Part shown: piece after piece, positions 1 to 64,000 of the stretch
How the letters are laid out: each line of letters opens with the position of its first letter
Position numbering within the stretch: position 1 is the first letter of the stretch
Assembly: GCA_040882845.1 (NCBI GenBank)
Contig: JBBEAM010000001.1
Location: forward strand, 48,142 to 112,141
Reading direction: 5' to 3'
Source of the DNA: Rhodovibrionaceae bacterium
Lineage (GTDB): Bacteria; Pseudomonadota; Alphaproteobacteria; Kiloniellales; DSM-21159
Length of the DNA: 64,000 nt
Translations under genes and position numbers: made by a program
Notes under the pieces: generated by a model
Databases searched by the model: none
What the model was told of the DNA's origin: nothing
The model's input: only the letters and a program-made list of their open reading frames with translations

Positions 1-3000
1 AAGGAGCTGCAGGTTCACCCGCCGAAGCTGCCGCGCGACGAGGTCAACGAATGCCTGTCATTCCTGGAGTGGCTGGACGACGACCACTTCACCTATCTCG
101 GCTACCGCGAGTACAGCTTCACCGGCAGCGGCGAGAACACCGTGGCCAAGATCGACAACAAGTCGGCGATGGGCATCCTGCGCGACAGCAAGGTTTCGAT
201 CTTCGACGGCCTGCGCAACCTGGGGCAGCTGCCGGCCGAGGTGCAGGACTTCGTCAAGACGCCGGAATTGCTGCGCGTGACCAAGGCCAACCGCCGCGCG
301 ACGGTGCACCGCGCCGTGCACCTCGACACCGTCGCGGTGAAAACCATCGACGCCAAGGGCCGGGTCGCCGGCGAGCGGCTCTTCGTCGGTCTGTTCACCT
401 CGGTCGCCTACTCGCGCAGCCCGCGCGAGATTCCGCTGCTGCGCCACAAGGTCGATGCGGTGATGTCGCGCGCCGGCTTCATGCCGGGCAGCCACGACGG
501 CAAGGCGCTGATGCACATCCTGGAGAGCTATCCGCGCGACGAGCTGTTCCAGATCTCCGAAAAGGAACTCTACCGCACGGCGATCGGCATTCTGCACCTG
601 CAGGAGCGCCAGAGAACCGCGCTCTTCGTGCGCCGGGATCCCTTCGAGCGTTTCGTCTCGGCCTTGGTCTACGTGCCGCGCGACCGCTATGACACCTCGC
701 TGCGGCTCAAGCTGCAGGACATCCTGACCGAGGCCTACAGCGGCGAGGTCGCCAGCTTCTCGACCTTCCTCGGCGACGCCACCCTGGCGCGGCTGCATCT
801 GCTGATCCGCACCGAACAGGGCAAGATCCCCCGGGCCGACACGGCGAAGGTCGAGCGGGCGCTGGCCCATGCCGCGCGCTCCTGGAGCGACGAGCTGGAG
901 CACGCGCTGGTCGAAAAGCATGGCGAGGAGCGCGGCCTGACCACCTGCCGGCGCTACCGCCACGCCTTTCCCGCCTCCTATCAGGAAGATCATGTCGGCA
1001 AGGATGCCGCGGCCGATATCGCCAACATCGAGGCGGCGCTGGAAAGCGGCGACATCTCGATGGATCTCTACCGGCCGGTCCCGGCCGGTCCGCAGGAGCT
1101 GCATTTCAAGATCTATGTCGCCGGCAGCCCGATCCCGCTGTCCGACGTGCTGCCGATGCTGGAACGCATGGGGCTGAAGGTGATCGGCGAGGTGCCCTAC
1201 GAAATCCATCCGGAGGGCGCCGAGGAGACGGTCTGGATCCACGACTTCTCGATGCGCCATCTCGGCCCGGCCGAGATCGACAACACCAGCGAGTTGCGCA
1301 ACACCTTCCACGAGGTCTTCCATGAGGTCTGGCACGACCGCATGGAGAACGACGGTTTCAACGGCCTGGTGCTCTCGGCCGGGCTGACGGCGCGCGAGAT
1401 CAAGGTGCTGCGGGCCTACTGCAAGTACCTGCGCCAGGCGCAGATACCCTTCAGCCAGAGCTACATGGAAGAGACCCTGGGCCGCAATCCGCGGCTGGCC
1501 ACCCTGCTGGCCGAGCTGTTCATGGCCCGCTTCGATCCGGCCAGGCGCAAGGGCGCCGACAAGGCCGAGGAGAAGCTGGTCGCCGAGATTCGCGAGCTGC
1601 TCGAGCAGGTCAGCAACCTCGACGAAGACCGCATCATCCGGCGCTACCTCAACATGATCCGCTCGACCCTGCGGACCAACTTCTTCCAGACCGCCGAGGA
1701 CGGCGGACCGAAGAGCTATATCTCCTTCAAGCTGGACTCCCAGGCGCTGCTGGAGCTGCCGCTGCCGCGTCCCTTCCGCGAGATCTTCGTGTACTCGCCG
1801 CGGATCGAGGGCGTACACCTGCGCTTCGGCATGGTGGCGCGCGGCGGCCTGCGCTGGTCCGACCGCATGGAGGACTTCCGCACCGAGGTGCTGGGCCTGG
1901 TCAAGGCGCAGCAGGTCAAGAACGCGGTGATCGTGCCGGTCGGCTCCAAGGGCGGTTTCGTCGGCAAACGCCTGCCCGAGCCCGCCGCCGACCGCAAGGC
2001 GTGGCTGGACGAAGGCATCGAGTGCTATAAGACCTTCATCCGCGGCCTGCTCGACATCACCGACAACCTGAAGGGCAAGAAGGTGGTGCCGCCGAAAAGG
2101 GTGGTGCGTCACGACGGCGACGACCCCTATCTGGTGGTTGCCGCCGACAAGGGCACCGCGACCTTTTCAGACATCGCCAACGGCGTCTCCGTGGACTACG
2201 GCTTCTGGCTCGACGACGCCTTCGCCTCGGGCGGCTCGGCCGGCTACGACCACAAGGCCATGGGGATCACTGCCCGCGGCGCCTGGGAATCGGTGAAGCG
2301 CCACTTCCGCGAGATCGGCAAGAACATTCAGGAAGAGGACTTCACCTGCATTGGCATCGGCGACATGGGCGGCGACGTCTTCGGCAACGGCATGCTGCTG
2401 TCCAAGCACATCTGCCTCAAGGCCGCTTTCAACCATCTGCATATCTTCGTCGATCCCAGCCCCGACGCGGCGACGAGCTGGAAGGAGCGCAAGCGGCTGT
2501 TCGACCAGGTCAAGGGCTGGGGCGACTATGACGCCAAACTGATCTCCAAGGGCGGCGGGGTGTTCGACCGCAAGGCCAAGTCGATCAAGATCAGCGCCGA
2601 AATGAAGGCGGCCTTCGCGCTGACCAAGGACAGCATGACGCCGAACGAGCTGATCCACGCGATCCTGAAAAGTCAGGCGGAACTGCTGTGGTTCGGCGGC
2701 ATCGGTACCTATGTGCGGGCCAGCGACGAGAGCAATGGCGAGGTCGGCGACCGGGCCAACGATTCGATCCGCATCACTGCGCGCGAACTGGCCGCCGAGG
2801 TGGTCGGCGAGGGCGCCAACCTGGGCATGACCCAGAAGTCGCGCATCGAGTATGGCCTGCTGGGCGGGCGCTGTAACACCGATGCCATCGACAACTCGGC
2901 CGGCGTCGACTGCTCCGACCACGAGGTCAACATCAAGATCCTCCTCGGCGCGGTCGAGGAGAGCGGCAAGATGACCCGGGCGCAGCGCAACAAGCTGCTC

Positions 3001-4266
3001 GAGAAGATGACCGAGGAGGTCGCCCAGCTGGTGCTGCGCGACAACTACCTGCAGACCCAGTCGATCACCGTGACCCAGACCCTGGGGCATCACCTGCTCG
3101 ACCGCCTGGGGCGCTTCATGCGCAGCCTGGAGAAGGCCGGGCAGCTCGACCGCTCCATTGAGTTCCTGCCCGACGACGAGACCGTGACCGAGCGCTTCAA
3201 GCAGGGCATAGGCCTGGCGCGCGCCGAGATCTCGGTGCTGCTGTCCTATGCCAAGCTGGTGCTCTACGCAGAGCTGCTGGCTTCCGACCTGCCCGACGAC
3301 GGCTATCTCAAGCAAGATCTGGTCGACTACTTCCCGACGCCGCTGCGCAAGACCTACGAGAAGGCCATCGCGGGCCACCGCCTGCGCCGCGAGATCACGG
3401 CGACCAGCATTACCAACGAGATCGTCAACCGCATGGGTATCGCCTTCGTCCACGAGGTCGGCGAGAAGACCGGCATGCCTTCCGACGAGATCGCCCGTTC
3501 CTATATTGTCGCGCGGGAGGTTTTCGGCCTGCAGGAGCTGTGGGACGGCATCGAAGCGCTCGACAACAAGGTTCCGGCGGAAACCCAGTCGGCCATGCTG
3601 ATCGAATGCGGCCGCCAGCTGGAACGCGCCGCGGTCTGGCTGCTGCGCAACTGCAGCCATCCTATCGCCATCGCCAGCGAGATCTCCAACTACGGTGCCG
3701 GCGTCGCCGAGCTGACCAGGAACATCTCCGGCTATCTCTCCGAGGCCGGCGACAACCTGCTGAAGGAGAAGGCCGCCAGCTACAAGGACTCCGGGGTGCC
3801 GGAGAAGCTGGCCCTGCGGGTCGCGACCCTGTCGCATCTCGCGCCCTCGCTCGACGTGGTGAGGATCGCCAACCTGACCGCCCTGCCGGTCGAGGATGCC
3901 GGCAAGACCTACTTCCGGGTCGGTGAGCGCTTCGGCTTCGATTGGCTGCGCCGCGCCGCCGGGCATCTGCCCAGCGACAACGCCTGGGACAAGCTGGCGA
4001 TCACTGCCATCGTCGACGATCTCTTCGGCTATCAGAGCGACCTGGTGCTCAACGTGCTTTACGACGCCAAGGCGAAGTCGATCGCCGGCGGAAAGAAGGG
4101 GGCGAGGCGGGCACCGCCCGACGCCATGATTGACCTCTGGGCCGAGGACCGCATTCCCCTGGTGCACCGCAGCGACCAGCTGGTCTCGGAACTCCGAGCC
4201 GCCGGCACGCCCGATCTCTCGATGCTGGCGGTTGCCAACCGGCAGCTCAAGTCGATGGTCGTCTAG
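1..4266 (+). CDS. NAD-specific glutamate dehydrogenase, large bacterial (about 1600 aa) type; 5' end lies upstream of the window
   Basis: Frame 1 is open from base 1 (KELQVHPPKLPRDEVNECLSFLEWLDDDHFTYLGYREY...) into the listed 142..4266 ORF. Blocks such as LRWSDRMEDFRTEVLGLVKAQQVKNAVIVPVGSKGGF and GDMGGDVFGNGML match my recollection of the large NAD-GDH family. Stop TAG at 4264-4266. Confidence 0.9.
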   Translation, partial: KELQVHPPKLPRDEVNECLSFLEWLDDDHFTYLGYREYSFTGSGENTVAKIDNKSAMGILRDSKVSIFDGLRNLGQLPAEVQDFVKTPELLRVTKANRRATVHRAVHLDTVAVKTIDAKGRVAGERLFVGLFTSVAYSRSPREIPLLRHKVDAVMSRAGFMPGSHDGKALMHILESYPRDELFQISEKELYRTAIGILHLQERQRTALFVRRDPFERFVSALVYVPRDRYDTSLRLKLQDILTEAYSGEVASFSTFLGDATLARLHLLIRTEQGKIPRADTAKVERALAHAARSWSDELEHALVEKHGEERGLTTCRRYRHAFPASYQEDHVGKDAAADIANIEAALESGDISMDLYRPVPAGPQELHFKIYVAGSPIPLSDVLPMLERMGLKVIGEVPYEIHPEGAEETVWIHDFSMRHLGPAEIDNTSELRNTFHEVFHEVWHDRMENDGFNGLVLSAGLTAREIKVLRAYCKYLRQAQIPFSQSYMEETLGRNPRLATLLAELFMARFDPARRKGADKAEEKLVAEIRELLEQVSNLDEDRIIRRYLNMIRSTLRTNFFQTAEDGGPKSYISFKLDSQALLELPLPRPFREIFVYSPRIEGVHLRFGMVARGGLRWSDRMEDFRTEVLGLVKAQQVKNAVIVPVGSKGGFVGKRLPEPAADRKAWLDEGIECYKTFIRGLLDITDNLKGKKVVPPKRVVRHDGDDPYLVVAADKGTATFSDIANGVSVDYGFWLDDAFASGGSAGYDHKAMGITARGAWESVKRHFREIGKNIQEEDFTCIGIGDMGGDVFGNGMLLSKHICLKAAFNHLHIFVDPSPDAATSWKERKRLFDQVKGWGDYDAKLISKGGGVFDRKAKSIKISAEMKAAFALTKDSMTPNELIHAILKSQAELLWFGGIGTYVRASDESNGEVGDRANDSIRITARELAAEVVGEGANLGMTQKSRIEYGLLGGRCNTDAIDNSAGVDCSDHEVNIKILLGAVEESGKMTRAQRNKLLEKMTEEVAQLVLRDNYLQTQSITVTQTLGHHLLDRLGRFMRSLEKAGQLDRSIEFLPDDETVTERFKQGIGLARAEISVLLSYAKLVLYAELLASDLPDDGYLKQDLVDYFPTPLRKTYEKAIAGHRLRREITATSITNEIVNRMGIAFVHEVGEKTGMPSDEIARSYIVAREVFGLQELWDGIEALDNKVPAETQSAMLIECGRQLERAAVWLLRNCSHPIAIASEISNYGAGVAELTRNISGYLSEAGDNLLKEKAASYKDSGVPEKLALRVATLSHLAPSLDVVRIANLTALPVEDAGKTYFRVGERFGFDWLRRAAGHLPSDNAWDKLAITAIVDDLFGYQSDLVLNVLYDAKAKSIAGGKKGARRAPPDAMIDLWAEDRIPLVHRSDQLVSELRAAGTPDLSMLAVANRQLKSMVV

Positions 4267-4284
4267 TGCGATGATCCGGCGCTC

Positions 4285-4923
4285 ATGACCAGCCGGGAAG
4301 AGCGTCTGGCCGCGGTCTATGCCGCGGAGGGCCGCGACGATCTCGAGCGCCAGTACAAGACCTGGGCGGAGCACTACGACGCCGACGTCTTCGCGCTGGG
4401 CTATGCGGTGCCCGGCATGGTCGCGGCGATGACGGCGCGGCACCTGCCGCATGAGGCCAGCCCGATCCTCGACTGCGGCGCCGGCACCGGCCTGCTCGGC
4501 GTGCTGCTGACCGGGCTCGGCTACCGCGGCCTGACCGCCATCGACATGAGCCGGGAGATGCTGGCCCTGGCCGAGGCGCGCGGGATCTATGACGCCTGCC
4601 GCCGCATGGTGTTGGGCGCGCGGCTGGATTTCCCGGACGACGTCTTCGCCGGCGTGGTGGCGGCGGGGGTGTTCACCGCCGGGCACGCCCCGGCGGAGTC
4701 CTTCGACGAGCTCTGCCGGGTGACCCGCCCCGGCGGTCTGGCGATCTTCGGCGCGCGGGCCGATGGCGCCCACGGCGCGCCCTACCGCGAACGGCAGGAT
4801 GCGCTGGAAGCCGCCGGGGCCTGGCGGCTGGAGGCGGAGAGCGAGGCCTACCCGGCCTTCCTGGTGGCGCCGGAGGAGGCGCATGTTCTCAACCGCGTCT
4901 TCGTCTATCGCGTGGCCGGCTAG
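4285..4923 (+). CDS. class I SAM-dependent methyltransferase
   Basis: 212-aa ORF with the glycine-rich SAM motif ILDCGAGTGLLG followed by an acidic residue (AIDMS). Sits 19 nt after the GDH stop. Confidence 0.75.
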   Translation: MTSREERLAAVYAAEGRDDLERQYKTWAEHYDADVFALGYAVPGMVAAMTARHLPHEASPILDCGAGTGLLGVLLTGLGYRGLTAIDMSREMLALAEARGIYDACRRMVLGARLDFPDDVFAGVVAAGVFTAGHAPAESFDELCRVTRPGGLAIFGARADGAHGAPYRERQDALEAAGAWRLEAESEAYPAFLVAPEEAHVLNRVFVYRVAG

Positions 4924-4935
4924 GAGGCCCGCCGG

Positions 4936-6252
4936 GTGAACCAGGAAAAGCAGCAGCCCGAGCGCCGGCTGCCGGAACCGCCGGAGCAGACGCGGCTGAG
5001 CATCGCCGCCTGGTGCTTCTTCGACTGGGCCAACTCGGCCTTTCCGACGGTGATCATCACCTTTATCTTCGCCGCCTACTACACCCAGGCGCTGGCCCCG
5101 ACCAAGGAGACCGGCACCAGCGAGTGGGCCTGGGCGATGAGCATTTCCGGCCTCGCCATCGCCGTGCTGGCGCCGGTGCTCGGCGCCCTGGCGGACCAGG
5201 GCGGGCGGCGCAAGCCCTACATCTTCATGCTGTCGCTGGTCTGCGTCGCCTGCGGCCTGCTGCTCTGGACCATCGCGCCGGAGCGCAGCTTCGCGCTGCG
5301 CGCGCTGATCGTCGTCGGCATCGCCAACGTCGCCTTCGAGATCGGACAGGTGTTCTACAACGCCATGCTCCCCGAGGTGGCGCCGCCGGGAAAGCTCGGC
5401 CGCGTCTCCGGCTGGGCCTGGGCGCTGGGCTATGCCGGCGGCCTCGTCTGCCTGACGCTGTCGCTGCTGCTGCTGGTGCAGCCGGACCCCTCGCCCTTGG
5501 GACTCGACCGCGACGCCGGGGAGCATGTCCGCGCCACCGGCCCCTTCGTCGCCCTGTGGTACCTGGTCTTCGCCCTGCCGATGTTCCTGCTGACGCCGGA
5601 GCGCGCAGCGACGGGAATCAGGGCGGGCAGAGCGATCCGCGACGGCCTCGCCTCGCTCTGGCGCACCATCAAGTCGCTGCCCGAACATCGGGGGATGCTG
5701 CGCTTTCTGATCGCGCGGATGATCTATATCGACGGCCTCAACACGCTCTTCGCCTTCGGCGGCATCTACGCCGCCGGCAGCTTCGGCATGGATTTCGAGG
5801 AGGTGCTGATTTTCGGCATCCTGCTCAACGTCACCGCCGGCCTGGGCGCCTTCGCCTTCGCCTGGATCGACGACTGGATCGGGCCGAAGCGCACCATCCT
5901 GATCTCGGTGGCCGCGCTGACCCTGCTCGGTGCGGCGATCCTGGTGGTCGAGAGCAAGCTGATGTTCTACATCCTGGGCTGCGGCCTCGGAATCTTCATC
6001 GGCCCGACCCAGTCGGCCAGCCGCAGCCTGATGGCCCGTCTCGCACCCCCGGCGATCCGCACCGAGCTGTTCGGCCTCTACGCCTTCTCCGGCCGGGTCA
6101 CGGCCTTCCTTGGCCCCTTCCTGGTCGGCCTGGTGACCTACTGGAGCGACAGCCAGCGCCTGGGCATGTCGGTGATCCTGGTGCTTTTCCTGATCGGCCT
6201 GGTCCTGCTCTGGCCGCTGCGCGAGCCGCCCCAGGAGCAACCGGGTCCTTAA
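4936..6252 (+). CDS. MFS transporter (UMF1-like)
   Basis: 438 aa with repeated hydrophobic helices across the whole length. N-terminal WCFFDWANSAF block is typical of UMF1-type MFS proteins as I recall. GTG start 12 nt after the methyltransferase stop. Confidence 0.8.
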   Translation: MNQEKQQPERRLPEPPEQTRLSIAAWCFFDWANSAFPTVIITFIFAAYYTQALAPTKETGTSEWAWAMSISGLAIAVLAPVLGALADQGGRRKPYIFMLSLVCVACGLLLWTIAPERSFALRALIVVGIANVAFEIGQVFYNAMLPEVAPPGKLGRVSGWAWALGYAGGLVCLTLSLLLLVQPDPSPLGLDRDAGEHVRATGPFVALWYLVFALPMFLLTPERAATGIRAGRAIRDGLASLWRTIKSLPEHRGMLRFLIARMIYIDGLNTLFAFGGIYAAGSFGMDFEEVLIFGILLNVTAGLGAFAFAWIDDWIGPKRTILISVAALTLLGAAILVVESKLMFYILGCGLGIFIGPTQSASRSLMARLAPPAIRTELFGLYAFSGRVTAFLGPFLVGLVTYWSDSQRLGMSVILVLFLIGLVLLWPLREPPQEQPGP

Positions 6253-6277
6253 AAAAGCCCGGGCGCGAGGCCCGGGC
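6251..6277 (-). terminator. rho-independent terminator candidate for a minus-strand transcript; the hairpin alone also follows the plus-strand MFS gene
   Basis: 8-bp GC stem gcccgggc (6257-6264), loop gcgag, stem gcccgggc (6270-6277). The A6 tract at 6251-6256 reads as a T6 tail on the minus strand. Confidence 0.55.
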
Positions 6278-6353
6278 GAAGAGTGAGAGAGGACAGGGCA
6301 GGCGGCACCGGGGCGCGGCCTCCTGGAGGCAGGTCCCGACCCGAATTAGGGGA

Positions 6354-6569
6354 TTAGCACTCGGCGCGGGACCGGGGATGGCTGAGACGGGCTTCGCCCC
6401 AGCCGCAAAGCAAGCGCCGGACAGCCTGGCCGGCATCGCGCAGGGCGCTGCGCAGCGCTTCGCGCTGCAGCCTACGGCCGCGTTCGACATTGCGGCGCAG
6501 CTCGAGGTCGCCGAGCGCGGCAGAGGAGTCGAAGGAGGCGGTTCGGGTGAAGTTCGAGAGACGGTCCAT
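6354..6569 (-). CDS. hypothetical small protein (71 aa), divergent from the LysR gene
   Basis: ATG preceded by aaagggaaagaatc (Shine-Dalgarno-like). The hairpin plus T-tract at 6251-6277 lies downstream on the same strand. No recognisable family motif. Confidence 0.35.
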   Translation of the reverse strand: MDRLSNFTRTASFDSSAALGDLELRRNVERGRRLQREALRSALRDAGQAVRRLLCGWGEARLSHPRSRAEC

Positions 6570-6723
6570 GATTCTTTCCCTTTCTGCGCAGCTGCCCCGG
6601 CTTAGGAGGCTATTTCCGGGGTTCTGCGCGTGAGTCGAATTTAGATTGTTCCCGAAAACAAAATAATGCAGGATGATTGCAAATCATTTGTGCGCCTAAA
6701 GAACGAATAGAGAGAGCCAGGAA

Positions 6724-7644
6724 ATGGACAACATCAGCGAGATGGAAGTCTTCGTGCGCGTCGTGCAGTCGGAGTCCTTTTCCGCCGCGGCGCGGGCGCT
6801 GAATCTGTCGCCGTCGGCAGTCAGCAAGCAGGTCGGCCGGCTCGAGGATCGCCTCGGCGCGCGGCTGCTCAACCGCACCACGCGGCAGCTTTCCCTGACC
6901 GAGGTCGGGGCCGCCTTCTATGCCCGCGCCGAGCGGATCATCGCCGACGTCACCGAGGCGGAGCAGGCCGTCTCCCATCTTGAGGGCTCGGCGCGCGGCA
7001 CCCTGAAACTGAACGCGCCGACCGCCTTCGGGCGGCTGCATATCGCGCCGCTGATCGCCGGCTATCTGGAAGCCTATCCCGAGGTGCGCATCGACATGGG
7101 GCTCAGCGACCGCTTCGTCGATGTGGTCGAGGAGGGGATCGACCTGGCGATCCGGATCGGCGAGCTTTCGGATTCCAGCCTGATCGCGCGCAAGCTCTCG
7201 CCGAACCGCCGCCTCGCCGTAGCCTCGCCGGCCTACATCAAGCGCCAGGGCGCACCCGCCGCCCCGGCCGAGCTGGCGAGCCACAACTGCCTGGTCTACA
7301 CCTATCGGGCGCAGCGCCACGACTGGCCCTTCGAGGGCCCCCAGGGGCTGGAGACGGTGCGGGTGACCGGCAATCTGGAGACCAACTCGCCGGAGATCCT
7401 CAAGGTCAACATCGTCAACGGGGTGGGCATCGGCCTGCTGCCGCTATGGCTGATCGGCGACGACCTGCGCGCCGGCCGGCTGGTGCAGATCATGCCGGGT
7501 TATCACGCGCCCGACAGCGCGATCTACGCCCTCTATCCGCACAGCCGCCACCTCTCGCCCAAGGTGCGCAGCTTCGTCGACTACCTGGCCGCCAACCTGA
7601 AAGGGCTGGTCGAGCAGCCGGAGGAAGCCAAGATCAGTGCCTGA
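6724..7644 (+). CDS. LysR family transcriptional regulator
   Basis: N-terminal HTH block [56 protein letters not shown] is the canonical LysR signature. 306 aa, as expected for HTH plus substrate-binding domain. Confidence 0.92.
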
Positions 7645-9211
7645 AGTGGCGTAACCCGGTGAAGACCATGGCGAGCCCGGCCTCGTTGGCCGCGGCGATC
7701 ACCTCCTCGTCGCGCATCGACCCGCCCGGCTGAATCACCGCCTTGGCGCCGGCCTCGACCGCGGCCAGCAGGCCGTCGGCGAAGGGGAAGAAGGCGTCGG
7801 AGGCGACCACCGAGCCCTGCGCCGCCTCGGGACCGCCGGTCTCCTTGGCTTTCAGCGCGGCGATCCGCGCCGAATCCACCCGGCTCATCTGCCCGGCGCC
7901 GATGCCGACCGTGCGGCCTTGCTTGGCATAGACGATGGCGTTGGACTTGACGTGCTTGGCGACCCGGAAGGCGAAGATCAGATCGGCCCACTGCTGATCG
8001 TCGGGCGCCCGCTCGGTCACCACCTTCAGGTCCGCGCGCGCGACCCGGCCGCTGTCCCGGCTCTGCAGCAGCAGGCCGCCGGCCAGGGACTTGACCGCCA
8101 TGCCGCCCGCCGCCGGATCGGGCAGGCCGCCGGTCAGCAGCAGCCGCAGGTTCTTCTTGCCAGCCAGCACCTCAAGGGCGGAAGCGTCGGCGTCCGGGGC
8201 GATCACCACCTCGGCGAAGAGCTCGGCGATCTGGGCGGCGGTGGCGGCGTCGAGCGTCGTGTTGGCGGCGATGATACCGCCGAAGGCGCTGACCGGGTCG
8301 CAGGCCAGGGCCCGCTCGTAGGCATCGCTCAGCGTGGCGCCCAGGGCCACGCCGCAGGGGTTGGCGTGCTTGACGATGGCGATCGCCGGGGCCTCGCCGG
8401 GGTCGAACTCGGCGGCCAGTTCGAAGGCCGCATCGGTGTCGTTGAAGTTGTTGTAGGACAGCTCCTTGCCCTGGATCTGCCGCGCCGTGGCGACGCCGGG
8501 CCGCTGCTCCGCGGTGCGGTAGAAGGCCGCCTGCTGGTGCGGGTTCTCACCGTAGCGCAGGGACTGCGCGCGCTCCGCCGCCAGGGTGAAGCTGGCGGGG
8601 AAGGCTTCGCCCTCCTCGCTGGCCATCCAGCCGGCGATGGCGGCATCGTAGGAAGCGGTATGGGCATAGGCCTTGGCGGCAAGGCGGCGGCGCAGGGCGA
8701 GACCGGTCTTGCCGTCGTTTTCCTGCATCTCCCGCATCACCGCACCGTAGTCTTCCGGCGAGGTGACGATGGCGACGAAGACGTGGTTCTTGGCCGCCGC
8801 GCGGACCATGGCCGGGCCGCCGATGTCGATGTTCTCGACGCAGGTCTCGCGGTCTGCGCCGGAGGCCAGGGTCTCGCGGAAGGGATAGAGATTGACCGCC
8901 ACCAGATCGATCCCGGCGATACCATGGTCGGCCATGGCGGCGCGGTGGCTCTCGTCGTCGCGGCGCGCCAGGATGCCGCCGTGGATCGCCGGGTGCAGGG
9001 TCTTGACCCGGCCGTCCATGATCTCGGGAAAGCCGGTCGCCTCGGCGACCTCGGTGACCGCGACTCCGGCCTCTCTCAAGGCCTTGGCGGAGCCGCCGGT
9101 GGACAGAATCGCGACGCCGCGTCCGGCGAGGAAGCGGCCGAACTCGACGAGGCCGGTCTTGTCGGACACGGAAAGCAGGGCGCGGGCGATGGGTAGATTT
9201 TCTTCGGACAT
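7634..9211 (-). CDS. purH: bifunctional AICAR formyltransferase / IMP cyclohydrolase
   Basis: 525 aa. N-terminal [20 protein letters not shown]...[15 protein letters not shown] (MGS-like domain) and C-terminal [34 protein letters not shown] are textbook PurH. Confidence 0.95.
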
Positions 9212-9296
9212 CGGGGCTCCAGAGAAGGGGGCGCTTCGGGCGCATAGAAAGCGCGGCAGCCCCCCGCGATCAAGCCGTAACTTTGCGGACGGCCGC

Positions 9297-11048
9297 TTAG
9301 CGCAGCGGCCCTTCCTTTTGCAGCGCCCACTTCACCAGAGTCTCGCCGGCCTCGTAGCTGCCGCGCAGCACGACCTGCTGGCTGCGCCGCTGTTCGCCGG
9401 CGCTGCCGAGATAGAGCGAATCCTCCAGATCGATCTCCGCGCCCTTGACCTTCAGCCGCCAGCCGCCGCCCTTGGGCAGGCGCAGCAGCGCGGCGCTGCC
9501 GTCCTGCAGCAGATTGGCCTGGACCAGGGGATGCAGATGGAAGCGCAGCACGAAGCCGCCATCGGGCCGGGTGCCGCTCTCGGCGAAGACGTCGAGCCGC
9601 TCCTCGCCGCGCAGGTCCTCGCCGTTGGCCGCCAGGAACAGGCGCCGGTGGTACAGCAGGCCGTAGTTCGGCCGGTAGCCGTCGTGGGAGAGGTCGAGCC
9701 AGGTATTGCCCTCGCCTTCCTCGCGGCGGCAGCGCACCGTCTCCGGACGGCTCAGCAGGCCGCCGCCTGGGGCGATACCGCTGGAGTTGGTGTCGCTGGC
9801 GGTCAGGGTGGAGTGCGCCGCGGTGCCGCGCAGCAGCTGGTTGATCCGGGGGTGATGCGCCTCGGCGCCGCAGTTGACGATGAAGCGCTCGCGCCCCACC
9901 GACATCTCGAAGGACAGGGTTCCGGCATGGGCGCGGCGGTCGTAGCCCGGCGGCGGCGGCGCGCCGCTGTCGACGATCACCAGGGCGCGCCCGGCCTGCA
10001 TCCGCTGGAAGCCGCTCTGCGGCGCCGACATCCGTGGGCGGCCGCGGCCGTCGGCGCGCTGCAGCACCATGTCGATGCGCAGGTCCTCCTCTTCGCTGGA
10101 GCCGTTGAACAGCGCCAGCCCGCCGTCGCCGTGCTGAAACAGCCGCAGGGTCGGGGCCATGGCGTCGATCGCCGTGGAGAGATCGGTCGGCACCTCGACC
10201 TCGGCGGCATGCAGGGTCGCACGCAGGTCGATCAGGTCGCGCAGCACCGCGAGCTGGCGCGCCGGACTGCGCTCGACATGGCCGCCGTCGACCAGGATCT
10301 GTTTCGGCAGCTCGCGCATCAGCCGGTCGAGGCCGCGCGCCAGCCAGCGCTCGCCGCCGGGCAGGCAGGCCCCGGCGATGGTCAGGCCCTTGAGCGCGCA
10401 GATCAGGTCTGAGCCGGACAGGCCCGCCGGCAGAACGCGGTTGAGATGGCAGGCCTGCCGGCAGGCGGAGTCGATCACCCGGCGGCGGAACAGGACATCG
10501 GCGCTGGCGGCGTAGAATTCCCACTGGCCGAGCCAGTGGGACAGCCGCCGCGCCAGCACGATGGGATCCCAGGCGGGAAAGGACAGCCGCTCGTGGCTGT
10601 CGAGCCAGGAGCCGACCAGCTCGCGGGCGGTGCGCCGGGCGGTGTCGCCGCCGGCGGCGCGCAGGTCGCGCAGCCAGGAGAAGCTGTGCAGCTCCTGCAG
10701 CCATTCGCTCTCGGCCTCCGCCGGGTTCCAGATCGGTGCCGGGTTCATCAGCGTCTGGCCGCGCAGCGCGAAACAGCCGCCGGCGATGGCGCTGCCCTGG
10801 CCGGCCTGGCCTGGCCAGGGGTCGGGCGGCGTGGTGTTGGGCGCGGCGGCGTTGCTGCCCGTCAGGCTGGAGCAGTAGGGCGGCAGCAGGAAGACCGGCT
10901 GTTTCAGCAGGTAGAAGACACGGCTGGAAAGCTGCTCCGGCGGCAGCCGCCGCAGACTGGCGAAACGTTCGAGGAGGCCCGGACCCTGGGCAGCGGCCCT
11001 TTTCCTGCGTGGCGGAGCGGCGGTGCTGGCCACGGCTCGCTCCGCCAT
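9297..11048 (-). CDS. heparinase II/III family protein (alphaproteobacterial type)
   Basis: 583 aa. [12 protein letters not shown] and [10 protein letters not shown] blocks match the heparinase II/III-like family as I recall. The start ATG shares one base with the rpe stop (TGATG at 11046-11050). The rpe-to-purH position is the usual one in alphaproteobacteria. Confidence 0.75.
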
Positions 11049-11713
11049 CAGCCCTGGCCGCGCAGCCGGCGGATGTTCTCGGCGTAGCTGCCGGGCCCGC
11101 CCGCGAAGCTCGAGGTTCCGGCGACCAGGACGTCGGCGCCGGCCGAGATCGCATCGCGCGCCGTCTCGACGGTGATTCCGCCGTCGATCTCCAGGTCGAT
11201 GTCGCGGCCGCTGTCGTCGATCTTGCGGCGCAGTACCTCAAGTTTCTTCAGCGCCGAGGGGATGAAGGCCTGGCCCCCGAAACCCGGATTGACGCTCATC
11301 ACCAGGATCAGGTCGAGCTCCTCGAGCACGGCGTCGACGCTGTCGGCCGGGGTTGCCGGGTTGAGCACCAGCCCCGCCTTCTTGCCGTGCGCCTTGATCA
11401 GCTGCACCGTACGGTGGACGTGCGGTCCGGCTTCGGGATGGAAGGAGATGATGTCGGCCCCGGCCTCGGCGAAGCCGGCGATGAAGGGGTCGACCGGCGC
11501 GATCATCAGATGCACGTCGAAAGGCAGACTGGAATGCGGCCGTAGCGCGGAGACCACCTGCGGGCCGAAGGTGATGTTGGGGACGAAGTGCCCGTCCATC
11601 ACGTCGAGGTGGATGTAGTCGGCGCCGGCCTCGGCGATCGCACGGAGGTCCTCACCCAGACGGGCGAAGTCGGCGGCGAGCATGGAGGGGGCGACGCGAA
11701 TCGGCTGCTGCAT
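11048..11713 (-). CDS. rpe: ribulose-phosphate 3-epimerase
   Basis: 221 aa with IAPSMLAADFARLGEDL...YIHLDVMDGHFVPNITFG...HLM...VMSVNPGFGGQ..., the canonical Rpe motifs. Confidence 0.95.
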   Translation of the reverse strand: MQQPIRVAPSMLAADFARLGEDLRAIAEAGADYIHLDVMDGHFVPNITFGPQVVSALRPHSSLPFDVHLMIAPVDPFIAGFAEAGADIISFHPEAGPHVHRTVQLIKAHGKKAGLVLNPATPADSVDAVLEELDLILVMSVNPGFGGQAFIPSALKKLEVLRRKIDDSGRDIDLEIDGGITVETARDAISAGADVLVAGTSSFAGGPGSYAENIRRLRGQG

Positions 11714-11736
11714 CCGCTTTAGGTATCAGCAAGCCC

Positions 11737-13101
11737 CTAAGCCTTCAAGCGCAGGCGGCAGGCATAGAAGCCGTCGATCCCGCCGGACTCGGCGAGATGG
11801 CAGGGTAAAGTCCGCAGATCGCCGGCCGGGCTCAGCCAGGGGCGCAGCAGGTCGAGGCCCTGCGCGAAGCAGGCCGCGCCCTCCGCCGCGGCGCTGTCGG
11901 CGGCCTCCGCGCTCAGCAATTCCTCGGGCTGGACCGGAATCCGCTCGACCCGGCCGCTGGCGAGCAGCGCTTCGATCCGCGCCGCTCCCTCCTCGGGCTG
12001 CAGGGAGCAGACCGCGTAGACCAAGAGCCCGCCTGGCTTGAGCATCTCCAGGGCGGCGGCGAGCAGAGCGTCCTGGGTCGCGGTCAGTGCGGCGACGTCC
12101 TCCGGCGTCTTGAGCCAGGCGATGTCGGGATGGCGGCGCAGAGTGCCGCTGGCGCTGCAGGGCGCGTCGAGCAGGATGGCGTCGGCGGGCTCCTGCGGCC
12201 GCCAGGTCCGGGCGTCGGCGGCGACGGTCTCGGCGGCCAGGCCGAGGCGCTGTAGATTTTCCGTGACCAGGGCGAGGCGCGCCTCGGAAAGGTCGACGGC
12301 GGTGACCCGGGCGCCGGCGGCGGCGAGCTGCGCGGTCTTGCCGCCGGGCGCGGCGCAGAGGTCGATCACCCGCTGGCCCTCGAGCGGCTGCAGCAGCCGT
12401 GCCGGCAGGGCGGCGGCGGCATCCTGCACCCACCAGGCGCCCTCGGCATAGCCGGGCAGACGGCGCACGTCGCCGGCGCCGGATTGCAGGCGCAGCGAAC
12501 CGCTCGGCAGCAGGGTGGCGTCCAGGGGCTCGAGCCACTCCGCGGGTGCGCCGCGCGGGGTCAGGTCGAGCGGCGGCTCTTGCAGGCTGGCCTGGGCGAT
12601 TGCGGCGGCGGTCTCGGCCCCATAGGCGGCTTCCCAGGACTCCCGGAGCCAGCCGGGCAGGTTCAGCCGGGCGGCGTCCTGGGTTTCCAGGATCGCCTCG
12701 CCCTCGCGTCCGAGGCGGCGCAGCACCGCGTTGAGCAGGCCCTTGAAGTTGCCGAGCTTCTGGCGCTGGGCGAGGTCGAGGGCGGTGCTGACCGCGGCGT
12801 GGGGCGGGGTCTGCAGGAACAGCAGCTGCGCCGCCGCCAGGCGCATCAGATTCTGCAGCCGCGCCAGATCGGGCTTCAGCGGCTTGTCGAGCAGGCTGTC
12901 CAGCGCGGCGTCGATCTGCCCCAGGCGGCGCAGCGTGGTGGCGGTCAGCATCCGCACGAAGGCGCGGTCGCGCCCCGACAGCCGGGCCAGCGCCGCATGC
13001 TCGGCGAAGGCCAGATCGAGCGGGCGGCGGCGCAGCAGCACCGAATCGAGCAATTGCCAGGCGATCAGGCGGCTATCGGGGGTCTGTCGGGTTTCGTTCA
13101 T
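11737..13101 (-). CDS. rsmB: 16S rRNA (cytosine-C5) methyltransferase, RsmB/Sun family
   Basis: 454 aa. NusB-like N-terminal part, then VIDLCAAPGGKT (SAM motif), ILLDAPCSASGTLRRHPD and LVYAVCSL (catalytic Cys motifs). Confidence 0.85.
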   Translation of the reverse strand: MNETRQTPDSRLIAWQLLDSVLLRRRPLDLAFAEHAALARLSGRDRAFVRMLTATTLRRLGQIDAALDSLLDKPLKPDLARLQNLMRLAAAQLLFLQTPPHAAVSTALDLAQRQKLGNFKGLLNAVLRRLGREGEAILETQDAARLNLPGWLRESWEAAYGAETAAAIAQASLQEPPLDLTPRGAPAEWLEPLDATLLPSGSLRLQSGAGDVRRLPGYAEGAWWVQDAAAALPARLLQPLEGQRVIDLCAAPGGKTAQLAAAGARVTAVDLSEARLALVTENLQRLGLAAETVAADARTWRPQEPADAILLDAPCSASGTLRRHPDIAWLKTPEDVAALTATQDALLAAALEMLKPGGLLVYAVCSLQPEEGAARIEALLASGRVERIPVQPEELLSAEAADSAAAEGAACFAQGLDLLRPWLSPAGDLRTLPCHLAESGGIDGFYACRLRLKA

Positions 13102-13184
13102 CGTCCGTGGTCTAACGGCTGCGGTGATAAAAAAACAGCGGGAAGATGAAATCCCTGCCGCGGGCAGCGCGGCTGTTTATCGGC

Positions 13185-14102
13185 TCAGCCCCAGGGCCCG
13201 CGCTCGCCGCCGGACTCCGGGAGGATCGACTCGCCGCGAGCCGTGGCCGTCGCGCGGTCTTGGGTCATCTCCCCGGCCATGTCCTTCAGCCGGGCGATAC
13301 GTTCGGCGGTCTTGGGGTGGGTCGAAAACAGACCGTCGAGCTTCTGCGTGTGCAGCGGATTGATGATGAAGATGTGGGCCGAAGCGGGATTTTCCTCGGC
13401 TTCGCGGTTGTCGATGCCGCGCGAGCCGCGCTCCAGCTTCTCCAGCGCGGAAGCGAGCCACAGCGGCTGGCCGGAGATCTCCGCGCCACCCCGGTCGGCG
13501 CCGTACTCGCGGGTGCGCGAGATCGCCATCTGCACCAGAGCGGCGGCGAAGGGCGCCAGGAACATCAGGGCGATGGTGCCGATCAGGCCGAGCGGATTGT
13601 TGCGGTTGCCGCCGAAGAACAGGGCGAAGTTCGCCAGCATTCCGATCGCTCCAGCGAGCACCGCGGTCACCGTCATGATCAGGGTATCGCGGTTGCGCAC
13701 ATGCGCCAGCTCGTGCGCCATCACCCCGGCCACTTCCTCGCGGCTGAGGTGCAGCAGCAGGCCGGTGGTCGCAGCCACGGCGGCATTCTCGGGATTGCGG
13801 CCGGTGGCAAAGGCGTTGGGCTGCGGGTTGTCGACGATGTAGGTGCGGGGCATCGGCAGGCCGGCGCGCTGCGCCAGATCGGCGACGATGCCGTGGAACT
13901 CCGGCGCGCTGCGGGCATCGACCTCGCGCGCCTTGTACATCTTCAAAACCAGCTTGTCGGCGTTCCAGTAGGCGAAGCCGTTCATCGCTATCGCCGCGCC
14001 CAAGGCGATGAGGATTCCCATCTCGCCGGCGAGCAGAAAGCCGACGACCAGGAAGATCGCCGTCATGGCGGCGAGAAGAAGTCCGGTGCGCAGCGTATTC
14101 AT
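13185..14102 (-). CDS. htpX: zinc metalloprotease HtpX homolog
   Basis: 305 aa. Membrane helices plus the HELAHV zinc motif ([13 protein letters not shown]) and the distal REYGADRGG block. Confidence 0.9.
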
Positions 14103-14193
14103 CGTTGGGGTATCCGCGTAAGTTCTGTTGGCATATCAGGAAATTTGCGCCGCTTTTCAAGTAGCCCGGCGCCGGCGTCGAAGGGAGTTTATC

Positions 14194-15528
14194 TTGAAAG
14201 TCAGCGAATTAGGCGGCGCCGTCTTCTCCGTCCTCTGGGACGAGATCAGCGCGGTCCGCACGGCTCTGTGGTTCCGGCCGACGGCCTTCTGCCTGCTCGC
14301 CATCCTTCTGGCGTTGCTCGTCGCCGCGGCGGACGACCTGCTGCCGAAGGCAGCGCTGTCCTGGCTGCCGGAGGTCGAGAAGCAAAGCCTGCACGACCTG
14401 TTGAGCCTGCTGACCCAGGGCATGCTGACCGTCTCCACGGTGACGCTGTCGGTGCTGATGCTGGTGCTCAATCTCGCCGCCGGCCAGGCCTCGCCGCGCG
14501 CGGTGCCGGAGATGATGGCCGACGAGGTGACCCAGAACGCCCTCAGCTCCTTCCTCGCGACCTTCGTCTTCTCCCTGACCGCGCTGATGCTGCTCGGGTT
14601 CGACGGAATCGAGGCGTCCGGGGTCTCGCTGACCTTCTTCTGCGCGCTGGCCTTGATCCTCAACGCGCTGCGCTATCTGGTGCAGTGGATCCATCACGTC
14701 GCCTCGGCGATGAAGATCAACCGGATTGTCAGCCGGGTGCATCGTCAGGCCCAGGAGGTGCTGTCGACCTATCTGGAGCAAGGCGAGGAAGAGGACGCGG
14801 GCGCGCCACGCAAAGGCAAAGGCAAGCCAGAGACGCTCCGCGCCAAGCAAAGCGGCTACGTGCGCGTCGTCGATGCCGGGGAACTCGGCACCTTGGCCGA
14901 GGAGCACGCGCTGGTGCTGCAGCTCGCGGTCAAGGAAGGCGATTTCGTCCACCCTCATCGCCCGCTCCTGCAGGTCTGGGGCGTCGCACTCGACGGCGAC
15001 GGGGAAGACGCCAGGGATCTGGCGGCGGCGCTGCGCCTCGCCGTGGTGGTCGACTACGAGCGCAGTCCGGAGAAGGATCCCCTGCTGGGGGTCGAGCTGC
15101 TGGCGGAGATCGCCAGCCGGGCGCTCTCCCCCGGGGTCAACGATCCCCAGACGGCGCTGGTCTGCCTCGATCACCTCGGCGGGCTGCTCGCCCAGGCGGC
15201 GGCGCTGCCGCCCGGGGATTACCCGCCGGCCTGCCCGGGGAAGGGCCGGGTGAAGCTGCTCCGCGTCGACTTCGCGGCGCTGCTGGAACGGGCGCTGCGC
15301 CCGGCGATGCGCGACGGCGCCGGCCAGGCGGAGGTGATCTGTCGGGTGATGACCGTGCTGGGCGATCTGGCGGAGACCGCGGATCCAGCCTATTACGATC
15401 TGCTTGCGGAGGAAGCGGCGCGGGCCGAGGCCTTCGGAAAGGCGGAGCTGATCCTGGAGCAGGACAGGAAGCTCCTCGCCAAGGGCGCCCAGGTGTTGCA
15501 GGAACGCATCGCGGCGCGGAAGTCTTGA
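14194..15528 (+). CDS. DUF2254-type membrane protein
   Basis: N-terminal helices (WFRPTAFCLLAILLALLV..., LLTQGMLTVSTVTLSVLMLVL) followed by a soluble C-terminal half. I prefer the TTG start at 14194, preceded by aagggag, over the track start at 14128, which lies only 25 nt from the divergent htpX start. Confidence 0.65.
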   Translation: MKVSELGGAVFSVLWDEISAVRTALWFRPTAFCLLAILLALLVAAADDLLPKAALSWLPEVEKQSLHDLLSLLTQGMLTVSTVTLSVLMLVLNLAAGQASPRAVPEMMADEVTQNALSSFLATFVFSLTALMLLGFDGIEASGVSLTFFCALALILNALRYLVQWIHHVASAMKINRIVSRVHRQAQEVLSTYLEQGEEEDAGAPRKGKGKPETLRAKQSGYVRVVDAGELGTLAEEHALVLQLAVKEGDFVHPHRPLLQVWGVALDGDGEDARDLAAALRLAVVVDYERSPEKDPLLGVELLAEIASRALSPGVNDPQTALVCLDHLGGLLAQAAALPPGDYPPACPGKGRVKLLRVDFAALLERALRPAMRDGAGQAEVICRVMTVLGDLAETADPAYYDLLAEEAARAEAFGKAELILEQDRKLLAKGAQVLQERIAARKS

Positions 15529-15559
15529 GCCCGGCGGCGGCGCGCGCCATATTCGGATC

Positions 15560-15808
15560 ATGAGCCTGGAGTTCAAGAGCCGCCGGCCCGCGCCGGCAAA
15601 GCCCGCCGCCAAGGCCCCTCAGCCCTCCGCCGCCGCGCGGAAGGAGGAGGCCGCGCGCCAGCGCGCCGCCGCCCACGCCGGCCAGGCGCTGAAGGACGCC
15701 CAGGCCGCCAAGCAGGCGCAGCGGGAAAAGGAGATCGGCGGGCCCGAGGGGCCGGAGCCGACCCGCTACGGCGACTGGGAACGCAAGGGCATCTGCTACG
15801 ACTTCTAG
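15560..15808 (+). CDS. DUF1674 (SDHAF4-like) small protein
   Basis: 82 aa ending in PEPTRYGDWERKGICYDF, the characteristic DUF1674 C-terminus. Confidence 0.85.
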   Translation: MSLEFKSRRPAPAKPAAKAPQPSAAARKEEAARQRAAAHAGQALKDAQAAKQAQREKEIGGPEGPEPTRYGDWERKGICYDF

Positions 15809-15848
15809 CGTCTTGACGCTTTTCGCAGGCTGCGGCTGACTGCCGGGT

Positions 15849-17057
15849 ATGAACCGCCTGGAAGCCCTCTCCGAAAGCATCGACCAGGTCGCGCTGCGCG
15901 CCTATCGCCTGAAGCGGGTGCAGGAGCGGCTGCGGCAGGAAGACTGCGCTGCGGCGGTGCTGTTCGACCCGATCAACATCCGCTACGCCACCGGCAGCCG
16001 CAACATGGCGGTTTGGACCCTGCACAACCATGTCCGCTACGCCTTCGTGCCTGCCGAGGGCCTGCCGGTGCTGTTCGAGTTCGGCGCCGGCCGCCTGGCG
16101 ACTCCGGCCGAGGCGCTGGAGACCGTCGGCGAGGTCCGCCCGCCGCGCGGCTGGACCTATTTCTATAGCGGCGACAAGAAGCCCGAGCATGTCCAGCTCT
16201 GGGCCGCCGAGCTGGCCGGGCTGCTGCGCGAGACCGGCGGCGGCAACCGCCGCGTCGCCTTCGACCATCTCGACCCCCTCGGCCTCCATGCCCTGCAGGC
16301 GCAGCAGGTCACGGTCACCGACGGCGAAGCGCTGATGGAACGCGCGCGGCTGATCAAGTCGGCCGAGGAGATCGCCTGCATCAAGCTGGCGATTGCTGTC
16401 GCCGAGCTCGGCATGGCGCGGATGCGGACGGCGCTGCGCCCCGGACTCAGCGAGAACGCGCTGTGGTCGATCCTGCACCAGACCAACATCGAGCACGACG
16501 GCGAGTGGATCGAGACCCGGCTGCTGTCCTCGGGTCCGCGCACCAATCCCTGGATGCAGGAGTCGAGTCCGCGGGCGATCGAGGCCGGCGATCTGGTCGC
16601 CTTCGACACCGACATGATCGGGCCGAACGGCTACTGCGCCGATATCTCGCGAACCTACCTCTGCGGCGGCGGCCCGGCCTCGCCGGAGCAGAAGGCGCTC
16701 TATGCCGCCTCCGCCGAGCAGCTGGCGCACAACTTCGAACAGCTCAAACCGGGCCGCAGCTTCCGCGAGGTGGTGGAGTCCGAATGGAGCTTCCCGCAGC
16801 GCTACCTGCACTCCCGCTACGGCTTCGCCCACGGCGTCGGGATGGCCGACGAGTTTCCCTTCCTGCCCAACCGTGCCGTCATCGACCGCCTGTCGAATCC
16901 CGACGATATCGTCGAGCCGGGCATGGTCTTTTCGATCGAGAGCTACATCGGCGAGGTCGGCGGCAAGGAGGGGGTGAAGCTGGAGGACCAGCTGCTGATC
17001 ACCGAGTCCGGGCCGGAGCTGCTGTCGCACTTCCCCCTGGAGGATTCTCTCCGCTAG
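15849..17057 (+). CDS. M24 family metallopeptidase-fold protein (creatinase/prolidase fold; N-terminus reminiscent of DddP)
   Basis: 402 aa. N-terminal creatinase-like domain (VLFDPINIRYATGSRNMAVWTLHN) and C-terminal pita-bread domain with metal-ligand style blocks (LVAFDTDMIGPNGYCADISRTY, HGVGM, SIESYIG, VKLEDQLLIT). Confidence 0.8.
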   Translation: MNRLEALSESIDQVALRAYRLKRVQERLRQEDCAAAVLFDPINIRYATGSRNMAVWTLHNHVRYAFVPAEGLPVLFEFGAGRLATPAEALETVGEVRPPRGWTYFYSGDKKPEHVQLWAAELAGLLRETGGGNRRVAFDHLDPLGLHALQAQQVTVTDGEALMERARLIKSAEEIACIKLAIAVAELGMARMRTALRPGLSENALWSILHQTNIEHDGEWIETRLLSSGPRTNPWMQESSPRAIEAGDLVAFDTDMIGPNGYCADISRTYLCGGGPASPEQKALYAASAEQLAHNFEQLKPGRSFREVVESEWSFPQRYLHSRYGFAHGVGMADEFPFLPNRAVIDRLSNPDDIVEPGMVFSIESYIGEVGGKEGVKLEDQLLITESGPELLSHFPLEDSLR

Positions 17058-17776
17058 CTTTTGGCGTCGTGGAAGATGATGCCCAGGGTGCGGCGGTGGC
17101 CCGCCCGCAGCTCGCTGACTCCGTGGCGCATCGCCACCCGATAAGCGCCGCGCTTGCCCTCGGCAGGACGATGGTTGACGGCGAAGACCACGGCATCGCC
17201 CTTGGCCAGCGGCACCACCTGGGCGCGCGACTGGCGGCGCGGCCGCTGCTCGGTCAGGACGAACTCGCCGCCTTCGAAATCCTTGCCCGGCTGGTCGAGC
17301 AGCACCGCCGCCTGCAGCGGGAAGACATGCTCCCCATAGAGATCCTGGTGCAGGCAGTTGTAGCCGCCCTCGGCGTAGTCCAGGATCAGCGGCGTCGCCC
17401 GCTTCTGCCCCGCGGCGTGGCAGCGTTCGAGAAAGGCCGCGTGCTCCGGTGGGAAGGAGATGTCTTGCCGCAGCCGCGCGGCCCAGCGGTTGGCGAGCGG
17501 AGCGAGATGGGGGTAGAGGGCGCCGCGCAGCCGTGCCACCGGATCCGGCAGGGGATAGTCGAAATAGCGGTACGCGCCGAGGCCGTAGCCATGGCGGGCC
17601 ATGACCACGGTCTTGCGGAAACGCGCCTCCTCGGCGTAGAGCGCTGCGACGGCGTCGCAGGCGCTCTTCGAAAGCAGCTTCGGCAGCAGCGCCCAGCCCC
17701 GACCGTCGAGATCGGCGCAGACCGCCGGCCAGTCATAGGCGGCGATCCGGTGCAGCAGGGTCTCGGAGTCCGCCAT
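17054..17776 (-). CDS. 2OG-Fe(II) oxygenase superfamily protein, Ada-associated
   Basis: 240 aa. HxD motif in NCLHQDLYGE, distal His in VAMRHGVSELRAG, and an RxS-like 2OG anchor nearby. Starts 10 nt after the Ada zinc-domain gene stop. Confidence 0.7.
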   Translation of the reverse strand: MADSETLLHRIAAYDWPAVCADLDGRGWALLPKLLSKSACDAVAALYAEEARFRKTVVMARHGYGLGAYRYFDYPLPDPVARLRGALYPHLAPLANRWAARLRQDISFPPEHAAFLERCHAAGQKRATPLILDYAEGGYNCLHQDLYGEHVFPLQAAVLLDQPGKDFEGGEFVLTEQRPRRQSRAQVVPLAKGDAVVFAVNHRPAEGKRGAYRVAMRHGVSELRAGHRRTLGIIFHDAKS

Positions 17777-17786
17777 CCGGCGCCTC

Positions 17787-18020
17787 TCATCTGTCCGGGC
17801 GGCAGCGCTTGCAGGGGCGGTACCCGGCGCGCGCCGCCTCCGCTCCGCTGCGATGGAACCGCACGTTCTTGCGCAGCGGCCGCCCGGGGCAGGAGGGGCG
17901 GCAGAAGACGCCGGTGGTTCCTACGGAAAAGACGAAGTGGCTGTCTGCCGCTGTATCGCGCCGCTGCATCGCGGCCCATTTCTCGTCGTCGCTGGCGAAG
18001 GCCTGCGGTCGGTCGGTCAT
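17787..18020 (-). CDS. standalone Ada N-terminal zinc-binding domain protein (methylphosphotriester acceptor domain)
   Basis: 77 aa. FVFSVGTTGVFCRPSCPGRPLRKNVRFH...GYRPCKRCRP carries the CxxxC...CxxC four-Cys arrangement of the Ada N-domain. No AraC HTH or MGMT domain follows. Confidence 0.8.
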   Translation of the reverse strand: MTDRPQAFASDDEKWAAMQRRDTAADSHFVFSVGTTGVFCRPSCPGRPLRKNVRFHRSGAEAARAGYRPCKRCRPDR

Positions 18021-18096
18021 GACGAAGCTCCTCGGTGGCGGTTCGGGGACAGTCTGGCTGCGCCGCGCTGCGCGGGCACTCCGATTCTTGCGCTGC

Positions 18097-18843
18097 TCAG
18101 AAACGATTGAGTTCCGTCAGGGAGCGCTTCTGCCGCCCCTCGGAATCGAAGTTCTCCGGCGCCAGCCAGGCCTCGAAGTTGTCGCGCACCCGGGGCCACT
18201 CCTCGGCCAGCAGGGAGTACCAGGCGGTGTCGCGGTTGCGGCCCTTGACGATCATGTGGCGGAAGAACACCCCCTCGTAGCCGAAGCCGAGGCGCCGGGC
18301 GGCGGAACGCGACTTGGCGTTGGCGGCGTTGCACTTCCACTCCAGCCGGCGGTAGCCGAGATCGTCGAAGGCATGGCGCAGCATCGCATAGAGGGCATCG
18401 GTGGTCTTCGGCGAGCGCTGGATCTCCGGCACGAACCAGATGTGCCCGATCTCGATGCTGGCGTTGCCGGGGACGATGTTGAGGTAGCTCGTCATGCCTT
18501 CGGGCCGGCCGCTGTCCTTGTCGAGGACGGCGTAGAACAGCGGATCCTCGGAGGCGGCGCGCAGCTCGACCCAGGCGGTGAAGGCTTCCGCGTCGGCGAA
18601 GGGACCGTAGGGCAGATAGGCCCAGAGCCGCCGCTTCGTCTCGTCGCCGTGGGACAACTCGAAAAGCGCCTCTGCGTGGCCTGCCATCACCGGCGTCAGC
18701 CGGGTCCGGCGTCCCAGGATGTCCCCGCGCTCGGGCCAGGCCGCGGGCGGCGTCTCCACGGCGTCTTCGCTCAAGCGGCGGCGCCGCGGCGTTTCTTGCT
18801 GCTGGGTCATGTTGTCGGGATCCCTGGACGCGCTCGACGCCAT
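18097..18843 (-). CDS. GNAT family N-acetyltransferase (RimJ/RimL-like)
   Basis: 248 aa. IEIGHIWFVPEIQRSPKTTDALYAMLRHAFDDLGYRRLEWKCNAANAKSRSAARRLGFGYEGVFRHMIV is a typical Acetyltransf_3 core. An alternative ATG at 18810 has a better SD. Confidence 0.8.
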   Translation of the reverse strand: MASSASRDPDNMTQQQETPRRRRLSEDAVETPPAAWPERGDILGRRTRLTPVMAGHAEALFELSHGDETKRRLWAYLPYGPFADAEAFTAWVELRAASEDPLFYAVLDKDSGRPEGMTSYLNIVPGNASIEIGHIWFVPEIQRSPKTTDALYAMLRHAFDDLGYRRLEWKCNAANAKSRSAARRLGFGYEGVFFRHMIVKGRNRDTAWYSLLAEEWPRVRDNFEAWLAPENFDSEGRQKRSLTELNRF

Positions 18844-18855
18844 CTTACGCCAGCG

Positions 18856-20250
18856 CTAGAGCAGAGGCGAGAAGACACGGGCCACGCCCTGCAGCGTCTC
18901 CTCGAAGTAGGAGACCGGCCGCGGCCCTTCCTCACAGTCCGCGAAGGTCTCCTCGAACCACGCGGCGAGCGCTTCGATCTCCGGCTCGGAGTAGAAGAAG
19001 CTCGCAAGTTCGAAGTTGAGGAAGAAGCTGCGCTGGTCGAAGTTGCACGAGCCGATCATGCCGACGCTGTCGTCGATCACCATGGCCTTGGCGTGCAGCA
19101 TCGACGGCGCATAACGGAAAATTCGCGCGCCGCTGTTGTCGAGATCGCGCAGATAGGGGCCACGCGCCAGATCGCAGATCCTGTGGTCGGAGCGCTTCGG
19201 GACCATGATCCTGAGATCGACGCCGCGCCGGGCCGCCAGGCTGAGGGCGCAGCCGAGCGTCTCTCCGGGAATGAAATAAGGGGAGGTGATCCAGAGCCGC
19301 TTCCTGGCGCTGTAGATCATCGCGCCGATGACTTCGAAGAGGCCGTCGCCGACGACGTCGGGCCCGCTTGGCATGGGCTGGACCAGCGCGTCGCCCCTTT
19401 TCTCGATTTCTCCAGCGGTCATCAGCGGGATTCGTTTCCCCGTGGAGAAGAACCAGTCGGAGCGGAAGATGCCGCCGTAGGCGGCGCTGGCCGGGCCTTC
19501 GAGAAGGAAGCTGAGGTCGCAGAAGCTGCCCTCCTCGGGTTCCGGAGAGATATAGAGCTCGCCGATGTTGGTGCCGCCGCTCCACACGCGGCTCTGATCG
19601 GCGATGACGACCTTGCGGTGGTTGCGCAGATTGGCGAGGTTGCGCAGCGCGAAGGAGCGGCGCACCGGGAGAAAGTAGCTGATTTCGCCGCCCGCCTCGG
19701 TCACCGGCGCCAGGAAGGCGTCGTTGGTGCCCATCGAGCCGACGTCGTCGAGCAGCAGCTTGACCTCGACACCGCGCTTGGCGGCTTCGGCCAGGCGGTC
19801 GACCACCAGTTTGCCGATCTTGTCCGGCGCGAAGAGATAGATGTCGATCCAGACCTGTTTTTCCGCGCTATCGATCATCTCGATCAGGCTGGCGTAGGAC
19901 GCGGCGCAGTCGCTCAGCAGCTCGACCCGATTGCCGGGGAAGGCGGCCGGGACGCCGTAGGTGCGAATCAGGGAATCGTGGGCGTTTGCGGGCTCGGGTA
20001 CCGGGCTGTGCAGGGAGTCGAAGTCGATCGGCGACTTCGACCGGTGGCGCCGCTTGTGGACCTTGCGCCAGCCGAAGAAAATGTAGGCGATCACCCCCAG
20101 TACCGGCAGGAAGAACATGAACATCAGCCAGGCGGTGATCGACTGCGCCGGCCGGCGCTCGCGCACCATGTGGTTGACGAAATACAGCGCCAGCGCCCAG
20201 GAGGCGAACAGCAGGATGCCTTCGAAGTACCAGGCGAAATCGGTGACCAT
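18856..20250 (-). CDS. cls: cardiolipin synthase (phospholipase D superfamily)
   Basis: 464 aa. Two N-terminal TM helices and two HKD motifs (NHRKVVIADQ... and MLHAKAMVIDD...GSCNFDQRS). Confidence 0.9.
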   Translation of the reverse strand: MVTDFAWYFEGILLFASWALALYFVNHMVRERRPAQSITAWLMFMFFLPVLGVIAYIFFGWRKVHKRRHRSKSPIDFDSLHSPVPEPANAHDSLIRTYGVPAAFPGNRVELLSDCAASYASLIEMIDSAEKQVWIDIYLFAPDKIGKLVVDRLAEAAKRGVEVKLLLDDVGSMGTNDAFLAPVTEAGGEISYFLPVRRSFALRNLANLRNHRKVVIADQSRVWSGGTNIGELYISPEPEEGSFCDLSFLLEGPASAAYGGIFRSDWFFSTGKRIPLMTAGEIEKRGDALVQPMPSGPDVVGDGLFEVIGAMIYSARKRLWITSPYFIPGETLGCALSLAARRGVDLRIMVPKRSDHRICDLARGPYLRDLDNSGARIFRYAPSMLHAKAMVIDDSVGMIGSCNFDQRSFFLNFELASFFYSEPEIEALAAWFEETFADCEEGPRPVSYFEETLQGVARVFSPLL

Positions 20251-20330
20251 GACTCTCCGGTTGCCCTCCGCGGACTCCTAAGATCGTGCCGCGCCGCGGG
20301 CGATGCAATCTTTGCCGCGACGCGGGCAGC

Positions 20331-20353
20331 AAAAAGGCCCGCCGGATCGGGCC
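20331..20353 (-). terminator. rho-independent terminator downstream of acs
   Basis: Stem ggcccg (20336-20341), loop ccggat, stem cgggcc (20348-20353). The A5 tract at 20331-20335 reads as a T5 tail on the minus strand. Lies 29 nt after the acs stop. Confidence 0.7.
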
Positions 20354-20381
20354 TTTCGCGGGGCGCCGTAACGACGGTCCG

Positions 20382-22325
<1,944 letters not shown>

Positions 22326-22405
22326 GAGTCGCGCTTCCTCTCTGTGAAGTGTCTTCGCGCGGGATTGTTTCGCTTCGCCGCTGCGGGTCTCGATCGCCGG
22401 CGAGT

Positions 22406-22786
22406 TTACTGTCGGCTGCCGCTCTCGCCAAGGTCTGCGCTCGCGCGCCGCAAAACCACGCGCCCCGCGGCGTCGAGGGCGACCGGCGCTGCGGTCAGAC
22501 AGTCGCCGGCGCAGGGCCCGGCGACGCAGTGGCCATCGGCGATGCGGAACAGGGCGCCATGGGTAGAGCAGATGATATGGCTGCCGTCGGCGTTCAAGAA
22601 ACGATCCGGAACGATCTCCAGCGGCGCGCCGGTGTGCGGGCAGGAATTGACGTAGCCGTAGAGCCCTTCGCCCTGCCGGACCACGAAGAGCTCCTCGGCG
22701 TCCAGACCCTGGCCCAGGGTAAACCCCCTGGCTTCGCCCTCCTCGATCTCCTCCAGGCGGCAGAGAACGATGCTGTCCGCCGTCAT
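22406..22786 (-). CDS. Rieske (2Fe-2S) domain protein
   Basis: 126 aa with CPHTGAPL ... CSTHGALF (CxH...CxxH Rieske ligands). Confidence 0.85.
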
Positions 22787-22802
22787 TGCGCTAGGCCTCC
22801 AT

Positions 22803-23216
22803 TCAAGCCTTGGTCTCGCCCAGGGCGCAGATGATCTTCCACTGCGCGGCGTCGACCGGCACCACCGAGAGCCGCGACTGACGCACCAGCGCGAGTTCGG
22901 AGAGGCGCGGCTCGGCCTTGATCTCGGCCAGGCTCACCGGGCGCTTCATGTCCTTCACCGTCTTGACGTCGACCATGCCGAAGCGGCCGCTCTTGTCGCT
23001 GGGGTCGGGGTAGTATTCCTTCACCACCTCGACGATGCCGACGATGCTCTTCTCCTTGACCGAGTGGTAGAAGAAGCAGCGGTCGCCCTTTTTCATCGCC
23101 TTCATGTTGTTGGAGGCCTGGTAGTTGCGCACCCCGTCCCAGAAGGTGGTGCCGTCGCGCTTCTGGTCCTCCCAGGACCAGCTGCCGGGCTCGCTCTTGA
23201 TCAGCCAAGTGGCCAT
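22803..23216 (-). CDS. EVE domain protein
   Basis: 137 aa. MATWLIKSEPGSWSWEDQ...WDGVRNYQASNNMKAMKKGDRCFFYHS is the EVE/PUA-like signature. Confidence 0.85.
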   Translation of the reverse strand: MATWLIKSEPGSWSWEDQKRDGTTFWDGVRNYQASNNMKAMKKGDRCFFYHSVKEKSIVGIVEVVKEYYPDPSDKSGRFGMVDVKTVKDMKRPVSLAEIKAEPRLSELALVRQSRLSVVPVDAAQWKIICALGETKA

Positions 23217-23356
23217 CTGCCGTTCTCCGCAGTTGTTGCGGCACCCTGTGTAGCGGAAGTGGCGCGCGGAAGGAAAGAGGCACCCCCCGATCGGAACGCT
23301 TGGCAGGCTCCGCCGCCTCGGCTACCTCTGGGAGGCGAACAACCCGGAGAGACCCC

Positions 23357-24100
23357 ATGCAGCTGCAGCTTTCGACCTGGCAGGAGGTGGAGCGCTACCT
23401 CCAGACCACTACCGCGATCATCATTCCCATCGGCTCGACCGAGCAGCACGGGCCGAACGGCTTCATCGGCACCGACGCGCTCTGCCCCGAGGTGCTTGGC
23501 AAGGCGGTGGGGGAGGAGACCGGAGCGCTGGTCGCGCCGACCCTCTCCATCGGCATGGCGCAGCATCACCTCGGCTTTTCCGGTTCGATCACCCTGCGTC
23601 CCTCGACCCTGATCCGGGTGGTGCAGGACGTGGTCAACTCGCTGGCCCGCCACGGCTTCGACCGCTTCTATTTCCTCAACGGCCACGGCGGCAACATCGC
23701 GCCGCTGACCACCGCCTTCAACGAGGTCTATGCCGAGGCCAGCCTGGGCACCGCCAGCTCCAACCGGCCGCCGCTGCGCTGCAAGCTGCGCAACTGGTTC
23801 GACTGCACGGCGGTGCAGCGGATCGCGGACGAGGCGTTCGGCAGTTCCGAAGGCATGCACGCGACCTGCTCCGAGGTCTCGCTGACCTACTACGCCTATC
23901 CCGAGCACATCAAAGACGTGGCGATGTCGCCGAAGGTGGCGCCGGTCGGGCCGATCTACGATGCCGACGACTACCGCCGGCGCTTTCCCGACGGGCGGAT
24001 CGGCAGCGACCCCTCGCTGGCGACGCCGGAGATCGGCAAGCGCCTGTTCGACGCCGCGGTCAAGGAACTCTCCGAGGAGTGGCGCCGCTACGCGGCCTAG
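23357..24100 (+). CDS. creatininase family amidohydrolase
   Basis: Block IIPIGSTEQHGPNGFIGTDA plus later FLNGHGGN. I prefer the ATG at 23357, preceded by ggagag, over the track start at 23300. Confidence 0.8.
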   Translation: MQLQLSTWQEVERYLQTTTAIIIPIGSTEQHGPNGFIGTDALCPEVLGKAVGEETGALVAPTLSIGMAQHHLGFSGSITLRPSTLIRVVQDVVNSLARHGFDRFYFLNGHGGNIAPLTTAFNEVYAEASLGTASSNRPPLRCKLRNWFDCTAVQRIADEAFGSSEGMHATCSEVSLTYYAYPEHIKDVAMSPKVAPVGPIYDADDYRRRFPDGRIGSDPSLATPEIGKRLFDAAVKELSEEWRRYAA

Positions 24101-24882
24101 ACTAAGGCGCCTTCGGAGGGTTTCGCCTCGATCCAGGCCCAGGCTTCGGCCTCCCGCTCGGCCGGGAAGTTTCGGATCTCCATGTCGGAGAACAGCGGCC
24201 CCAGGGTTTCGATCATGGAGCGCATCCAGGGGCTGGCGCCGACGATGGCGTAGCGCTCGACCTTGCGGATCGCCGAGAGCTTCATCGGCAGCAGGCCGCT
24301 CTGCAGGAAGACGGAAGGGTCGACCCCGCCGAAGCGCTTCATGCGGCAGAGCAGCCGCACCTTCTCGTGGCGGTCGAGCCAGGACTGAAACTCCTCGACC
24401 ACCTGGGACATCTCGGCAGCGCCGAAGCGGCCGTCGATCTCGAAGCCCAGCGCATCCTCGCGGTCGGTGGTCAGGAAGCGCACCGCCGGCTTGTCCGCTT
24501 CGGGGGCGGCCTTCGGCTCCGCCGCCCAGGCGATGGCGGCGTCGCGCGCGCCGGCGGCGAAAACCTTGAGCTCCAGGATCGGGAAGATCGGGTCGACGTA
24601 GCGCACCACGGCCTCCGGCCACTCCTTGTCGGAGACGAAGGCGCAGCGATGGAAGCGGCCGAGGTGGCTGAGCAGCTCGAAGTCGGCCTTCACGCCTTCG
24701 GTGAAGGCGTCGAAGTCCATGTCCTCGAGGCCGGTGAAGTCGACGCAGAGGCTGATCGGATGCTGCTGCGCCAGCTTCTCCTCGAGGATCCGTTGATAGG
24801 CCGCGATGTCGGCACCGGCGACCTTGCCGGTCAGACGGATGGCGATGACGTGGTCGGGGGCGGACAGACGTTCGAAGGCCAT
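24097..24882 (-). CDS. tandem SpoIIAA-like/STAS (DUF3478-type) domain protein
   Basis: 261 aa made of two similar halves, each ending in a ...CAFVSDKEWPE / ...YAIVGASPWMRS type block. Assignment is from recollection of the family only. Confidence 0.5.
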   Translation of the reverse strand: MAFERLSAPDHVIAIRLTGKVAGADIAAYQRILEEKLAQQHPISLCVDFTGLEDMDFDAFTEGVKADFELLSHLGRFHRCAFVSDKEWPEAVVRYVDPIFPILELKVFAAGARDAAIAWAAEPKAAPEADKPAVRFLTTDREDALGFEIDGRFGAAEMSQVVEEFQSWLDRHEKVRLLCRMKRFGGVDPSVFLQSGLLPMKLSAIRKVERYAIVGASPWMRSMIETLGPLFSDMEIRNFPAEREAEAWAWIEAKPSEGALV

Positions 24883-24933
24883 GGGGCGCTCCTTCTTTCG
24901 CTGTGGTCCTGTCTTACATGTTGGGCCTCTCGC

Positions 24934-25215
24934 CTACTTGGGGAAGACCTGCTTGACCGGGGCGATGGCGACGCTTTCGAACAACCCGGCCTTGGCATAG
25001 GGGTCGGCGGCGGCGAAGGCTTCCGCCTCGGCAGGGTTCTCGAAATCGACGATCAGCACGCTGCCGTTGGGGGTCTGCCCGTCGGCGGCGAAGCGCGGTC
25101 CGGCGAAGACGATGCGGTCGTTGATGCCCTCCAGATAGGCCAGGTGGTCGGGCCGGGTGTCGAGCCGGACCTGCAACGCGCCGGGGCGGTCGACGCAGGT
25201 GAAGTGGAACAGCAT
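24934..25215 (-). CDS. YciI family protein
   Basis: 93 aa. MLFHFTCVDRPG...RPDHLAYL...GP...G...I.DFE...EAEAFAAADPYAKAGLFE is a typical YciI-like pattern. The usual position downstream of gpsA. Confidence 0.8.
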   Translation of the reverse strand: MLFHFTCVDRPGALQVRLDTRPDHLAYLEGINDRIVFAGPRFAADGQTPNGSVLIVDFENPAEAEAFAAADPYAKAGLFESVAIAPVKQVFPK

Positions 25216-25242
25216 GAACTCTCTCCCTCTCGTAGCTTGGTG

Positions 25243-26241
25243 TCAGTCGCCCTCGGCCTTGAAGGGCCGGGCGAGCAAGGCCTCGATCGCTTCCTCGATG
25301 GCCGATTGGTCGCGCAGCACCCGGTCGACCGCTTCGGCGATCGGCATCTCGATGCCGTGGCGCGCGGCGAGCTGGACCACCGCCGAAGCGGTGTAGATTC
25401 CCTCGGAGACGGATTTGCGGCTGCCCAGGATATCGCTCAGGCTCATGTCCTCGCCGAGGGCATAGCCGAGGGAATAGTTGCGCGAGGTCATCGAACTGCA
25501 GGTCAGCATCAGATCGCCGAGGCCGGAAAGGCCCTGCATGGTCTCCGGCTTGCCGCCGAGCGCGGCGTTGAGCCGGGAGATCTCCGCCAGGCCGCGGGTG
25601 ATCAGGGCCGCGCGCGCGTTATCGCCGAGGCGCAGGCCCATGGCGATGCCGCAGGCGATCGCGATTACGTTCTTCACCGCGCCGCCGACCTGGGCGCCGA
25701 TCAGGTCCCCGGCCAGATAGGGACGAAAGGCCTTGCTGCCCAGCGCCTTGACCAGGGCGGCGCCGGTCTTGGCGTCGGCGCAGGCCAGAGTGATCGCGGT
25801 CGGCAGGCTGCGCGCCACCTCGCTGGCGAAACTGGGGCCGGAGAGCACCGCCAGCTCGCGGCCGGGCAGCGTCTCGGCCACCACCGCGCTGGGCAGCAAG
25901 CCGCTCCGCTGCTCGATGCCCTTGGCGCAGATCACCAGCGGCGCGGCGGACTCGGGAAGGCCGGCGAGCCTGGAGCAGAGCGCGCGCAGATGCTGCGCCG
26001 GGCAGACCAGCAGCAGAGCCTCGGCTTCGGCCACCGCCCGGTTCAGTTCGTGGGTGGCGGCGATGGTCTTGTCCAGCTCGATGCCGGGCAGATAGGCGGG
26101 ATTGCGATGCTTGGCGGCGATGGTTTCGGCGAGGTCGGGGTTGCGTGCCCAGAGCGTGACCTTGCGCCCGGCGCGCCGCGCCGCCAGCGCCAGCGCCGTG
26201 CCCCAGGCCCCGGCGCCGAGGATGCTTACCCTGGAGATCAC
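25243..26241 (-). CDS. gpsA: NAD(P)H-dependent glycerol-3-phosphate dehydrogenase
   Basis: VSILGAGAWGTALA Rossmann motif near the N-terminus and GAVKNVIAIACG later. GTG start at 26241 overlaps the upstream gene stop (GTGA). The 484-aa track ORF is an upstream over-extension. Confidence 0.9.
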   Translation of the reverse strand: MISRVSILGAGAWGTALALAARRAGRKVTLWARNPDLAETIAAKHRNPAYLPGIELDKTIAATHELNRAVAEAEALLLVCPAQHLRALCSRLAGLPESAAPLVICAKGIEQRSGLLPSAVVAETLPGRELAVLSGPSFASEVARSLPTAITLACADAKTGAALVKALGSKAFRPYLAGDLIGAQVGGAVKNVIAIACGIAMGLRLGDNARAALITRGLAEISRLNAALGGKPETMQGLSGLGDLMLTCSSMTSRNYSLGYALGEDMSLSDILGSRKSVSEGIYTASAVVQLAARHGIEMPIAEAVDRVLRDQSAIEEAIEALLARPFKAEGD

Positions 26242-26918
26242 GTCTCTTTCGGCAGGCTGAGGTTGAAGGCGATGGAGATGCGCTCGCGGGTCCCCGAATA
26301 GGGCCGCACCTGATGCTGCAGCCAGGCCGGGAAGAGCACCAGCATGCCGGCGCGCGGGCTCAGCGTCTCCGAGGCGCCGAGCGAAGCCCCGCCCTGGGTC
26401 GCGAAGGTCAGGTTGGGCGCGTACATCACCGGCGCGACGCCGCGCGGGTCCTGCACCTCGAACTGGCCGCCCAGCTCCGGCTCTGCGGCGATCCCGCCGT
26501 CGTCGACGTAGTAGGTGCCGGACCAGTAGGCGCCGGGGTGGGTGTGGAACTCGTTGCCGTGGCCGCTGCGGTTGATGTTGGCCCAGGCGTTGATCCGCCA
26601 GTCGAGGCTGACAGGCCGGCCCTGGCGGTCTGCGGTCAGGCGGTTGGCGAGCTGCTTGGCCTGCTCCAGGATGCGCTGGGTCTCCGCGCCGCCCCACGCG
26701 GTCATGTCCCAGGTCGACTGCCAGCCGCCGAGGTTGGAATGGGCGGTGCCGGCGTGGTCGCGTTCGCGCGTCAGGATGGTTTCGCGCAGCCCGGCGTTGA
26801 GCTGTTCGGCTTCGGGCAGAACCACCACCGCGACCGGGGTGGCGAAGAGCTGCAGCAGCTCGACCTGAGCTCCGCCGCCGGGCGTGCCGCGCCCCGGCCC
26901 GCCGCGCTGCCCGCTCAT
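26238..26918 (-). CDS. TIGR02466-like putative 2OG-Fe(II) oxygenase-fold protein
   Basis: 226 aa. [22 protein letters not shown]..., [37 protein letters not shown] and [12 protein letters not shown] match my recollection of this conserved hypothetical family. Start and stop overlap tsaD and gpsA. Confidence 0.6.
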
Positions 26919-27985
26919 GCGGCCCCCTGGGTGTCAGCAGCCGCGCCCGCGCCCGGGGCGGTCAATTCCTCCAAGGGCCAGCGCGGCCGGGCTCTGGCGT
27001 CGAGCGGAGAGGTCTCGCCGAGACGCAGACGCTCCAGCCCGGCCCAGGCGATCATCGCCGCGTTGTCGGTGCAGAGGCCGAGCGGCGGCGCGATCAGCGC
27101 CGTGCCCTGCTCCTCGGCCAGCGCACTCAGTATCTGGCGCAGGGCCTGGTTGGCGGCGACGCCGCCGGCCACCACCAGCGGCCCCGGCTGCCCGGTCTCG
27201 GCCCGGAAGCGCCGCAGCGCATTGACGGCGCGGTCGGCCAGGACCTCGCCGACGGCGGCCTGGAAGGCGGCGGCCATGTCGGCCTTGTCGCTGTCGCTCA
27301 GCGGCTGCGGCAGCTCGGCCGTGCGCTGCCGCACGGCGGTCTTCAGGCCGGAGAAGGAGAAGTCGCAGCCTTCCCGGCCCTTCATCGGCCGGGGCAGGGC
27401 AAAGCGCGCTGCATCGCCCGCCTTGGCTGCCCGCTCCAGCGCCGGCCCGCCAGGATAGCCCAGGCCAAGCAGCTTGGCGGTCTTGTCGAAGGCCTCGCCG
27501 GCGGCGTCGTCGATGGTGCCGCCGTAGCGGCGGTAGCGCCCGACCCCCTCGACCGCCAGCAGCTGGCAGTGGCCGCCGGAGACCAGCAGCAGCAGGTAGG
27601 GGAAGTCGAGGCCCGGGTCGAGGCGGGCGGTCAGGGCGTGGCCTTCCAGATGGTTGATCGCGAGGAAGGGCAGGCCGCGCGCCGCGGCGATCGCCTTGGC
27701 GGTGACCGCCCCGACCATCACCCCGCCGATCAGCCCCGGCCCGGCGGTCGCGGCCACGCCGTCGAGCGCCGCGAAGCCCAGCCCGGCTTCGCTCAGCGCC
27801 TCGGCGATCAGCCGGTCGATATGGTCGAGATGGCTGCGTGCCGCGATCTCCGGCACCACGCCGCCGTAGAGCCGGTGCTCGTCGAGCTGCGACAGCACGA
27901 CGTTGGCCAGGATCTCCCGTTCGGCGGTCACCAGGGCCGCCGCCGTCTCGTCGCAGGAGGTCTCGATGCCGAGCAGGATGGTCAT
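26915..27985 (-). CDS. tsaD: tRNA N6-adenosine threonylcarbamoyltransferase
   Basis: 356 aa. [14 protein letters not shown]..., INHLEGHAL and VSGGHCQL are canonical TsaD/Kae1 motifs. Confidence 0.95.
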
Positions 27986-28090
27986 GGGCGAAAGTTAGCG
28001 CTCCGGCCGCGGCTTTTCCATGGGCTTGCGTCGGGCGCGGCGCGGGCCTCCTCGCTTGAACCGGAAAGGGGAAAGCCCTAAAGCAGTGCC

Positions 28091-29071
28091 ATGTCCGCCG
28101 CCGGCCCCGATTCCGCTTCCAGTTATGACCCAGAGTCAGCCCCGCTGCGCCTCGGTTCGCGCGGCTCTCCGCTCGCCCTGCTGCAGGCCGAGGAGGCCAA
28201 GGCCAGGCTGATCGCGGTGCATCCCGAACTGGCCGGGGAGGATGCGGTGGAGATCGTGCCGATCCGCACCACCGGCGACCGGGTGCGCGACCGCGCCCTG
28301 GCGGAGATCGGCGGCAAGGGCCTCTTCACCAAGGAGATCGAGGAGGCGCTCTACGACGGCCGCATCGACATCGCCGTACACTCCATGAAGGACGTACCGA
28401 CCTGGCTGCCGAACTGGTCGGCGATCGTTGCGATCCTGGAGCGCGAGGACCCGCGCGACGCTTTCTTCTCGCCCCACGCCACCAGCATCGCCGGCCTGCC
28501 GCGCGGCGCCATGCTTGGCAGCGCCTCGCTGCGCCGCCGCGCCCAGGTGCTGGCGCTGCGTCCGGACCTCAAGGTCGGGCTGCTGCGCGGCAACGTGCAG
28601 ACCCGCCTGGCCAAACTGGCCGCCGGGGAGGTCGACGCCACTCTGCTGGCCCTGGCCGGGCTCATCCGCCTGGGCCAGGCGGAGATGGCGACGGCGGTGC
28701 TCGACCCCGAGGAGATGCTGCCCTCCGCCGGGCAGGGCGCGATCGGCTTGCAGATCCGCGCCGGGGATGCGCGTACGCGCGCGTTGGCCGAAGCCGTCGA
28801 CCACGGCCCCTCTTCCATCCGGGTCGCCGCCGAGCGTGCCTGTCTCGATATCCTCGACGGTTCCTGCCGTACGCCGATCGGCGCGCTGGCGGAGATCGCG
28901 GGCGACGAACTGCATCTGCGCGCCCTGGTCGCCGAACCCGACGGCAGCCGCCTGTTCCGGGCCGAGCGGCGCGGCCTGCTGTCCGACGCCGTGGCATTGG
29001 GACAGGATGCCGGACACGAGCTGCGCGCCCTGGCCGGGGAGGATTACTTCGCGGCCCTGGCGGAGCTGTAG
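28091..29071 (+). CDS. hemC: hydroxymethylbilane synthase (porphobilinogen deaminase)
   Basis: 326 aa. LRLGSRGSPLALLQAEE, IRTTGDR, GGKGLFTKEIE, AVHSMKDVP and the cofactor Cys context (LDGSCRTPIGA) are all present. Confidence 0.95.
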   Translation: MSAAGPDSASSYDPESAPLRLGSRGSPLALLQAEEAKARLIAVHPELAGEDAVEIVPIRTTGDRVRDRALAEIGGKGLFTKEIEEALYDGRIDIAVHSMKDVPTWLPNWSAIVAILEREDPRDAFFSPHATSIAGLPRGAMLGSASLRRRAQVLALRPDLKVGLLRGNVQTRLAKLAAGEVDATLLALAGLIRLGQAEMATAVLDPEEMLPSAGQGAIGLQIRAGDARTRALAEAVDHGPSSIRVAAERACLDILDGSCRTPIGALAEIAGDELHLRALVAEPDGSRLFRAERRGLLSDAVALGQDAGHELRALAGEDYFAALAEL

Positions 29072-29072
29072 C

Positions 29073-29801
29073 TTGCGCGTCGCCGTCACCCGGCCGGAGG
29101 GCGCCGCCGGCGCCTTTACCGCCGCCCTGGCCGCGCAGGGGCACGAGGCCCTTTCCGCGCCGCTGCTGGAAATCCACCCACTGGAGGTCGCGCTTCCCGG
29201 GTTGACGGATTTTCAGGCGCTGCTGGCGACCAGCGCCGCGGCCTTCGCCGCCTGCGGAGAAACTGCCCTGGAGACAGCGCCGCCGGTCTTCGCGATCGGC
29301 GCCGCCACCGCCGATGCTGCCCGGGCTTGCGGCGCACGCGCTGTCCGAGCTGCCGCTGGCGACGCGGCGGCGCTGGAAAGTGCGGTGCTGCGCGCCTGCC
29401 GGCCCGAAGCCGGGCCGCTGCTCTATCTTTGCGGCCAGGTGCGGCGGGTCGATCTTGCCGGAAAGCTGCGCGCGGCGGGTTTCACGGTCAGCCAGATCGA
29501 GACCTACGCGGCGCAGCCGGTTGCGGCGCTGCCGGCGGTCCTGCGTACGCGCCTGGAATCCGGGGAAATCGACGCCGTCGCCTTTTTCTCTCCACGAACG
29601 GCGCGCAGCTTTGTTAGGCTGATTTGCGATGCGGGCCTGGAAGCGGCCTGCGGGAAACTGATCGCGGCCTGCTTGAGCGCCGCGGTCGCGGCGGAGCTGG
29701 AGGGCCTGGCGTGGCGCCGTGTGGCGGTCGCCAACAGCCCCGACCAGGAGGCTCTGCTGGCGGCCCTGGACAGTCAGAACGGACCGGAAGGAGCGCGCTA
29801 G
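29073..29801 (+). CDS. hemD: uroporphyrinogen-III synthase
   Basis: HEM4-like sequence (RVAVTRPEG..., AVAFFSPRTARSF) directly after hemC. TTG start at 29073 inferred; the 457-aa track ORF is an upstream over-extension into hemC. Confidence 0.75.
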   Translation: MRVAVTRPEGAAGAFTAALAAQGHEALSAPLLEIHPLEVALPGLTDFQALLATSAAAFAACGETALETAPPVFAIGAATADAARACGARAVRAAAGDAAALESAVLRACRPEAGPLLYLCGQVRRVDLAGKLRAAGFTVSQIETYAAQPVAALPAVLRTRLESGEIDAVAFFSPRTARSFVRLICDAGLEAACGKLIAACLSAAVAAELEGLAWRRVAVANSPDQEALLAALDSQNGPEGAR

Positions 29802-29804
29802 AAC

Positions 29805-31322
29805 ATGGCAGAGGATTCCAAGGGCAGGACGGCGGGCGCGCAGGCCGAGGCCACGGCGGCGGTGATCGCCGCCTTCGGCGGGCTGCGCCCCATGGGCAAG
29901 AAGCTCGGCATCGCCGTTTCCACCCTGCAGGGCTGGCAGACGCGCGGCCAGATCCCCGCCGGCCGCACGGCGGAGCTTTCCGCCGCCGCGCGGCGCGAAG
30001 GCGTCGAGCTCGGCCCGGAGACCCTGGAGATCGCCGCCGGACAGACCGCGCCCGCGACTGCCGGCGAGGCCAGCATCCGCACCACCCAGGGTGGCCGCGG
30101 CGACACCCCGAGCGGACGCGTCGCCGAGGAGGCGGAGGCCGCCAGCCCGCACCCCGCCGGCGCGCCGGAAAGCCGCGCCACCGACAAGCCCGACGCAGAC
30201 CACTCCGCCGAGGAAAAGCCCAGCGGCGCACTGAGCGAAGGCGACGACGGCCCGGCCCACGAGCGCCCCGAAGTAGCGGAGACCCGCACCACCGGGGGCG
30301 TCGAGGCGGCCTCGGAATCCCTCACCGGCTCGGCGGCGTCGCCGGAGCCCGCGCCGCCGCCGCCCCCACCGCCGCAAGAGCGCAGCGTCTTCGGCCCGAT
30401 GCTGCTCGGCGCGCTGCTGATCGCGATCGGCCTGGCGGTCGCCGTGGTGGGGCGCGAGGTCTGGCTGCCCTGGTTCGGCATCGGCGGCAACCAGGAGCTG
30501 GAGTCCAGCGTCGCCTCGCTGCAGCAGAAGGTGACTATGCTGGAGGAGCAGCTCGCCGGGCAGGATCCCGGCCTGACGGAAAACGATGTCTCCGGTCTGC
30601 TCGATCAGCGGCTGGCGGCGCTCAACGCCAAGTTCAGCGGCCTGTCCGAGGAACTGCAGGCGCTGGAGACGGCGGCCAGCTCGGGCGCCGACGAGGCGGC
30701 CGTGACGGCGCTGCGCGGCGATCTCGAGGCGCTCTCCGGGCAGGTCGCGGAGCTCTCCGGGCAGATCGCGCAGCGCGGCAGCGGCGGCGAGGCGGCCCTG
30801 GTGCTGGCCCTGGTGCAGCTGCGCGATTCCCTGCGCCAGACTGGGCCCTACGAGGCGGCGCTGGCCGGGCTGGAACAGCGGCTCGGCGGCGACGCCGGGG
30901 CGCTGAGCGCTTCGCTCGAGACCCTCAGGGCGCACGCTGCCAGCGGCCTGGCGACCCGGCCGCTGCTGGCCGAGCGCTTCCCGGCGGTGGCTCGCGAGAT
31001 CGCCTCGGCCGGCTATGCCGAGGACGAGTCCTGGTACGGCGGCATCCTCAAGCGCATCAACCAGGTGGTCTCGATCCGCCCGGTCGGCGAGGACGTCGCC
31101 GGCGCGGATCCTGCGGCGGTGGCCGCCCGGGCCGAGGCCAAGGTCAAGGCCGGCGAGCTGCGCGGCGCCGTGGCCGAGCTGGAGAGCCTGACCGGCGCCC
31201 CGGCGGAGGCAGCCTCCGGCTGGCTCGCCGAGGCCCAGGCGCGGCTCGCCGCCGAGGCGGCGCTGACGGAGATTTCCGCCGCCGCGTCCCGGCGCCTCGC
31301 GCCTAGCGGCAGCGGCCAGTAA
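29805..31322 (+). CDS. alphaproteobacterial Mic60/mitofilin-like membrane protein
   Basis: 505 aa. Low-complexity Ala/Pro/Glu region, one TM helix (VFGPMLLGALLIAIGLAVAVVG), coiled-coil region, and a C-terminal mitofilin-like block (SWYGGILKRINQVVSIRPVG...GELRGAVAELESL). Good SD (ggaaggag). Sits between hemD and the hemY-like gene, the known conserved synteny. Confidence 0.8.
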   Translation: MAEDSKGRTAGAQAEATAAVIAAFGGLRPMGKKLGIAVSTLQGWQTRGQIPAGRTAELSAAARREGVELGPETLEIAAGQTAPATAGEASIRTTQGGRGDTPSGRVAEEAEAASPHPAGAPESRATDKPDADHSAEEKPSGALSEGDDGPAHERPEVAETRTTGGVEAASESLTGSAASPEPAPPPPPPPQERSVFGPMLLGALLIAIGLAVAVVGREVWLPWFGIGGNQELESSVASLQQKVTMLEEQLAGQDPGLTENDVSGLLDQRLAALNAKFSGLSEELQALETAASSGADEAAVTALRGDLEALSGQVAELSGQIAQRGSGGEAALVLALVQLRDSLRQTGPYEAALAGLEQRLGGDAGALSASLETLRAHAASGLATRPLLAERFPAVAREIASAGYAEDESWYGGILKRINQVVSIRPVGEDVAGADPAAVAARAEAKVKAGELRGAVAELESLTGAPAEAASGWLAEAQARLAAEAALTEISAAASRRLAPSGSGQ

Positions 31323-31335
31323 GGGAGCGAGCGGC

Positions 31336-32655
31336 ATGTGGCGCGCCATTTTCTATTTCGTTCAGCTTGCCCTGCTGGTGGCCGTCGCGGTCTGGCTGGC
31401 CCGGCGGCCGGGCGCCGTGACCATCGACTGGCTCGGCCAGCGGATCGAGACCCAGGTCGGCATCCTGATCCTGGCGGTGCTGCTGTTCGCCGGGATCATC
31501 GCCCTGCTCTACCGCGGCTGGCGGGCGCTGTACCGGGCGCCCAAGGCGGTTGGCCACAGGCTCGACGAGAACCGCCGGCGCAAGGGCTACCGGGCGCTGA
31601 CCCAGGGCATGGTGGCGGTCGCCGCCGGCGACGCCGAGGAGGCGCGCAAGCAGTCGCGCAAGGCCGACGTGCTGCTCGGCGAGCCGCCGCTGACCATGCT
31701 GCTCTCGGCCCAGGCGGCCCAGCTCAACGGCGACGAGGCTGCCGCCGAACGCTATTTCCAGGCGATGCTGGAGAACCAGGAGACCCGCTTCCTCGGTCTG
31801 CGCGGCCTGCTCACCCAGGCGCGCAAGCGCGGCGACGACGAGGCGGCGCTGGGCTATCTGCGCCAGGCCTACAAGCTGCGCCCGAATACGCCCTGGGTGC
31901 TGGAGAACCTCTCCGAGGTGTCGGAGCGGGTCGGGTCCTACGACGAGGCCGAGAAGACCCTGCGCGAGGCGCAGCGCCACCGCGCCCTGCCCAAGCCCGA
32001 GGCCGAGCACCGCCGCGCCGGGGTGCTGCTGCGCCGGGCCGCGGCCGAGCGCGAGCAAAGCCGTCCCGACCTGGCGCTCAAGGACGCCAAGGCGGCGCTC
32101 AAGCTGGAGCCCGATCTGGTGCCGGCGGCGGTGATGCTGGCCGAGATGCAGGCGAGCGCCAGCGACCCGCGCCGCGCCCTCAAGACCCTGGAGAAGGCCT
32201 GGGCGCAGAAGCCCGACCCGGCGCTGAGCGAGGCGGCGCGCCGGCTGCTCAAGGGGGAAAAGCCGCTCGATCTCTACCGCAGGATCCAGAAGCTGGTGGC
32301 GGCGCGCCCCGGCGAGCTGGAGTCCGCCCTGGCGCTGGCCGAGGCGGCGCTGGAGGCCAAGCTCTGGGGCGAGGCGCGGCGCCACCTCGCGCCCTTTACC
32401 GGGGCCGAGGCGCCGCCGCGCCGGGTCTGCGTCCTGATGGCCGAGCTGGAGGAGGCCGAGCACGGCGACCTCGGCGCGGCGCGCGACTGGCTGCTGAAGG
32501 GCGAGCGCCTGCACATCCTGCCGCCGCCGGCGCCCCCGGCCGCCAAGGCCGCGGCGCGCCATGCCCAGGAAGACGCCCGCGATGCGGGCGAGGCGAAAGA
32601 CGAGGCCGCGCAGGGCGGCAGCACCGAAATCGCGCTGCGCAACGCCGCCTCGTAA
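31336..32655 (+). CDS. HemY-like TPR membrane protein (heme biosynthesis HemY N-domain family)
   Basis: 439 aa. Two N-terminal TM helices (MWRAIFYFVQLALLVAVAVWL..., ILILAVLLFAGIIALLY), then YRALTQGMVAVAAGD and TPR-like repeats. Confidence 0.85.
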   Translation: MWRAIFYFVQLALLVAVAVWLARRPGAVTIDWLGQRIETQVGILILAVLLFAGIIALLYRGWRALYRAPKAVGHRLDENRRRKGYRALTQGMVAVAAGDAEEARKQSRKADVLLGEPPLTMLLSAQAAQLNGDEAAAERYFQAMLENQETRFLGLRGLLTQARKRGDDEAALGYLRQAYKLRPNTPWVLENLSEVSERVGSYDEAEKTLREAQRHRALPKPEAEHRRAGVLLRRAAAEREQSRPDLALKDAKAALKLEPDLVPAAVMLAEMQASASDPRRALKTLEKAWAQKPDPALSEAARRLLKGEKPLDLYRRIQKLVAARPGELESALALAEAALEAKLWGEARRHLAPFTGAEAPPRRVCVLMAELEEAEHGDLGAARDWLLKGERLHILPPPAPPAAKAAARHAQEDARDAGEAKDEAAQGGSTEIALRNAAS

Positions 32656-32806
32656 AGCCACTCCGCGATTGACGCTGCCCGGCCGCCGCAGTATTGAGAG
32701 GCCCTTCGGCCCGGCCCTGGAGTTTCCTGGGAAGCGGCCGAAATGCAGGCCCCGCGCACGTCGCGGGATGCGCCCCGGGAGCACCCAGACCGCTCCGGGC
32801 CCAGGC

Positions 32807-32882
32807 GCCGCTTTAGCTCAGTTGGTAGAGCACCTCATTCGTAATGAGGGGGTCGTTGGTTCGAGTCCGACAAGCGGCACCA
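32807..32882 (+). tRNA. tRNA-Thr (anticodon CGU)
   Basis: 76 nt folded by hand. Acceptor gccgctt/aagcggc, D arm gctc-agttggta-gagc, anticodon arm cctca-ttCGTaa-tgagg, variable gggtc, T arm gttgg-ttcgagt-ccgac, discriminator A and encoded CCA. Confidence 0.9.
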
Positions 32883-32993
32883 TTTTTGCGGCGCATGGGT
32901 TTTCAGCCCCTTTTTTCTGGGGGTCCGATATCCGTCGATGCGCCTCGGCGGCGCTTACGACGCGTTCTTGCCCCGCCGATCGCAGGCATAAAT

Positions 32994-33782
32994 CTAACGG
33001 TAGTTACGGATTGCGCGCTGATCGAGCTTGTCTGCCGCGACAAGGCGATAGTGTCGCTCTTCAACAACTTTGATTTCATCGTCCTGGAGCGTCAATTCGA
33101 AGAGCGCGATAACTCTATTGTCCATGAATTGTGCGGCGACCGCACGGCAGCGCATTTCACTAAATTTTTCTTCGACGAAGCGAATGTCCTGCGCGGTTTG
33201 AACGATCCCAATTTGGTCTTTACCTCCTTTCGCTTGCACGGGGATTACATAGTGGAAACCCCGTTTGTCTATTCCGACGTACAGCTCATCGATCTCAATT
33301 TGGCCAATTCCGGTTACCGTGGTGCGGAGGTGGTTTTGGAGACTGTAAGTGGTAAGGCTAAGGAAGGTATCGACCAACCGATTGTATCGCACGATGGCAA
33401 GAAGTGCCTGTTCGTCGTCAAGCGCATATGCGCGGATCAACTCTGGTGTTGCATCGGGAATATCGATCAAAGCAAGATCGCCGCGCGGAAAAATGCGGTT
33501 TATTTTTACCAGCGAGAAGCGATAAAGGGATCGTCCCCTGAGCTCTATTACCCACTCCATACCTTCGGGTTGAGTGGCGAGTATGCTAGAGGGCAAATCG
33601 GTTCGGAAGCGGAAGGAGTAAATCACATCTCCAAGGTTATCTGGGAGTTGGATTTTAAGATCCCTAGCCGCGTCCTTAATTTCCTGGCGCGTAAATTCGA
33701 GTTTAGTAGCGACTTTCCTATAGTGGTCGAAGAAAATTTTCTCGATAAGCGCCTGATAGCGGTTGTGCGATTTCTTCGACAT
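32994..33782 (-). CDS. putative type II restriction endonuclease (family unassigned), last gene of the vsr-MTase operon
   Basis: 262 aa from the ATG at 33782 (MSKKSHNRYQ...), 7 nt after the methyltransferase stop. Contains a possible PD-(D/E)XK-like core (GQIEIDELYVGID ... VIPVQAKGGKD). Assignment rests on operon context only. Confidence 0.5.
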   Translation of the reverse strand: MSKKSHNRYQALIEKIFFDHYRKVATKLEFTRQEIKDAARDLKIQLPDNLGDVIYSFRFRTDLPSSILATQPEGMEWVIELRGRSLYRFSLVKINRIFPRGDLALIDIPDATPELIRAYALDDEQALLAIVRYNRLVDTFLSLTTYSLQNHLRTTVTGIGQIEIDELYVGIDKRGFHYVIPVQAKGGKDQIGIVQTAQDIRFVEEKFSEMRCRAVAAQFMDNRVIALFELTLQDDEIKVVEERHYRLVAADKLDQRAIRNYR

Positions 33783-33789
33783 GCACGAT

Positions 33790-35103
33790 CTACCCAGCCA
33801 GCCGTTCGCTCTCGATTTCCGTCTGACGCCGCTTCTTGGCCCCGCTCTTTTTATTTCTGCGGCCAATCGGATTAGAGATGCCCCAAAATTCGGCTGCTTC
33901 AGACAAATCCATACGGAGCAGAGATACATCCCCTAGTTTCAAAGTTTCATTTGGGAATACCGGATTTCGACCGAGCGCAGCGAGAATCTGGCTTCCAACA
34001 GCGCGCGCAAGGGGAGGGGGAACGGCGTTTCCGATCTGGCGTGCGCCATGCCACTTGGTAGAATGTAAACGAAACCAATCGGGAAACCCATGAAGTCGCG
34101 CCATTTCGCGCACCGTAATGCAGCGAGGGCGCTCATAGTGAATAGGGCGCGGGCTAGTAAATGCACCTCGGGCAGCATCGGTTCCTGCGCGTAGGGTATT
34201 CGAAACACCGTTAACCGGCAGTTTGAAAAACCGAGAGATCGGCTCAACCGTACCGGGCTGCGTTTCGGCAAAGCGCCGGCGCGAAATATCGGTATGCACG
34301 GTCCTGCGGCTTGACGTTAGTAAGCGGGGCTTCCACGCGCGAATATATCCATAGTGCCAGGCGTCGTTATCGAGGCACCGAAGCTCACGCGCATATTCGC
34401 TTGGAGGGCCCCAGGTGTCGGTCGTTACTTCGTCGGTCTCGGAAAGCTCGAGAAAGCTCTCGGCCTCCGGTAAATCGCCCAAGGCATCGAAGCAAGAAGG
34501 ACCGGCAGGAAGTCCTCCGTTGGACCTACTAGCAGCGATAGTGACCCGTTCTGGGTATTTCGGGATGGGTCGACCGTTCTTGGTTCCCATCAAAATCAAC
34601 CGCTCTCGATCTTGCGGAACGCCAAAAGAGGAAGCGTTCAGTACCTGCCATTGCTTCTGAACGTCGTATCCGAACGATTCGAACTCCTCGATTAATTCTT
34701 CGAGGAATTTCCGATGCTTACCGACAGTTAGCCCTTTAACGTTCTCGAAAACGAAATAGGCCGCGTCGAGCTCGGATACGATACGCACGAAGTCTTTCAC
34801 CAAAGCGTTGCGTGGATCGTCTAGCGCCCGTTGACCGATCAGGGAAAAACCCTGGCAGGGTGCGCCGCCGAATACGACATCGATCTGCCGACTGCCCAAG
34901 TTAGCGCGGTCCCGAATCTCAGCTCCTGTCAAACCGACTACCGACTTCGGTATCACTGCACATTTGGGAAAGTTGAAAGCGTGGACTGCTGCATGAACGG
35001 GGTCTATCTCCACTGCCGCCACTACATCGAAGCCGGCTTGTTCGAAGCCGAGCGAAAGACCGCCTGCGCCTGAAAACAGGTCGATACCAATAGGCCTATT
35101 CAT
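33790..35103 (-). CDS. DNA (cytosine-5)-methyltransferase
   Basis: Motif I IDLFSGAGGLSLG, motif IV GGAPCQGFS, motif VI FENVKGL, motif VIII VPQDRERL, motif X GNAVPPPLA. I prefer the ATG at 35103 (MNRPIGIDLF...); an in-frame ATG at 35154 and a TTG at 35199 are alternatives. Confidence 0.92.
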   Translation of the reverse strand: MNRPIGIDLFSGAGGLSLGFEQAGFDVVAAVEIDPVHAAVHAFNFPKCAVIPKSVVGLTGAEIRDRANLGSRQIDVVFGGAPCQGFSLIGQRALDDPRNALVKDFVRIVSELDAAYFVFENVKGLTVGKHRKFLEELIEEFESFGYDVQKQWQVLNASSFGVPQDRERLILMGTKNGRPIPKYPERVTIAASRSNGGLPAGPSCFDALGDLPEAESFLELSETDEVTTDTWGPPSEYARELRCLDNDAWHYGYIRAWKPRLLTSSRRTVHTDISRRRFAETQPGTVEPISRFFKLPVNGVSNTLRAGTDAARGAFTSPRPIHYERPRCITVREMARLHGFPDWFRLHSTKWHGARQIGNAVPPPLARAVGSQILAALGRNPVFPNETLKLGDVSLLRMDLSEAAEFWGISNPIGRRNKKSGAKKRRQTEIESERLAG

Positions 35104-35185
35104 CCGTATAGCCCCACTCAAATGTTCTCGTTTAGTTCTATCAACTCCGAACATATTGCAGGGTCTCAGTTTAGGCAACCGAAAT

Positions 35186-35596
35186 CTAGGGCCATTCAAG
35201 GAAATCGACGAGTCTAGCGATAACAGCCTCTAGAGACCTGAGTTCGCATTGCCAGACTACTTCCACAGACCAACCTGCATCCTTGAGCGCGGATACGTTT
35301 TTGCGGTCTCGCATCCGGTTTTTCTGAATTTTCGGCTCCCAATAATCGAGCCTGCTCTTTGGGAGACGGCCCCAGCGGCAGTTGTGTCCATGCCAAAAGC
35401 ACCCATGAACGAAGATCGCCTTCCGACGGCTGGGAAAGACGAGGTCGGGAGAACCAGGCAGGTCTCGTCTATGCAAGCGGTAACGATAGCCAAGTCGGTG
35501 TAAGGCTCTGCGGACGACAAGCTCGGGCCGTGTGTTTTTCGTAGCCACACTGGCCATTATGCGGCTTCGTCGCTGCGAATCGACATGATCGGGCAT
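35186..35596 (-). CDS. vsr: very short patch repair endonuclease
   Basis: 136 aa. SRIMASVATKNTRPE, LPGSPDLVFPSRRKAIFVHGCFWHGH, YWEPKIQKNRMRDR and GWSVEVVWQCEL closely parallel E. coli Vsr as I recall it. Confidence 0.92.
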   Translation of the reverse strand: MPDHVDSQRRSRIMASVATKNTRPELVVRRALHRLGYRYRLHRRDLPGSPDLVFPSRRKAIFVHGCFWHGHNCRWGRLPKSRLDYWEPKIQKNRMRDRKNVSALKDAGWSVEVVWQCELRSLEAVIARLVDFLEWP

Positions 35597-35830
35597 TTCG
35601 ATACTCTAGCGGATTCGATCAGGTTTCATCTAGCAGTGCACGCTACGCCCGCACCGGTAACCCCTACTTCCCCCGCTGCGCCTCTCGCATTTCGCGCTGC
35701 TATCCACCTACTGCTGTAGGACGGTGTGCGCGCAAAGTATGGGGGAACCTGAGCGTCGGGGCGGAGAAGGGAAGTGGGGGACGGCGCGCTGATCGCAAAT
35801 GTTCGACGCGGCAAGGCTCCCGCAAAAACC

Positions 35831-36310
35831 CTAGATCCAGCGCCGCACCCGCCGCTTGTAGGCGAGGTAGGGCGCGCCGAATGTGCGCTCCAGGTAGGCC
35901 TCCTCGGGCGCGATGGCATAGATCTGCAGCAGCCAGCCGCAAAGCGGGGTCAGGAGCAGAATCCAGAGGTTCCACAGCAGCACGGCAAAGCCGAGGCAGA
36001 CGAGGACCATCTGCAGGTACATCGGGTTGCGGGTGAAGCGGTAGGGGCCGCGCACGAGGATCTCCGGGGTCGGCTCCCAGGGCTTGGGGCTCTGTCCGCT
36101 GCGGCGGAACAGCAGCACCGGCCAGGCGCCGAGCGCCAGGATCGCTCCGGCGACGATCGCGCCGCCCAGCCAGTAGCGCGCCGGGGCGGCCAGCGCGAAG
36201 CCGGGATCGAGCGGCCAGAGGAACTCCAGCCCGGCCCCGATCAGAACCGTCGCCAGGGGAACCGCCGGCGGGAAGAACCGCGTGGCGGCGTCGCGCTGCT
36301 GCTCGCGCAT
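35831..36310 (-). CDS. isoprenylcysteine carboxyl methyltransferase (ICMT/PEMT-like) family membrane protein
   Basis: Multi-TM protein with GPYRFTRNPMYL, the family signature. Start taken at the ATG at 36310 (MREQQRD...); the track start at 36400 is an alternative. Confidence 0.75.
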   Translation of the reverse strand: MREQQRDAATRFFPPAVPLATVLIGAGLEFLWPLDPGFALAAPARYWLGGAIVAGAILALGAWPVLLFRRSGQSPKPWEPTPEILVRGPYRFTRNPMYLQMVLVCLGFAVLLWNLWILLLTPLCGWLLQIYAIAPEEAYLERTFGAPYLAYKRRVRRWI

Positions 36311-36471
36311 CGGAACCTGCCTCGCCAGAGCCTGAAGACGGCCAGCATAGACCAGGGTGGTGCGCCGCGGCGAGCCGCGCGTTGCCGCCCCCCCTTTCAT
36401 CCTCCGCTAACCATTGCGATCCAGACTCTGGCGCGATCGCGCTGCGGCGCTACCGGCGGGAGGAGGGGAGG

Positions 36472-36669
36472 ATGTTCGCTCTGTTGCGGGTGCTCGGCAC
36501 GGCGCTGCTGCTCGGGCTTATCGGCTTCGTGCTCGGCTTCTTCGGGCCGATGCTCCTGGCGCAGGATGCGAATCAGGGGCCGCTGCTCGGGATTTTCATC
36601 ACCGGGCCCGGCGGCCTGCTGCTCGGTCTCGTGGTCGGCGTGATCCGCGAACTGCGGCGGCCGGCCTAA
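36472..36669 (+). CDS. small two-helix membrane protein (65 aa)
   Basis: ATG preceded by ggaggaggggagg. MFALLRVLGTALLLGLIGFVLGFFGP...GPLLGIFITGPGGLLLGLVVGVI forms two hydrophobic helices. Confidence 0.5.
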   Translation: MFALLRVLGTALLLGLIGFVLGFFGPMLLAQDANQGPLLGIFITGPGGLLLGLVVGVIRELRRPA

Positions 36670-36818
36670 CGCTGCTTGCTGGCGGTGTCCGCGATCACCT
36701 CGACGGCCGAGCGGTTCTCGGCCACCGGTTCGACGGAGGGCTGCGGCAGCACCGCGACCACCGTCACCATCGCCAGCGAGAAGACGAACAGGGAAAGGGA
36801 AAGGACGCTCTTCGACAT
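36666..36818 (-). CDS. possible small secreted or membrane peptide (50 aa), not in the ORF track
   Basis: Hand translation: MSKSVLSLSLFVFSLAMVTVVAVLPQPSVEPVAENRSAVEVIADTASKQR, signal-peptide-like N-terminus. Its stop overlaps the stop of the 36472 gene, tail to tail. Confidence 0.3.
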   Translation of the reverse strand: MSKSVLSLSLFVFSLAMVTVVAVLPQPSVEPVAENRSAVEVIADTASKQR

Positions 36819-36958
36819 GCCGCGAGTCTAGCGGCGGCGGGTAAAAAAACCCTTACCGCGGCAAAGCTTTCGCTGCCCCCGCGAAAAGCCGGCTGCACAG
36901 CTCTTTTCCGCGCCGCGGCTCTCGCAATTGACGGCGCGATCCCCCATCTTGCCGTGGA

Positions 36959-37900
36959 GTGCTGCGAGGGAAGGAACAGGCGAATTTGAGCGTCGAGGCG
37001 GAGACGGGACAGAACGGCGGGGCCGGCGACTCCGCCCTGCGCGCGCGGCTGCGCAGCCTGGTGGAAAGCCGCCTGTTCCAGCATGCGATCATCGCCCTGA
37101 TCGTCGTCAACGCCGTCACCCTGGGGCTGGAAACCAGCGCCCGCGCCATGGCCGCCGCCGGGCCGCTGCTGGTCGCCCTCGACAAGGTCATCCTCGCCGT
37201 CTTCGTGGTCGAGCTGCTGGCCAAGCTCTACGTCTATCGCGGCGGCTTCTGGCGGCAGCCCTGGAACGTCTTCGACTTCATCGTGGTGGCCATCGCCCTG
37301 ATGCCCGCCGCCGGGCCGCTCTCGGTGCTGCGGGCGCTGCGCATCCTGCGCGTGCTGCGGCTGATTTCCAGCGTCAAGTCGCTGCGCCGCGTGGTCGGCG
37401 GCCTGCTGCAGGCGATCCCCGGCATGGGCTCGATCGTGCTGCTGATCGGGCTGATCTTCTACGTCGCGGCGGTGATCGCGACAAAGCTGTTCGGCGCCGA
37501 GTTCCCGCAGTGGTTCGGGACCATCGGCGACTCGGCCTTCAGCCTGTTCCAGATCATGACCCTGGAGTCCTGGTCGATGGGCATCGTGCGCCCGGTGATG
37601 GAGGTCTATCCCTACGCCTGGGTCTTCTTCGTGCCCTTCATCGTCGCCACCACCTTCACGGTGATGAACCTCTTCATCGGCATCATCGTCGACGCCATGC
37701 AGCGCGAGCACGGCGCCGAGCTGGCGGCCGAGACCGAGGCGCAGGAAAAGACCGCCGCCAAGGCCGAGGCGCGCCGCCAGGACCGCCTGGAGGACCTGAC
37801 CCGGGAGATCTCGGCGCTGCGCGGCGAGGTGACGCGGCTCGCCGAACGCCAGGACGGCGACGGCGGCGGTGGCGGCGGTGGCGGCGGGCGCAAGCCGTAG
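36959..37900 (+). CDS. bacterial voltage-gated sodium channel (BacNaV/NaChBac family)
   Basis: S4 with spaced Arg residues (LRALRILRVLRLISSVKSLRRVV). Pore and selectivity filter LFQIMTLESWSMGIVRPVMEVYPYAWVFFVPFI nearly matches NavAb as I recall it. C-terminal coiled-coil region. Start uncertain (GTG at 36959 or TTG at 36986). Confidence 0.9.
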   Translation: MLRGKEQANLSVEAETGQNGGAGDSALRARLRSLVESRLFQHAIIALIVVNAVTLGLETSARAMAAAGPLLVALDKVILAVFVVELLAKLYVYRGGFWRQPWNVFDFIVVAIALMPAAGPLSVLRALRILRVLRLISSVKSLRRVVGGLLQAIPGMGSIVLLIGLIFYVAAVIATKLFGAEFPQWFGTIGDSAFSLFQIMTLESWSMGIVRPVMEVYPYAWVFFVPFIVATTFTVMNLFIGIIVDAMQREHGAELAAETEAQEKTAAKAEARRQDRLEDLTREISALRGEVTRLAERQDGDGGGGGGGGGRKP

Positions 37901-37991
37901 GGCGGCTCGCCCTCGCCGCGGATGACGGCCGCGCCGCCTTCGGCTAGGCTCGGGCTTCACGCAGCTTTGCAAGCCTGGTAGGGACCCTGCC

Positions 37992-39395
37992 GTGGAACGC
38001 CGCCTTGCCGCGATTCTGGCCGCCGACATGGCGGGTTACAGCCGGCTCATGGAGCAGGACGAGGACGGCGTGCTGGCGCGGCAGAAGCACCACCGCCGCA
38101 GCCTGATCGACCCGGCGGTCGCCGAACGCGGCGGACGCATCGTCAAGTCCACCGGCGACGGCCTGCTGGTCGAGTTCGCCTCGGCCCAGGACGCGGTACG
38201 CTGCGCCACCGAGATCCAGTCGCAGATGGCCGTGGAGGAGCGCGACAGCCCCTCCGACCGCCGCATCGCCTACCGGATCGGCATCAACCTGGGCGACGTG
38301 GTGTTCGAGGAGGGCGACATCTTCGGCGACGGGGTCAACATCGCGGCGCGCCTCGAAGGCATCGCCGAGCCCGGGGGGATCTGCATCTCCGGCGGGGTGC
38401 ACGAGACCGTCGCCGAGCATGTCCGGCAGGGATTCCGCGACATGGGCAGGCAGCGGGTCAAGAACATCTCGCGGCCGATCCGCGTCTGGCAGTGGACGCC
38501 GAGCCCGGGCGCGGAACCCAAGCTCTCCGCCGCGGCGCAGCAGCAGCGCGTGCGCTTCGCCATCGCCCCGGACGGCGTGCAGCTCGCCTGGGCCAGCCTC
38601 GGCGAGGGGCTGCCTGTGCTCAAGGCGCCGCACTGGATGAACCATCTGGAGTACGAGTGGCGCAGCCCCCTCTTCGCGCCGCTGTACAGCGAACTCGCGA
38701 ACCATTTCCAGCTGGTGCGCTTCGATCAGCGCGGCAACGGGCTTTCGGACTGGGATGCGCAGGAGATCAACGAGGACGCGATGGCCGGCGACATCGCCGC
38801 GGTCGCCGATGCGGCCGGGCTGAAGCGCTTCGCGCTGCTCGGTTTCTCGCAGGGCGCCGCCTTCGCGATCCGCTACGCCAACGAGAACCCGGAGCGGGTC
38901 GCCTGCCTGGTGCTGGTCGGCGGCTACCTGCGCGGCCGGATGAGACGCCCGGACCCGGAACAGAAGCAGCTCTACGAGGCGCTGACGCTGACGATCCGGG
39001 ACGGCTGGGGCTCGCCCAACCCGGTGTTCCGGCATTTCTTCACCTCGAGTTTCATCCCGGACAGCGGCGCCGAGAACGCCTCCTCCTTCGACGAGCTGCA
39101 GCGGATCGCGACCAGCCCGCAAAACGCGATCCGCATCTGGGAGATGAATGCGCAGATCGACGCCAGCGAAGAGGCCCGGCGCGTCTCCGTCCCGACCCTG
39201 GTGCTGCACTGCCAGGGCGACCGGGTGGCGCCGATCGACGAAGGCCAGCGGGCGGCGCGGCTGATCCCGGGGGCGGCCTTCGTCGAGCTGCCGGGCAACA
39301 ATCACATCCTCCTAGACGGGACCCCGGCCTTCGACCGCTTTTTCGAGGAACTGGTCGCCTTCGTCTCGGAACACCTCGAGGCCGCTCCAGCCTGA
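37992..39395 (+). CDS. class III adenylate/guanylate cyclase domain fused to an alpha/beta hydrolase domain
   Basis: N-terminal LAAILAADMAGYSRLM...KSTGDGLLVEFASAQDAVRCA...IGINLGDVV...GDGVNIAARLE (cyclase). C-terminal FDQRGNGLSD...LLGFSQGAA...GDRVAP...NNHILL (hydrolase fold). GTG start. Confidence 0.88.
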   Translation: MERRLAAILAADMAGYSRLMEQDEDGVLARQKHHRRSLIDPAVAERGGRIVKSTGDGLLVEFASAQDAVRCATEIQSQMAVEERDSPSDRRIAYRIGINLGDVVFEEGDIFGDGVNIAARLEGIAEPGGICISGGVHETVAEHVRQGFRDMGRQRVKNISRPIRVWQWTPSPGAEPKLSAAAQQQRVRFAIAPDGVQLAWASLGEGLPVLKAPHWMNHLEYEWRSPLFAPLYSELANHFQLVRFDQRGNGLSDWDAQEINEDAMAGDIAAVADAAGLKRFALLGFSQGAAFAIRYANENPERVACLVLVGGYLRGRMRRPDPEQKQLYEALTLTIRDGWGSPNPVFRHFFTSSFIPDSGAENASSFDELQRIATSPQNAIRIWEMNAQIDASEEARRVSVPTLVLHCQGDRVAPIDEGQRAARLIPGAAFVELPGNNHILLDGTPAFDRFFEELVAFVSEHLEAAPA

Positions 39396-39594
39396 GCGGA
39401 AAACCCGCCGCGCCGCCTTCGGCCGTTACCGAAATATACCGAGCGGATACTGATCTGTGTGAGCGCAGCCTGCCTCTGCCTGCTCTAGAACGAGCCGCAT
39501 AGGCCAGCCGAGATTCGGCTTTGCAGCGCGTCCGTCGCATCAGGCGCGCTGATCTGACCTATCGGTTTCATCGGCGACATGCAGGAGAACGGCC

Positions 39595-40071
39595 TTGAAA
39601 ACATTCGGACTCATCGTAGCGCTCATTTTTGGCCTGGCGGTGGCGGGGTGTGCCGAGAGCGGCGGTTATGGCACCAAGCAGACCGTCGGCGGCCTCGGCG
39701 GCGCCGCCCTGGGCGGGTTGCTCGGCGCGCAGTTCGGCAGCGGCAATGCGCGCGTTGCCTATACCGGCGCCGGCGTCCTGATCGGCGCCCTGGTCGGCAG
39801 CGAAATCGGCAAGTCGATGGACGAAGTCGACCGCACGCGCGCCAATGCGGCGATCGGCCAAGCCTACTCCGCGCCGCTCGGCCAGCAAATCTCATGGAAC
39901 AATCCGGATTCGGGAAACTATGGCTACGTGACGCCGGTGCGTGACGGAACCTCGCAATCGGGCGCCTATTGCCGGGAGTACCAGCAGTCGATCAACGTCG
40001 GCGGCCGTATCGATCAAGGCTACGGGATCGCTTGCCAGCAGCCCGACGGGACATGGCGGATCGTCACCTAG
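39595..40071 (+). CDS. outer-membrane lipoprotein, glycine-zipper / 17-kDa surface antigen-like
   Basis: Lipobox LAVAGC. Glycine-zipper GGLGGAALGGLLGAQFGSG...GAGVLIGALVGSEIG. C-terminal YCREYQQ...GIACQQPDGTWRIV block. TTG start after gcaggag. Confidence 0.8.
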   Translation: MKTFGLIVALIFGLAVAGCAESGGYGTKQTVGGLGGAALGGLLGAQFGSGNARVAYTGAGVLIGALVGSEIGKSMDEVDRTRANAAIGQAYSAPLGQQISWNNPDSGNYGYVTPVRDGTSQSGAYCREYQQSINVGGRIDQGYGIACQQPDGTWRIVT

Positions 40072-40216
40072 AGCCTGAAGGCCCGGCGGAAAAAACCGCG
40101 GGCATTGCGCGCGTCGCATTTTTTCCCGGGCCTGGGCCGCGGAGCTTTTATCCCAAGCCCCTGCCTGTGCTAGCCTCGCTGCCGGACCGCCACAGCCCGG
40201 AAAGCAAGGACAAGCC

Positions 40217-41041
40217 ATGCCTGCGCCCAGCCCCGACCTCGGAACCCGCACCTCGATCTACCAGCCGGAGCAGCAGGGGCTGCGCTTTCCCGCCGAGCCG
40301 GCCTGCAACTCGCCGCAGGAGCTGCGCCTGCATCGCAAGCAGCGGCTGGTCGCGGCCTGCCGCGCCTTTGCCGGCTGGGGCTTCGACTATGGCTTCGCCG
40401 GGCACCTGACGATCCGCGATCCCGAGCACCCGGAGCTTTACTGGACCAATCCCATGGCGGTGCATTTCCGCGAGGTCCGGCTGTCCAACCTGATCCTGGT
40501 CGATCACGGCGGCCAGGTGGTCGAGGGCGACTACGCCGTCAACCGCGCCGGCTTCGTGCTGCACGCCGCGGTTCATGAGGCCAATCCCGACATCCTGGCG
40601 ATGTGCCACGCCCATACGGTCAACGGCACGGCCTTCGCCGCGCTCGGCAAGCCGCTGGCGCCGATCACCCAGGACGCCTGCGCCTTCTTCGAGGATCACG
40701 CGGTGATCGTCGAGGATGCCGGGGCGGTGGCGGTGGAGGAGGATGCCGGGGCGCGGATCTGCAGCGCCTTCAAGGGGGTCAAGGCGGCGATCCACCAGAA
40801 CCACGGGATCTTTTCGGCCAGCCGCCATTCGATCGATGCGGCGGCCTTCTGGTTCATGGCGCTGGAACGCTGCTGCGGCCAGCAGCTGATGGTCGAGGCG
40901 AGCGGGCAGCCGCCGCGCCTGGTTCCGCCCGAGGCCGCCCGCTACAGCCGCGCGCACGTCGGCAGCGAATACATCGGCTGGCTGCACTTCCAGCCGGTCT
41001 ACGACGAACTCGCCGCCCGCTGTCCGGAGATGTTCGACTAG
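40217..41041 (+). CDS. class II aldolase/adducin family protein
   Basis: 274 aa. GHLTIRDPE..., AGFVLHAAVHEANPDILAMCHAHTVNGTAF and HQNHGI are typical of the fold. Confidence 0.85.
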   Translation: MPAPSPDLGTRTSIYQPEQQGLRFPAEPACNSPQELRLHRKQRLVAACRAFAGWGFDYGFAGHLTIRDPEHPELYWTNPMAVHFREVRLSNLILVDHGGQVVEGDYAVNRAGFVLHAAVHEANPDILAMCHAHTVNGTAFAALGKPLAPITQDACAFFEDHAVIVEDAGAVAVEEDAGARICSAFKGVKAAIHQNHGIFSASRHSIDAAAFWFMALERCCGQQLMVEASGQPPRLVPPEAARYSRAHVGSEYIGWLHFQPVYDELAARCPEMFD

Positions 41042-41150
41042 CTGAAATCTGCAGGTCTGCAGTACGCGCACGGCGCGAAAACGCAGGGAAAGCTTGCCAG
41101 GGGCCCCGTGCTGAGAAATCCTGCGGGCATCTACCTGGGCCGGGAACAAC

Positions 41151-43346
41151 ATGCCGCTGCTGGAACATTCACGCCTCGAGCGTTCGCGCGGCGCCACGCT
41201 GCTCAGCGCCAGGCCGGTGGTGCGCCTGCAAGGCCGCCTGACCGACGCAGCGGGCCTGGCAAGGGCCTGGCCGGAGCTGACCGCCCGGATCGAGGCGGCG
41301 ATCGCCGCCGTCGGGCTGCAGGATCTGCAGCTCCAGGCCGGGGAATCCAGCGCCGCCGAGCGTGCCCGGGAGGCCTTCGCCCAGCTCCCGCCCCGCCTCG
41401 CGCCGGAGCAGGCCTGCGCGGAAATCGGCCGGCTGCTCGCCGCCGCCGCCGCGGCGCTGATGGCCGCGGCGCGCGCGCCCCAGGGCGCCTGGGGCGCGGT
41501 CAAGGCCTCGCCGCCGGAGTTCCTCGCCTACTGGGACGACTGGATGGACGGCGTCGGCCAAGCCGCCGGGCGGGCGGCGCAGGCGCTGCTTGAGGCTGCC
41601 TACGCCCGGCCCGGGGAAGATCTGGAGGAGACGGCGAAAACCGCTCTGGCGGAGGTGCGCGGCAAGCGGGTCGACGGCTTCATCTACACCAGCGTGCGGG
41701 CCGCCGAAAGCCGCGGCATCCCCTGGCGCCTGCTCGCCCCCGGCAGCCTGCTGGTCGCCTATGGCCAGGGCCGGCGGCAGCGCTGGATCCGCGCCACGCT
41801 GAGCGACGTCCAGAGCTACGCCAGCGTGTACATCACCCTGCGCAAGGACCTGACCAGCAAGCTGCTGGCGCGGGCCGGCTTTCCGGTGCCCGAGCACCGC
41901 CTGGTCAAGAGCCGGGCGGAGGCCGCCGCCGCCGCCGAGGCGCTGGACTATCCCCTGGTGGTCAAGCCCTTGAACGGCTCGCGAGCGGAGCACGTCTCGC
42001 TCTGGCTCGACAGCCCGGAGCAGGTGGCGGAGGCTTATGCGCTCTGCGGGCCCGAGGGCACCCCGGTCCTGGTCGAATGCCAGGCTCTGGGCGAGCCCTA
42101 CCGCGTCACCGTGTTCGGCGGCCGGGCCGTCGCCGCCGGGCGGCACTCGATCCCCGCGGTGACCGGCGACGGCGTCAGCAGCATCGCCGCGCTGATCGCC
42201 GCCTGGGACGCCCGGGCGAAGCTACCGGTGGCCGATAGCTACGCCCGTTACTACCAGATCGACCGGGAGTTCTACCGCGACCAGATGACTCAGCGGCTCG
42301 AGGCGCAGGGTCTGACCCTGGAGTCCGTTCCCGAGCCGGGCCGCGAGGTGCTGCTCGGCTACCTGCCCCAGCGCGCCGGCGGCGGGCTCTACAACGACGT
42401 TACCGACCGGATCCACCCCGGCCTGATGCGGATGGCCGAGGACATTGCCACGGTGCTCGGCAGTCCCACGCTCGGCGTCGACATCATCACCCCCGACGTC
42501 GCCAAGGCGCCGGGCGAGGCGCCGCTGGCGATCAACGAGGTCAATTCCTCGCCCAGCGCCCGGGCGCACGAGCAGACCGACCAGCCCCGGCGGGTCGCTG
42601 CGCAGGCCCTGGCGGCCGTCTTTCCGGGCGAAGCGAGGAGCGTGCTGGGCGGCGATGCCGGGCGCATTCCGCTCGCCCTGTTCTACGATTTTCCCGATCC
42701 GGCGGTGCTGGACAGCCTGGAAGCCCTGCTTCAAGCGGCCGGCTGGATGCCCGGGGTCGCCGATCCGCACACGGCGCGGATCGCTGGCTACGCCCTGCAT
42801 CCCGCCGACGGCAAGCGCAGCCACCCCGGGGCGGCGGTGTTGCGCGACCGCCGCGCGGATGCCGGTATTTTTGGCGTCGTCCTCAACGATCTCAGCCGCC
42901 GCGGTCTGCCCAGCGATCACGCCGATGTCGCTGCCTTCGCGCCGGGGACGCTCGAACGGCGGGACCAACTGCTGCGCCCGGCTGCCAGCCTGCTGGCCGG
43001 CTTGCCCGGGAGCGTGCTGCTGACAGCGCCGGGAGAGGCGCCGGACTGGCTCCGCGCCGCGGCGCGACACCGCCGCTGGATCGCCGTGGCGGCGCCGGAG
43101 GCGGGAGAGACTGCGCCACCGGGGGAGGGCGAGCTGCTGCGCTGCGAGGCCGGCGCCGAGGGCCAGCGGCGGGCGGTGCTGTGCGGCGCGGGAAGCCGCG
43201 ATCTGCTCTGCGACCGGCTCGAAGAGGAGAATCCGGCGGCGCAGCTCTGGGCGCTGGCGGCGCTGCTCGGCCTCGGCTTTTCGCCCGGTGAGATCCGCCG
43301 TCTGGCGCTGCGCGCTTGGGAGGCCCGCCATGGCGTCCCGGCCTGA
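41151..43346 (+). CDS. cyanophycin synthetase-like protein A (N domain + ATP-grasp + P-loop-less Mur-ligase-like tail; CphA2-style)
   Basis: 731 aa. RAAESRGIPWRLLAPGSLLVAYGQGRRQRWIRATLSDVQSYASVYITLRKDLTSKLL parallels the CphA N/G junction. ATP-grasp blocks YPLVVKPLNGSRAEHV, VLVECQ, YRVTVFGG, AINEVNSSP. The tail begins RIPLALFYDFPDPAV, where CphA has RIPxxxVTGTNGKTT. Confidence 0.75.
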   Translation: MPLLEHSRLERSRGATLLSARPVVRLQGRLTDAAGLARAWPELTARIEAAIAAVGLQDLQLQAGESSAAERAREAFAQLPPRLAPEQACAEIGRLLAAAAAALMAAARAPQGAWGAVKASPPEFLAYWDDWMDGVGQAAGRAAQALLEAAYARPGEDLEETAKTALAEVRGKRVDGFIYTSVRAAESRGIPWRLLAPGSLLVAYGQGRRQRWIRATLSDVQSYASVYITLRKDLTSKLLARAGFPVPEHRLVKSRAEAAAAAEALDYPLVVKPLNGSRAEHVSLWLDSPEQVAEAYALCGPEGTPVLVECQALGEPYRVTVFGGRAVAAGRHSIPAVTGDGVSSIAALIAAWDARAKLPVADSYARYYQIDREFYRDQMTQRLEAQGLTLESVPEPGREVLLGYLPQRAGGGLYNDVTDRIHPGLMRMAEDIATVLGSPTLGVDIITPDVAKAPGEAPLAINEVNSSPSARAHEQTDQPRRVAAQALAAVFPGEARSVLGGDAGRIPLALFYDFPDPAVLDSLEALLQAAGWMPGVADPHTARIAGYALHPADGKRSHPGAAVLRDRRADAGIFGVVLNDLSRRGLPSDHADVAAFAPGTLERRDQLLRPAASLLAGLPGSVLLTAPGEAPDWLRAAARHRRWIAVAAPEAGETAPPGEGELLRCEAGAEGQRRAVLCGAGSRDLLCDRLEEENPAAQLWALAALLGLGFSPGEIRRLALRAWEARHGVPA

Positions 43347-45483
43347 AGCCGAGATCAAGAGCTTCCGTGGCGCCAACCTGCTGGTTGCCCGGCCCTCGAC
43401 GATGCTGGAAATGGCGGTCCCCGATTGGCCGGGACTGCAGGACGCTGCGCGGCGAAGGAAGCTGGCCGAGGCCGTGAGAACGGCCTTGAGGCTCGAGGAC
43501 AGCCAAGGGCTCTGGGCCGGTCTGGCAAGGACCGCCGAGGCCGGTCCCGCCGAATTCCTCGCGCCGCTGCTCGCCCTGACGGCATTGGGGCTGCAGCGGC
43601 GGGTTGGCCGGCGGGTAACGCGGCACCGTGCCATCGTCGTCGCTGGCGGCAGGAAGCTCGTCGCGGTCTGGGAACACTTCACCGACTTCGAGGGCAGGGC
43701 CGCCGGCCGCCAGGCCCTCGATCTGGTCCAGGATTTCGCCGGCGCGGACAGCAGCCCGGCCAAGCGCGGCGCGCGCGCCGAAAAGGCGGTGGCGGCGCTG
43801 CGCGAGGAGCTGCCCGATCCCGTCGCCGACGTGATCATGGAGGGGCTGCAGGCGCGCGGCCTGCCCTGGCGGATCTTCGACAATCAGTGGCCGGCTTTCG
43901 AGGCCGGCACCGGCTGCAAGCGTCAGCGTCTGATGACTTCGATGCCCGACAGCCAGGGTCACCTCGACCGCATGGTCTTCCGCAACAAATTCCTGGCCGG
44001 GGCGATCCTGCGCGAGGCCGGGCTGCCGATGCCGCGGCACGAGCAGGTACGCAGCGCCGCGCAGGCGCTCGCCGCGGCCGGGCGGATCGGTTACCCGGTG
44101 GTGGTCAAGCCGGTCGATTCCGGCCGTTCGAAAGGCGTCTCGGTCAATCTGCGGGATGCCTCGGCCATTCCCGAAGCCTACGCCTTCGCCCGTCAGCACG
44201 GCTCCGCCGTGCTGGTGGAACGCTTCATCCCCGGTCTTCCTTACCGCATCCTGATCCTGGAGGGGGAGGTGATCGCCGCGGCGCTGCGCGGCGTCCCTGG
44301 CGTCACCGGCGACGGCGCGCTCAGCGTAGGCCAGCTGATCGAACGCGAGAACGCCCGCCGCGAGGAGGAGAACCTCGGCCTCAGCCAGCCGCTGCCGAGG
44401 ATCAACATCGCCGCCTTCGCCGAGGAATGCGACCGCCGCCTGGCCGAGCAGGACCTGACCCTCGACGGCGTTCCCGAGGCGGGGCAGGAGGTCTGGCTGG
44501 CGCATCATGCGCAGCGCGGGCGCGGCGGCCTCAATGTCGACGTCACGGCGGAGCTGCACCCCGACCACTTCGACCTGGCGGCGCAGATCTCCGCGATCAT
44601 GCGCTGCCCGATGATCGGCATCGACTTTATCACCCAGGACATCCGCCGTTCTTTCCGGGAGGTGCCTTGCGGAATCAACGAGGTCAACATCGAGCCGGCG
44701 CTGAACCTGCATATGCGCATGACGCGTACGCCGCGCGACGTCGTGGCGCCGCTGCTCGGCAAGATCTTCCCCCGGGGCGACGACGGGCGGATTCCCATGC
44801 TGACGGTCTATGGCCCGGCGTCGGCACCGCTCGGCCTGCTGCGGCGCGCCTATGCCGCCACGGGGCGGCGTCTCGGTTTCGCGGCGGGCGAAGGCGGCAC
44901 CTGGATAGGTTCGGAGCCGCTTGCCCTCGAGGGAGGGATCGACCGCAGGATCGAAAGCCTGCTGTACGATCCCCGCGTCGAGGCGCTGCTGCTCGAGCTC
45001 TGTCTCGAGGATTTCAGACGCGGCTTCGCCTTCGATCGCAGCGAGGCGACGCTGTATCTGCACGGCCCCGGCGAGGGCGACGGCAACCGCGCCGCCTGCG
45101 TCAAGCTGCTGCGGGAGACGACTCACGGGCTCGAGATCCTGCCGCTGGAGCAGCTCGAGAGCTGGCAGGCGGAATTCGGTGCCCTGCGCGCTCCGGCGGT
45201 GCTGTTCAGCGAGGCCCTGCGGCCCGAGGGCCTCTCCGCAGCGCTGTCCGGGGGGCATAGGGTCGTCGGCACCCGCGAAGGCGCAGCGGGCTCCCTGGGC
45301 GTCTTCGCCGGCGGCCTTTTCGATCTGCTGGCCGCTCTCGGCGCCGGGGCCAGCGCGGAACTACGGCGCGAAGCGCTGCTCGCCGCCGCCGGGCTGCTCG
45401 GCCTCGGCCTCTCGATCCAGGAAACGCGCCGCTGCCTGAACGCGGCGCTGGAGGAACAGGCTCAGGAGAGGGAGGCGGAATGA
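43330..45483 (+). CDS. cyanophycin synthetase-like protein B (paralog of A; same architecture)
   Basis: 717 aa from the ATG at 43330, which lies 17 nt inside gene A. N-terminal IKSFRGANLLVARPSTMLEMAV resembles the CphA N-terminus. ATP-grasp blocks YPVVVKPVDSGRSKGV, VLVERFIPG, YRILILEGE, GINEVNIEP. Tail begins RIPMLTVYGPASAPLG (no GKT P-loop). Confidence 0.75.
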   Translation: MASRPEAEIKSFRGANLLVARPSTMLEMAVPDWPGLQDAARRRKLAEAVRTALRLEDSQGLWAGLARTAEAGPAEFLAPLLALTALGLQRRVGRRVTRHRAIVVAGGRKLVAVWEHFTDFEGRAAGRQALDLVQDFAGADSSPAKRGARAEKAVAALREELPDPVADVIMEGLQARGLPWRIFDNQWPAFEAGTGCKRQRLMTSMPDSQGHLDRMVFRNKFLAGAILREAGLPMPRHEQVRSAAQALAAAGRIGYPVVVKPVDSGRSKGVSVNLRDASAIPEAYAFARQHGSAVLVERFIPGLPYRILILEGEVIAAALRGVPGVTGDGALSVGQLIERENARREEENLGLSQPLPRINIAAFAEECDRRLAEQDLTLDGVPEAGQEVWLAHHAQRGRGGLNVDVTAELHPDHFDLAAQISAIMRCPMIGIDFITQDIRRSFREVPCGINEVNIEPALNLHMRMTRTPRDVVAPLLGKIFPRGDDGRIPMLTVYGPASAPLGLLRRAYAATGRRLGFAAGEGGTWIGSEPLALEGGIDRRIESLLYDPRVEALLLELCLEDFRRGFAFDRSEATLYLHGPGEGDGNRAACVKLLRETTHGLEILPLEQLESWQAEFGALRAPAVLFSEALRPEGLSAALSGGHRVVGTREGAAGSLGVFAGGLFDLLAALGAGASAELRREALLAAAGLLGLGLSIQETRRCLNAALEEQAQEREAE

Positions 45484-46349
45484 AGACTTGGGTTCTCGCC
45501 AACCCGCCGCCGGTTTCCGAGGACACCGCCTATCTGCTGGGGCGGGTGACCTCGCGCAGCTCGGAAGTCGTGGTCACCCAGGTCGGGGAGCTGGACCGGG
45601 AAGTGCCGCCTCCGCCGGTGGGGGTCGAGGTCATCCTCAACCGCAGCTTCAACACCCAGGCGGAATTCCTACTGGGGCTGGATGCGCTGGCCGAGCGGTG
45701 CGGCGTACGCGTCTGCAATCCCGGCGCGGCGACGCTCGCCGCCTGCGACAAGCGCAGCTACATCGCCGACTATGCCGACGTGATTCCCGAAACCCGGATT
45801 GCCGGTAGCCGCGCGGCGCTGCGGCGCGTCTGGGAGGAACTGGGCGGCGATATCGTGATCAAGGAGCCCTTCGGCAAGCACGGCAAACAGGTCGAGCGCC
45901 TGCGCGCGCCCGCCGACCTGCCGGCGGCGGAGGCGCTGCTGGCCCAATCGCGCTGCGGCGAACTCGTGGCGCAGCGCTTCTGCAGCGGTTTTCTTGCCGG
46001 CGACAAGCGGGTGATCGTGCAGCGCCGGCCGGAAGGCGGCTACGCCGCCCTGGCCTGGTTTCAGCGCGTGCCGCGCCCCGGTGGCTGGAAAAGCAACGTC
46101 AGCGCGGGGGGCAGCGTCGTGGACTGCGATCTCTCGGCCGAGGAGATGACCCTGGCCGAAGCTCTGGCGGCGCGCAGCGGACTCGACTACGTCGGGCTGG
46201 ACCTCGCCCGACACGAGAGGCGTACGCTGTTGATCGAGACCAACAGCTACACCGGCGGCCACGTGAACTTCGATATCGTGCGGCGGGAACGTACGGGAGA
46301 CATCTTCGCGGAGCTCATCGCCCATCTGGCCAGCCAGGGCCGCTCGTAG
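45480..46349 (+). CDS. GshB/RimK-type ATP-grasp ligase
   Basis: 289 aa. ATG overlaps the gene B stop (ATGA). CDKRSYI, IVIKEPFGKHGKQV, VAQRF, GDKRVIVQRR, GGWKSNVSAGGS, GLDL and LIETNSYTGG fit the glutathione synthetase/RimK ATP-grasp pattern. Confidence 0.75.
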   Translation: MKTWVLANPPPVSEDTAYLLGRVTSRSSEVVVTQVGELDREVPPPPVGVEVILNRSFNTQAEFLLGLDALAERCGVRVCNPGAATLAACDKRSYIADYADVIPETRIAGSRAALRRVWEELGGDIVIKEPFGKHGKQVERLRAPADLPAAEALLAQSRCGELVAQRFCSGFLAGDKRVIVQRRPEGGYAALAWFQRVPRPGGWKSNVSAGGSVVDCDLSAEEMTLAEALAARSGLDYVGLDLARHERRTLLIETNSYTGGHVNFDIVRRERTGDIFAELIAHLASQGRS

Positions 46350-46623
46350 CGCTCAGCGGCGGTTTGCCGCCGGCGGGGGACCTGCTGCGGCGCGTCAGAT
46401 GCAGCGCGATCCAGCCGCGCAGCCGGCGGAACCATAGAATCATCGGCATGCGGATCTGCTGGCTGCCGCTGAACATCACCACGACGCCGAGCGGCAGCAT
46501 CCAGATGCCGAGCACCGGCAGGAAACTGAAAATCCCGCCCAGGATCAGAAAGCAGCCGATGATGAAGCGGATCGCCAGCGGCCAGGTCAGCAGCCGGCGG
46601 AGATAGGGGTTGGGTCTTTGCAT
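46315..46623 (-). CDS. small membrane protein (102 aa; possibly PGPGW-type)
   Basis: Two adjacent hydrophobic helices (LAIRFIIGCFLILGGIFSFLPVLGIWMLPLGVVVMF). Its 3' end overlaps the 3' end of the ATP-grasp gene by 35 nt, convergently. Family call is tentative. Confidence 0.45.
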   Translation of the reverse strand: MQRPNPYLRRLLTWPLAIRFIIGCFLILGGIFSFLPVLGIWMLPLGVVVMFSGSQQIRMPMILWFRRLRGWIALHLTRRSRSPAGGKPPLSATSGPGWPDGR

Positions 46624-46779
46624 CTGAAGGCCATGATGATGAGTTCCGTGGCGATATCAACACCGCAAAGTGTCGAAATCGCGGCCGCTCGACATTTCCC
46701 TGCTTTTGGCTGCCTTATGACCGCGGCCGCGGCGATTCCTCCCTTGAGGCCTGGCGGCGGCTATCCAATAGTCTAGGCC

Positions 46780-47466
46780 ATGGCCTTGAAGCGGCACTTC
46801 ACGCGTGACGATCCCTACAGTCCGGCGGAGGAGATCGCCCATGCCGTGACCCATGGAATCGGCGCCGCGCTCTCCGTGGCGGCGCTGGCCGCGCTGCTGG
46901 CCCTGGCGCTGGAGCGCGGCAGCGCGACGGCGATCCTCGCGGTGGCGCTCTACGGCGGGGCGCTGATCGTCCTCTTCCTGGCGTCGACCCTGCATCACTC
47001 CCTGCCCCAGGGCCGCGCCAAGGACGCCTTCCTGGTGGCCGATCACTGCGCCATCTATCTGCTGATCGCCGGCACCTATTCCCCCTTCGCGCTGTTGGTG
47101 CTGCCGCCGGAGCTCGGCTGGATGGTTTTCGCCGCGGTTTGGGGATTGGCGGGTCTGGGGATCCTGCTCAAGCTGACCGATTCCTATCTGCTCGCCCTGC
47201 GCTGGGAGGCCGCGGTTTCCATCGTGCTTTACCTGGCCATGGGCTGGCTCGGCCTGCTGGTCGCCGGTCCGGAGCTGGTCGAGGGCCTGAGCGGCCACGG
47301 GCTGTTCTGGCTGCTCGCCGGCGGCCTGCTCTACACCCTGGGGGTCGGCTTCTACGTCTGGCGCCGCCTGCGCTTCAATCACGCGATCTGGCACTGCACC
47401 GTGCTGCTCGCCGCCGTCGCCCATTTCATTGCCGTCTACGGCTTTGTGCTGCCGGCCAAGCTGTGA
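46780..47466 (+). CDS. hemolysin III / PAQR family membrane protein
   Basis: 228 aa, seven TM helices. EEIAHAVTHGIGA at the N-terminus, STLHHS, DHCAIYLLIAGTYSPF, and the C-terminal HAIWHCTVLLAAVAHF. Confidence 0.88.
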   Translation: MALKRHFTRDDPYSPAEEIAHAVTHGIGAALSVAALAALLALALERGSATAILAVALYGGALIVLFLASTLHHSLPQGRAKDAFLVADHCAIYLLIAGTYSPFALLVLPPELGWMVFAAVWGLAGLGILLKLTDSYLLALRWEAAVSIVLYLAMGWLGLLVAGPELVEGLSGHGLFWLLAGGLLYTLGVGFYVWRRLRFNHAIWHCTVLLAAVAHFIAVYGFVLPAKL

Positions 47467-47553
47467 GCCTTCTTCGGCGGCGCCAAAAGGCATGACTCTC
47501 CACACAAATCCACAGTAGGCTGAGCGAGATCACGCCGGGTGTTGGGGCGAAAG

Positions 47554-49407
47554 ATGATCAGGCTCGTTCTTATTGGCGCCATCCTGGCGCTTTCGAGTTG
47601 TCTTGCCGCAGCCGCCCTGGCCGCGGAGGGCGACAGCGCGGTTTACGTCGAACTGCGGCCGGAGGGCGCGGACGAGGACGCGGCGCGCGAGCGCTGGAAG
47701 CTCTACAGCGCGAGCTACGCCCTGGTCATCGGCATCGACGACTACAGCGCCGGCTGGCCGCGCCTGTCCAACGCCGTCGGCGATGCCGAGGCGGTGGCCG
47801 CGGCGCTGCGGGACCGCGGTTTTGAGGTGACCACGCTGTACAATCCCGGCGGGGACAGGCTGCGCGGCGAGCTGCGCAGCTTCTTCGCGCTCAAGGGCAG
47901 AGATCCCGAGGCGCGCCTGTTCCTCTGGTTCGCCGGCCACGGCTACAGCGAGTTCGACGAGGGCTATCTGGTGCCCGCCGACGCGCCGGACCCTGACGAT
48001 CCCGAGTTCCTGCTGCGCGCCCTGCATCTTGGCGACGTCGGGTCGATGGTCCGCATCGCGCGCTCCAAGCATGTCTTCGCGGTCTTCGACTCCTGCTTCG
48101 CCGGGACCATTTTCAACGCCAGCCGGGCGCGCCCGCCGGCCGCCATCACCCGCGCCGTGAGCGCCCCGGTGCGCCAATTCCTGACCTCCGGCGATGCCGA
48201 TCAGCAGGTCTCCGACGACGGCGCCTTCCGGCGGCTGTTCCTCAAGGCCATCGGCGGCGAGGAGAATGCCGACGCCAACGACGACGGCTATCTCACGGGC
48301 ACCGAACTGAGCCTTTTCCTCGAGGATCGCGTGGTCAATCTCACCCAGTCCCTGCAGACGCCGCGCAGCGGCAAGTTGCGCGACCAGCGCTTCGATCAGG
48401 GCGATTTCGTGTTCCTGCTGCCGCAGAGCGCGGAATCGCAGGTCGCTGCCGTCCAGCCGCAAGGCGGGTCCGGGACCGGCACCCGCGCGCTTCCGGCTGC
48501 CGATCCCGAGCTGGCCGTGGAACTGGCCTTCTGGGACGCGATCAAGGCAAGCGACAGCCCGGACGACTACACGGCCTATCTCACGGCCTATCCCGACGGG
48601 CGTTTTGCCGTGCTTGCCCAATCCCGCAGGGCGCGGCTGGAATCGGGAGCCGCCGCGCGCGAAGCCGAGCACGAACGCCTGGAAGCCGAGGCGCAGGCGC
48701 GCAGCGCCGACGAACAGCATCATCGGGCCGAGGACGAACAGCACCATCAGGCCGAAGCGGCGCGGGACGCACAGCTCGCCGCGTTGCCGCCTGCCGCGCC
48801 CCAAGTCAATCCCGAGGCGGATCCCGCTGCCCAGGAAGAAGAGGCGCTCGGCCTGACCCGCGGCGATCGCCGGGAGCTGCAGGCCGCCCTGACCGCGCTC
48901 GGCTTCGACACGCGCGGGATCGACGGGGTGTTCGGGCCCGGTACGCGCACCGCCATCCGCGGCTATCAGGCGGCCAAAGGGGCCGAGCGAAGCGGCTATC
49001 TGACCGCATCCCTGGCCGGCAGCCTGCGGGCCGAAGCGCCGCGGGCGCCGGCAGGCGAAACCCAGACGGCCGCCCGGCCGGCGCAAGCGGCGATCTCGAA
49101 AAGCGCGGCCGGAGACTACCTGCGCGCCAACGCCAGCGCCATGAAGCAGGAGCTGATGGAATACAACCAGCAGCACCGCGTGATTCACGGCAGCTACGGC
49201 GGCACCGCCGAGCGCCTCGACATCGTCTCCTGGCGGGTCGAGCAGGTGACCGGCGACGAAGCCGTGGTCGCCGTGGCCTACCGCGAGCCGATCGTCGTCC
49301 TGGCCGGCAACAGCGGGACGCAGCGCTTCCTGCTGAAGTGGGACGGGTCCGGATTTTCCTTCGTCGGCCATGAAAACGGCGGAGCCATGAGGCGCACCGG
49401 CGGCTAG
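47554..49407 (+). CDS. secreted caspase-family (peptidase C14) protein with a peptidoglycan-binding domain, paralog 1
   Basis: Signal peptide. YALVIGIDDY...LSNAVGDAEAV. Catalytic-dyad contexts WFAGHGY and VFDSCFAG. PG_binding_1-like LQAALTALGFDTRGIDGVFGPGTRTAIRGYQ. I prefer the ATG at 47554 over the GTG at 47539. Confidence 0.82.
   Translation: MIRLVLIGAILALSSCLAAAALAAEGDSAVYVELRPEGADEDAARERWKLYSASYALVIGIDDYSAGWPRLSNAVGDAEAVAAALRDRGFEVTTLYNPGGDRLRGELRSFFALKGRDPEARLFLWFAGHGYSEFDEGYLVPADAPDPDDPEFLLRALHLGDVGSMVRIARSKHVFAVFDSCFAGTIFNASRARPPAAITRAVSAPVRQFLTSGDADQQVSDDGAFRRLFLKAIGGEENADANDDGYLTGTELSLFLEDRVVNLTQSLQTPRSGKLRDQRFDQGDFVFLLPQSAESQVAAVQPQGGSGTGTRALPAADPELAVELAFWDAIKASDSPDDYTAYLTAYPDGRFAVLAQSRRARLESGAAAREAEHERLEAEAQARSADEQHHRAEDEQHHQAEAARDAQLAALPPAAPQVNPEADPAAQEEEALGLTRGDRRELQAALTALGFDTRGIDGVFGPGTRTAIRGYQAAKGAERSGYLTASLAGSLRAEAPRAPAGETQTAARPAQAAISKSAAGDYLRANASAMKQELMEYNQQHRVIHGSYGGTAERLDIVSWRVEQVTGDEAVVAVAYREPIVVLAGNSGTQRFLLKWDGSGFSFVGHENGGAMRRTGG
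48709..48756 (+). repeat. 24-nt in-frame tandem repeat x2 (DEQHHRAE / DEQHHQAE) within caspase paralog 1
   Basis: gacgaacagcatcatcgggccgag followed by gacgaacagcaccatcaggccgaa. Lies in a charged His/Glu/Gln-rich segment that has no counterpart in paralog 2. Confidence 0.8.
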
Positions 49408-49447
49408 CGGAAGCGCCGAGAAAAGGAGGGGAAGGAGGAGCAGCACT

Positions 49448-51157
49448 ATGCGATATCGCGGTCTGGCCGCCCTCTGGCTCGGCGCCGCCATAATCCTCCA
49501 GGCCGCGCCGCTCGACGCGGCCGAGACGGACAGCGCCGTCTATGTCGAACTGCGCGCGGAAGGCGCCGGCGCCGAGGGCGCGCGCGAGCGCTGGAAGCTC
49601 TACGGCGCCAGCCACGCCCTGGTCATCGGCATCGACGACTACAGCGCCGGCTGGCCGCGCTTGTCCAATGCCGTCAGGGATGCCGAAGCCGTGGCGGCGG
49701 GCCTGAAAAGCCAGGGCTTCGAGGTCGAACTGCTGCGCAATCCAGGCTCCCAGGACCTGCGCACGGCGCTGCGCGCCTTCTTCGCGCGCAAGGGCGCCGA
49801 TCCCGAGGCGCGGCTGTTCCTCTGGTATGCCGGTCACGGACACACCGAGTACGGCGAGGGCTATCTGGTGCCCTCCGACGCCCCCCTGCCCGGCGAGCCG
49901 GACTTCGCCTTCCAGGCGCTGCACCTGGGCGACGTCGGCGCGATGGTGCGCATCGCGCGCGCCAAGCACGTCTTCGCGGTGTTCGACTCCTGCTTCGCGG
50001 GCACCATCTTCAACGCCAGCCGCGCGCGCCCGCCGGCCGCCATCACCCGTGCGGTCAATGAACCGGTGCGCCAGTTCCTGACCTCCGGGGACGCCGACCA
50101 GGAAGTCTCCGACGACGGCACCTTCCGCGACCTCTTCCTGCGTGCGCTCACCGGCAAGGAGGACGCCGACGCCAACGACGACGGCTATCTCACCGGGACC
50201 GAACTGAGCCTTTTCCTCGAGGATCGCGTGATCAACCTGACCCAGTCCCTGCAGACGCCGCGCAGCGGCAAGCTGCGCGACCGCCGTTTCGACCAGGGCG
50301 ACTTCGTCTTTCTACTGCCTGGTGCGGCAGAGCGGCAGGTCGCCTCGGCGGCGGGGGGAGCGGCCCCGCCTTCCGGAACGCGCGCGCTGCCCCAAGTCGA
50401 TCCGGCATTGGCGGTCGAGCTCGCGTTCTGGCAGTCGATCCAGGCTTCGAGCAGCGCCGCCGATTACAAGGCCTATCTGGCGAGCTATCCGGAGGGGCAG
50501 TTCAGGACGCTCGCCGAGGCGCGGCTGGCCGACTTGACGGCGGCATCGGAGGACCCGCAGCTTGCCGTTTTGCCGCCTGATCCCGCGGCCCAGGTCGAAG
50601 CCGCGCTCGATTTGAGCCACGGCGAGAGGGAAGAGGTTCAGCGGGCGTTGACCGCGCTCGGCTACGATACCAAAGGGGTCGACGGCGCTTTCGGCCCCGG
50701 GACGCGGGGTGCGATCGGCGCCTATCAAGCCGCCAAGGGACTGGAACCGAACGGCTACCTGACGGCCTCGCTGTTCGGCGCGCTGATGGCCGAGACGCCG
50801 GAGACCGCGCCTCAAGCGCCGGCTGCCGCCGCGCTGCCGTCTCCTGCGGCGATCACGGCCGAGGCCTTCGATGCCTATCTCGAGAGCAATCGAAGGCGCA
50901 TGAAGGGGGGACTCGTTCGCTACAACGAGCGTCACAAGGCGATCGTCCGGGACAACGGCAGTCCCGATCTTCGCCCGCTGCGCTTCCCCACCTGGGTGCT
51001 GACCGAAGCCGACGGCGACGAGGCGCTGGTTGCCGTCGGTTACCTCGACCCCGATGCCGGGACCACTGGCAAGCAGCGGTTCCTGTTCAGATGGACCGGT
51101 ACCGAGTTCGAGGTTATCGGCCATGAGGAGAATGGAGAAATCAAGCGCGCCCGATAG
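49448..51157 (+). CDS. secreted caspase-family (peptidase C14) protein with a peptidoglycan-binding domain, paralog 2
   Basis: Strong SD (aaggaggggaaggagg). Signal peptide. HALVIGIDDY, WYAGHGH, VFDSCFAG. PG-binding block VQRALTALGYDTKGVDGAFGPGTRGAIGAYQ. Long stretches of near-identical DNA shared with paralog 1. Confidence 0.85.
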   Translation: MRYRGLAALWLGAAIILQAAPLDAAETDSAVYVELRAEGAGAEGARERWKLYGASHALVIGIDDYSAGWPRLSNAVRDAEAVAAGLKSQGFEVELLRNPGSQDLRTALRAFFARKGADPEARLFLWYAGHGHTEYGEGYLVPSDAPLPGEPDFAFQALHLGDVGAMVRIARAKHVFAVFDSCFAGTIFNASRARPPAAITRAVNEPVRQFLTSGDADQEVSDDGTFRDLFLRALTGKEDADANDDGYLTGTELSLFLEDRVINLTQSLQTPRSGKLRDRRFDQGDFVFLLPGAAERQVASAAGGAAPPSGTRALPQVDPALAVELAFWQSIQASSSAADYKAYLASYPEGQFRTLAEARLADLTAASEDPQLAVLPPDPAAQVEAALDLSHGEREEVQRALTALGYDTKGVDGAFGPGTRGAIGAYQAAKGLEPNGYLTASLFGALMAETPETAPQAPAAAALPSPAAITAEAFDAYLESNRRRMKGGLVRYNERHKAIVRDNGSPDLRPLRFPTWVLTEADGDEALVAVGYLDPDAGTTGKQRFLFRWTGTEFEVIGHEENGEIKRAR

Positions 51158-51198
51158 TGCGGTCGAGGCCGCTGGCGCCTGTGCCCTGGAGAAGAAAA

Positions 51199-51501
51199 AT
51201 GAAGCTATCGTGGATTGGCCTGTGTCTCGCCGCGATCCTGGCCGGCGGCCTTCTGGCGGGGAGTGCGGAAGTGGCCTCCGAGCCGCTCGACATTTCCGGC
51301 CGCTGCTTGACCTCACCCGAGGCTTCCAGCGATGTGCCGCTTCAGATGGCCCGCATGGATCCTTCGAAATGCGTCATCTGGTGCAAGATCAAGCGCGGGA
51401 ACTGCGCCGAGGACTGTGCGGCCTCCGCCGGCGACAAGCTGAAGTCCTGCAAGGAGGGCTGTCGCGCAACCTTCGAGGCCTGCATGCAAAGCTGCAGCTA
51501 G
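51199..51501 (+). CDS. small secreted cysteine-rich protein (100 aa) with four CX3C motifs
   Basis: ATG at 51199 after gagaagaaaa. Signal peptide MKLSWIGLCLAAILAGGLLAGSA. The mature part contains CVIWC, CAEDC, CKEGC and CMQSC plus one further Cys. Sits 41 nt downstream of caspase paralog 2 on the same strand. Confidence 0.55.
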   Translation: MKLSWIGLCLAAILAGGLLAGSAEVASEPLDISGRCLTSPEASSDVPLQMARMDPSKCVIWCKIKRGNCAEDCAASAGDKLKSCKEGCRATFEACMQSCS

Positions 51502-51519
51502 CCGCCGCGGCGGTGGCCG

Positions 51520-51810
51520 CTACTCCAGGCCTTCGAGCAGCCAGAAAGACCCCTCGGAGTTGGCCTGGCGGATCTTCGCCGCTTCCTGGTACTCCGGGGA
51601 GTAATAGAAGGCCTTGGCGGCTTCCATGTCGGCGAATTCCAGCAGCACCACGCGGCGGCCGGGCCCTGTGCCTTCCAGCGCCTCGACCGTGCCGCCGCGA
51701 GTCAGGTACTTGCCGCCGTACTTCTCGATCGAAGCCGGCGCCAGGGCCTTGTAGTCCTCGTAGCCTTCGGGGTTCTTCACCTCCACCTGGGCCAAAATGT
51801 AGGCTGCCAT
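51520..51810 (-). CDS. DUF1330 domain protein
   Basis: 96 aa. MAAYILAQVEVKNPEGYEDYKALAPASIEKYGGKYLTRGG...VVLLEFADMEAAKAFYYSPEYQEA is the typical DUF1330 pattern. Confidence 0.85.
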   Translation of the reverse strand: MAAYILAQVEVKNPEGYEDYKALAPASIEKYGGKYLTRGGTVEALEGTGPGRRVVLLEFADMEAAKAFYYSPEYQEAAKIRQANSEGSFWLLEGLE

Positions 51811-51880
51811 CGCTGCGTACTCCCTTTGCCGTGCGTCACCTGTTATCTAGAACAGAGCCTTTAGGAACAGGGAGCGCAAG

Positions 51881-52639
51881 ATGAGATTGCAGGGGAAGGT
51901 TGCCGTGGTCACCGGCGCCGGTTCGGGATTCGGCGAGGGCATTGCCCGGCGCTTCGCGGCGGAGGGGGCCTCGGTGGTCGCCGCTGACATCGACGGTGTA
52001 TCCGCCGAGCGGGTTGCCGCGTCGATTGCAGAGAGCGGCGGTACGGCGAGGGCGATCCAAGCCGACGTCACCCAGCGCGGCGACACCGCGGCGATGCTGC
52101 GGAGCGCGACCGAGAGCTATGACCGCCTCGATATTCTGGTCAACAATGCCGGCTACAGCCACGTCAACAAGCCGCTGATGGAGGTCGGCGAGGAGGAGTT
52201 CGACCGCTGCTTCGACGTCAACGTCAAGGCGCTCTACTGGGCGACCCTTGAGTCCGTGCCGATCTTCCGGGCGCAGGGCGGCGGCTGCATCGTCAACACC
52301 TCCTCGACCGCCGGCCTGCGCCCGCGCCCGGGGCTGACCTGGTACAACGCCAGCAAGGGCGCGGTGAACGTGATGACCAAGTCGATGGCCGTGGAGCTGG
52401 CGCCGGAAAAGATCCGGGTCAACGCGCTCTGCCCGGTGATCGGCGAGACCGGCCTGCTGGAGACCTTCATGGGCCTGCCCGATACCCCGGAGAACCGGGA
52501 GAAATTTCGCGCCTCGATTCCCCTCGGCCGCTTCTCGACGCCGGCCGATATCGCTTCCGCCGCGCTCTATCTGGCCAGCGACGACGCCGCGTTCATCACC
52601 GGCGTGCTGCTCGAGGTCGATGGCGGGCGCTGCATCTAG
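51881..52639 (+). CDS. SDR family oxidoreductase (FabG-like)
   Basis: 252 aa. VTGAGSGFGEGIA (TGxxxGxG), NNAG, catalytic S...YNASK, and the PG motif region. Confidence 0.9.
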   Translation: MRLQGKVAVVTGAGSGFGEGIARRFAAEGASVVAADIDGVSAERVAASIAESGGTARAIQADVTQRGDTAAMLRSATESYDRLDILVNNAGYSHVNKPLMEVGEEEFDRCFDVNVKALYWATLESVPIFRAQGGGCIVNTSSTAGLRPRPGLTWYNASKGAVNVMTKSMAVELAPEKIRVNALCPVIGETGLLETFMGLPDTPENREKFRASIPLGRFSTPADIASAALYLASDDAAFITGVLLEVDGGRCI

Positions 52640-52643
52640 CGCC

Positions 52644-53876
52644 ATGAGCGGCGGGGCGCAGCGGATCGTCGTCATCGGCGCCGGCGCCGCCGGGATCGGC
52701 GCCGGGCTGCGGCTTGCCGAGGCCGAAGCCGATTTCACCATTCTGGAGGCGCGGGAGCGGATCGGCGGGCGGGCCCACAGCGACAGCCGCTTCCCGGCGG
52801 CCTTCGATCTCGGCTGTTCCTGGCTGTGGCAGGGCTCGCGCAATCCCTGGGTCGAGCACGCCGGGCGCCTCGGTTTCGAGCTGGTGCCCGACGGCCATGC
52901 GCCGCGGCTGATGTTCGGCGGCCGCCCCGCAGCTGCGAAGGAAACCGCGCGCTACCATGAGGAACGCGCCGCCGCCTTCGCTGCGGTCGAGGCCGACCGG
53001 GAGGAGCGGGCGGTCAGCGAAGTCGTCCAGCCTGCCGGGCCTTTCGCGCGCGTGCTGGAGAACTCCCTCGGCCCCTGGATGATGGGCGCCGAGACCTCGG
53101 CTGTCTCCACCGCCGAGTGGGGCGGCGCGGAGTCGCGGGAAACCGATCTGCTGGTGCCGGCCGGGCTCGGCACACTGGTGGCGACGGTGGGCAGGGATCT
53201 GCCGGTCGAGCTCGACACGCCGGTGAGCGCCATCGACTGGTCGGACTCGCCGATCCGGATCGAGACGCCACGCGGCAGTCTGCTAGCCGGAAAGGTCATC
53301 GTCACCGTGCCGCTGGGGGTGCTGGCGGCGGGCGGGATCGCCTTCACGCCCGCCCTGCCTGACAGCGTGCAGGAAGCTTTGGCTGGCCTGCCCATGGGTC
53401 TTCTGGCCAAGCTCGCCTACGCCTTCGACGCAGATGTCTTCGGCTTCGGCGCGACGACCCATGTGATGGATGCCGCGGCCGAAGACCAGCATCCGCTGTG
53501 GATCGCCGCGCCCTACGGCGCGCCCATGGCCATGGGGCTCTACGGCGGCGATCTTGCCTGGGAGCTGGAGGCGGCCGGGGAGGCCGCTGCGCTCGATTGG
53601 GGCCTCGATGCCTTGGCCGGGATTTTCGGCGGCGAGATCCGAAAGCGGGTCGCGCTGGCCCGCGCCAGCCGCTGGGGCGGCGATCCCTGGGCGCGGGGCT
53701 CCTATTCCGTCGCCCGGCCAGGGTGCCACAGCCTGCGCGGAGCCCTGGACGCGCCCTTCGACGAACGGCTGTTCCTCGCCGGGGAGGCCTGGCGCAGCCA
53801 GGGAGACGCCGCGCTGGTCGACGGCGCCTACCGCAGCGGCTGGGATACGGCGGGTGCGGCGCTGGCAGCGCCGTAG
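52644..53876 (+). CDS. FAD-dependent amine oxidase (flavin monoamine oxidase family)
   Basis: RIVVIGAGAAGIGAGLRL...ILEARERIGGR dinucleotide-binding motif and the C-terminal LFLAGEA block. I prefer the ATG at 52644 over the track start at 52620. Confidence 0.82.
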   Translation: MSGGAQRIVVIGAGAAGIGAGLRLAEAEADFTILEARERIGGRAHSDSRFPAAFDLGCSWLWQGSRNPWVEHAGRLGFELVPDGHAPRLMFGGRPAAAKETARYHEERAAAFAAVEADREERAVSEVVQPAGPFARVLENSLGPWMMGAETSAVSTAEWGGAESRETDLLVPAGLGTLVATVGRDLPVELDTPVSAIDWSDSPIRIETPRGSLLAGKVIVTVPLGVLAAGGIAFTPALPDSVQEALAGLPMGLLAKLAYAFDADVFGFGATTHVMDAAAEDQHPLWIAAPYGAPMAMGLYGGDLAWELEAAGEAAALDWGLDALAGIFGGEIRKRVALARASRWGGDPWARGSYSVARPGCHSLRGALDAPFDERLFLAGEAWRSQGDAALVDGAYRSGWDTAGAALAAP

Positions 53877-53883
53877 CGCAACG

Positions 53884-53911
53884 AAAAAGGCCCGGATCGC
53901 TCCGGGCCTTT
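53884..53911. terminator. bidirectional rho-independent terminator between convergent genes
   Basis: A5 tract (53884-53888), stem ggcccgga (53889-53896), loop tcgc, stem tccgggcc (53901-53908), then TTT (53909-53911). Confidence 0.65.
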
Positions 53912-53932
53912 CGACGTCTTGGCGGGACGGGT

Positions 53933-54661
53933 CTACTCGCCGCGCATCATGCCGAGGATGTTGAGGATCCAGACGAACATGGTGACGAAGCTGCCGTAGA
54001 GCATGAAGGCGCCGAAGATGGCCTTGCGGCTCATCACGTCGTGGCCGTCGTGCTCGGCGTACATCCGCTTGATCATCTGGGTCTCGTAGGCGGTCAGGCC
54101 GGCGAAGACCAGAACCACCACCACCGAGAGGCCGAACTCGAACACGGTCGACTGAAAGAAGAAGAAGTTGACCAGCATGGCGATCAGCAGACCGATGGTC
54201 GACATCGCCAGGAAGGCGCCCATGCCGCTCAGGTCCTTCTTGGTGGTGTAACCGAGCAGGCTCATGCCCGCGAAGGTGCCGGCGGTGATGAAGAAGGCGC
54301 GGACCAGAAGCATCGGGTCCATCTGGGCATAGACGAAGAAGATCGGGCCCAGGATCGCGCCCCAGAGGCCGGCATAGACCCAGTAGGCGGCCTGCGCGGC
54401 AACGACAGACTTGGTCATCATGATCTTCGGCGCGAAGAAGCCGAGCCCCAGGATGCCGATGAAGAACAGCCAGAAAGACGAACCGATCGCCTGCACCAGG
54501 GCGGGATTCATCGCCACGAGCATGGCGATGGCGCCGGTGAAGGCGACGCCCAGGGACATGTAGTTGTAGACCCGCAGCATGTAACTGCGCAGGCCGGCAT
54601 CTATGCCCGCCGTGGTCGCAGTCTGCGTGCGGCTCATATAGTTGCGGTCACCGATTGCCAT
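53933..54661 (-). CDS. Bax inhibitor-1/YccA family membrane protein
   Basis: 242 aa, seven TM helices. N-terminal GLRSYMLRVYNYMSLGV and the central/C-terminal pattern are typical of BI-1/YccA. Confidence 0.88.
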   Translation of the reverse strand: MAIGDRNYMSRTQTATTAGIDAGLRSYMLRVYNYMSLGVAFTGAIAMLVAMNPALVQAIGSSFWLFFIGILGLGFFAPKIMMTKSVVAAQAAYWVYAGLWGAILGPIFFVYAQMDPMLLVRAFFITAGTFAGMSLLGYTTKKDLSGMGAFLAMSTIGLLIAMLVNFFFFQSTVFEFGLSVVVVLVFAGLTAYETQMIKRMYAEHDGHDVMSRKAIFGAFMLYGSFVTMFVWILNILGMMRGE

Positions 54662-54778
54662 CTTTTCCTCGTCTCCAGCCAGTGTTGTTCAACTGCGGTT
54701 TTATATCGTGCGCGAAGCATAGCGAATCAATAGCTTCCAGCCAAGCTTTTGCGGGCTTTCGCGGGGAGTCTCTCGGGC

Positions 54779-57313
54779 TTATTCGTTGCGCAGCAGCGGG
54801 GCGGCTTTCTGGGCCAGCGCCCGCCAGGTGCCGAGAAATCCAAACGCCAGCGTAATCGCCGTGGCGCCAAGTGCGGTGACCAGCACCGGCCCGGCCATGA
54901 ATGCGAAGTCGCTTTCCATCACCTCGGTCACCACGATGTAGCCGGCGATGCAGCCGATGATCGTCGCGATGATCGCGGTGATCGCGCCGATCAGGCCGTA
55001 CTCCATCAGGAAGGCCGCGCCGATCCGGGCCCGGGTCGCGCCGAGCACCTTCAGGACCACGGAGTCGTAGATTCGGCGATGATGGCCCGCGGCGATGGCG
55101 CCAGCCAGGACCAGCACCCCGGAAATCACCGTCACCCCGGCGGTGGCGGTGACCGCGACGGAGATGGAACGCAGCACCTGGGCAAAGGATTCCAGCGCTT
55201 CCTTGACCCGGATTGCAGAGATGTTGGGGAAGGCGTCGGTCACCCGCCGCTCCAGCAGGGTTTCCTTGTCCGGGGCGATCTGCACCGTGGCGATATGGGT
55301 CTGCGGTGCCGCTTCGAGCAGGCCGGGCGAGAAGATCATCACGAAGTTGATCTGCAGATCGCCCCACTCGATCTCCCGCAGGTTGGCGATCTCGACCTCG
55401 ACGTCGCGGCCCAGGATGTTGATGGTCAGCCTGTCGCCGGGATGCAGGTCGAGCAGTTCGCCGACCTCAGCGTCAAGCGAGACCAGGGGCGGGCCGCCGT
55501 AGTCCGCGGGCCACCACGCGCCCTCGACGATCTCGCCGTTGTCCGGCGGCGTTTCGGCCCAGGTCAGGCCGCGGTCGCCGCGGAACACCCAGCCGATCTC
55601 GCTGGGAATCTCCATATCCCCGGGTGAAACGCCGTTTACCGCGACGATGCGGCCGCGCAGCATCGGCACCCGGTCGAGCTTGCTCACCCCTTCGGTCTCC
55701 AGCACCAGGGCATCGAAGGCCTCGATCTGCTCCGGCTGGATGTCGATGAAATAGAATCCGGGAGCGTCGCGCGGCATCTCCTCCACCACCTGGCGATTGA
55801 GGTTGCCCTGGATCAGGGCGATGGCGACCAGCACCGTCACGCCAAGGCCGAGCGACATCACCACGCTGCCGGTCGGGTTACCGGGGCGATGCAGGTTGGC
55901 GACCGCAAGGCGCAGGCCGGGATGGCGTGGCCGCGGCAGGCGGCGGGCAAGATCGGTGACTCCCAAGGCCGCCAGGCGGAAGGCAAGCAGGGCGGCGATG
56001 GCGCCGCCGACGAAGCCCAGCGCGAAGAGGCTGTCGCTGGTGCCCAGCACCGCCGTGGCGATCAGCGCGCCGCCGGCGGCGGCGATGGCAACGAGGGCCC
56101 AATTAGGCGGCCGGCTTCGCGCCGGCGCGACCAGGTCGCGGAACAGCGTCGCCGCTGGCAGCCCCTGGGCGCGGGCCAGCGGCCAGAGTCCGAAAGCGAG
56201 AGTGGTCAGCACGCCGAACAGCGCCGCCAGGGCGAGCGGCTGAAGGTGCAACCCGCCGGTGATCGTGAAGTTGAGCTGCTGCGACAGCAGCGGTCCTGCG
56301 AGGCTTGGTGTGATTCCGCCGAGCACCAGGCCTGCCGCGATGCCGAGCAGGGAGAGTGCCAGAACCTGCAATAGATAGACCTGGAACACCAGCCGGCCCG
56401 GCGCGCCGAGGCATTTCAAGGTGGCGATGGTTGCGGTCTTGCTGTCGAGGTAGCTGCGCACGGCATTGGCGACGCCGACGCCGCCGACCAGCAAGGCGGT
56501 CAAACCAACCAGGGTCATGAACAGCGAGACTCGCTCGACGAAGCGCTCGATTCCCGGCGCTGCGGTATCGAGATCGCGCAGCCGCCAGCCCGCCCTTGGG
56601 TGGTCCGCCTCGAGCTCTGCCTTCCAGGCGTCGTAGCCGACCCCCTCGGGCAGTGTCATCCGGTAGTGGTAGTAAATCAGGCTTCCCGGCTGCTCCAATC
56701 CGCTTTCGGCGAGACTGGCGCGGCTGACCAAGAGCCGCGGACCGAGGGTAAAGATGCGGGTCGCACGGTCGGGTTCGTAGCCGACCGTGCCGCGAATTCG
56801 ATAGCGAACATCGCCGACCTGCAGCTCGTCGCCGATCTCCATGCCGAGGTTGGACAGCAGGCTTTCGTCGGCGACCGCGCCCCACAGCCCGCCATCCTTG
56901 GCCAGAGCTTCCGTGATCCCGATCTCCGGTTCGATTCCGAAGCTTCCATAGAGCGGATAGGCATCATCGACCGCCTTCATCTCGACCAGCCGCCGGTCGT
57001 CGGGGTTGGCAGAGGAACGCGCCATGGCCCGCATTTCGGCGGTAGTTGAAATCTCGCTGGAATGTTCCTCCATCCAAGCCAGTTCCTCCGCCGTCGCGGC
57101 GCGATGGATCAGCCGCAGCTCGACCTCGCCGCCGAGCAGCACCCGGCCGTTCTTCTCCAGACCGCTCAGCATCGAGGAGGAGATCGAACCGACTGCGGCG
57201 ATGGCGGCGACGCCCAGCGCGATGCAGCCGAGGAAGATGCGAAAGCCCTTCAGGCCGCCGCGCAGTTCGCGGCGCGCCAGGCGGGCGGCGAGCATTAGGC
57301 TGCCGCGCATCAC
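54779..57313 (-). CDS. ABC transporter permease, duplicated FtsX-like domains (YbbP type)
   Basis: 844 aa. N-terminal LAARLARRELRGGLKGFRIFLGCIALGVAAI. Two blocks of four TM helices separated by large periplasmic regions. The start overlaps the stop of the upstream ATPase gene. Confidence 0.88.
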   Translation of the reverse strand: MMRGSLMLAARLARRELRGGLKGFRIFLGCIALGVAAIAAVGSISSSMLSGLEKNGRVLLGGEVELRLIHRAATAEELAWMEEHSSEISTTAEMRAMARSSANPDDRRLVEMKAVDDAYPLYGSFGIEPEIGITEALAKDGGLWGAVADESLLSNLGMEIGDELQVGDVRYRIRGTVGYEPDRATRIFTLGPRLLVSRASLAESGLEQPGSLIYYHYRMTLPEGVGYDAWKAELEADHPRAGWRLRDLDTAAPGIERFVERVSLFMTLVGLTALLVGGVGVANAVRSYLDSKTATIATLKCLGAPGRLVFQVYLLQVLALSLLGIAAGLVLGGITPSLAGPLLSQQLNFTITGGLHLQPLALAALFGVLTTLAFGLWPLARAQGLPAATLFRDLVAPARSRPPNWALVAIAAAGGALIATAVLGTSDSLFALGFVGGAIAALLAFRLAALGVTDLARRLPRPRHPGLRLAVANLHRPGNPTGSVVMSLGLGVTVLVAIALIQGNLNRQVVEEMPRDAPGFYFIDIQPEQIEAFDALVLETEGVSKLDRVPMLRGRIVAVNGVSPGDMEIPSEIGWVFRGDRGLTWAETPPDNGEIVEGAWWPADYGGPPLVSLDAEVGELLDLHPGDRLTINILGRDVEVEIANLREIEWGDLQINFVMIFSPGLLEAAPQTHIATVQIAPDKETLLERRVTDAFPNISAIRVKEALESFAQVLRSISVAVTATAGVTVISGVLVLAGAIAAGHHRRIYDSVVLKVLGATRARIGAAFLMEYGLIGAITAIIATIIGCIAGYIVVTEVMESDFAFMAGPVLVTALGATAITLAFGFLGTWRALAQKAAPLLRNE

Positions 57314-58056
57314 GTCGCGGCGGCCGTCGCTTCGGTTCGACCGTTCACGGCGGCGCTGTCGTCGACGATATGGCCGTCGACCAGCTTGATCTGGCGCGCA
57401 CAGCGCTCGGCCAGGGCCGGGTCATGGGTGATCAGCAGCAGCGTGGTGTCGGCGTCGCGCTGCAGGTCGAACAGCAGGTCGATGACCTTGCCGCCGGTCT
57501 CGCCGTCGAGGTTGCCGGTCGGCTCGTCGGCCAGCAGCAGCTTGGGCCGCACCGCAAAGGCGCGCGCCAGGGCGACGCGCTGCTGCTCGCCGCCGGAGAG
57601 CTGTCCGGGATAGTGGTCGGTGCGGTGGCCGAGGCCGACCTGGGTCAGCACCTCTTCGGCGCGGCCGAAGGCGTCGTCGCGCCCGGCGAACTCCAGCGGT
57701 ACGGCGACGTTCTCCAGCGCCGTCATGGTCGGGATCAGGTGGAAGTTCTGAAACACGATGCCGATGTTGTCGCGGCGGAACTCGGCCAGGGCGTCTTCGC
57801 TGAGGCCGCCGAAATCCCGCCCGGCGATGCGCACCGCGCCGCCGCTGGCCTGCTCCAGGCCGGCGACGATCATCAGCATCGAGGACTTGCCCGAGCCCGA
57901 GGGGCCGACGATGGACAGGGTTTCGCCGGCAGCGACGCTCAGGTCGATGCCGCGCAGCACCTCGACGCCGCCCGCCGCATTGGCATAGGTCAGGCGCAGG
58001 TCCTGAAGTGAGATCATGAGTTCTTCTTGTGAGGTGGTCTGGGTCACGTCCGGCAT
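57310..58056 (-). CDS. ABC transporter ATP-binding protein (YbbA type)
   Basis: Walker A GPSGSGKSS, signature LSGGEQQRVALAR, Walker B LLLADEPTGNLD. Start uncertain: ATG at 58056 or at 58017. Confidence 0.92.
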   Translation of the reverse strand: MPDVTQTTSQEELMISLQDLRLTYANAAGGVEVLRGIDLSVAAGETLSIVGPSGSGKSSMLMIVAGLEQASGGAVRIAGRDFGGLSEDALAEFRRDNIGIVFQNFHLIPTMTALENVAVPLEFAGRDDAFGRAEEVLTQVGLGHRTDHYPGQLSGGEQQRVALARAFAVRPKLLLADEPTGNLDGETGGKVIDLLFDLQRDADTTLLLITHDPALAERCARQIKLVDGHIVDDSAAVNGRTEATAAAT

Positions 58057-58251
58057 ACGCGCTTAGGGTCCCTGCGGATCAAAGGCGGACGGCGGCACGC
58101 GGCCACGTCGCGGTTTGCTTCCTGCGGCATATGGGTTCCTGGCGGGTGGATTGAAAGACGCAGCGGTAACTTCGCCGCGGAAAATGGCGGCAATGGGGCT
58201 GTCCGCCTCCTCCCCTTGCTCTCGGGCCCGCGCTGCCCCAAATAGCCTGCT

Positions 58252-58905
58252 ATGGCTAAACTGCTTCCGGCTCTCGCCGCCGCGCTCGCGCTGTTCTGCG
58301 GCGCGACCCAGGTGCAAACCCAGGCCCAAGCTGCCGAGAAGCTCGAGCTGCTCGCCTACGGCGACTCCCTGGTCCACGGTTACGGCCTGCCGTCGCCGGA
58401 TAACTTCCCTGCGCAGCTACAGGACGCGCTGGCTGCGGCGGGCCGCGAGGTCGAGGTGATCAACGCCGGCAACTCCGGCGACACCAGTGCCGCCGGCCTG
58501 GCCCGCCTCGACTGGGCGCTCAGCGAGATGCCCGATGCCGCCATCGTCGTGCTTGGCGCCAACGATGCGCTGCGCGGCCTCGATCCCGCGAAGACCTACG
58601 AGAACCTCGATGCCCTGCTCGGCCGTTTCGCGGAGATGGAGGTGCCGGTGCTGCTCGCCGGGATGATGGCGCCGCGCAATCTCGGCCCCGAATACGCCGA
58701 GGAGTTCGATGGCCTCTACGCGCGCCTGGCAGAGAAGCACGACGTCGTCTTCTACCCTTTCTTCCTCGACGGCGTGGCCACCAATCCCGATCTCAATCAG
58801 CCAGACGGCATCCATCCCAATGCCGCCGGCGTCGCCGAAATCGTCGAGCGGATCCTGCCCAAGGTGCAGGACCTGCTTGCAGCCGCGGATAACGGACGTG
58901 GCTGA
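58252..58905 (+). CDS. tesA: SGNH/GDSL arylesterase (TesA-like thioesterase I)
   Basis: Signal peptide, then block I YGDSLVHG, block II INAGNSGDTS, block III GANDAL, and block V DGIHPN. Divergent from the ybbA/ybbP-like pair, as in E. coli. Confidence 0.85.
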   Translation: MAKLLPALAAALALFCGATQVQTQAQAAEKLELLAYGDSLVHGYGLPSPDNFPAQLQDALAAAGREVEVINAGNSGDTSAAGLARLDWALSEMPDAAIVVLGANDALRGLDPAKTYENLDALLGRFAEMEVPVLLAGMMAPRNLGPEYAEEFDGLYARLAEKHDVVFYPFFLDGVATNPDLNQPDGIHPNAAGVAEIVERILPKVQDLLAAADNGRG

Positions 58906-60034
58906 AGGCGCCTTGCGCAACGACAGCTTCGCGGCGGCGACGGCGGCCGACGCCGCGCCGCAGGAGCTTGCGGTCCAGGTTCTGGCTGCCCTGGGCGCGC
59001 CGCCTGAAGGCGCCAACCTGGGGTTCCTCTACGCCACCGAGCCCCTGGCCGATCATCTCGACGAGATTCTCGCCATCCTGCGCCGTGAGACCGGCATCGC
59101 CGACTGGACCGGCAGCGTCGGCTACGGCGTCGCCGGTAGCGGCATCGAGTATCACGACCGCCCGGCGATCTCCGTCATGCTTGGCCGTTTCCCCGACGGC
59201 AGCGCCCGGCTGTTCGGGCCGGTGACACCGCAGGCGCCGGGGCTGCAGGGCGAGGAGATTGCCTGGGCGGCGGAGCATCCGCCGGTTTTCGGCGTGGCCC
59301 ACGGCGACCCCCAGCTTCCCGGGCTGCCCGAACTGCTGGAGCGGGTCGCTGCGGCGACGTCGACCTACTTCGTCGGCGGTCTGGCAGCGGTCCCGGAGAG
59401 CGGCCGGCGGCAGGAGAACGAACTGGTCACACAGGGCCTCTCCGGTGTGCTGTTCGATCCCCAGGTCCAGGTAGTGACCGGCCTGACCCAGGGCTGCACG
59501 CCGATCGGGCCGAAGCGCCAGATCACCGCCGCCGAGCGCAACGTGGTGATCGAACTCGACGGGCGCCCGGCGCTGGAGGTTTTCAAGGAGGACATCGGCG
59601 AGCTGCTGGCCCGCGATCTCAGCCGGGTCGCCGGCTATATCCATGTCGGCTTTCCGATCCTCGGCAGCGACACCGGCGACTATCTGGTGCGCAATCTGGT
59701 CGGTATCGATCCCGAACGCGGTCTGCTCGGCGTCGCCGCGCTGGTTCAGCTGGGCGAAACCTTGATGTTCTGCCGCCGCGACCACGAGGCCGCCAAGCAG
59801 GATCTCGACCGCATGCTGGAGGAGGTGACGCGCCGCGCCGGCGGGCCCGCCAAGGCGGCACTGTATTACTCCTGCGTCGCCAGGGGGCAGCATCTCTTCG
59901 GCAGCAACTCGGAGGAACTGCGCCAGCTGCGCGAAACCCTCGGGGAGATTCCGCTGACCGGATTTTTTGCCGACGGCGAGATTTCCAACGATCGCCTCTA
60001 CGGCTATACCGGTGTCCTGACACTGCTTCTTTGA
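58898..60034 (+). CDS. FIST domain protein (FIST_N + FIST_C, no output domain)
   Basis: GTG at 58898 overlaps the esterase 3' end by 8 nt. LGFLYATEPLADHLDEIL..., ELDGRPALEVF, and the C-terminal GFFADGEISNDRLYGYTGVLTLL resemble FIST proteins as I recall. The track ORF start at 58709 is an over-extension. Confidence 0.65.
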   Translation: MAEGALRNDSFAAATAADAAPQELAVQVLAALGAPPEGANLGFLYATEPLADHLDEILAILRRETGIADWTGSVGYGVAGSGIEYHDRPAISVMLGRFPDGSARLFGPVTPQAPGLQGEEIAWAAEHPPVFGVAHGDPQLPGLPELLERVAAATSTYFVGGLAAVPESGRRQENELVTQGLSGVLFDPQVQVVTGLTQGCTPIGPKRQITAAERNVVIELDGRPALEVFKEDIGELLARDLSRVAGYIHVGFPILGSDTGDYLVRNLVGIDPERGLLGVAALVQLGETLMFCRRDHEAAKQDLDRMLEEVTRRAGGPAKAALYYSCVARGQHLFGSNSEELRQLRETLGEIPLTGFFADGEISNDRLYGYTGVLTLLL

Positions 60035-60114
60035 CCCGCCTCGCAGCTTCGCGGCCGCGCTCGCGCGCCGCGGCTTCACGGATAAACCAGCCAAGATCAT
60101 AGGGGGACTGAACC

Positions 60115-61155
60115 ATGGAAAAGCGTCCGCTCGGCCGCAGCGGCCTTGAGGTCAGCGCGATCTGTCTCGGCACGATGACCTGGGGCGAGCAGAACACCCA
60201 GGAGGAGGGTTTCGCGCAGATGGACACCGCCTTCGACCGCGGCGTGACCTTCTGGGACGCGGCGGAGATGTATCCCGTCGCGCCGCGGGCGGAAACCTAC
60301 GGCCGCACCGAGGAGATCATCGGCAACTGGTTCGCCAGCCGCGGCCGGCGCGACCGGGTGATCCTCGCCAGCAAGGTGGTCGGCCCAGGCAGCCGCTTCC
60401 CCCATGTGCGCGACGGAAACCCCAGACTCGACCGCAAGAACATCCTGGCGGCCGTGGACGCTAGCCTGAAGCGGCTGCAGACGGACTACATCGACCTCTA
60501 TCAGCTGCACTGGCCGGACCGGAATGCCAACATCTTCGGCAATCTGACTTACCGGCACGACCCTGAAGAGGAGATGACGCCGCTGGAGGGGACGCTGGGC
60601 GCCCTGGACGAGGTGGTGAAGGCCGGCAAGGTCCGCCATGTCGGGGTCTCCAACGAGACCCCCTGGGGCCTGATGAAGTATCTGGCGCTGTCCGATGCCG
60701 GCGGCGGGCCGCGCATGGTTTCGATTCAGAACTCCTACAACCTGATCAACCGGACCTTCGAGATGGCCCTGGCAGAGGTGGCCCACCGCGAGGACTGCGG
60801 ACTGCTCGCCTATGCGCCGGTCGCCGCGGGTGCGCTGACCGGCAAGTACCTGGGCGGCAGGAAACCCGAGGGCGCGCGCATGACCCTGTTTCCGCAGAAC
60901 ACCCGCTACTTCACGGACCAGGGAATCGCGGCCACGGCGGAGTACGTGGCCCTGGCCGAGAAGCATGGCCTCAAGCCCTCGCAGATGGCCGGCGCCTTCG
61001 TCTATTCCCGGCCCTTCGTCACCGCCTCGATCGTCGGCGCCACCACGTTGGAGCAGCTCGAACTGCAGTTCGAGGCCGCCGAGCTCGAGCTTTCCGAGGA
61101 GGTGCTGGAGGAAATCGAGGCGATCCACGCCCGCTATACCTATCCCTGTTCGTGA
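60115..61155 (+). CDS. NADP-dependent aldo/keto reductase (Tas-like)
   Basis: 346 aa. LGRSGLEVSAICLGTMTWG, FWDAAEMY, YIDLYQLHWPD, GVSNETPWG, IQNSYNL. Confidence 0.92.
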   Translation: MEKRPLGRSGLEVSAICLGTMTWGEQNTQEEGFAQMDTAFDRGVTFWDAAEMYPVAPRAETYGRTEEIIGNWFASRGRRDRVILASKVVGPGSRFPHVRDGNPRLDRKNILAAVDASLKRLQTDYIDLYQLHWPDRNANIFGNLTYRHDPEEEMTPLEGTLGALDEVVKAGKVRHVGVSNETPWGLMKYLALSDAGGGPRMVSIQNSYNLINRTFEMALAEVAHREDCGLLAYAPVAAGALTGKYLGGRKPEGARMTLFPQNTRYFTDQGIAATAEYVALAEKHGLKPSQMAGAFVYSRPFVTASIVGATTLEQLELQFEAAELELSEEVLEEIEAIHARYTYPCS

Positions 61156-61219
61156 CCTAGACTCTTTTTTGCGGGGTGGAGTCGCCGGCCGCCCTGCCGA
61201 TGCCAGGAGGGCAAAACCC

Positions 61220-61759
61220 GTGCGTCTCTTCGTCGCCCTCAGCCTGCCCGAGGAGATCCGCGAGCGTCTCGCGATGATGGCCAGCGGCCTGCCCGCCGCG
61301 CGCTGGGTCAAGCCGGAGAACTATCACATCACCCTGCGCTTCGTCGGCGAGGTCGACAACGGCCTCGCCAGCGACATCGACGACGCCTTGAGCGGCGTGC
61401 ACATGCCGGAGTTCGAGCTCTCCCTGGCCGGGATCGGTCAGTTCGGCGAGGGCAGGAAGCTGCGCTCGGTCTGGGCCGGGGTCGAGGGCGGCGAGCCGCT
61501 GATCCGGTTGCAGACCAAGGTCGAGAACGCCGTGGCGCGTGCCGGCGTCGCGCCCGAGGGCCGCAAGTTCAAGCCGCACGTCACCCTGGCCCGCTTCAAG
61601 GACTCGCCGGGCGCGAAGTTCGGCGAGTACCTGCACAGCCACGGGCTGTTCCGCAGCCAGCCCTTCATGGTGCGCGACTTCGTGCTCTACTCGTCGTTTC
61701 TGGCGCGCGAGGGGGCGATCTACCGGCCGGAGGCGGTCTACGAGCTCGACCGCGCCTGA
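61220..61759 (+). CDS. thpR: RNA 2',3'-cyclic phosphodiesterase (2H family, LigT/ThpR)
   Basis: GTG at 61220 after aggagg (61205-61210). RLFVALSLP, then two HxT motifs (YHITLRF and PHVTLAR). Confidence 0.85.
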   Translation: MRLFVALSLPEEIRERLAMMASGLPAARWVKPENYHITLRFVGEVDNGLASDIDDALSGVHMPEFELSLAGIGQFGEGRKLRSVWAGVEGGEPLIRLQTKVENAVARAGVAPEGRKFKPHVTLARFKDSPGAKFGEYLHSHGLFRSQPFMVRDFVLYSSFLAREGAIYRPEAVYELDRA

Positions 61760-62652
61760 GCGGCTTTCCGGGGCGCGGCCTTGAGCCGGGTCTCGCGGTA
61801 GAAGATGTAGATTCCGGCGCCGATCACCACCGCGGCGCCGAGCCAGACATAGAGGTCCGGAATCTCCTGCCAGAACAGGAATCCGAGGACCGCGGCGACC
61901 ACCAGCGCCACGTACTCGAAGGGCGCCACCACGGCGGCGGGCGCATAGCGGTAGGCCTGGGTGATGAAGAACATGCCGGTGCCGCCGATCAGGCCGAGGG
62001 CGACGAAGACGGCGAAGTCCGCCATGTCCGGCGTCTTCCAGCCGATCGGCAGCAGCAGCGCCGAGAGCGTCAGGCTGACCGTGGAGCCGAACAGCAGCAG
62101 CGCCGCGTTGCTGTCGCTGCGCGCCAGCATCCGCGTGGTCAGCATGATCATGGCGTAGCTGAAGGCGGCGAGCAGGATCAGCAGGGCGGCCGGCTGGAAA
62201 CTCTCCGGGCCGGGCCGCACCATGATCAGCACGCCGAGGAAGCCAAGCACCACCGCCGCCCAGCGGCGCGGACCGACCTTCTCGCCGAGCAGCGGAACGG
62301 AAAGCGCGGTGACCATCAGCGGCGCGGCGAAGGCGATCGCCGTGGCCTCGGCCAGGCCGAGGCTGCGCAGACCCAGGAAGAAGCTGAACTGGGCGGTGAC
62401 GCCGAGCAGGCCGCGCAGCAGATGCAGGCGCCAGCGCCGCGTCGTCGGCAGGGTAAAGCCGCCGAGCTGCCAGACGATCGCCAGGGTCGGCAGCAGGCCG
62501 AAGAGGTTGCGGAAAAAAACCACCTGTCCGATGGGGTAGCCCTCGCCGAGCCACTTCGCCATGGCGTCCATGCTGGACATCATCGCCATGCCGATCACCA
62601 TGGCGGAGATGCCGAGTCCGACCCGGTCCTGGATCACGGTCTGCGAAGTCAT
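61738..62652 (-). CDS. EamA/DMT family transporter
   Basis: About ten TM helices. Start taken at the ATG at 62652 (MTSQTVIQDRVGLGISAMVIGMAMMSSMDAMAKWL); the track ORF extends further upstream. Confidence 0.85.
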   Translation of the reverse strand: MTSQTVIQDRVGLGISAMVIGMAMMSSMDAMAKWLGEGYPIGQVVFFRNLFGLLPTLAIVWQLGGFTLPTTRRWRLHLLRGLLGVTAQFSFFLGLRSLGLAEATAIAFAAPLMVTALSVPLLGEKVGPRRWAAVVLGFLGVLIMVRPGPESFQPAALLILLAAFSYAMIMLTTRMLARSDSNAALLLFGSTVSLTLSALLLPIGWKTPDMADFAVFVALGLIGGTGMFFITQAYRYAPAAVVAPFEYVALVVAAVLGFLFWQEIPDLYVWLGAAVVIGAGIYIFYRETRLKAAPRKAAQARSSS

Positions 62653-62675
62653 GGCGTCTTCCCGCGACGGCTGGC

Positions 62676-63521
62676 TTAAAGATAGCGGTCGAGCGTGCGC
62701 CGGACCGCGCCGGGATAGGAGCCTCCGAAGAGGGCGCTGTGCACCAGCAGCGGGTAGAGGTTGTAGATCTCGCACCGCTGTTCGAAGAAGCCGGGCGCGA
62801 TCGGCCGCAGCGCCCGGTAACGCCTGAAGAAGGCCTTGCCGAAGGTGCCGAAAAGCGTCGAAAAGGCAAGTTCGATTTCCGCATGGCCGAAATACACCGC
62901 CGGGTCGATGTAGGTCAGCCGGCCTCCCCGCCCGGCCAGGACGTTGCCGCCCCAGAGGTCGCCGTGCAGCAGCGAGGATGGGCCAGGAACCAGCAGTTCC
63001 TCGAGCCGCTCCGCCAGCCGCTCCAGCTTGGCGAAGCTCTCGCGCGGCAGCCGGCCGCGCTCCAGCGCCAGGCGGCCCATGGCCAGCAGGCGGCGTTCGC
63101 GGAAGAAGCCGATCCAGTCGTCCTGCCAGGTATTGACCTGAGGCAGGCCGGCAATGACGGTATCGACCTCGAAGCCGAAGCCTTGCTCGGCGCTCACCTC
63201 GTGCAGGGCGGCGATCTGTCCGGCGGCGGTCTCCTCTTCGGCCGGCCCCAGGCTGCCGCCGCTCTCGGCCTCCTCCATCAGCAGCAGCTCCGCTTCGGCA
63301 TGCAGGATTCGCGGCACCGGCAGCCCGCCGCGTTCGCCCAGCGTCGTCAGCATCCTGGCTTCCAGCGCCGCGCCCGGCCCGCGCTTGGCGATCGCGCTGC
63401 CGCCGCCGGGCAGCTCCAGGCGCAGCACCTGTGCGGCGGAATCGCCGCCCAGCGGCGTCTCGCTGAGCGGCCGTGCCCCGAGCAGGGCCTCGACTCGCAC
63501 GGCCAGGCCCGAAGCCGTCAC
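62676..63521 (-). CDS. fructosamine kinase family protein
   Basis: 281 aa. LLHGDLWGGNV (kinase catalytic-loop equivalent), IDPAVYFGHAEIELA, YNLYPLLVH. GTG start overlaps the upstream gene stop (GTGA). Confidence 0.85.
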   Translation of the reverse strand: MTASGLAVRVEALLGARPLSETPLGGDSAAQVLRLELPGGGSAIAKRGPGAALEARMLTTLGERGGLPVPRILHAEAELLLMEEAESGGSLGPAEEETAAGQIAALHEVSAEQGFGFEVDTVIAGLPQVNTWQDDWIGFFRERRLLAMGRLALERGRLPRESFAKLERLAERLEELLVPGPSSLLHGDLWGGNVLAGRGGRLTYIDPAVYFGHAEIELAFSTLFGTFGKAFFRRYRALRPIAPGFFEQRCEIYNLYPLLVHSALFGGSYPGAVRRTLDRYL

Positions 63522-64000
63522 GCCAGGCCTTGCTTGAGCGCGGCGACGATGCCCTCGGCGCCGGCCTCGATCATGTCGAGCGCCGCGTCGAAGCCGGCGG
63601 CATCGCCGTAGTAGGGATCGGGGACGTCGAGCCGGGCCAGGCCCGCCCCGGCCTTGTGCTGCGGCGCAAACTCCATGAAGTGAAACAGCCGGTCGGCGGT
63701 GCCCCGGGGTGCCAGGGAAAACAGCTGACGGTAGTGCCCCCGGTCCATCGCCAGCACCATTCCGGCCTCGCGGAAGGCGGCAGGTTTGAACTTGCGGGCG
63801 CGGATCGCCGAGAGGTCGTAACCGCGCCGCGCCGCCGCCGCGACGGCGCGCCAGTCCGGCGGATCGCCAGCGTGCCAGCCGCCCAGACCGTAGGACTCTG
63901 TCGCGTGCTGCCCGGCCAGTCCGGCGTCCGCCAGCTTGCGGCGCAGCACGCCCTCGGCGGTTGGCGAGCGGCAGATGTTACCGGTACAAACGAAGACGAT
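63518..64000 (-). CDS. low-molecular-weight protein-tyrosine phosphatase; 5' end lies beyond the window
   Basis: The reverse strand at 63950-64000 reads IVFVCTGNICRSPTAEGVL (CX5R(S/T) P-loop), in frame with the listed 63518..63949 ORF. DPYYG lies near the C-terminus. Confidence 0.88.
   Translation of the reverse strand: MVFVCTGNICRSPTAEGVLRRKLADAGLAGQHATESYGLGGWHAGDPPDWRAVAAAARRGYDLSAIRARKFKPAAFREAGMVLAMDRGHYRQLFSLAPRGTADRLFHFMEFAPQHKAGAGLARLDVPDPYYGDAAGFDAALDMIEAGAEGIVAALKQGLA

What the first reader, a model, noticed from the sequence alone, without database searches (positions are those of the whole stretch)
41151..46349. Three translationally coupled ATP-grasp ligase genes: two tandem CphA2-style cyanophycin-synthetase-like paralogs plus a GshB/RimK-like ligase
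Seen in sequence: three co-directional ORFs have overlapping stop and start codons. The gene B ATG at 43330 lies 17 nt inside gene A (stop at 43346). The gene C ATG at 45480 overlaps the gene B TGA as ATGA. This implies one co-translated unit. A (731 aa) and B (717 aa) are paralogs with the same layout. Each has a segment like the CphA N domain and N/G junction (A: RGATLLSARPVVRLQG ... RAAESRGIPWRLLAPGSLLVAYGQGRRQRWIRATLSD; B: IKSFRGANLLVARPSTMLEMAV ... LQARGLPWRIFDN...CKRQRLMTSM). Each has an ATP-grasp core retaining the VVKP Lys and the EVN metal motif, and each has a tail of about 230 aa. C (289 aa) is a GshB/RimK-type ATP-grasp (GDKRVIVQRR, GGWKSNVSAGGS). Established knowledge, from memory: CphA1 consists of an N domain, an ATP-grasp G domain and a Mur-ligase-like M domain, about 870-900 aa in total. 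CphA2 is shorter, has a reduced M domain without an ATP site, and polymerises preformed beta-Asp-Arg dipeptides. Inference: this may be a split pathway. The GshB/RimK-like enzyme would make an (iso)peptide building block or decorate side chains in trans, and a possibly heteromeric pair of CphA2-like enzymes would polymerise it. The product would be a cyanophycin-like or different poly-amino-acid polymer in an alphaproteobacterial background. I recognise no cyanophycinase (S51) or isoaspartyl-dipeptidase-like gene anywhere in the window.
Basis: partly seen in the sequence, partly recalled or inferred. Interest (0 to 1): 0.85.

Follow-up and report, generated by a model that had tools for sequence, protein, structure and literature searches.

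The report
Three-ligase cyanophycin-synthetase-like operon, product unknown
A rare, conserved three-gene operon in marine and halophilic alphaproteobacteria encodes two divergent cyanophycin-synthetase-like enzymes and a small glutathione-synthetase/RimK-like ligase, and it probably makes an unknown amino-acid polymer or peptide rather than ordinary cyanophycin.

Summary
A (41151-43346, 731 aa), B (43330-45483, 717 aa) and C (45480-46349, 289 aa) are real, co-directional genes with overlapping junctions. The same A-B-C order recurs in at least 9 independent loci.

AlphaFold models of A and B (pLDDT 93-95) superpose over their full length on CphA1 N, G and Mcore domains (TM 0.73-0.82). Both lack Mlid, the M-domain P-loop lysine and the N-domain Cx19HxxEH site. 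So each has only its ATP-grasp G site, and its core residues are invariant.

They are not CphA2 and not ordinary CphA1:
- Residues that bind aspartate or the Arg-decorated chain in solved CphA1/CphA2 structures are replaced in family-specific ways.
- NCBIfam scores are 239 and 268 bits against cut-offs of 850-877.
- A and B form their own small clade.

C is an intact ATP-grasp ligase about equally distant from GshB, RimK and LysX.

The system is very rare, and I found no literature on it. In one lineage a genuine cphA1 directly follows C.

Best reading, which is inferred: a heteromeric A/B polymerase with two different G sites, plus C acting in trans, makes a non-canonical poly- or oligo-amino acid. 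Novelty: new variant of a known kind. Interest about 0.6.

The parts
41093..41122 (+). Conserved promoter-like motif upstream of gene A: CTTGCCA, 17 nt, then AATCCT. GAAAT is invariant.
   Evidence: An alignment of five upstream regions (window, L003, L008 and two in L007) keeps CTTG(C/T)(C/A)A, 17 nt, then (G)AA(T/C)(T/C)(C/A)T about 30-60 nt before the ATG. One of the five is the spacer before the second A paralog. The simple sigma-70 scan did not call it. Its function is inferred.
41151..43346 (+). Gene A, 731 aa: a CphA-like protein with an N domain (about residues 1-173), an ATP-grasp G domain (about 174-503) and an Mcore-like tail without a P-loop (about 504-731).
   Evidence: Supported. 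NCBIfam cyanophycin synthetase scores 239 bits against a cut-off of 877. The AF2 model has pLDDT 93.4. Foldseek against CphA1 gives TMq 0.73-0.78. The ATP-grasp core residues are invariant. The M P-loop Lys is Asp in 7 of 7 A orthologs.
43318..43323 (+). Shine-Dalgarno GGGAGG for gene B, located inside the 3' end of gene A.
   Evidence: Read directly from the sequence. It lies 6 nt before the ATG at 43330.
43330..45483 (+). Gene B, 717 aa: a CphA-like protein with an N domain (about 1-161), an ATP-grasp G domain (about 162-486) and an Mcore-like tail without a P-loop (about 487-717).
   Evidence: Supported. NCBIfam scores 268 bits against a cut-off of 877. The AF2 model has pLDDT 95.1 and pTM 0.92. 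Foldseek against CphA1 gives TMq 0.76-0.82 over about 740 columns. B-specific invariant residues are R266, S267, G397, R398 and A457.
45470..45475 (+). Shine-Dalgarno GGGAGG for gene C, located inside the 3' end of gene B.
   Evidence: Read directly from the sequence. It lies 4 nt before the ATGA overlap.
45480..46349 (+). Gene C, 289 aa: a stand-alone ATP-grasp ligase of the GshB/RimK/LysX group.
   Evidence: Pfam gives GSH-S_ATP at 2.8e-15 and RimK at 5.4e-10. NCBIfam scores are all far below cut-off. A profile search of the PDB gives GshB 5e-17, RimK 1.5e-14 and LysX 2.8e-13. The catalytic motifs VxKxP, GDKR, R196, SN..GG and LIETN are invariant in 16 family members.

Best explanation
The operon encodes a self-contained, ATP-dependent, non-ribosomal amide-bond-forming machine built from three ATP-grasp active sites.

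What A and B are:
- They are ancient paralogs of the cyanophycin-synthetase scaffold (N-G-Mcore).
- Both accessory active sites are dead: the Mur-ligase-type M site and the N-domain peptidase site. Only the G site remains.
- As in CphA1/CphA2, a G site would phosphorylate the C-terminal carboxylate of a growing chain and let an incoming amine attack the acyl-phosphate.

How I think they work (inferred):
- A and B most likely assemble into a hetero-oligomer through the head-to-head G/M dimer interface seen in every solved CphA.
- This would give two non-identical elongation sites.
- C is a free-standing GshB/RimK/LysX-type ligase. Enzymes of this type add a free amino acid to a carboxylate of a peptide. 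C would supply the third amide bond in trans.
- C most plausibly makes the side-chain or branch ligation that the dead M domains can no longer do. Alternatively it ligates the monomer or primer.

Product (inferred): a poly- or oligo-amino acid related to, but chemically different from, Asp-Arg cyanophycin.

Shown: gene structure, domain architecture, which sites are intact or dead, conservation, rarity.
Inferred: A/B heteromer, the role of C, polymeric nature and composition of the product.
For: Architecture:
- AF2 models of both proteins have pLDDT 93-95. They superpose on the CphA1 N, G and Mcore domains over the whole chain.

Which sites are alive:
- The ATP-grasp core (B numbering K220, K260, E297, R306, D432, E451, N453) is invariant in all 100 aligned A, B and CphA sequences.
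- The M P-loop Lys is K in 57 of 57 full-length CphA1, but D in 7 of 7 A and A/D/E in 13 of 13 B.
- The HxxEH motif is absent from both N domains.

The substrate pockets differ from cyanophycin enzymes, and differently in A and B (TeCphA1 numbering):
- H267 is Arg in 19 of 20 A and B sequences.
- N394 is mostly Gln.
- S396 and T397 are Gly and Arg in 13 of 13 B.
- G456 is Ala in 13 of 13 B and mostly Ser in A.
- R458 is Asn or Ser in B but is kept in 5 of 7 A.
- R323 is kept in B but is His in A.
- The E215 position is hydrophobic in B and aromatic in A.
- The residue roles come from PMC9427784 and PMC10273328.

Both paralogs are maintained:
- A and B are separate orthologous groups (about 29% identity to each other, 35-72% within each group).
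- They are always adjacent and in the same order.
- They stay within one small clade in 30 of 30 bootstraps.

Paired modules elsewhere: other members of the superfamily fuse two or three CphA-like G modules in one chain (P0176, P0177, P0183, P0186, P0216, P0218, P0235, P0239, P0246). This is a Rosetta-stone-type hint that paired modules act together.

C:
- C is catalytically intact and is always present.
- One locus has a second C paralog and another has a second A paralog.

Link to cyanophycin: in L016/L021 a genuine cphA1 follows C by 89 bp on the same strand. It scores 709 bits over the truncated gene and has GTNGKT and NISTGG.
Against: - No product, activity or A-B complex has been observed. 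Everything mechanistic is inferred from homology.
- The nucleophile-binding large loop of A is poorly conserved among A orthologs, and its lid loop has lost the glycines. A might therefore be a scaffold or regulatory subunit rather than a second polymerase.
- No hydrolase, exporter or regulator is conserved next to the triad. Nothing in the context says 'storage polymer'.
- The cphA1 adjacency occurs in only one of about nine lineages.
- C-like proteins at 38-45% identity occur without A or B.
- Strict A+B sisterhood is broken by two uncharacterised proteins of about 695 aa (P0184, P0224) in most bootstraps.
Confidence: 0.5

Rival explanations
1. Split CphA2-type route to ordinary cyanophycin. 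C ligates Asp and Arg into beta-Asp-Arg, and A/B polymerise that dipeptide exactly as CphA2 does.
For: The architecture matches CphA2: N, G and an inactive M. A and B retain R309 (the StCphA2 R308 equivalent) and all ATP/Mg ligands. A cphA1 gene is adjacent in L016/L021.
Against: Residues whose mutation abolishes CphA2 or CphA1 activity are not conserved. StCphA2 N393 and S395 (Te N394 and S396) are Gln and Gly/Ala/variable. The acidic residue that binds the Arg side chain (St D212, Te E215) is hydrophobic or aromatic. G456 is invariant in 57 of 57 CphA1 but is Ala or Ser here. There is no cyanophycinase or dipeptidase in any of the loci. GshB/RimK/LysX-type enzymes normally extend a peptide carboxylate rather than join two free amino acids (established knowledge of those families).
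Confidence: 0.12
2. The three ligases build a defined small peptide rather than a polymer, each forming one amide bond in sequence. Candidates are a tri- or tetrapeptide compatible solute, a thiol or a cofactor tail. This would resemble GshA/GshB, NAGGN synthetase or the Mur ligases.
For: The closest non-CphA relatives of the G domains are small-molecule ligases: the GshF ATP-grasp module and NAGGN synthetase (TIGR03103, 1e-31 and 1e-42). C is nearest to GshB. The hosts are marine or halophilic, where peptide osmolytes are used (MAG names and sample sources; the osmolyte link is inference). No polymer-degrading enzyme is linked.
Against: Both A and B keep the complete N domain and Mcore of the polymerases at high model confidence. 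These are not needed by GshF or NAGGN-type enzymes. The duplication of A or of C in some loci is not obviously compatible with a fixed assembly line.
Confidence: 0.2
3. Only one of A and B is the enzyme. The other, probably A, is a catalytically weak or inert scaffold or regulatory paralog, as in many pseudoenzyme pairs. The system is then a two-site machine (B + C).
For: The lid loop of A has lost the conserved glycines (G268 is Ala, G270 is Asn or His) and carries Glu or Asp where CphA1 has Arg or Lys. Its large loop varies among orthologs, whereas the equivalent residues of B are invariant. Pfam ATP-grasp models score A below their cut-offs.
Against: All ATP, Mg and acyl-phosphate ligands (K, K, E, R, D, E, N) are invariant in every A ortholog. 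A keeps R458, which B has lost. A has been kept as a full-length ORF for as long as B.
Confidence: 0.13
4. The system modifies an existing macromolecule rather than making a free product. Options are extending the C-terminus of a specific protein (RimK/S6- or LysX/LysW-like) or further decorating cyanophycin made by a separate CphA1.
For: C belongs to the group containing RimK and LysX/ArgX, which act on protein C-termini. CphA G domains extend peptide C-termini. cphA1 is adjacent in one lineage.
Against: No conserved small carrier or substrate gene accompanies the triad. The only recurrent small ORF (46315-46623, minus strand) is a hydrophobic membrane protein restricted to one lineage. cphA1 is absent from the flanks of the other loci, including 41 kb upstream and 17 kb downstream in the window.
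Confidence: 0.05

Closest known systems
Cyanophycin synthetase 1 (CphA1; PDB 7LG5, 7LGM, 7LGN, 7WAC)
   Same: It is the best sequence and fold match for A and B: E 1e-36 to 1e-55, and TMq 0.73-0.82 over N, G and Mcore. The ATP-grasp catalytic residues, including R309, are the same, and the presumed acyl-phosphate chemistry at a peptide C-terminus is the same.
   Different: A and B have no Mlid, no M-domain P-loop or Lys499, and no N-domain Cx19HxxEH. The Asp- and Arg-recognising residues (E215, H267, N394, S396, G456, and R458 in B) are replaced. The chains are 717-731 aa instead of about 870-900. They are two distinct subunits instead of one. NCBIfam scores are about 30% of the cut-off.
Cyanophycin synthetase 2 (CphA2; PDB 7TA5, 8FXH/8FXI)
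   Same: [quoted passage not shown]
   Different: CphA2 is a cyanobacterial offshoot of CphA1 with an M remnant of about 150 aa. A and B match it less well than CphA1 (E 1e-28 to 1e-41; TMq 0.56-0.64). They keep a full Mcore, are alphaproteobacterial and lack D212, N393 and S395. CphA2 works as a homo-oligomer and is not paired with a GshB-like ligase.
GshB / RimK / LysX-ArgX group of small ATP-grasp ligases
   Same: C has the same fold-level motifs (GDKR, R, SN..GG, ExN) and the same size. These enzymes add an amino acid to a carboxylate of a peptide or protein.
   Different: C is roughly equidistant from all three families (5e-17 to 3e-13). It scores 63-66 bits against cut-offs of 143-408 and has no GSH-S_N domain hit. 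Its close family (49% identity or more) is found next to A-B wherever the contig is long enough.
GshF ATP-grasp module and NAGGN synthetase (TIGR03103)
   Same: These are the next-best relatives of the A and B G domains.
   Different: They have no CphA N domain or Mcore, and they make a single small molecule.
Uncharacterised 'short CphA-like' proteins and multi-module fusions (e.g. P0176, P0184, P0224)
   Same: They share the same superfamily radiation, the N-G-dead-M layout and, for P0184 and P0224, the G(x)PYR and INEVN motifs. Some fuse two G modules.
   Different: They have different loop signatures and contexts. P0089 and P0081 have no GshB-like neighbour. None is characterised.

Membership tests
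ATP-grasp superfamily (A, B and C) | Conserved Lys/Lys/Glu ATP ligands, a catalytic Arg and an Asp/Glu/Asn Mg triad in an ATP-grasp fold. | tested here: met
   These residues are invariant in all aligned sequences.
Cyanophycin synthetase 1 (CphA1) | Curated family score (TIGR02068 cut-off 850; NF010623 cut-off 877). | tested here: not met
   A scores 205 and 239 bits and B scores 243 and 268 bits, covering only model positions about 63/115 to 570.
Cyanophycin synthetase 1 (CphA1) | Complete M domain (Mcore + Mlid) with the Mur-ligase P-loop GTNGKT (Lys499) for Arg ligation. | tested here: not met
   The chains end after Mcore. The P-loop Lys column is K in 57 of 57 CphA1, D in 7 of 7 A and A/D/E in 13 of 13 B. 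There are no Pfam Mur_ligase hits.
Cyanophycin synthetase 1 (CphA1) | G-domain residues that bind substrate Asp and the cyanophycin terminus (H267, R309, R323, N394, S396, G456, R458; E215 from the partner protomer). | tested here: not met
   Only R309 is kept in both. R323 is kept in B and R458 in most A. The others are replaced in family-specific ways.
Cyanophycin synthetase 1 (CphA1) | N-domain fold. The primer-generating Cx19HxxEH site is optional and present in 83% of CphA1. | tested here: inconclusive
   The N-domain fold is present in both models. The motif is absent, but it is not obligatory for the family. Pfam PF18921 is not detected.
Cyanophycin synthetase 2 (CphA2) | N-G-M architecture with a truncated, catalytically inactive M domain. 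| tested here: met
   However, the Mcore here is about 230 aa against about 150 aa in StCphA2.
Cyanophycin synthetase 2 (CphA2) | Residues required for cyanophycin and beta-Asp-Arg handling (StCphA2 T163, D212, R308, D362, N393, S395). | tested here: not met
   The R308 equivalent is kept. The D212, N393 and S395 equivalents are replaced. T163 and D362 could not be mapped reliably.
Cyanophycin synthetase 2 (CphA2) | Membership of the cyanobacterial CphA2 lineage derived from CphA1. | tested here: not met
   A and B match CphA2 structures less well than CphA1. They form their own clade among non-cyanobacterial short CphA-like proteins. The hosts are Alphaproteobacteria. No bona fide CphA2 sequence was in my trees, so this rests on the PDB comparisons.
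Cyanophycin synthetases in general | [quoted passage not shown] | not testable with these tools
   This needs expression and product analysis.
Glutathione synthetase GshB (C) | Curated score (TIGR01380 cut-off 299; NF003573 cut-off 272) and the GSH-S_N substrate-binding domain. | tested here: not met
   C scores 62.6 and 65.3 bits. Only GSH-S_ATP is detected, with no PF02951 hit at E up to 0.1.
RimK family alpha-L-glutamate ligase (C) | Curated score (TIGR00768 cut-off 143.4; NF007764 cut-off 331). | tested here: not met
   C scores 65.8 and 20.9 bits.
Known anti-phage defence systems | A match to any PADLOC model. | tested here: not met
   No hits for A, B or C.

The most novel reading that the evidence does not exclude
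A and B form an obligate heteromeric polymerase whose two different G sites add two different monomers in alternation (or backbone plus branch). C performs in trans the ligation that the M domain does in cis in CphA1. The product would be a previously undescribed natural poly-amino acid, such as an alternating or differently branched polymer. That would add a new member to the very short list of non-ribosomal amino-acid homo- and co-polymers: cyanophycin, poly-gamma-glutamate and epsilon-polylysine.
Probability: 0.3. Interest if true: 0.85.

Novelty: new variant of a known kind. Interest (0 to 1): 0.6.

Why it matters
Cyanophycin synthetases are the only well-understood ATP-grasp amino-acid polymerases, and cyanophycin is being developed as a green polymer.

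This operon looks like a natural re-engineering of that scaffold. The machine is split into two non-identical polymerase subunits, both accessory sites are dead, and a separate small ligase is added. All the residues that give Asp/Arg specificity are changed.

If it makes a new polymer, it would:
- widen the known chemistry of non-ribosomal poly-amino acids;
- provide parts for making designer polyamides.

It also points to a large, uncharacterised radiation of CphA-like proteins. About 4,000 cluster representatives match at E below 1e-30 (a figure that also includes ordinary CphA1), many of the best hits are about 700 aa, and some are fused in tandem or to CapA- or MurF-like domains.

If it instead proves to be a divergent route to ordinary cyanophycin or to a small peptide, the interest is mainly enzymological.

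Tried and rejected
- Upstream class II aldolase (40217-41041) as part of the unit: rejected. In L003 and L008 it is several genes away, and it is absent from L004, L006 and L016.
- Downstream HlyIII and the caspase-like/PG-binding genes: these reflect synteny within the Rhodovibrionaceae-like lineage only, and are absent from the Kiloniellaceae-like loci.
- Small minus-strand ORF 46315-46623 as a carrier or substrate peptide: it is hydrophobic, has no Pfam hit and is lineage-restricted.
- Amidohydrolase in L004 as an isoaspartyl dipeptidase: it is PhnM-like.
- Defence-system reading: no PADLOC hits.
- Plasmid-borne or cultured relatives: only cphA at under 35% identity on plasmids.
- Literature: five searches found nothing on a CphA-like pair with a GshB-like ligase. 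One search was rejected for syntax.
- Strict A+B monophyly: supported 50/50 with the first sampling. With 163 sequences, two other proteins (P0184, P0224) usually join the clade, so I claim only a shared small clade. These are NJ trees on corrected p-distances, and no ML tree was possible. One tree script timed out.
- Context of the nearest outgroups P0089 and P0081: they have different neighbours and no GshB-like gene.
- The genome-wide scans use two short peptide patterns, so 'two loci in 185,579 species' and 'two loci in JGI metagenomes' are lower bounds.
- Terminator and sigma-70 scans of the operon gave nothing useful.
- An A:B multimer prediction could not be run with the tools.

Full report
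**1. Observation**

- A runs 41151-43346 (731 aa), B from ATG 43330 to 45483 (717 aa), and C 45480-46349 (289 aa).
- The B ATG lies 17 nt inside A, behind a GGGAGG at 43318-43323.
- The C ATG overlaps the B stop as ATGA, behind a GGGAGG at 45470-45475.
- Gene calls on a public contig with identical DNA give the same three products.
- The NCBI proteins are annotated only as hypothetical proteins of a Rhodovibrionaceae MAG.

**2. Conservation**

Context look-ups and two collection scans recovered the same A-B-C order in about nine independent loci.

| Locus | Source | Arrangement |
|---|---|---|
| window / L001 | Rhodovibrionaceae MAG | A-B-C |
| L003 = L010 | uncultured alphaproteobacterial MAG | A-B-C |
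| L004 / L005 | TARA ocean | A-B-C-C' |
| L006 | GCA_041591105.1 | A-B-C |
| L007 | metagenome | A'-A-B-C |
| L008 / L009 | metagenome | A-B-C |
| L011 | Kiloniellaceae MAG | A-B, then the contig ends within B |
| L016 / L021 | Logan and JGI metagenomes | A-B-C-cphA1 |
| L020 | JGI metagenome | A-B-C |

- The overlaps (17 or 4 nt for A/B, 4 nt for B/C) are kept in most loci.
- Flanking genes are conserved only within each of two lineages. So the unit is the triad itself.
- A promoter-like motif, CTTG(C/T)(C/A)A, 17 nt, then AA(T/C)(T/C)(C/A)T, is conserved 30-60 nt upstream of A in five upstream regions.

**3. Rarity**

- Among 5.8 billion protein clusters, A has 7 relatives, B has 13 and C has 38.
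- An exhaustive HMMER search of 1.84 billion cluster representatives finds only two full-length B-type representatives. Scores then fall from over 1000 to 534 bits.
- Pattern scans found two loci among 185,579 species genomes and two in the JGI metagenomes. These are lower bounds.
- Nothing closer than cphA at under 35% identity is on plasmids.

**4. What A and B are**

Family and fold:
- NCBIfam places both nearest cyanophycin synthetase, at 239 and 268 bits against cut-offs of 850-877. Only the N part, G and the start of M are covered.
- Sequence searches of the PDB give CphA1 (1e-36 to 1e-55) ahead of CphA2 (1e-28 to 1e-41) and GshF.
- AlphaFold models are confident: B has pLDDT 95.1 and pTM 0.92, and A has 93.4 and 0.90.
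- Both models align over their whole length to CphA1 chains in which only N, G and Mcore are ordered (TMq 0.73-0.82). They align less well to CphA2 (0.56-0.64).
- So both are N-G-Mcore proteins without Mlid.

Active sites:
- The Mur-type P-loop is gone. The Lys column is K in 57 of 57 full-length CphA1, D in 7 of 7 A and A/D/E in 13 of 13 B.
- The N-domain Cx19HxxEH peptidase motif (PMC9262961) is absent.
- The ATP-grasp core is invariant in every A and B (B numbering K220, K260, E297, R306, D432, E451, N453).
- Each protein therefore has one live active site.

**5. Not cyanophycin-type pockets**

I used the residue roles established for TeCphA1 (PMC9427784) and StCphA2 (PMC10273328). I then compared 57 full-length CphA1 with 13 B and 7 A sequences.

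| TeCphA1 residue | Full-length CphA1 (n=57) | B (n=13) | A (n=7) |
|---|---|---|---|
| E215 | Asp or Glu in 65% | hydrophobic | aromatic |
| H267 | His or Gln | Arg 13/13 | Arg 6/7 |
| R323 | Arg 54/57 | Arg 13/13 | His 6/7 |
| N394 | Asn 55/57 | Gln 10/13 | Gln 4/7 |
| S396 | Ser 54/57 | Gly 13/13 | variable |
| T397 | Thr 47/57 | Arg 13/13 | Gly 4/7 |
| G456 | Gly 57/57 | Ala 13/13 | mostly Ser |
| R458 | Arg 53/57 | Asn or Ser | Arg 5/7 |

- Only R309 is universal.
- N393A and S395A kill StCphA2. H267A, N394A and R458A impair TeCphA1.
- B has a sharply conserved signature of its own. A has a different and looser one.
- This argues for substrates other than Asp/Arg, and for different roles for A and B.

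**6. Phylogenetic position**

- A and B are about 29% identical to each other and 20-29% identical to CphA1.
- In NJ trees each group is monophyletic.
- With the first sampling, A+B is a clade in 50 of 50 bootstraps, lying outside CphA1.
- With 163 sequences, the smallest clade holding A and B contains at most three other proteins in 30 of 30 bootstraps.
- The members of this clade share G(x)PYR and INEVN motifs.
- The surrounding radiation of roughly 640-800-aa CphA-like proteins is large and uncharacterised.
- Two nearby outgroups have quite different neighbours and no GshB-like gene.
- Several members fuse two or three G modules in one chain, and one adds a CapA-like domain.

**7. What C is**

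- C gives Pfam GSH-S_ATP and RimK hits.
- Its NCBIfam scores are 63-66 bits against cut-offs of 143-408.
- A family profile hits GshB (5e-17), RimK (1.5e-14) and LysX (2.8e-13) about equally.
- The catalytic motifs are invariant in 16 family members.
- Members with 49% identity or more sit next to A-B whenever the contig is long enough. Homologs at 38-45% identity occur alone.

**8. Link to cyanophycin**

- In L016, and in L021 from a different sample, a genuine cphA1 starts 89 bp after C on the same strand.
- It has Pfam Cyanophycin_syn and Mur_ligase_M domains, scores 709 bits over a gene cut by the contig end, and carries GTNGKT, NISTGG and EINASPGLRPH.
- No other locus shows this.
- The 64-kb window has no cphA1, cyanophycinase or isoaspartyl dipeptidase.

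**9. Mechanism**

Shown:
- There are three intact ATP-grasp sites in a conserved, overlapping operon.
- There are two dead accessory sites per large subunit.
- The pockets are non-cyanophycin in type.

Inferred:
- A and B form a hetero-oligomer with two different chain-elongating sites.
- C supplies the third amide bond in trans. Most plausibly this is the branch ligation lost with the M site, because its relatives add an amino acid to a peptide carboxylate.
- The product is a poly- or oligo-amino acid other than Asp-Arg cyanophycin.

I give this 0.5. The rivals are:
- canonical cyanophycin via a split CphA2-like route, 0.12;
- a defined small peptide, 0.2;
- one paralog being a scaffold, 0.13;
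- modification of a protein or of cyanophycin, 0.05.

**10. Verdict**

The family assignment and dead M site are right. CphA2 membership and a cyanophycin product are not supported.
- I found no literature on such a triad.
- It is a new, rare variant of the cyanophycin-synthetase kind of machine with an unknown product. It is a good target for expression and product analysis, and of clear but specialist interest.

Noticed in passing
L016:9962-12208 and L021:2295-3344: In one lineage a bona fide CphA1-type cyanophycin synthetase gene follows gene C by 89 bp on the same strand. It has an intact GTNGKT P-loop, NISTGG and the Cyanophycin_syn N domain. The two copies are 95% identical and come from different samples.
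   Followed up: yes
L004:12208-13101 and L007:5394-7544: Copy-number variants of the system exist. A second C paralog is inserted between B and C (A-B-C'-C) in a TARA ocean contig. A second A paralog with its own copy of the upstream motif (A'-A-B-C) is in another metagenome. B is always single.
   Followed up: partly
proteins P0176, P0177, P0183, P0186, P0216, P0218, P0235, P0239, P0246: Uncharacterised relatives carry two or three CphA-like ATP-grasp modules fused in one polypeptide. P0176 adds a C-terminal CapA/PGA_cap-like domain. P0218 and P0235 add AMP-binding (adenylation) domains.
   Followed up: partly
proteins P0210, P0226, P0274, P0284 (1738-2233 aa): These giant fusions have a CphA1-like N-G-M region followed by what look, from reading the sequences, like MurF-like ligase module(s) and a CapA-like metallophosphatase domain. 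A Microvirga plasmid homolog is annotated only as 'CapA family protein' (H3). They may make other decorated poly-amino acids.
   Followed up: no
window 32807-35830: A tRNA gene (32807-32879) is followed by an islet of about 3 kb with low GC (0.57-0.61 against about 0.70). The islet holds a C5 DNA methyltransferase (PF00145, 454 aa) and a 262-aa protein without a family hit, both on the minus strand. It is probably an acquired restriction-modification module.
   Followed up: partly
window 47539-49407 and 49448-51157: Two tandem paralogs combine a caspase-like Peptidase_C14 domain with a PG_binding_1 domain. One to three copies sit at the same position in related genomes (L003, L007, L008). Their function is unknown.
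   Followed up: no
window 36959-37900 and 37992-39395: An ion-transport (Ion_trans) protein gene is followed by a guanylate/adenylate cyclase fused to an alpha/beta-hydrolase domain. The pair is conserved in L008.
   Followed up: no
window 46315-46623 (minus strand): A small hydrophobic ORF (102 aa, no Pfam hit) is convergent with gene C and overlaps its last 35 nt. ORFs of 89-102 aa without a Pfam hit sit at the same position in L001, L003, L007 and L008.
   Followed up: partly
L017:3-1225 and L014:6513-7980: Distant C-like ligases (44-45% identity) occur without A or B. One follows another ATP-grasp fragment and precedes six ORFs with no family hits. Another sits beside a methylase, a ResIII helicase, DUF4268 and DUF4760 genes (a defence-island-like setting).
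   Followed up: no
window 142-4266: A large NAD-specific glutamate dehydrogenase (Bac_GDH family, at least 1374 aa) lies at the left end of the window, in an otherwise housekeeping chromosomal context.
   Followed up: no

Follow-up and report, generated by a model that had tools for sequence, protein, structure and literature searches.

Long peptide polymers are rarely made without the ribosome; cyanophycin synthetases, one of the few kinds of enzyme that do so, are also of interest to biotechnology. In a window of 64,000 nucleotides (the whole stretch of DNA analysed here) from an uncultured alphaproteobacterium, a gene related to these enzymes, gene A, poses the question of what its C-terminal tail is and what it does, as this tail occupies the place of the Mur-ligase-like M domain of CphA.

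Gene A (41151..43346, forward strand) is an uninterrupted open reading frame of 731 residues with a CphA-family layout. It comprises an N domain, an ATP-grasp G domain (approximately residues 176-500; 41676..42650, forward strand) with equivalents of the known catalytic residues (roles from PMC9427784) and a degenerate Mcore tail (residues 504-731; 42660..43343, forward strand). The tail had been placed from 42661, one base after the codon boundary at 42660, where residue 504 begins. Profile searches, AF2 and Foldseek characterise the tail as a remnant of a Mur-ligase central domain (Mcore) without its lid.

The best sequence and fold match of A and its neighbour B over N, G and Mcore is CphA1 (7LGN, 7LGM, 7WAC, 7LG5; TIGR02068). 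In phmmer searches of the PDB, the best matches of A are CphA1 (7lgn, 2.7e-50) and CphA2 (8fxh, 2.9e-33), and Foldseek links the AF2 model of the whole protein to CphA1 at 4e-39. Neither protein reaches the cut-offs of the CphA1 family models TIGR02068/NF010623 (877/850 bits): A scores 239/205 bits and B 268/243 bits, with the 239-bit NCBIfam match of A covering profile positions 115-570 of 871.

Loss of the M-domain active site

In CphA1, the M site contains the catalytic Lys499, within a P-loop of the form GxxGKT, and the Mg2+ ligands T500, T522 and E558 (PMC9427784). The original prediction held that A has no Gly-Lys-Thr at this position, and both the alignment to 7lgn and 7lgm and a motif table bear this out. 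The phmmer alignment to these two structures pairs GRIPLALFYDFPDPAVLDSLEALL of A with RVPIAALTGTNGKTTCARMLSHIL of CphA1, so that RIPLALFYDFP-DPAVL stands where CphA1 reads RIPIAAxTGTNGKTT. The degenerate site itself, RIPLALFYDFPDPAVL (residues 505-520; 42663..42710, forward strand), aligns to RVPIAALTGTNGKTTCS. GTNGKT has become YDFP-D (full stretch YDFP-DPA), and the position of the catalytic Lys is taken by an Asp (D516) that is invariant across the A family. T522 is replaced by Asp or Gly and E558 by Gly (TeCphA1 numbering), and the NxxxDH motif is also gone. According to the motif table, no Gly-Lys-Thr occurs elsewhere in the tail of A, which disposes of a true P-loop at another site. As the P-loop is missing from all A-family (8/8) and B-family (5/5) proteins found, its absence in A is not a matter of chance.

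Beyond the GRIP junction, A continues for about 227 residues, close to the 225 originally counted and indeed too few for a complete M domain. More exactly, the Mcore of A is complete and only the lid of about 150 residues is missing. Both A and B end at the Mcore/Mlid boundary, before the SPGR motif, while CphA1s run 148-176 residues further; the missing part is Mlid (Mur_ligase_C), the subdomain that closes over ATP. With K499/T500, T522, E558, NxxxDH and Mlid all gone, the tail of A is incapable of an ATP-dependent ligation of the Mur type, in line with the original view that a second ligation was unlikely.

Homology and predicted fold of the tail

A single-sequence search is too weak for the tail: phmmer against 1.84 billion representatives returned five matches, all of them family members, and no Mur ligase or CphA1. 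None of ten tails matched PF08245 (Mur_ligase_M) at E<=10, and nothing relevant was found elsewhere in Pfam. BLASTP of A against B halts at the GRIP junction, and the homology of the two tails was established by MAFFT and profile methods. The profile search succeeded. A profile of the tail alone matches the CphA1 M domain at E=1.3e-10 (tail residues 1-185 against 7lgn 466-659); the CphA2 M domain was not matched at E<=10.

The AF2 model of the tail alone, built from ten sequences, has a pLDDT of 89.8 and a pTM of 0.90. With this model, Foldseek ranks the CphA1 Mcore first (TMq 0.65-0.68), followed by the central domains of MurE, FolC, MurC, MurF and MurD (E 4e-9 to 2e-6, TMq 0.5-0.64), among them MurE 8g6p (4e-9), 2wtz and 1e8c, FolC 3qcz and MurC 9s8i. 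A Rossmann-like central-domain fold of the PF08245 type is thus present in the tail, and the proposed relation to Mur ligases is upheld by profile and structure alike. Unlike Mur ligases, the tail has no P-loop, no Mg2+ ligands and no N- or C-terminal Mur domain, and PF08245 does not recognise it.

Within the A family, mean pairwise identity is 54% for the tail, 46% for the N domain and 61% for the G domain. Conservation of the tail at 54% marks it as a structural module rather than decaying sequence.

Gene A is coupled to a sister paralog and a third ligase

Gene B (43330..45483, forward strand), an open reading frame of 717 residues, is a sister paralog with the same N-G-Mcore layout. Its tail (44785..45480, forward strand) contains a second degenerate Mcore, GRIPMLTVYGPASAPLG, identified by alignment, profile and motif table. 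Here the P-loop position reads YGPA--SAP; the loss of P-loop and lid is a property of the A-B pair, not of A alone. Of the M-site residues, B still has the Glu equivalent to E558 and no other, which stands as a counterpoint.

The reading frames of A and B share 17 nt, an overlap that is identical in orthologous loci, with a Shine-Dalgarno sequence GGGAGG at 43318-43323. The start of gene C in turn overlaps the stop of B (ATGA). Gene C (45480..46349, forward strand) encodes a GshB/RimK-type ATP-grasp ligase of 289 residues, as assigned by Pfam (GSH-S_ATP 2.8e-15, RimK 5e-10); its best PDB match is E. coli GshB (1.7e-12). A, B and C are translationally coupled. In related loci C always follows B, and the A-B-C order with overlapping stops and starts is conserved in four other contigs (L001, L002, L022 and L024), of which L024 carries the cassette in an unrelated genomic context. 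Rfam, promoter and terminator scans over 39-47.5 kb gave nothing usable.

In a tree of A- and B-family proteins, other truncated CphA-like proteins and CphA1s, the A clade is sister to the B clade (support 100/99), and the two sit together on a long branch apart from every CphA1 sampled. Of 5.8 billion proteins, only about a dozen belong to this joint clade, and A-B-C is a very rare alphaproteobacterial three-ligase operon. A search for related loci with protein A as query returned nothing; the A2 alignment was too variable as a query, and the A3 alignment led to one MAG. Plasmid tblastn yielded only cphA and ngg of non-cyanobacteria.

Active-site residues of the G and N domains

The ATP-grasp catalytic set (equivalents of K220, K261, R309, D431 and E450/N452) is conserved in both families. 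In A, the E300 equivalent is also kept and H267 is replaced by Arg, and the G domain is the sole plausible active site of the protein. The lid loop of the ATP-grasp is less Gly-rich in the A family, and conservation of the G domain is lower in A (61%) than in B (80%); judging from these sequence features, A might be a weakly active or non-catalytic subunit. As the M sites are dead in both A and B, the three ATP-grasp sites are the only intact catalytic sites of the operon.

The substrate-binding residues have changed as well. In CphA1, the large loop with Asn394 positions the substrate Asp (PMC9427784). This G-omega loop, TANxSTGG/ANxSTGG in CphA1, reads LPQRxGGG in A and HHAQRGRGG in B, whereas the Asn and the S-x-GG motif are retained in all eight CphA1s compared. 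The E215 equivalent, a contact to the cyanophycin primer in TeCphA1, is replaced, as is, in B, the equivalent of R458, which contacts the carboxylate of the substrate Asp. The HxxEH primer-hydrolase motif is absent from the N domains of A and B. The pair differs from CphA1 in its destroyed M active site, the absent Mlid and the replaced Asp-binding loop.

Recurrent truncation of CphA-like genes in Alphaproteobacteria

Other CphA-like genes without P-loop and Mlid occur in Alphaproteobacteria (P0015, P0016, P0017, P0022 and P0030, and in eight genomes of a 401-genome sample). They share the truncation point and the GKT loss with A and B. In the tree, however, they nest beside different CphA1s, which points to independent truncations, and in most of them the large loop is still of the CphA1 type. 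Each stands alone or adjoins a full CphA1, with no C-type ligase in its vicinity. The searched literature held no characterisation of these genes. On heteromeric, tandem or CphA-like enzymes it offered only mentions in genome papers, of 'cphA1/cphA2' genes lying side by side in Betaproteobacteria and of two homologues in Cupriavidus necator that are silent. To our knowledge, the sole characterised M-dead form is cyanobacterial CphA2. All of the independent truncated lineages keep the whole Mcore. That P-loop and lid were lost repeatedly in Alphaproteobacteria suggests that the enzyme needs the remaining Mcore for its structure and has not kept it by accident.

The tail as a catalytically dead, probably structural module

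The best overall explanation, which we hold to be likely, is that the tail is a folded but catalytically dead Mcore remnant within an A-B-C ligase operon. Residues 504-731 of A would represent the vestigial Mcore of a CphA M domain that neither binds ATP nor ligates but appears to be kept under selection as a folded module. The M-dead architecture itself is already known from CphA2, which lacks P-loopM and Mlid and is active through its G domain only (PMC10273328, PMC9427784); its truncated, inactive M domain forms dimer and hexamer interfaces together with the G domain (PMC10273328). Most probably the tail of A likewise packs on the G domain and forms an oligomer interface. The suggestion that it serves as a scaffold or oligomerisation module is supported by this precedent, as far as analogy allows.

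Alternatively, the tail may have been re-purposed for ligand binding or regulation, holding the primer or the growing polymer or sensing an effector, a reading we regard as rather unlikely. D566, R568, D580 and R584 (A numbering) are conserved in the tails of both A and B, so that a non-canonical ligand site is conceivable, and the domain is retained whole, also in each of the independent lineages, instead of being trimmed to ~150 residues as in CphA2 (PMC10273328). But the same residues are found in catalytic CphA1, in the LRDP..D and RGG.R.GL blocks, and may thus be structural, and polymer binding in CphA1 is assigned to the N domain (PMC9427784).

It is less probable that A and B are recyclers of the CphA2 type, which would polymerise beta-Asp-Arg dipeptides derived from the cyanophycin of the genome's own CphA1, with the tail acting as in CphA2. 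The layout of N, G and a truncated M domain without P-loopM and Mlid is identical to that of CphA2 (7TA5, 8FXH/8FXI; PMC9427784), the HxxEH motif is missing from the CphA2 N domain too (PMC9262961), and the source genome does encode a full-length CphA1 with GTTGKTT (C9:600756-603473). CphA2, however, works downstream of cyanophycinase, and no cyanophycinase (TIGR02069) was found in the source genome, which is 98.6% complete, leaving no obvious source of dipeptides, though a cyanophycinase of an unrecognised type is possible (PMC10206079). The large-loop motif and the E215 and (in B) R458 equivalents are replaced in the pair, while the corresponding change in CphA2 has been called subtle (PMC10273328). 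A and B score higher against CphA1 (175 and 191 bits) than against CphA2 (119 and 143 bits), and the tail, a complete Mcore of ~227 residues in A as opposed to ~150 in CphA2 (PMC10273328), resembles the M domain of CphA1 more closely in sequence, its profile leaving that of CphA2 unmatched. Recycling would also leave the two coupled paralogs and their GshB-like ligase unexplained, an arrangement that sets them apart from CphA2. CphA2 has been described as a cyanobacterial enzyme (PMC10206079), whereas A and B come from uncultured Alphaproteobacteria. Probably, the pair represents a CphA2 architecture of independent origin outside cyanobacteria. The weaker similarity to CphA2, the miss of the tail profile, the alphaproteobacterial source and the recurrent truncation within this class all point, indirectly, away from the CphA2 clade.

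We consider it more improbable still that the product of the operon is a small peptide, for example an osmolyte or a tri- or tetrapeptide resembling glutathione, assembled in three successive ATP-grasp ligations, with the N domain and the tail as evolutionary baggage. The G domains do resemble N-acetylglutaminylglutamine synthetase (Ngg) and the ATP-grasp module of GshF (TIGR03103 at 3e-31 and 6e-42), and tailoring genes other than the three or four for ATP-grasp enzymes are absent from the loci. Yet Ngg and GshF have neither N domain nor Mcore, and these two domains are 46-54% identical over deep divergence and fold confidently, which is unexpected for baggage. Finally, one might take the tail for a functionless C-terminus in decay, or for an artefact of annotation or a frameshift, given that Mur_ligase_M detects none of the ten tails and BLAST does not align those of A and B. 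This reading is effectively refuted by an open frame in 13 proteins, tail identities of 50-54% within families, a pLDDT of 90 from only ten sequences and significant profile and fold matches to the CphA1 Mcore.

Implications for peptide polymer synthesis

Returning to the dead Mcore as a structural module, A and B may form a hetero-oligomeric peptide polymerase that uses G domains only. The second ligation, forming a side chain or a dipeptide, would then be supplied in trans by C and not by the dead M domain, a role that we infer from gene order. As neither A nor B retains the Asp-recognition loop of CphA1, the substrate would not simply be free Asp and the product may differ from ordinary cyanophycin, judging by sequence. 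In its fullest form, which we put forward tentatively as a possibility, A-B-C would be a split, all-ATP-grasp poly(amino acid) synthetase. Here, the A/B hetero-oligomer would polymerise a substrate that is not free Asp into a backbone, C would replace the Mur-type domain by providing the side chain or a building block, and the polymer would be chemically distinct from cyanophycin.

Taken together, the rarity of the operon, the coupled pair, the third ligase and the rewritten substrate loops make A-B-C a concrete candidate for new poly(amino acid) chemistry. It is also a natural case in which to ask whether an unrelated ATP-grasp enzyme can take over the second ligation of CphA1.

The tail of gene A as a probable Mur-ligase remnant

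Gene A (41151-43346) encodes 731 aa, of which residues 74-596 match CphA1 in a phmmer search against PDB sequences (7lgn, 2.7e-50; 7lgm, 1.8e-41). At the P-loop site of this alignment, A reads GRIPLALFYDFPDPAVLDSLEALL vs RVPIAALTGTNGKTTCARMLSHIL in CphA1, and Gly-Lys-Thr is missing, as originally predicted. Paralog B has suffered the same loss (GRIPMLTVYGPASAPLG vs GRIPILSVTGTNGKTTT). About 227 residues follow in A, close to the predicted 225; residue 504 starts at base 42660, so the predicted start lay one base off the codon.

As a single sequence, the tail retrieved no Mur ligase from 1.84 billion representative proteins, its sole hits being five family members, and Pfam Mur_ligase_M recognised none of ten tails. 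A profile of these ten tails, from the A and B families, had the M domains of CphA1 as its only meaningful matches (7lgn, E=1.3e-10, tail 1-185 vs residues 466-659; 7lgm, 2e-10; 7lg5, 6e-8; 7wac, 5e-6). AlphaFold2 predicted the isolated tail as alternating beta and alpha elements (pLDDT 89.8, pTM 0.90), and a Foldseek search of the PDB with this model placed the M domain of CphA1 at the top (E 2e-11, TMq 0.65-0.68), followed by the central domains of MurE, FolC, MurC, MurF and MurD (TMq 0.5-0.64). The Mur-ligase central-domain fold is thus predicted to remain. The full-length model of A (pLDDT 78) matched CphA1 (4e-39) and then CphA2 (3e-31).

In a multiple alignment, A and B end immediately short of the SPGR motif, where the C-terminal Mur subdomain begins, and full CphA1s continue for another 148-176 residues. 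The tail therefore comprises a complete central subdomain (Mcore) without the C-terminal lid (Mlid), which bears out the expectation that it is too short for a whole M domain. Mean pairwise identities of the N domain, G domain and tail are 46%, 61% and 54% in the A family, and 53%, 80% and 50% in the B family. Positions invariant in both sets of tails are GRIP, L..L, G..G.A, L.D.R, D...RG, W and A.LLG.G. This conservation pattern and the confident fold rule out a decaying C-terminus. In all likelihood, the tail of A is a conserved and folded, non-catalytic Mcore remnant.

Active sites of A and B

Residues are numbered, and their roles assigned, as in TeCphA1 (PMC9427784), with sites read from the motif alignment. 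In the M domain, both families have lost P-loopM (K499/T500; the A family has an invariant Asp, D516, in place of the Lys) and T522, and the NxxxDH motif is deleted. E558 is Gly, Ala or Ser in the A family and is retained as Glu in the B family. In the G domain, K220, K261, E300, R309, D431, E450 and N452 are all retained in both. H267 is replaced by Arg in the B family and in 6/8 members of the A family (Leu in proteins P0011 and P0012); in several proteobacterial CphA1s the residue is Lys or Gln. The Asp-positioning loop ANxSTGG (N394) reads LPQRxGGG in the A family and HHAQRGRGG in the B family, E215 is Tyr, His or Phe in A and Met in B, and R458 is retained in most A members and is Asn in B. 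The N-domain primer-hydrolase motif Cx19HxxEH (PMC9262961) is present in neither A nor B. Judged from these motifs, the ATP-grasp site is the only credible catalytic site in A and in B, and its substrate pocket is predicted to differ from that of CphA1.

The N domains (41151-41675 and 43330-43860) are consistently acidic in A orthologues (pI about 5.0-5.7) and basic in B orthologues (pI 9.4-10.7); the two may thus have complementary surfaces or contact the polymer differently.

Repeated truncation of CphA-like proteins

A maximum-likelihood tree based on the N+G region, covering A, B, sampled CphA1s and other CphA-like proteins, shows A and B as sister clades (support 100/99) on long branches outside every sampled CphA1. 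Five other CphA-like proteins lacking P-loop and lid (P0015, P0016, P0017, P0022, P0030) each group with a different CphA1, which argues that truncation at this one domain boundary happened repeatedly and independently. P0015 and P0016 come from a sister genome; P0017, from another genus, adjoins a full CphA1. Among 401 sampled genomes of the class, eight further genes of this kind were found, all without Lys-Thr at the P-loop and all stopping at the Mcore boundary. They have no C-like neighbours, and the CphA1-type large loop is present in most of them. The architecture itself is therefore not unique, unlike the A/B clade, in which the loops are altered and a ligase partner is present.

Genes of this truncated type occur in many alphaproteobacterial genomes (loci L017, 5024-7153 and 8591-10786; L018, 5351-7453; L025-L032), each nearest to a different CphA1; that of L018 lies directly 3' of a full CphA1, whose stop overlaps its start. 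The recurrence looks as if the M active site had been lost repeatedly and convergently, always at one domain boundary. On the Microvirga ossetica plasmid NZ_CP016620.1, a CphA-like match reaching the tail region (355008-356465; query 113-601) lies under a feature annotated 'CapA family protein', which might mean a fusion or a wrong annotation.

The closest known system is CphA2, which the literature describes as cyanobacterial. Besides N and G domains it has a 'truncated, inactive' M domain with neither P-loopM nor Mlid; polymerisation of beta-Asp-Arg takes place solely at G, and G and M form the dimer and hexamer contacts (PMC10273328, PMC9427784, PMC10206079). By analogy, CphA2 supports the earlier suggestion that the tail may be a scaffold or oligomerisation module. 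A and B both score higher against CphA1 than against CphA2, their tail profile does not match CphA2, and the M part of CphA2 spans about 150 aa vs about 227 aa in the tail of A. Together with the recurring truncation in the class, this points indirectly to convergence.

Elsewhere in the genome, beyond the window, lies a gene for a canonical CphA1 of full length (C9:600756-603473; 701 bits, P-loop GTTGKTT). The genome is 98.6% complete, and no cyanophycinase (TIGR02069) was detectable anywhere in it, which makes a dipeptide-recycling role for A and B less likely. Another CphA-like ORF outside the window (C7:384159-386498, about 768 aa) mirrors A and B: its M domain is intact (GRIPLAAITGTNGKTTT, LETARGG, NVTADHLG), whereas profile positions 232-387, including the ATP-grasp lid and core, are missing from its G domain.

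The A-B-C cassette and a possible split synthetase

Gene B starts at ATG 43330, 17 nt ahead of the stop of A and downstream of GGGAGG (43318-43323), and gene C (45480-46349) overlaps the stop of B. C belongs to the ATP-grasp ligases of GshB/RimK type (Pfam GSH-S_ATP, 2.8e-15; top PDB match E. coli GshB). Order and overlaps recur in an alphaproteobacterial MAG (L001), two metagenome contigs (L002, L022) and a TARA Oceans contig (L024). Copy number varies, with two A-type genes before B in L002 (5394-9807) and two tandem C-type ligases in L024 (14370-16134). All genes flanking the TARA cassette differ from those at the other loci, so the cassette, not the neighbourhood, is the conserved unit. 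It is rare: 5.8 billion proteins contained seven A-type and about four B-type clusters, within the family (23 genomes) the A/B pair occurs only in the genus of the window, and a sample of 300 other genomes from across the class contained no C.

On the minus strand, a small ORF (46315-46623; about 90-102 aa) converges on the 3' end of C; present in the syntenic L001, L002 and L022 but absent from the TARA cassette, it probably lies outside the module. Two tandem genes for peptidase C14 (caspase-like) plus PG_binding_1 proteins (47539-51157, plus strand), preceded by an HlyIII-family gene (46780-47466), are syntenic in the same three loci.

We propose that the tail would keep the G-domain oligomer together, as in CphA2. 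A and B may act together, as suggested by their coupled genes, sister origin and acidic vs basic N domains, and C would provide a second ligation or a building block. What is made may differ from standard cyanophycin, and we tentatively raise the possibility, though an unlikely one, that A-B-C form a split synthetase making a new polymer.

Follow-up and report, generated by a model that had tools for sequence, protein, structure and literature searches.

The window, a 64,000-nucleotide stretch of DNA from a marine-type alphaproteobacterium, contains two adjacent genes for caspase-like proteases (orthocaspases) with predicted export: gene 1, which spans 47554-49407 and encodes 617 aa, and gene 2, which spans 49448-51157 and encodes 569 aa. 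Both lie on the + strand, as do all features given below, and the ORF calls place 40 nt between them, in which an AGGAGG ribosome-binding site precedes gene 2. The tandem arrangement, lengths and spacing given in a preliminary description of this DNA are borne out by the ORFs, and BLASTP aligns the two proteins with 60% identity over 606 columns (E = 0). An HlyIII-family membrane protein gene (46780-47466; Pfam HlyIII, E 9e-35) is co-oriented 87 nt upstream of gene 1 and keeps the same position in locus L007 of a sister species; it is a syntenic neighbour of gene 1. Downstream of gene 2, the co-oriented Cys-rich ORF reported earlier is real (51199-51501, with its ATG at 51199) and encodes a small protein of 100 aa with four CX3C motifs and predicted export.

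Each of the two large proteins begins with a putative signal peptide, read from the sequence as about 24 aa in gene 1 (47554-47625, MIRLVLIGAILALSSCLAAAALAA) and about 25 aa in gene 2 (49448-49522, MRYRGLAALWLGAAIILQAAPLDAA). After this hydrophobic N-terminus come the motifs AAEGDSAVYVELR and AAETDSAVYVELR, respectively, and the mature protein starts with a short beta-hairpin (DSAVYVEL...ERWKLYG) that precedes the caspase fold. The caspase-fold domain extends over 49586-50317 in gene 2 (AlphaFold, Foldseek and alignment to MALT1) and 47689-48420 in gene 1, where its limits derive from the gene 2 model, Pfam and the alignment to gene 2. A helical element with the motif ELAFW..I.AS....DY.AYL..YP.G.F is found in both proteins (gene 1, 48505-48651; gene 2, 50402-50551, delimited by conserved columns and the model, in which it forms three helices). 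It has no Pfam match; across 63 sequences its F, W, S, Y, P, G, F, L and A hardly vary, whichever C-terminal domains are present. Specific to gene 1 is a Glu/His/Ala-rich helical spacer (48652-48798), recognized as an alignment gap in gene 2, which lacks this coiled-coil segment; within it lies an in-frame repeat of 2 x 24 nt (48709-48755; Tandem Repeats Finder: period 24, 2 copies, 91% matches). A PG_binding_1 domain and an unnamed C-terminal domain follow, the latter with the motif RFLLKWDGSGFSFVGHEN in gene 1 and RFLFRWTGTEFEVIGHEEN in gene 2; together with AGHGY/AGHGH and FDSCFAG in the caspase domain, every motif quoted in the preliminary description was recovered.

The proposed membership in family C14 is upheld by Pfam: Peptidase_C14 (PF00656) matches gene 1 with 61.2 bits (E 1.6e-16) and gene 2 with 66.3 bits (E 4.3e-18), both above the gathering cut-off of 21.4 bits, which a second caspase pair of the same genome, on contig C7, likewise passes. 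In both genes the match covers positions 3-131 of the 233-position profile (residues 55-205 of gene 1), and it includes Cys182 of gene 2, and the C-terminal half of the caspase fold is a prediction of the structural model. For the AlphaFold model of gene 2 (pLDDT 86) the best Foldseek match is MALT1 (E 9e-13, about 250 aligned columns), with a TM of 0.72 to the isolated 234-residue MALT1 caspase domain 3v4o_A; metacaspases, caspase-7, caspase-11 and GSU0716 are further matches. The family profile also matches MALT1 (E 6e-11), and its AGHG falls on the catalytic AGHGY, so that His130 of gene 2 (codon 49835-49837; His129 of gene 1, 47938-47940) lies on the MALT1 catalytic His, His415. The strand predicted for residues 174-182, the fourth core strand, ends at Cys182 (codon 49991-49993; Cys181 of gene 1, 48094-48096), and no misalignment of the dyad with caspase catalytic positions was seen. 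Conservation is high among 120 family members, with the His motif present in 119 and the D-x-C motif in 117. Sequence and model together indicate a complete caspase fold with intact His/Cys dyad of clan CD, family C14 (MEROPS), and the two proteins are apparently active proteases.

MALT1 paracaspase (PDB 3v4o, 3uo8, 4i1p) is the best match in sequence and in fold, and the similarity extends to a nearly identical AGHG(Y/H)..G..(Y/F)(L/M)VP.DAP around the catalytic His, to D-x-C and to the upstream arginine-pocket Asp. Asp78 and Asp180 of gene 2 are invariant, align with the MALT1 arginine-pocket positions and are candidate S1-pocket residues; D78 stands opposite the MALT1 residue counted as D365, and D180-x-C182 mirrors D462-x-C464. 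From these two conserved candidate pocket residues we infer cleavage after Arg or Lys at P1. MALT1, however, works as a signalling protease in the eukaryotic cytoplasm and depends on dimerisation for its activation, whereas the window proteins are bacterial, carry export signals and are without death or Ig domains. The definition of a paracaspase includes immunoglobulin-like domains, and a death domain, on the flanks of the caspase domain (PMC6426788), and this class was rejected for genes 1 and 2, neither of which has an Ig or death-domain Pfam match.

The operational definition of an orthocaspase asks for a prokaryotic p20 domain that contains a His/Cys dyad, for the lack of an HMM-detectable p10 (Klemencic et al. 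2019, PMC6426788), and also for conserved Asp residues of the acidic specificity pocket, implying Arg/Lys at P1 (PMC6426788). Genes 1 and 2 combine a prokaryotic p20 and the dyad with a Pfam match that stops at position 131 of 233, leaving no p10 detectable by HMM, and they are therefore orthocaspases by current naming. With the prokaryotic orthocaspases or 'metacaspase-like' proteins (MEROPS C14B) they share the bacterial origin, the p20-type region, the dyad, the conserved Asp residues of a putative acidic pocket, the lack of an HMM-detectable p10 and the presence of extra C-terminal domains, but the predicted Sec export, the N-terminal hairpin, the EF-hand-type loop, the helical element and the rare C-terminal domain set the window family apart. 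Microcystis MaOC1, the one orthocaspase known to have been studied biochemically, is cyanobacterial and differs in architecture from the window genes. The caspase fold is shared also with type I metacaspases (yeast Yca1, 4f6o; T. brucei MCA2, 4afv; Candida glabrata, 7qp0), and the SG-D-x-D-Q-x-x-S-D-D stretch after the fifth strand resembles the metacaspase SGCxDxQTSAD region. Cleavage after basic residues is expected of both groups, and each has a connection with calcium, a putative one in the window genes, in which the candidate Ca2+ site is an EF-type loop as opposed to the Asp cluster of metacaspases. Assignment to type I metacaspases was rejected, since there is no p10 HMM match (coverage 3-131 only) and the N-terminus is a signal peptide, not a Pro-rich or zinc-finger prodomain.

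The EF-hand-type loop lies within the protease domain, at 48271-48306 in gene 1 (DANDDGYLTGTE, by pattern match) and 50168-50203 in gene 2 (D241-A-N-D-D-G-Y-L-T-G-T-E252). The 12-residue loop pattern D-x-[DNS]-x-[DENSTG]-G-x-[LIV]-x-x-x-[DE], a form of the PROSITE EF-hand loop, matches gene 2 at 241-253 and 115 of 120 relatives, and in the model the loop is flanked by helices 225-234 and 250-264. Pfam EF-hand models do not match the loop in either gene, and for the gene 2 stretch the matches, secretagogin and a dockerin, are only weak (E 0.45 to 1.4). The nearly invariant loop may bind Ca2+.

Export was called from inspection of the N-termini and from conservation across the family. A hydrophobic N-terminus is found in 62 of the 65 members having a complete N-terminus, and the family-wide order is a hydrophobic segment, then A-x-A, then the conserved ETDS motif. 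The export signals presupposed by the preliminary description are present in both genes and conserved across the family; genes 1 and 2 carry Sec-type signal peptides as read from sequence, and export is predicted for both. The LSSC of the gene 1 signal peptide could pass for a lipobox, but the ortholog G1_C2a has no Cys at that place. In the mature proteins the catalytic Cys is the sole Cys, as it is in 79 of 79 family cores; L,D-transpeptidases, which are periplasmic enzymes with a free catalytic thiol, likewise have a single free Cys. These enzymes (YkuD family) also resemble the window proteins in combining a signal peptide and PG_binding_1 with a catalytic domain, but their catalytic fold and chemistry context are unrelated.

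The PG_binding_1-like domain previously noted in each gene scores above the Pfam cut-off of 23 bits (PF01471): 42.2 bits in gene 1 (48859-49011, residues 436-486, E 9.4e-11) and 49.1 bits in gene 2 (50618-50785, residues 391-446, E 6.3e-13), and the latter aligns to the PG-binding domain of the lytic transglycosylase SltB3 (5anz). Through this domain the proteins are most likely tethered to peptidoglycan. Across the family the C-terminal partners are all extracytoplasmic binding modules, namely PG_binding_1, SH3_3, Sel1, FGE-sulfatase and TPR. PG_binding_1 domains are also known in proteins that leave the periplasm.

We consider it probable that genes 1 and 2 encode periplasmic, peptidoglycan-tethered, Arg/Lys-specific clan-CD cysteine endopeptidases that are Sec-exported and whose closest solved relative is MALT1 paracaspase. 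The analysis establishes the family membership, fold, dyad conservation, export signals, domain layout and evolutionary history; periplasmic retention, P1 specificity, Ca2+ binding and any substrate are inferred from these. The enzymes would remain in the periplasm, with PG_binding_1 fixing them to the murein layer; they would cut envelope proteins, the putative substrates, after Arg or Lys and would take up Ca2+ in the EF-type loop, and the variable C-terminal domain might serve in targeting, ligand binding or partner binding. Retention in the periplasm is most likely, and secretion past the outer membrane is also conceivable: as true exoproteases, released for instance in vesicles or through type II secretion, the proteins would digest external proteins for nutrition. 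The signal peptides and the concentration of the family in marine and aquatic metagenome-assembled genomes agree with such a role, and a survey covering aquatic bacterial metacaspases speculates that bacterial metacaspases degrade extracellular protein (PMC4933709). PG_binding_1 here and SH3_3 or Sel1 in relatives point instead to retention on the cell's own wall, no secretion-system genes adjoin the locus, and caspase-type enzymes are established, within clan CD, as processing proteases of narrow specificity that do not degrade protein in bulk, so that we regard a nutritional exoprotease as unlikely.

A Cys/His enzyme that carries a PG-binding domain and an acidic pocket able to hold an amino-bearing side chain might alternatively target the cell wall or the proteins bound to it covalently, by releasing or attaching PG-linked outer-membrane proteins or by cutting or cross-linking stem peptides at their basic residue, diaminopimelate or Lys. 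The clan-CD enzymes legumain and GPI transamidase can transpeptidate, and gammaproteobacterial relatives have a lytic transglycosylase and a PG_binding_1/Sel1 protein nearby. Those neighbourhoods, however, come from closely related genomes and may be mere synteny, and we know of no C14 enzyme that acts on peptidoglycan; an action on the wall is accordingly improbable in our estimate, and envelope proteins are preferred as the candidate substrates of the tethered endopeptidases.

The C-terminal domain (49090-49404 in gene 1, 50852-51154 in gene 2) had been described as having no assigned function, and it is indeed unannotated, with no Pfam family and no significant match to the predicted structure. 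In the models of gene 2 (pLDDT 84 to 95 for this domain) two helices precede a five-stranded antiparallel sheet, and the best Foldseek matches, to NTF2-like folds, AtzH, MlaC/Ttg2D-type proteins and DUF3225, are not significant (E 0.06, TM ~0.35). A family profile search retrieved the domain from only 60 of 1.84 billion representative proteins; gene 2 has orthologs in two further assemblies, and these likewise carry the domain. By profile search and tree, the alpha+beta domain of gene 1 belongs to class A, and in the tree canonical pairs consist of one member with the class-A and one with the class-B version. Tandem pairs might on this basis be functional units, in which class-A and class-B domains heterodimerise or bind a ligand and thereby join two PG-anchored caspase domains. 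This would constitute a Ca2+-dependent periplasmic counterpart of the proximity-induced activation of caspases and MALT1, sensing an envelope signal and cutting envelope or wall-linked proteins, but we put it forward as a speculative and rather improbable extension.

The two genes are the product of an old duplication. Each copy has its own ortholog in the sister species, and the duplication is therefore older than the split of the two species; the sister species carries a pair in addition to a syntenic triple, and the genome of the window has the second tandem caspase pair on contig C7. Gene 2 represents an old paralog lineage of its own, the AGHGH type, and falls in a clade with G1_C2b and P0003 (support 100/97). 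The preliminary description had likewise deduced a duplication, possibly with gene conversion, from identical DNA runs. These runs are real: 47719-47763 equals 49616-49660 (the full run, 47717-47763, is 47 nt and not 45), 48301-48333 equals 50198-50230, and others of 24 to 33 nt are present. All nine paralogs of the two species, however, show nearly the same degree of identity over the long runs, which for this reason mostly reflect amino-acid constraint and GC-rich codon bias. Conversion between gene 1 and gene 2 is probable only for a tract of about 90 nt, 48262-48351 (partner 50159-50248), where a quartet site test finds 8 sites grouping the paralogs within each genome, 1 grouping orthologs and 0 the third grouping, against 47, 88 and 41, respectively, over the whole gene. 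The dN/dS ratio is 0.26 for gene 1 against its ortholog and 0.15 to 0.29 for gene 2 against its orthologs, and in each domain taken separately the comparison with orthologs again gives 0.15 to 0.29. Judged by these ratios, both copies are functional genes kept under purifying selection, and the comparisons point to old duplications accompanied by shuffling of domains and, occasionally, by short tracts of gene conversion from one copy to another.

The suggestion that the Cys-rich protein completes a dedicated envelope proteolytic module is not supported. Its 9 mature Cys are all kept in the sister species. A search of 5.8 billion proteins gave only 3 homologs, to which an uncalled copy at the syntenic locus of the sister species can be added, and the protein is missing at the second caspase pair of the genome and at 70 or more other loci of the family. 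All homologs sit in the same inherited synteny, so that linkage to the caspases is inseparable from shared descent. The protein is, on this distribution, best described as a lineage-restricted orphan and syntenic neighbour.

Caspase-like proteases of gasdermin, CHAT and other defence systems raise the question of whether genes 1 and 2 could be cell-death or anti-phage effectors. Older literature ties bacterial metacaspases to programmed cell death (PMC3501461), and the generic PADLOC 'caspase' model gives a partial match (E 1e-12 to 1e-15), but the scores with the NCBIfam caspase_w_EACC1 model, 47 to 54 bits, stay far below its cut-off of 140. The defence caspases that are known reside in the cytoplasm, in contrast to the predicted export here, the adjacent genes include no defence partner such as gasdermin, NACHT or TIR, and the locus has a normal GC content and synteny with housekeeping-type genes in the sister species. 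A role in defence is thus highly improbable.

The combination of metacaspase and peptidoglycan-binding domains was catalogued by Asplund-Samuelsson et al. 2012 (11 sequences, 1.6%; PMC3501461); genes 1 and 2 belong to an already catalogued kind of protein, and the fusion is not new. The literature found on the exported, wall-binding caspase family consists of bioinformatic surveys only, and no experiment on any member was found. Bacteria contain thousands of caspase homologues, and to hardly any of them has a substrate or a role been assigned. The locus alone reveals no new mechanism, but it adds a rare new extracytoplasmic domain and a well-defined family with two to five active-looking paralogs per genome and a full-length model. 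It also supplies a list of invariant residues, comprising the dyad, two pocket Asp, the EF-type loop and the single Cys, which is a reasonable start for biochemistry.

The tandem exported caspase-like (C14) protease genes, gene 1 (47554-49407, forward strand, 617 aa) and gene 2 (49448-51157, forward strand, 569 aa), are open reading frames separated by a 40-nt spacer that contains an AGGAGG ribosome-binding site, and their products share 60% identity across the full length. Both proteins score above the Pfam cut-offs for Peptidase_C14 (E 1.6e-16 for gene 1 and 4.3e-18 for gene 2) and PG_binding_1 (E 9e-11 and 6e-13), in agreement with the preliminary description, which had read them as same-strand paralogs with this architecture; all motifs that it quoted are found in both, and its reading is correct at the level of protein identity. 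Immediately upstream of the pair lies an HlyIII-family gene (46780-47466; Pfam). Three co-oriented ATP-grasp/cyanophycin-synthetase-like genes are also present upstream (41151-46349), with synteny kept in the sister species, a MAG of the same genus.

In a sequence search of the PDB, the paracaspase MALT1 is the top match, with FLWYAGHGHTEYGEGYLVPSDAP of gene 2 paired with LLYYAGHGYENFGNSFMVPVDAP of MALT1 and His130 falling on the catalytic His; with a profile built from 63 family members, the match strengthens to E 6e-11. An AlphaFold2 model of gene 2, computed from the 63-member family alignment, has a mean pLDDT of 86 and places Cys182 at the predicted end of the strand HVFAVFDSC. When compared with the PDB by Foldseek, the model again returns MALT1 (E 9e-13; TM 0.72 when scored on 3v4o_A, the caspase domain by itself), followed by fungal and trypanosome metacaspases, caspase-7, caspase-11 and Geobacter GSU0716. 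The Pfam Peptidase_C14 match spans profile positions 3-131 only; despite this partial match, the gene 2 model and its Foldseek matches assign to the protein a complete predicted caspase fold. Of the 120 best relatives, 119 have the His motif and 117 the D-x-C motif. The dyad residues of gene 1 are His129 and Cys181, and an R-A-R-P-P loop that comes after the Cys is conserved. Asp78 is invariant and, in the alignment from the PDB search, sits on the MALT1 residue counted as Asp365, and Asp180-x-Cys182 corresponds to MALT1 Asp462-x-Cys464. In MALT1, Asp365 and Asp462 bind the P1 arginine, and because Asp78 and Asp180 align with them, we infer that the gene 1 and gene 2 enzymes would prefer Arg/Lys.

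Residues 241-252 of gene 2 form an EF-hand-type loop, D-A-N-D-D-G-Y-L-T-G-T-E, located between two helices and present in 115 of the 120 best relatives. No Pfam EF-hand model matches this loop, and the matches of the stretch to secretagogin and a dockerin are weak, so that Ca2+ binding by it stands as a hypothesis.

By inspection, the N-termini of both proteins run from positive charge through a hydrophobic segment and small residues straight to the conserved (A)E(T/G)DSAVYVEL motif. The family shares this order, with a strongly hydrophobic N-terminal segment in 62 of the 65 members whose N-termini are complete; this layout bears out the earlier assignment of putative signal peptides to the two proteins. 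The LSSC of gene 1 might pass for a lipobox, but a lipoprotein reading is not supported, as its Cys is missing in the ortholog and in the other family members. The catalytic Cys is the sole Cys of each mature protein, and likewise in 79 of 79 family cores. The same single-Cys feature is seen in L,D-transpeptidases, which work in the periplasm and whose catalytic thiol is free.

The protease domain is followed by the ELAFW element, a conserved stretch that is modeled as three helices, is near-invariant among relatives whatever domain comes next, and has no Pfam or NCBIfam match even at E = 10. Gene 1 carries in addition a Glu/His-rich helical spacer that gene 2 lacks, which includes two 24-nt repeat units in frame (48709-48755, encoding DEQHHRAE and DEQHHQAE). 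Across the paralogs, the length of this spacer ranges widely, from 0 to >150 residues.

For the C-terminal ~105 residues, the models show two helices and an antiparallel sheet of five strands, at a pLDDT of 84 to 95. This domain had been noted as one of unknown function: there is no Pfam or NCBIfam match, even at E = 10, and no significant fold match by Foldseek against the PDB, where NTF2-like proteins come out on top with a best E of 0.06. From 1.84 billion proteins, the domain profile recovers no more than 60 representative clusters, in which the domain is found alone, in tandem, or fused to other unnamed regions, in proteins of exported look; a sample of 300 further genomes from the class yielded no case of it. 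The C-terminal domain is rare and new. In two exported library proteins, P0126 and P0140, a domain of this type is N-terminal, in one or two copies, and precedes a repeated Cys module, C..N.Y....PCP..., that matches no Pfam family. Three caspase relatives (P0002, P0010 and P0017) have two tandem C-terminal domains, each preceded by the linker QTQTAALPP.PAVS.

The source genome has two tandem pairs, which makes four genes of this kind in all. The second pair (contig C7:351197-355191, i.e., 6198-10192 of locus L005; 632 aa, and ~661 aa from an internal start) has the same architecture and different neighbors, being flanked by genes for an ATPase-inhibitor zeta subunit and adenylosuccinate lyase. 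Close homologs occur in one of 40 same-family and same-order relatives, namely the same-genus genome, an uncultured alphaproteobacterial MAG with three copies at the syntenic locus (L007:5926-12043, contig CALNZX010000002.1) and two at a second locus. By its protease core, the middle paralog of the three is orthologous to gene 2, but its Glu/Arg/Ala coiled coil is very long and its C-terminus unrelated, which points to domain swapping.

More widely, relatives are encoded by 364 stretches (one genome per species), most of them from marine MAGs of Alpha- and Gammaproteobacteria, several of which hold four to six unlinked copies, and the C-terminal partners vary between PG_binding_1, SH3_3, Sel1, FGE-sulfatase and TPR. 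Tandem arrangement is not a general trait of the family: an initial 27 of 75 loci proved to be an artefact of single-linkage clustering via Sel1 and PG-binding domains, the 450-aa neighbor in Pseudomonadales being a Sel1/PG_binding_1/TPR protein with no caspase, and a motif-based count finds tandem caspase copies at 4 of 72 loci. Eighteen Pseudomonadales MAG loci (L018, L020, L021, L031, L039, L046, L076 and others) share one conserved arrangement, in which a ~900-aa C14-SH3_3-Sel1 protein is convergent with this 450-aa protein and a ~385-aa protein that is secreted, contains Cys and belongs to no known family; Mla-like ABC genes and a GNA1162-like lipoprotein lie close by, in some cases together with an MltC-like lytic transglycosylase.

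In a tree of protease cores, one clade (support 100/96) unites ten metagenome proteins with all nine paralogs (four from the source genome, five from the sister species); within it, gene 2, its ortholog and the protein P0003 make up a distinct old lineage (100/97). Among the C-terminal domains there are two deep classes, A and B, and canonical pairs have one of each; the domain of gene 2 is a long branch in class A, and its version is kept in two further assemblies. Partners conflict between the two trees, which suggests that domains may have been shuffled among the paralogs. Every domain gives a dN/dS of 0.15 to 0.29 when compared with the orthologs, so both copies are maintained.

Locally identical DNA in the two genes had been taken as a sign of duplication, possibly with gene conversion. 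The identity itself is confirmed (47717-47763 with 49614-49660, 47 nt; 48301-48333 with 50198-50230; others of 24 to 33 nt), however, the same runs are nearly as identical in all nine paralogs, also between species, so that most of them are explained by conservation and codon bias. Paralogy stands. Recent duplication or wholesale conversion is rejected, as gene 1 and gene 2 have separate orthologs in the sister species and a quartet site test counts 88 sites for orthology against 47 for grouping of the paralogs within each genome (41 for the third grouping). In one clear tract, 48262-48351, the respective counts are 1, 8 and 0. Synonymous divergence between the protease cores of gene 1 and gene 2 is 0.51, and slightly higher between orthologs (0.59 and 0.70). 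Limited conversion between the two genes is plausible. Recent horizontal transfer was likewise set aside: there is no GC anomaly (the window has a G+C content of ~70%) and synteny is kept in the sister species, yet the family is missing in the 39 other relatives examined.

Gene 2 is followed by an ORF of 100 aa (51199-51501) that encodes a signal peptide and contains four CX3C motifs, and for which neither Pfam nor NCBIfam gives a match, even at E = 10. The protein is an orphan. Three homologs were found among 5.8 billion proteins, and a translated search revealed an extra uncalled copy in the syntenic locus of the sister species; all nine Cys are conserved. Wherever the neighbors could be examined, the copies lie between the last caspase paralog and genes for DUF1330, SDR and amine-oxidase proteins, and none is present at the second pair or at other loci of the caspase family. 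Because the copies so examined are confined to this one synteny, the link between the small protein and the caspases is inseparable from inherited synteny; its role as a conserved partner is not upheld, which leaves the "dedicated envelope proteolytic module" at the level of a proposal.

A metacaspase architecture with a PG-binding domain has already been listed in a survey of prokaryotic caspase homologues, where likely signal peptides were noted (PMC3501461), and the products of gene 1 and gene 2 fit the operational definition of orthocaspases (PMC6426788). They are not paracaspases, because they lack the Ig domains of these, and they are not type I metacaspases either, because a prodomain is absent and no HMM match to a p10 domain was obtained. 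None of the curated NCBIfam and defence models fits them, and our literature search turned up no work on the function of an exported caspase homologue with PG binding. Gene 1 and gene 2 are thus a well-delimited new addition to a known, functionally unstudied protein type.
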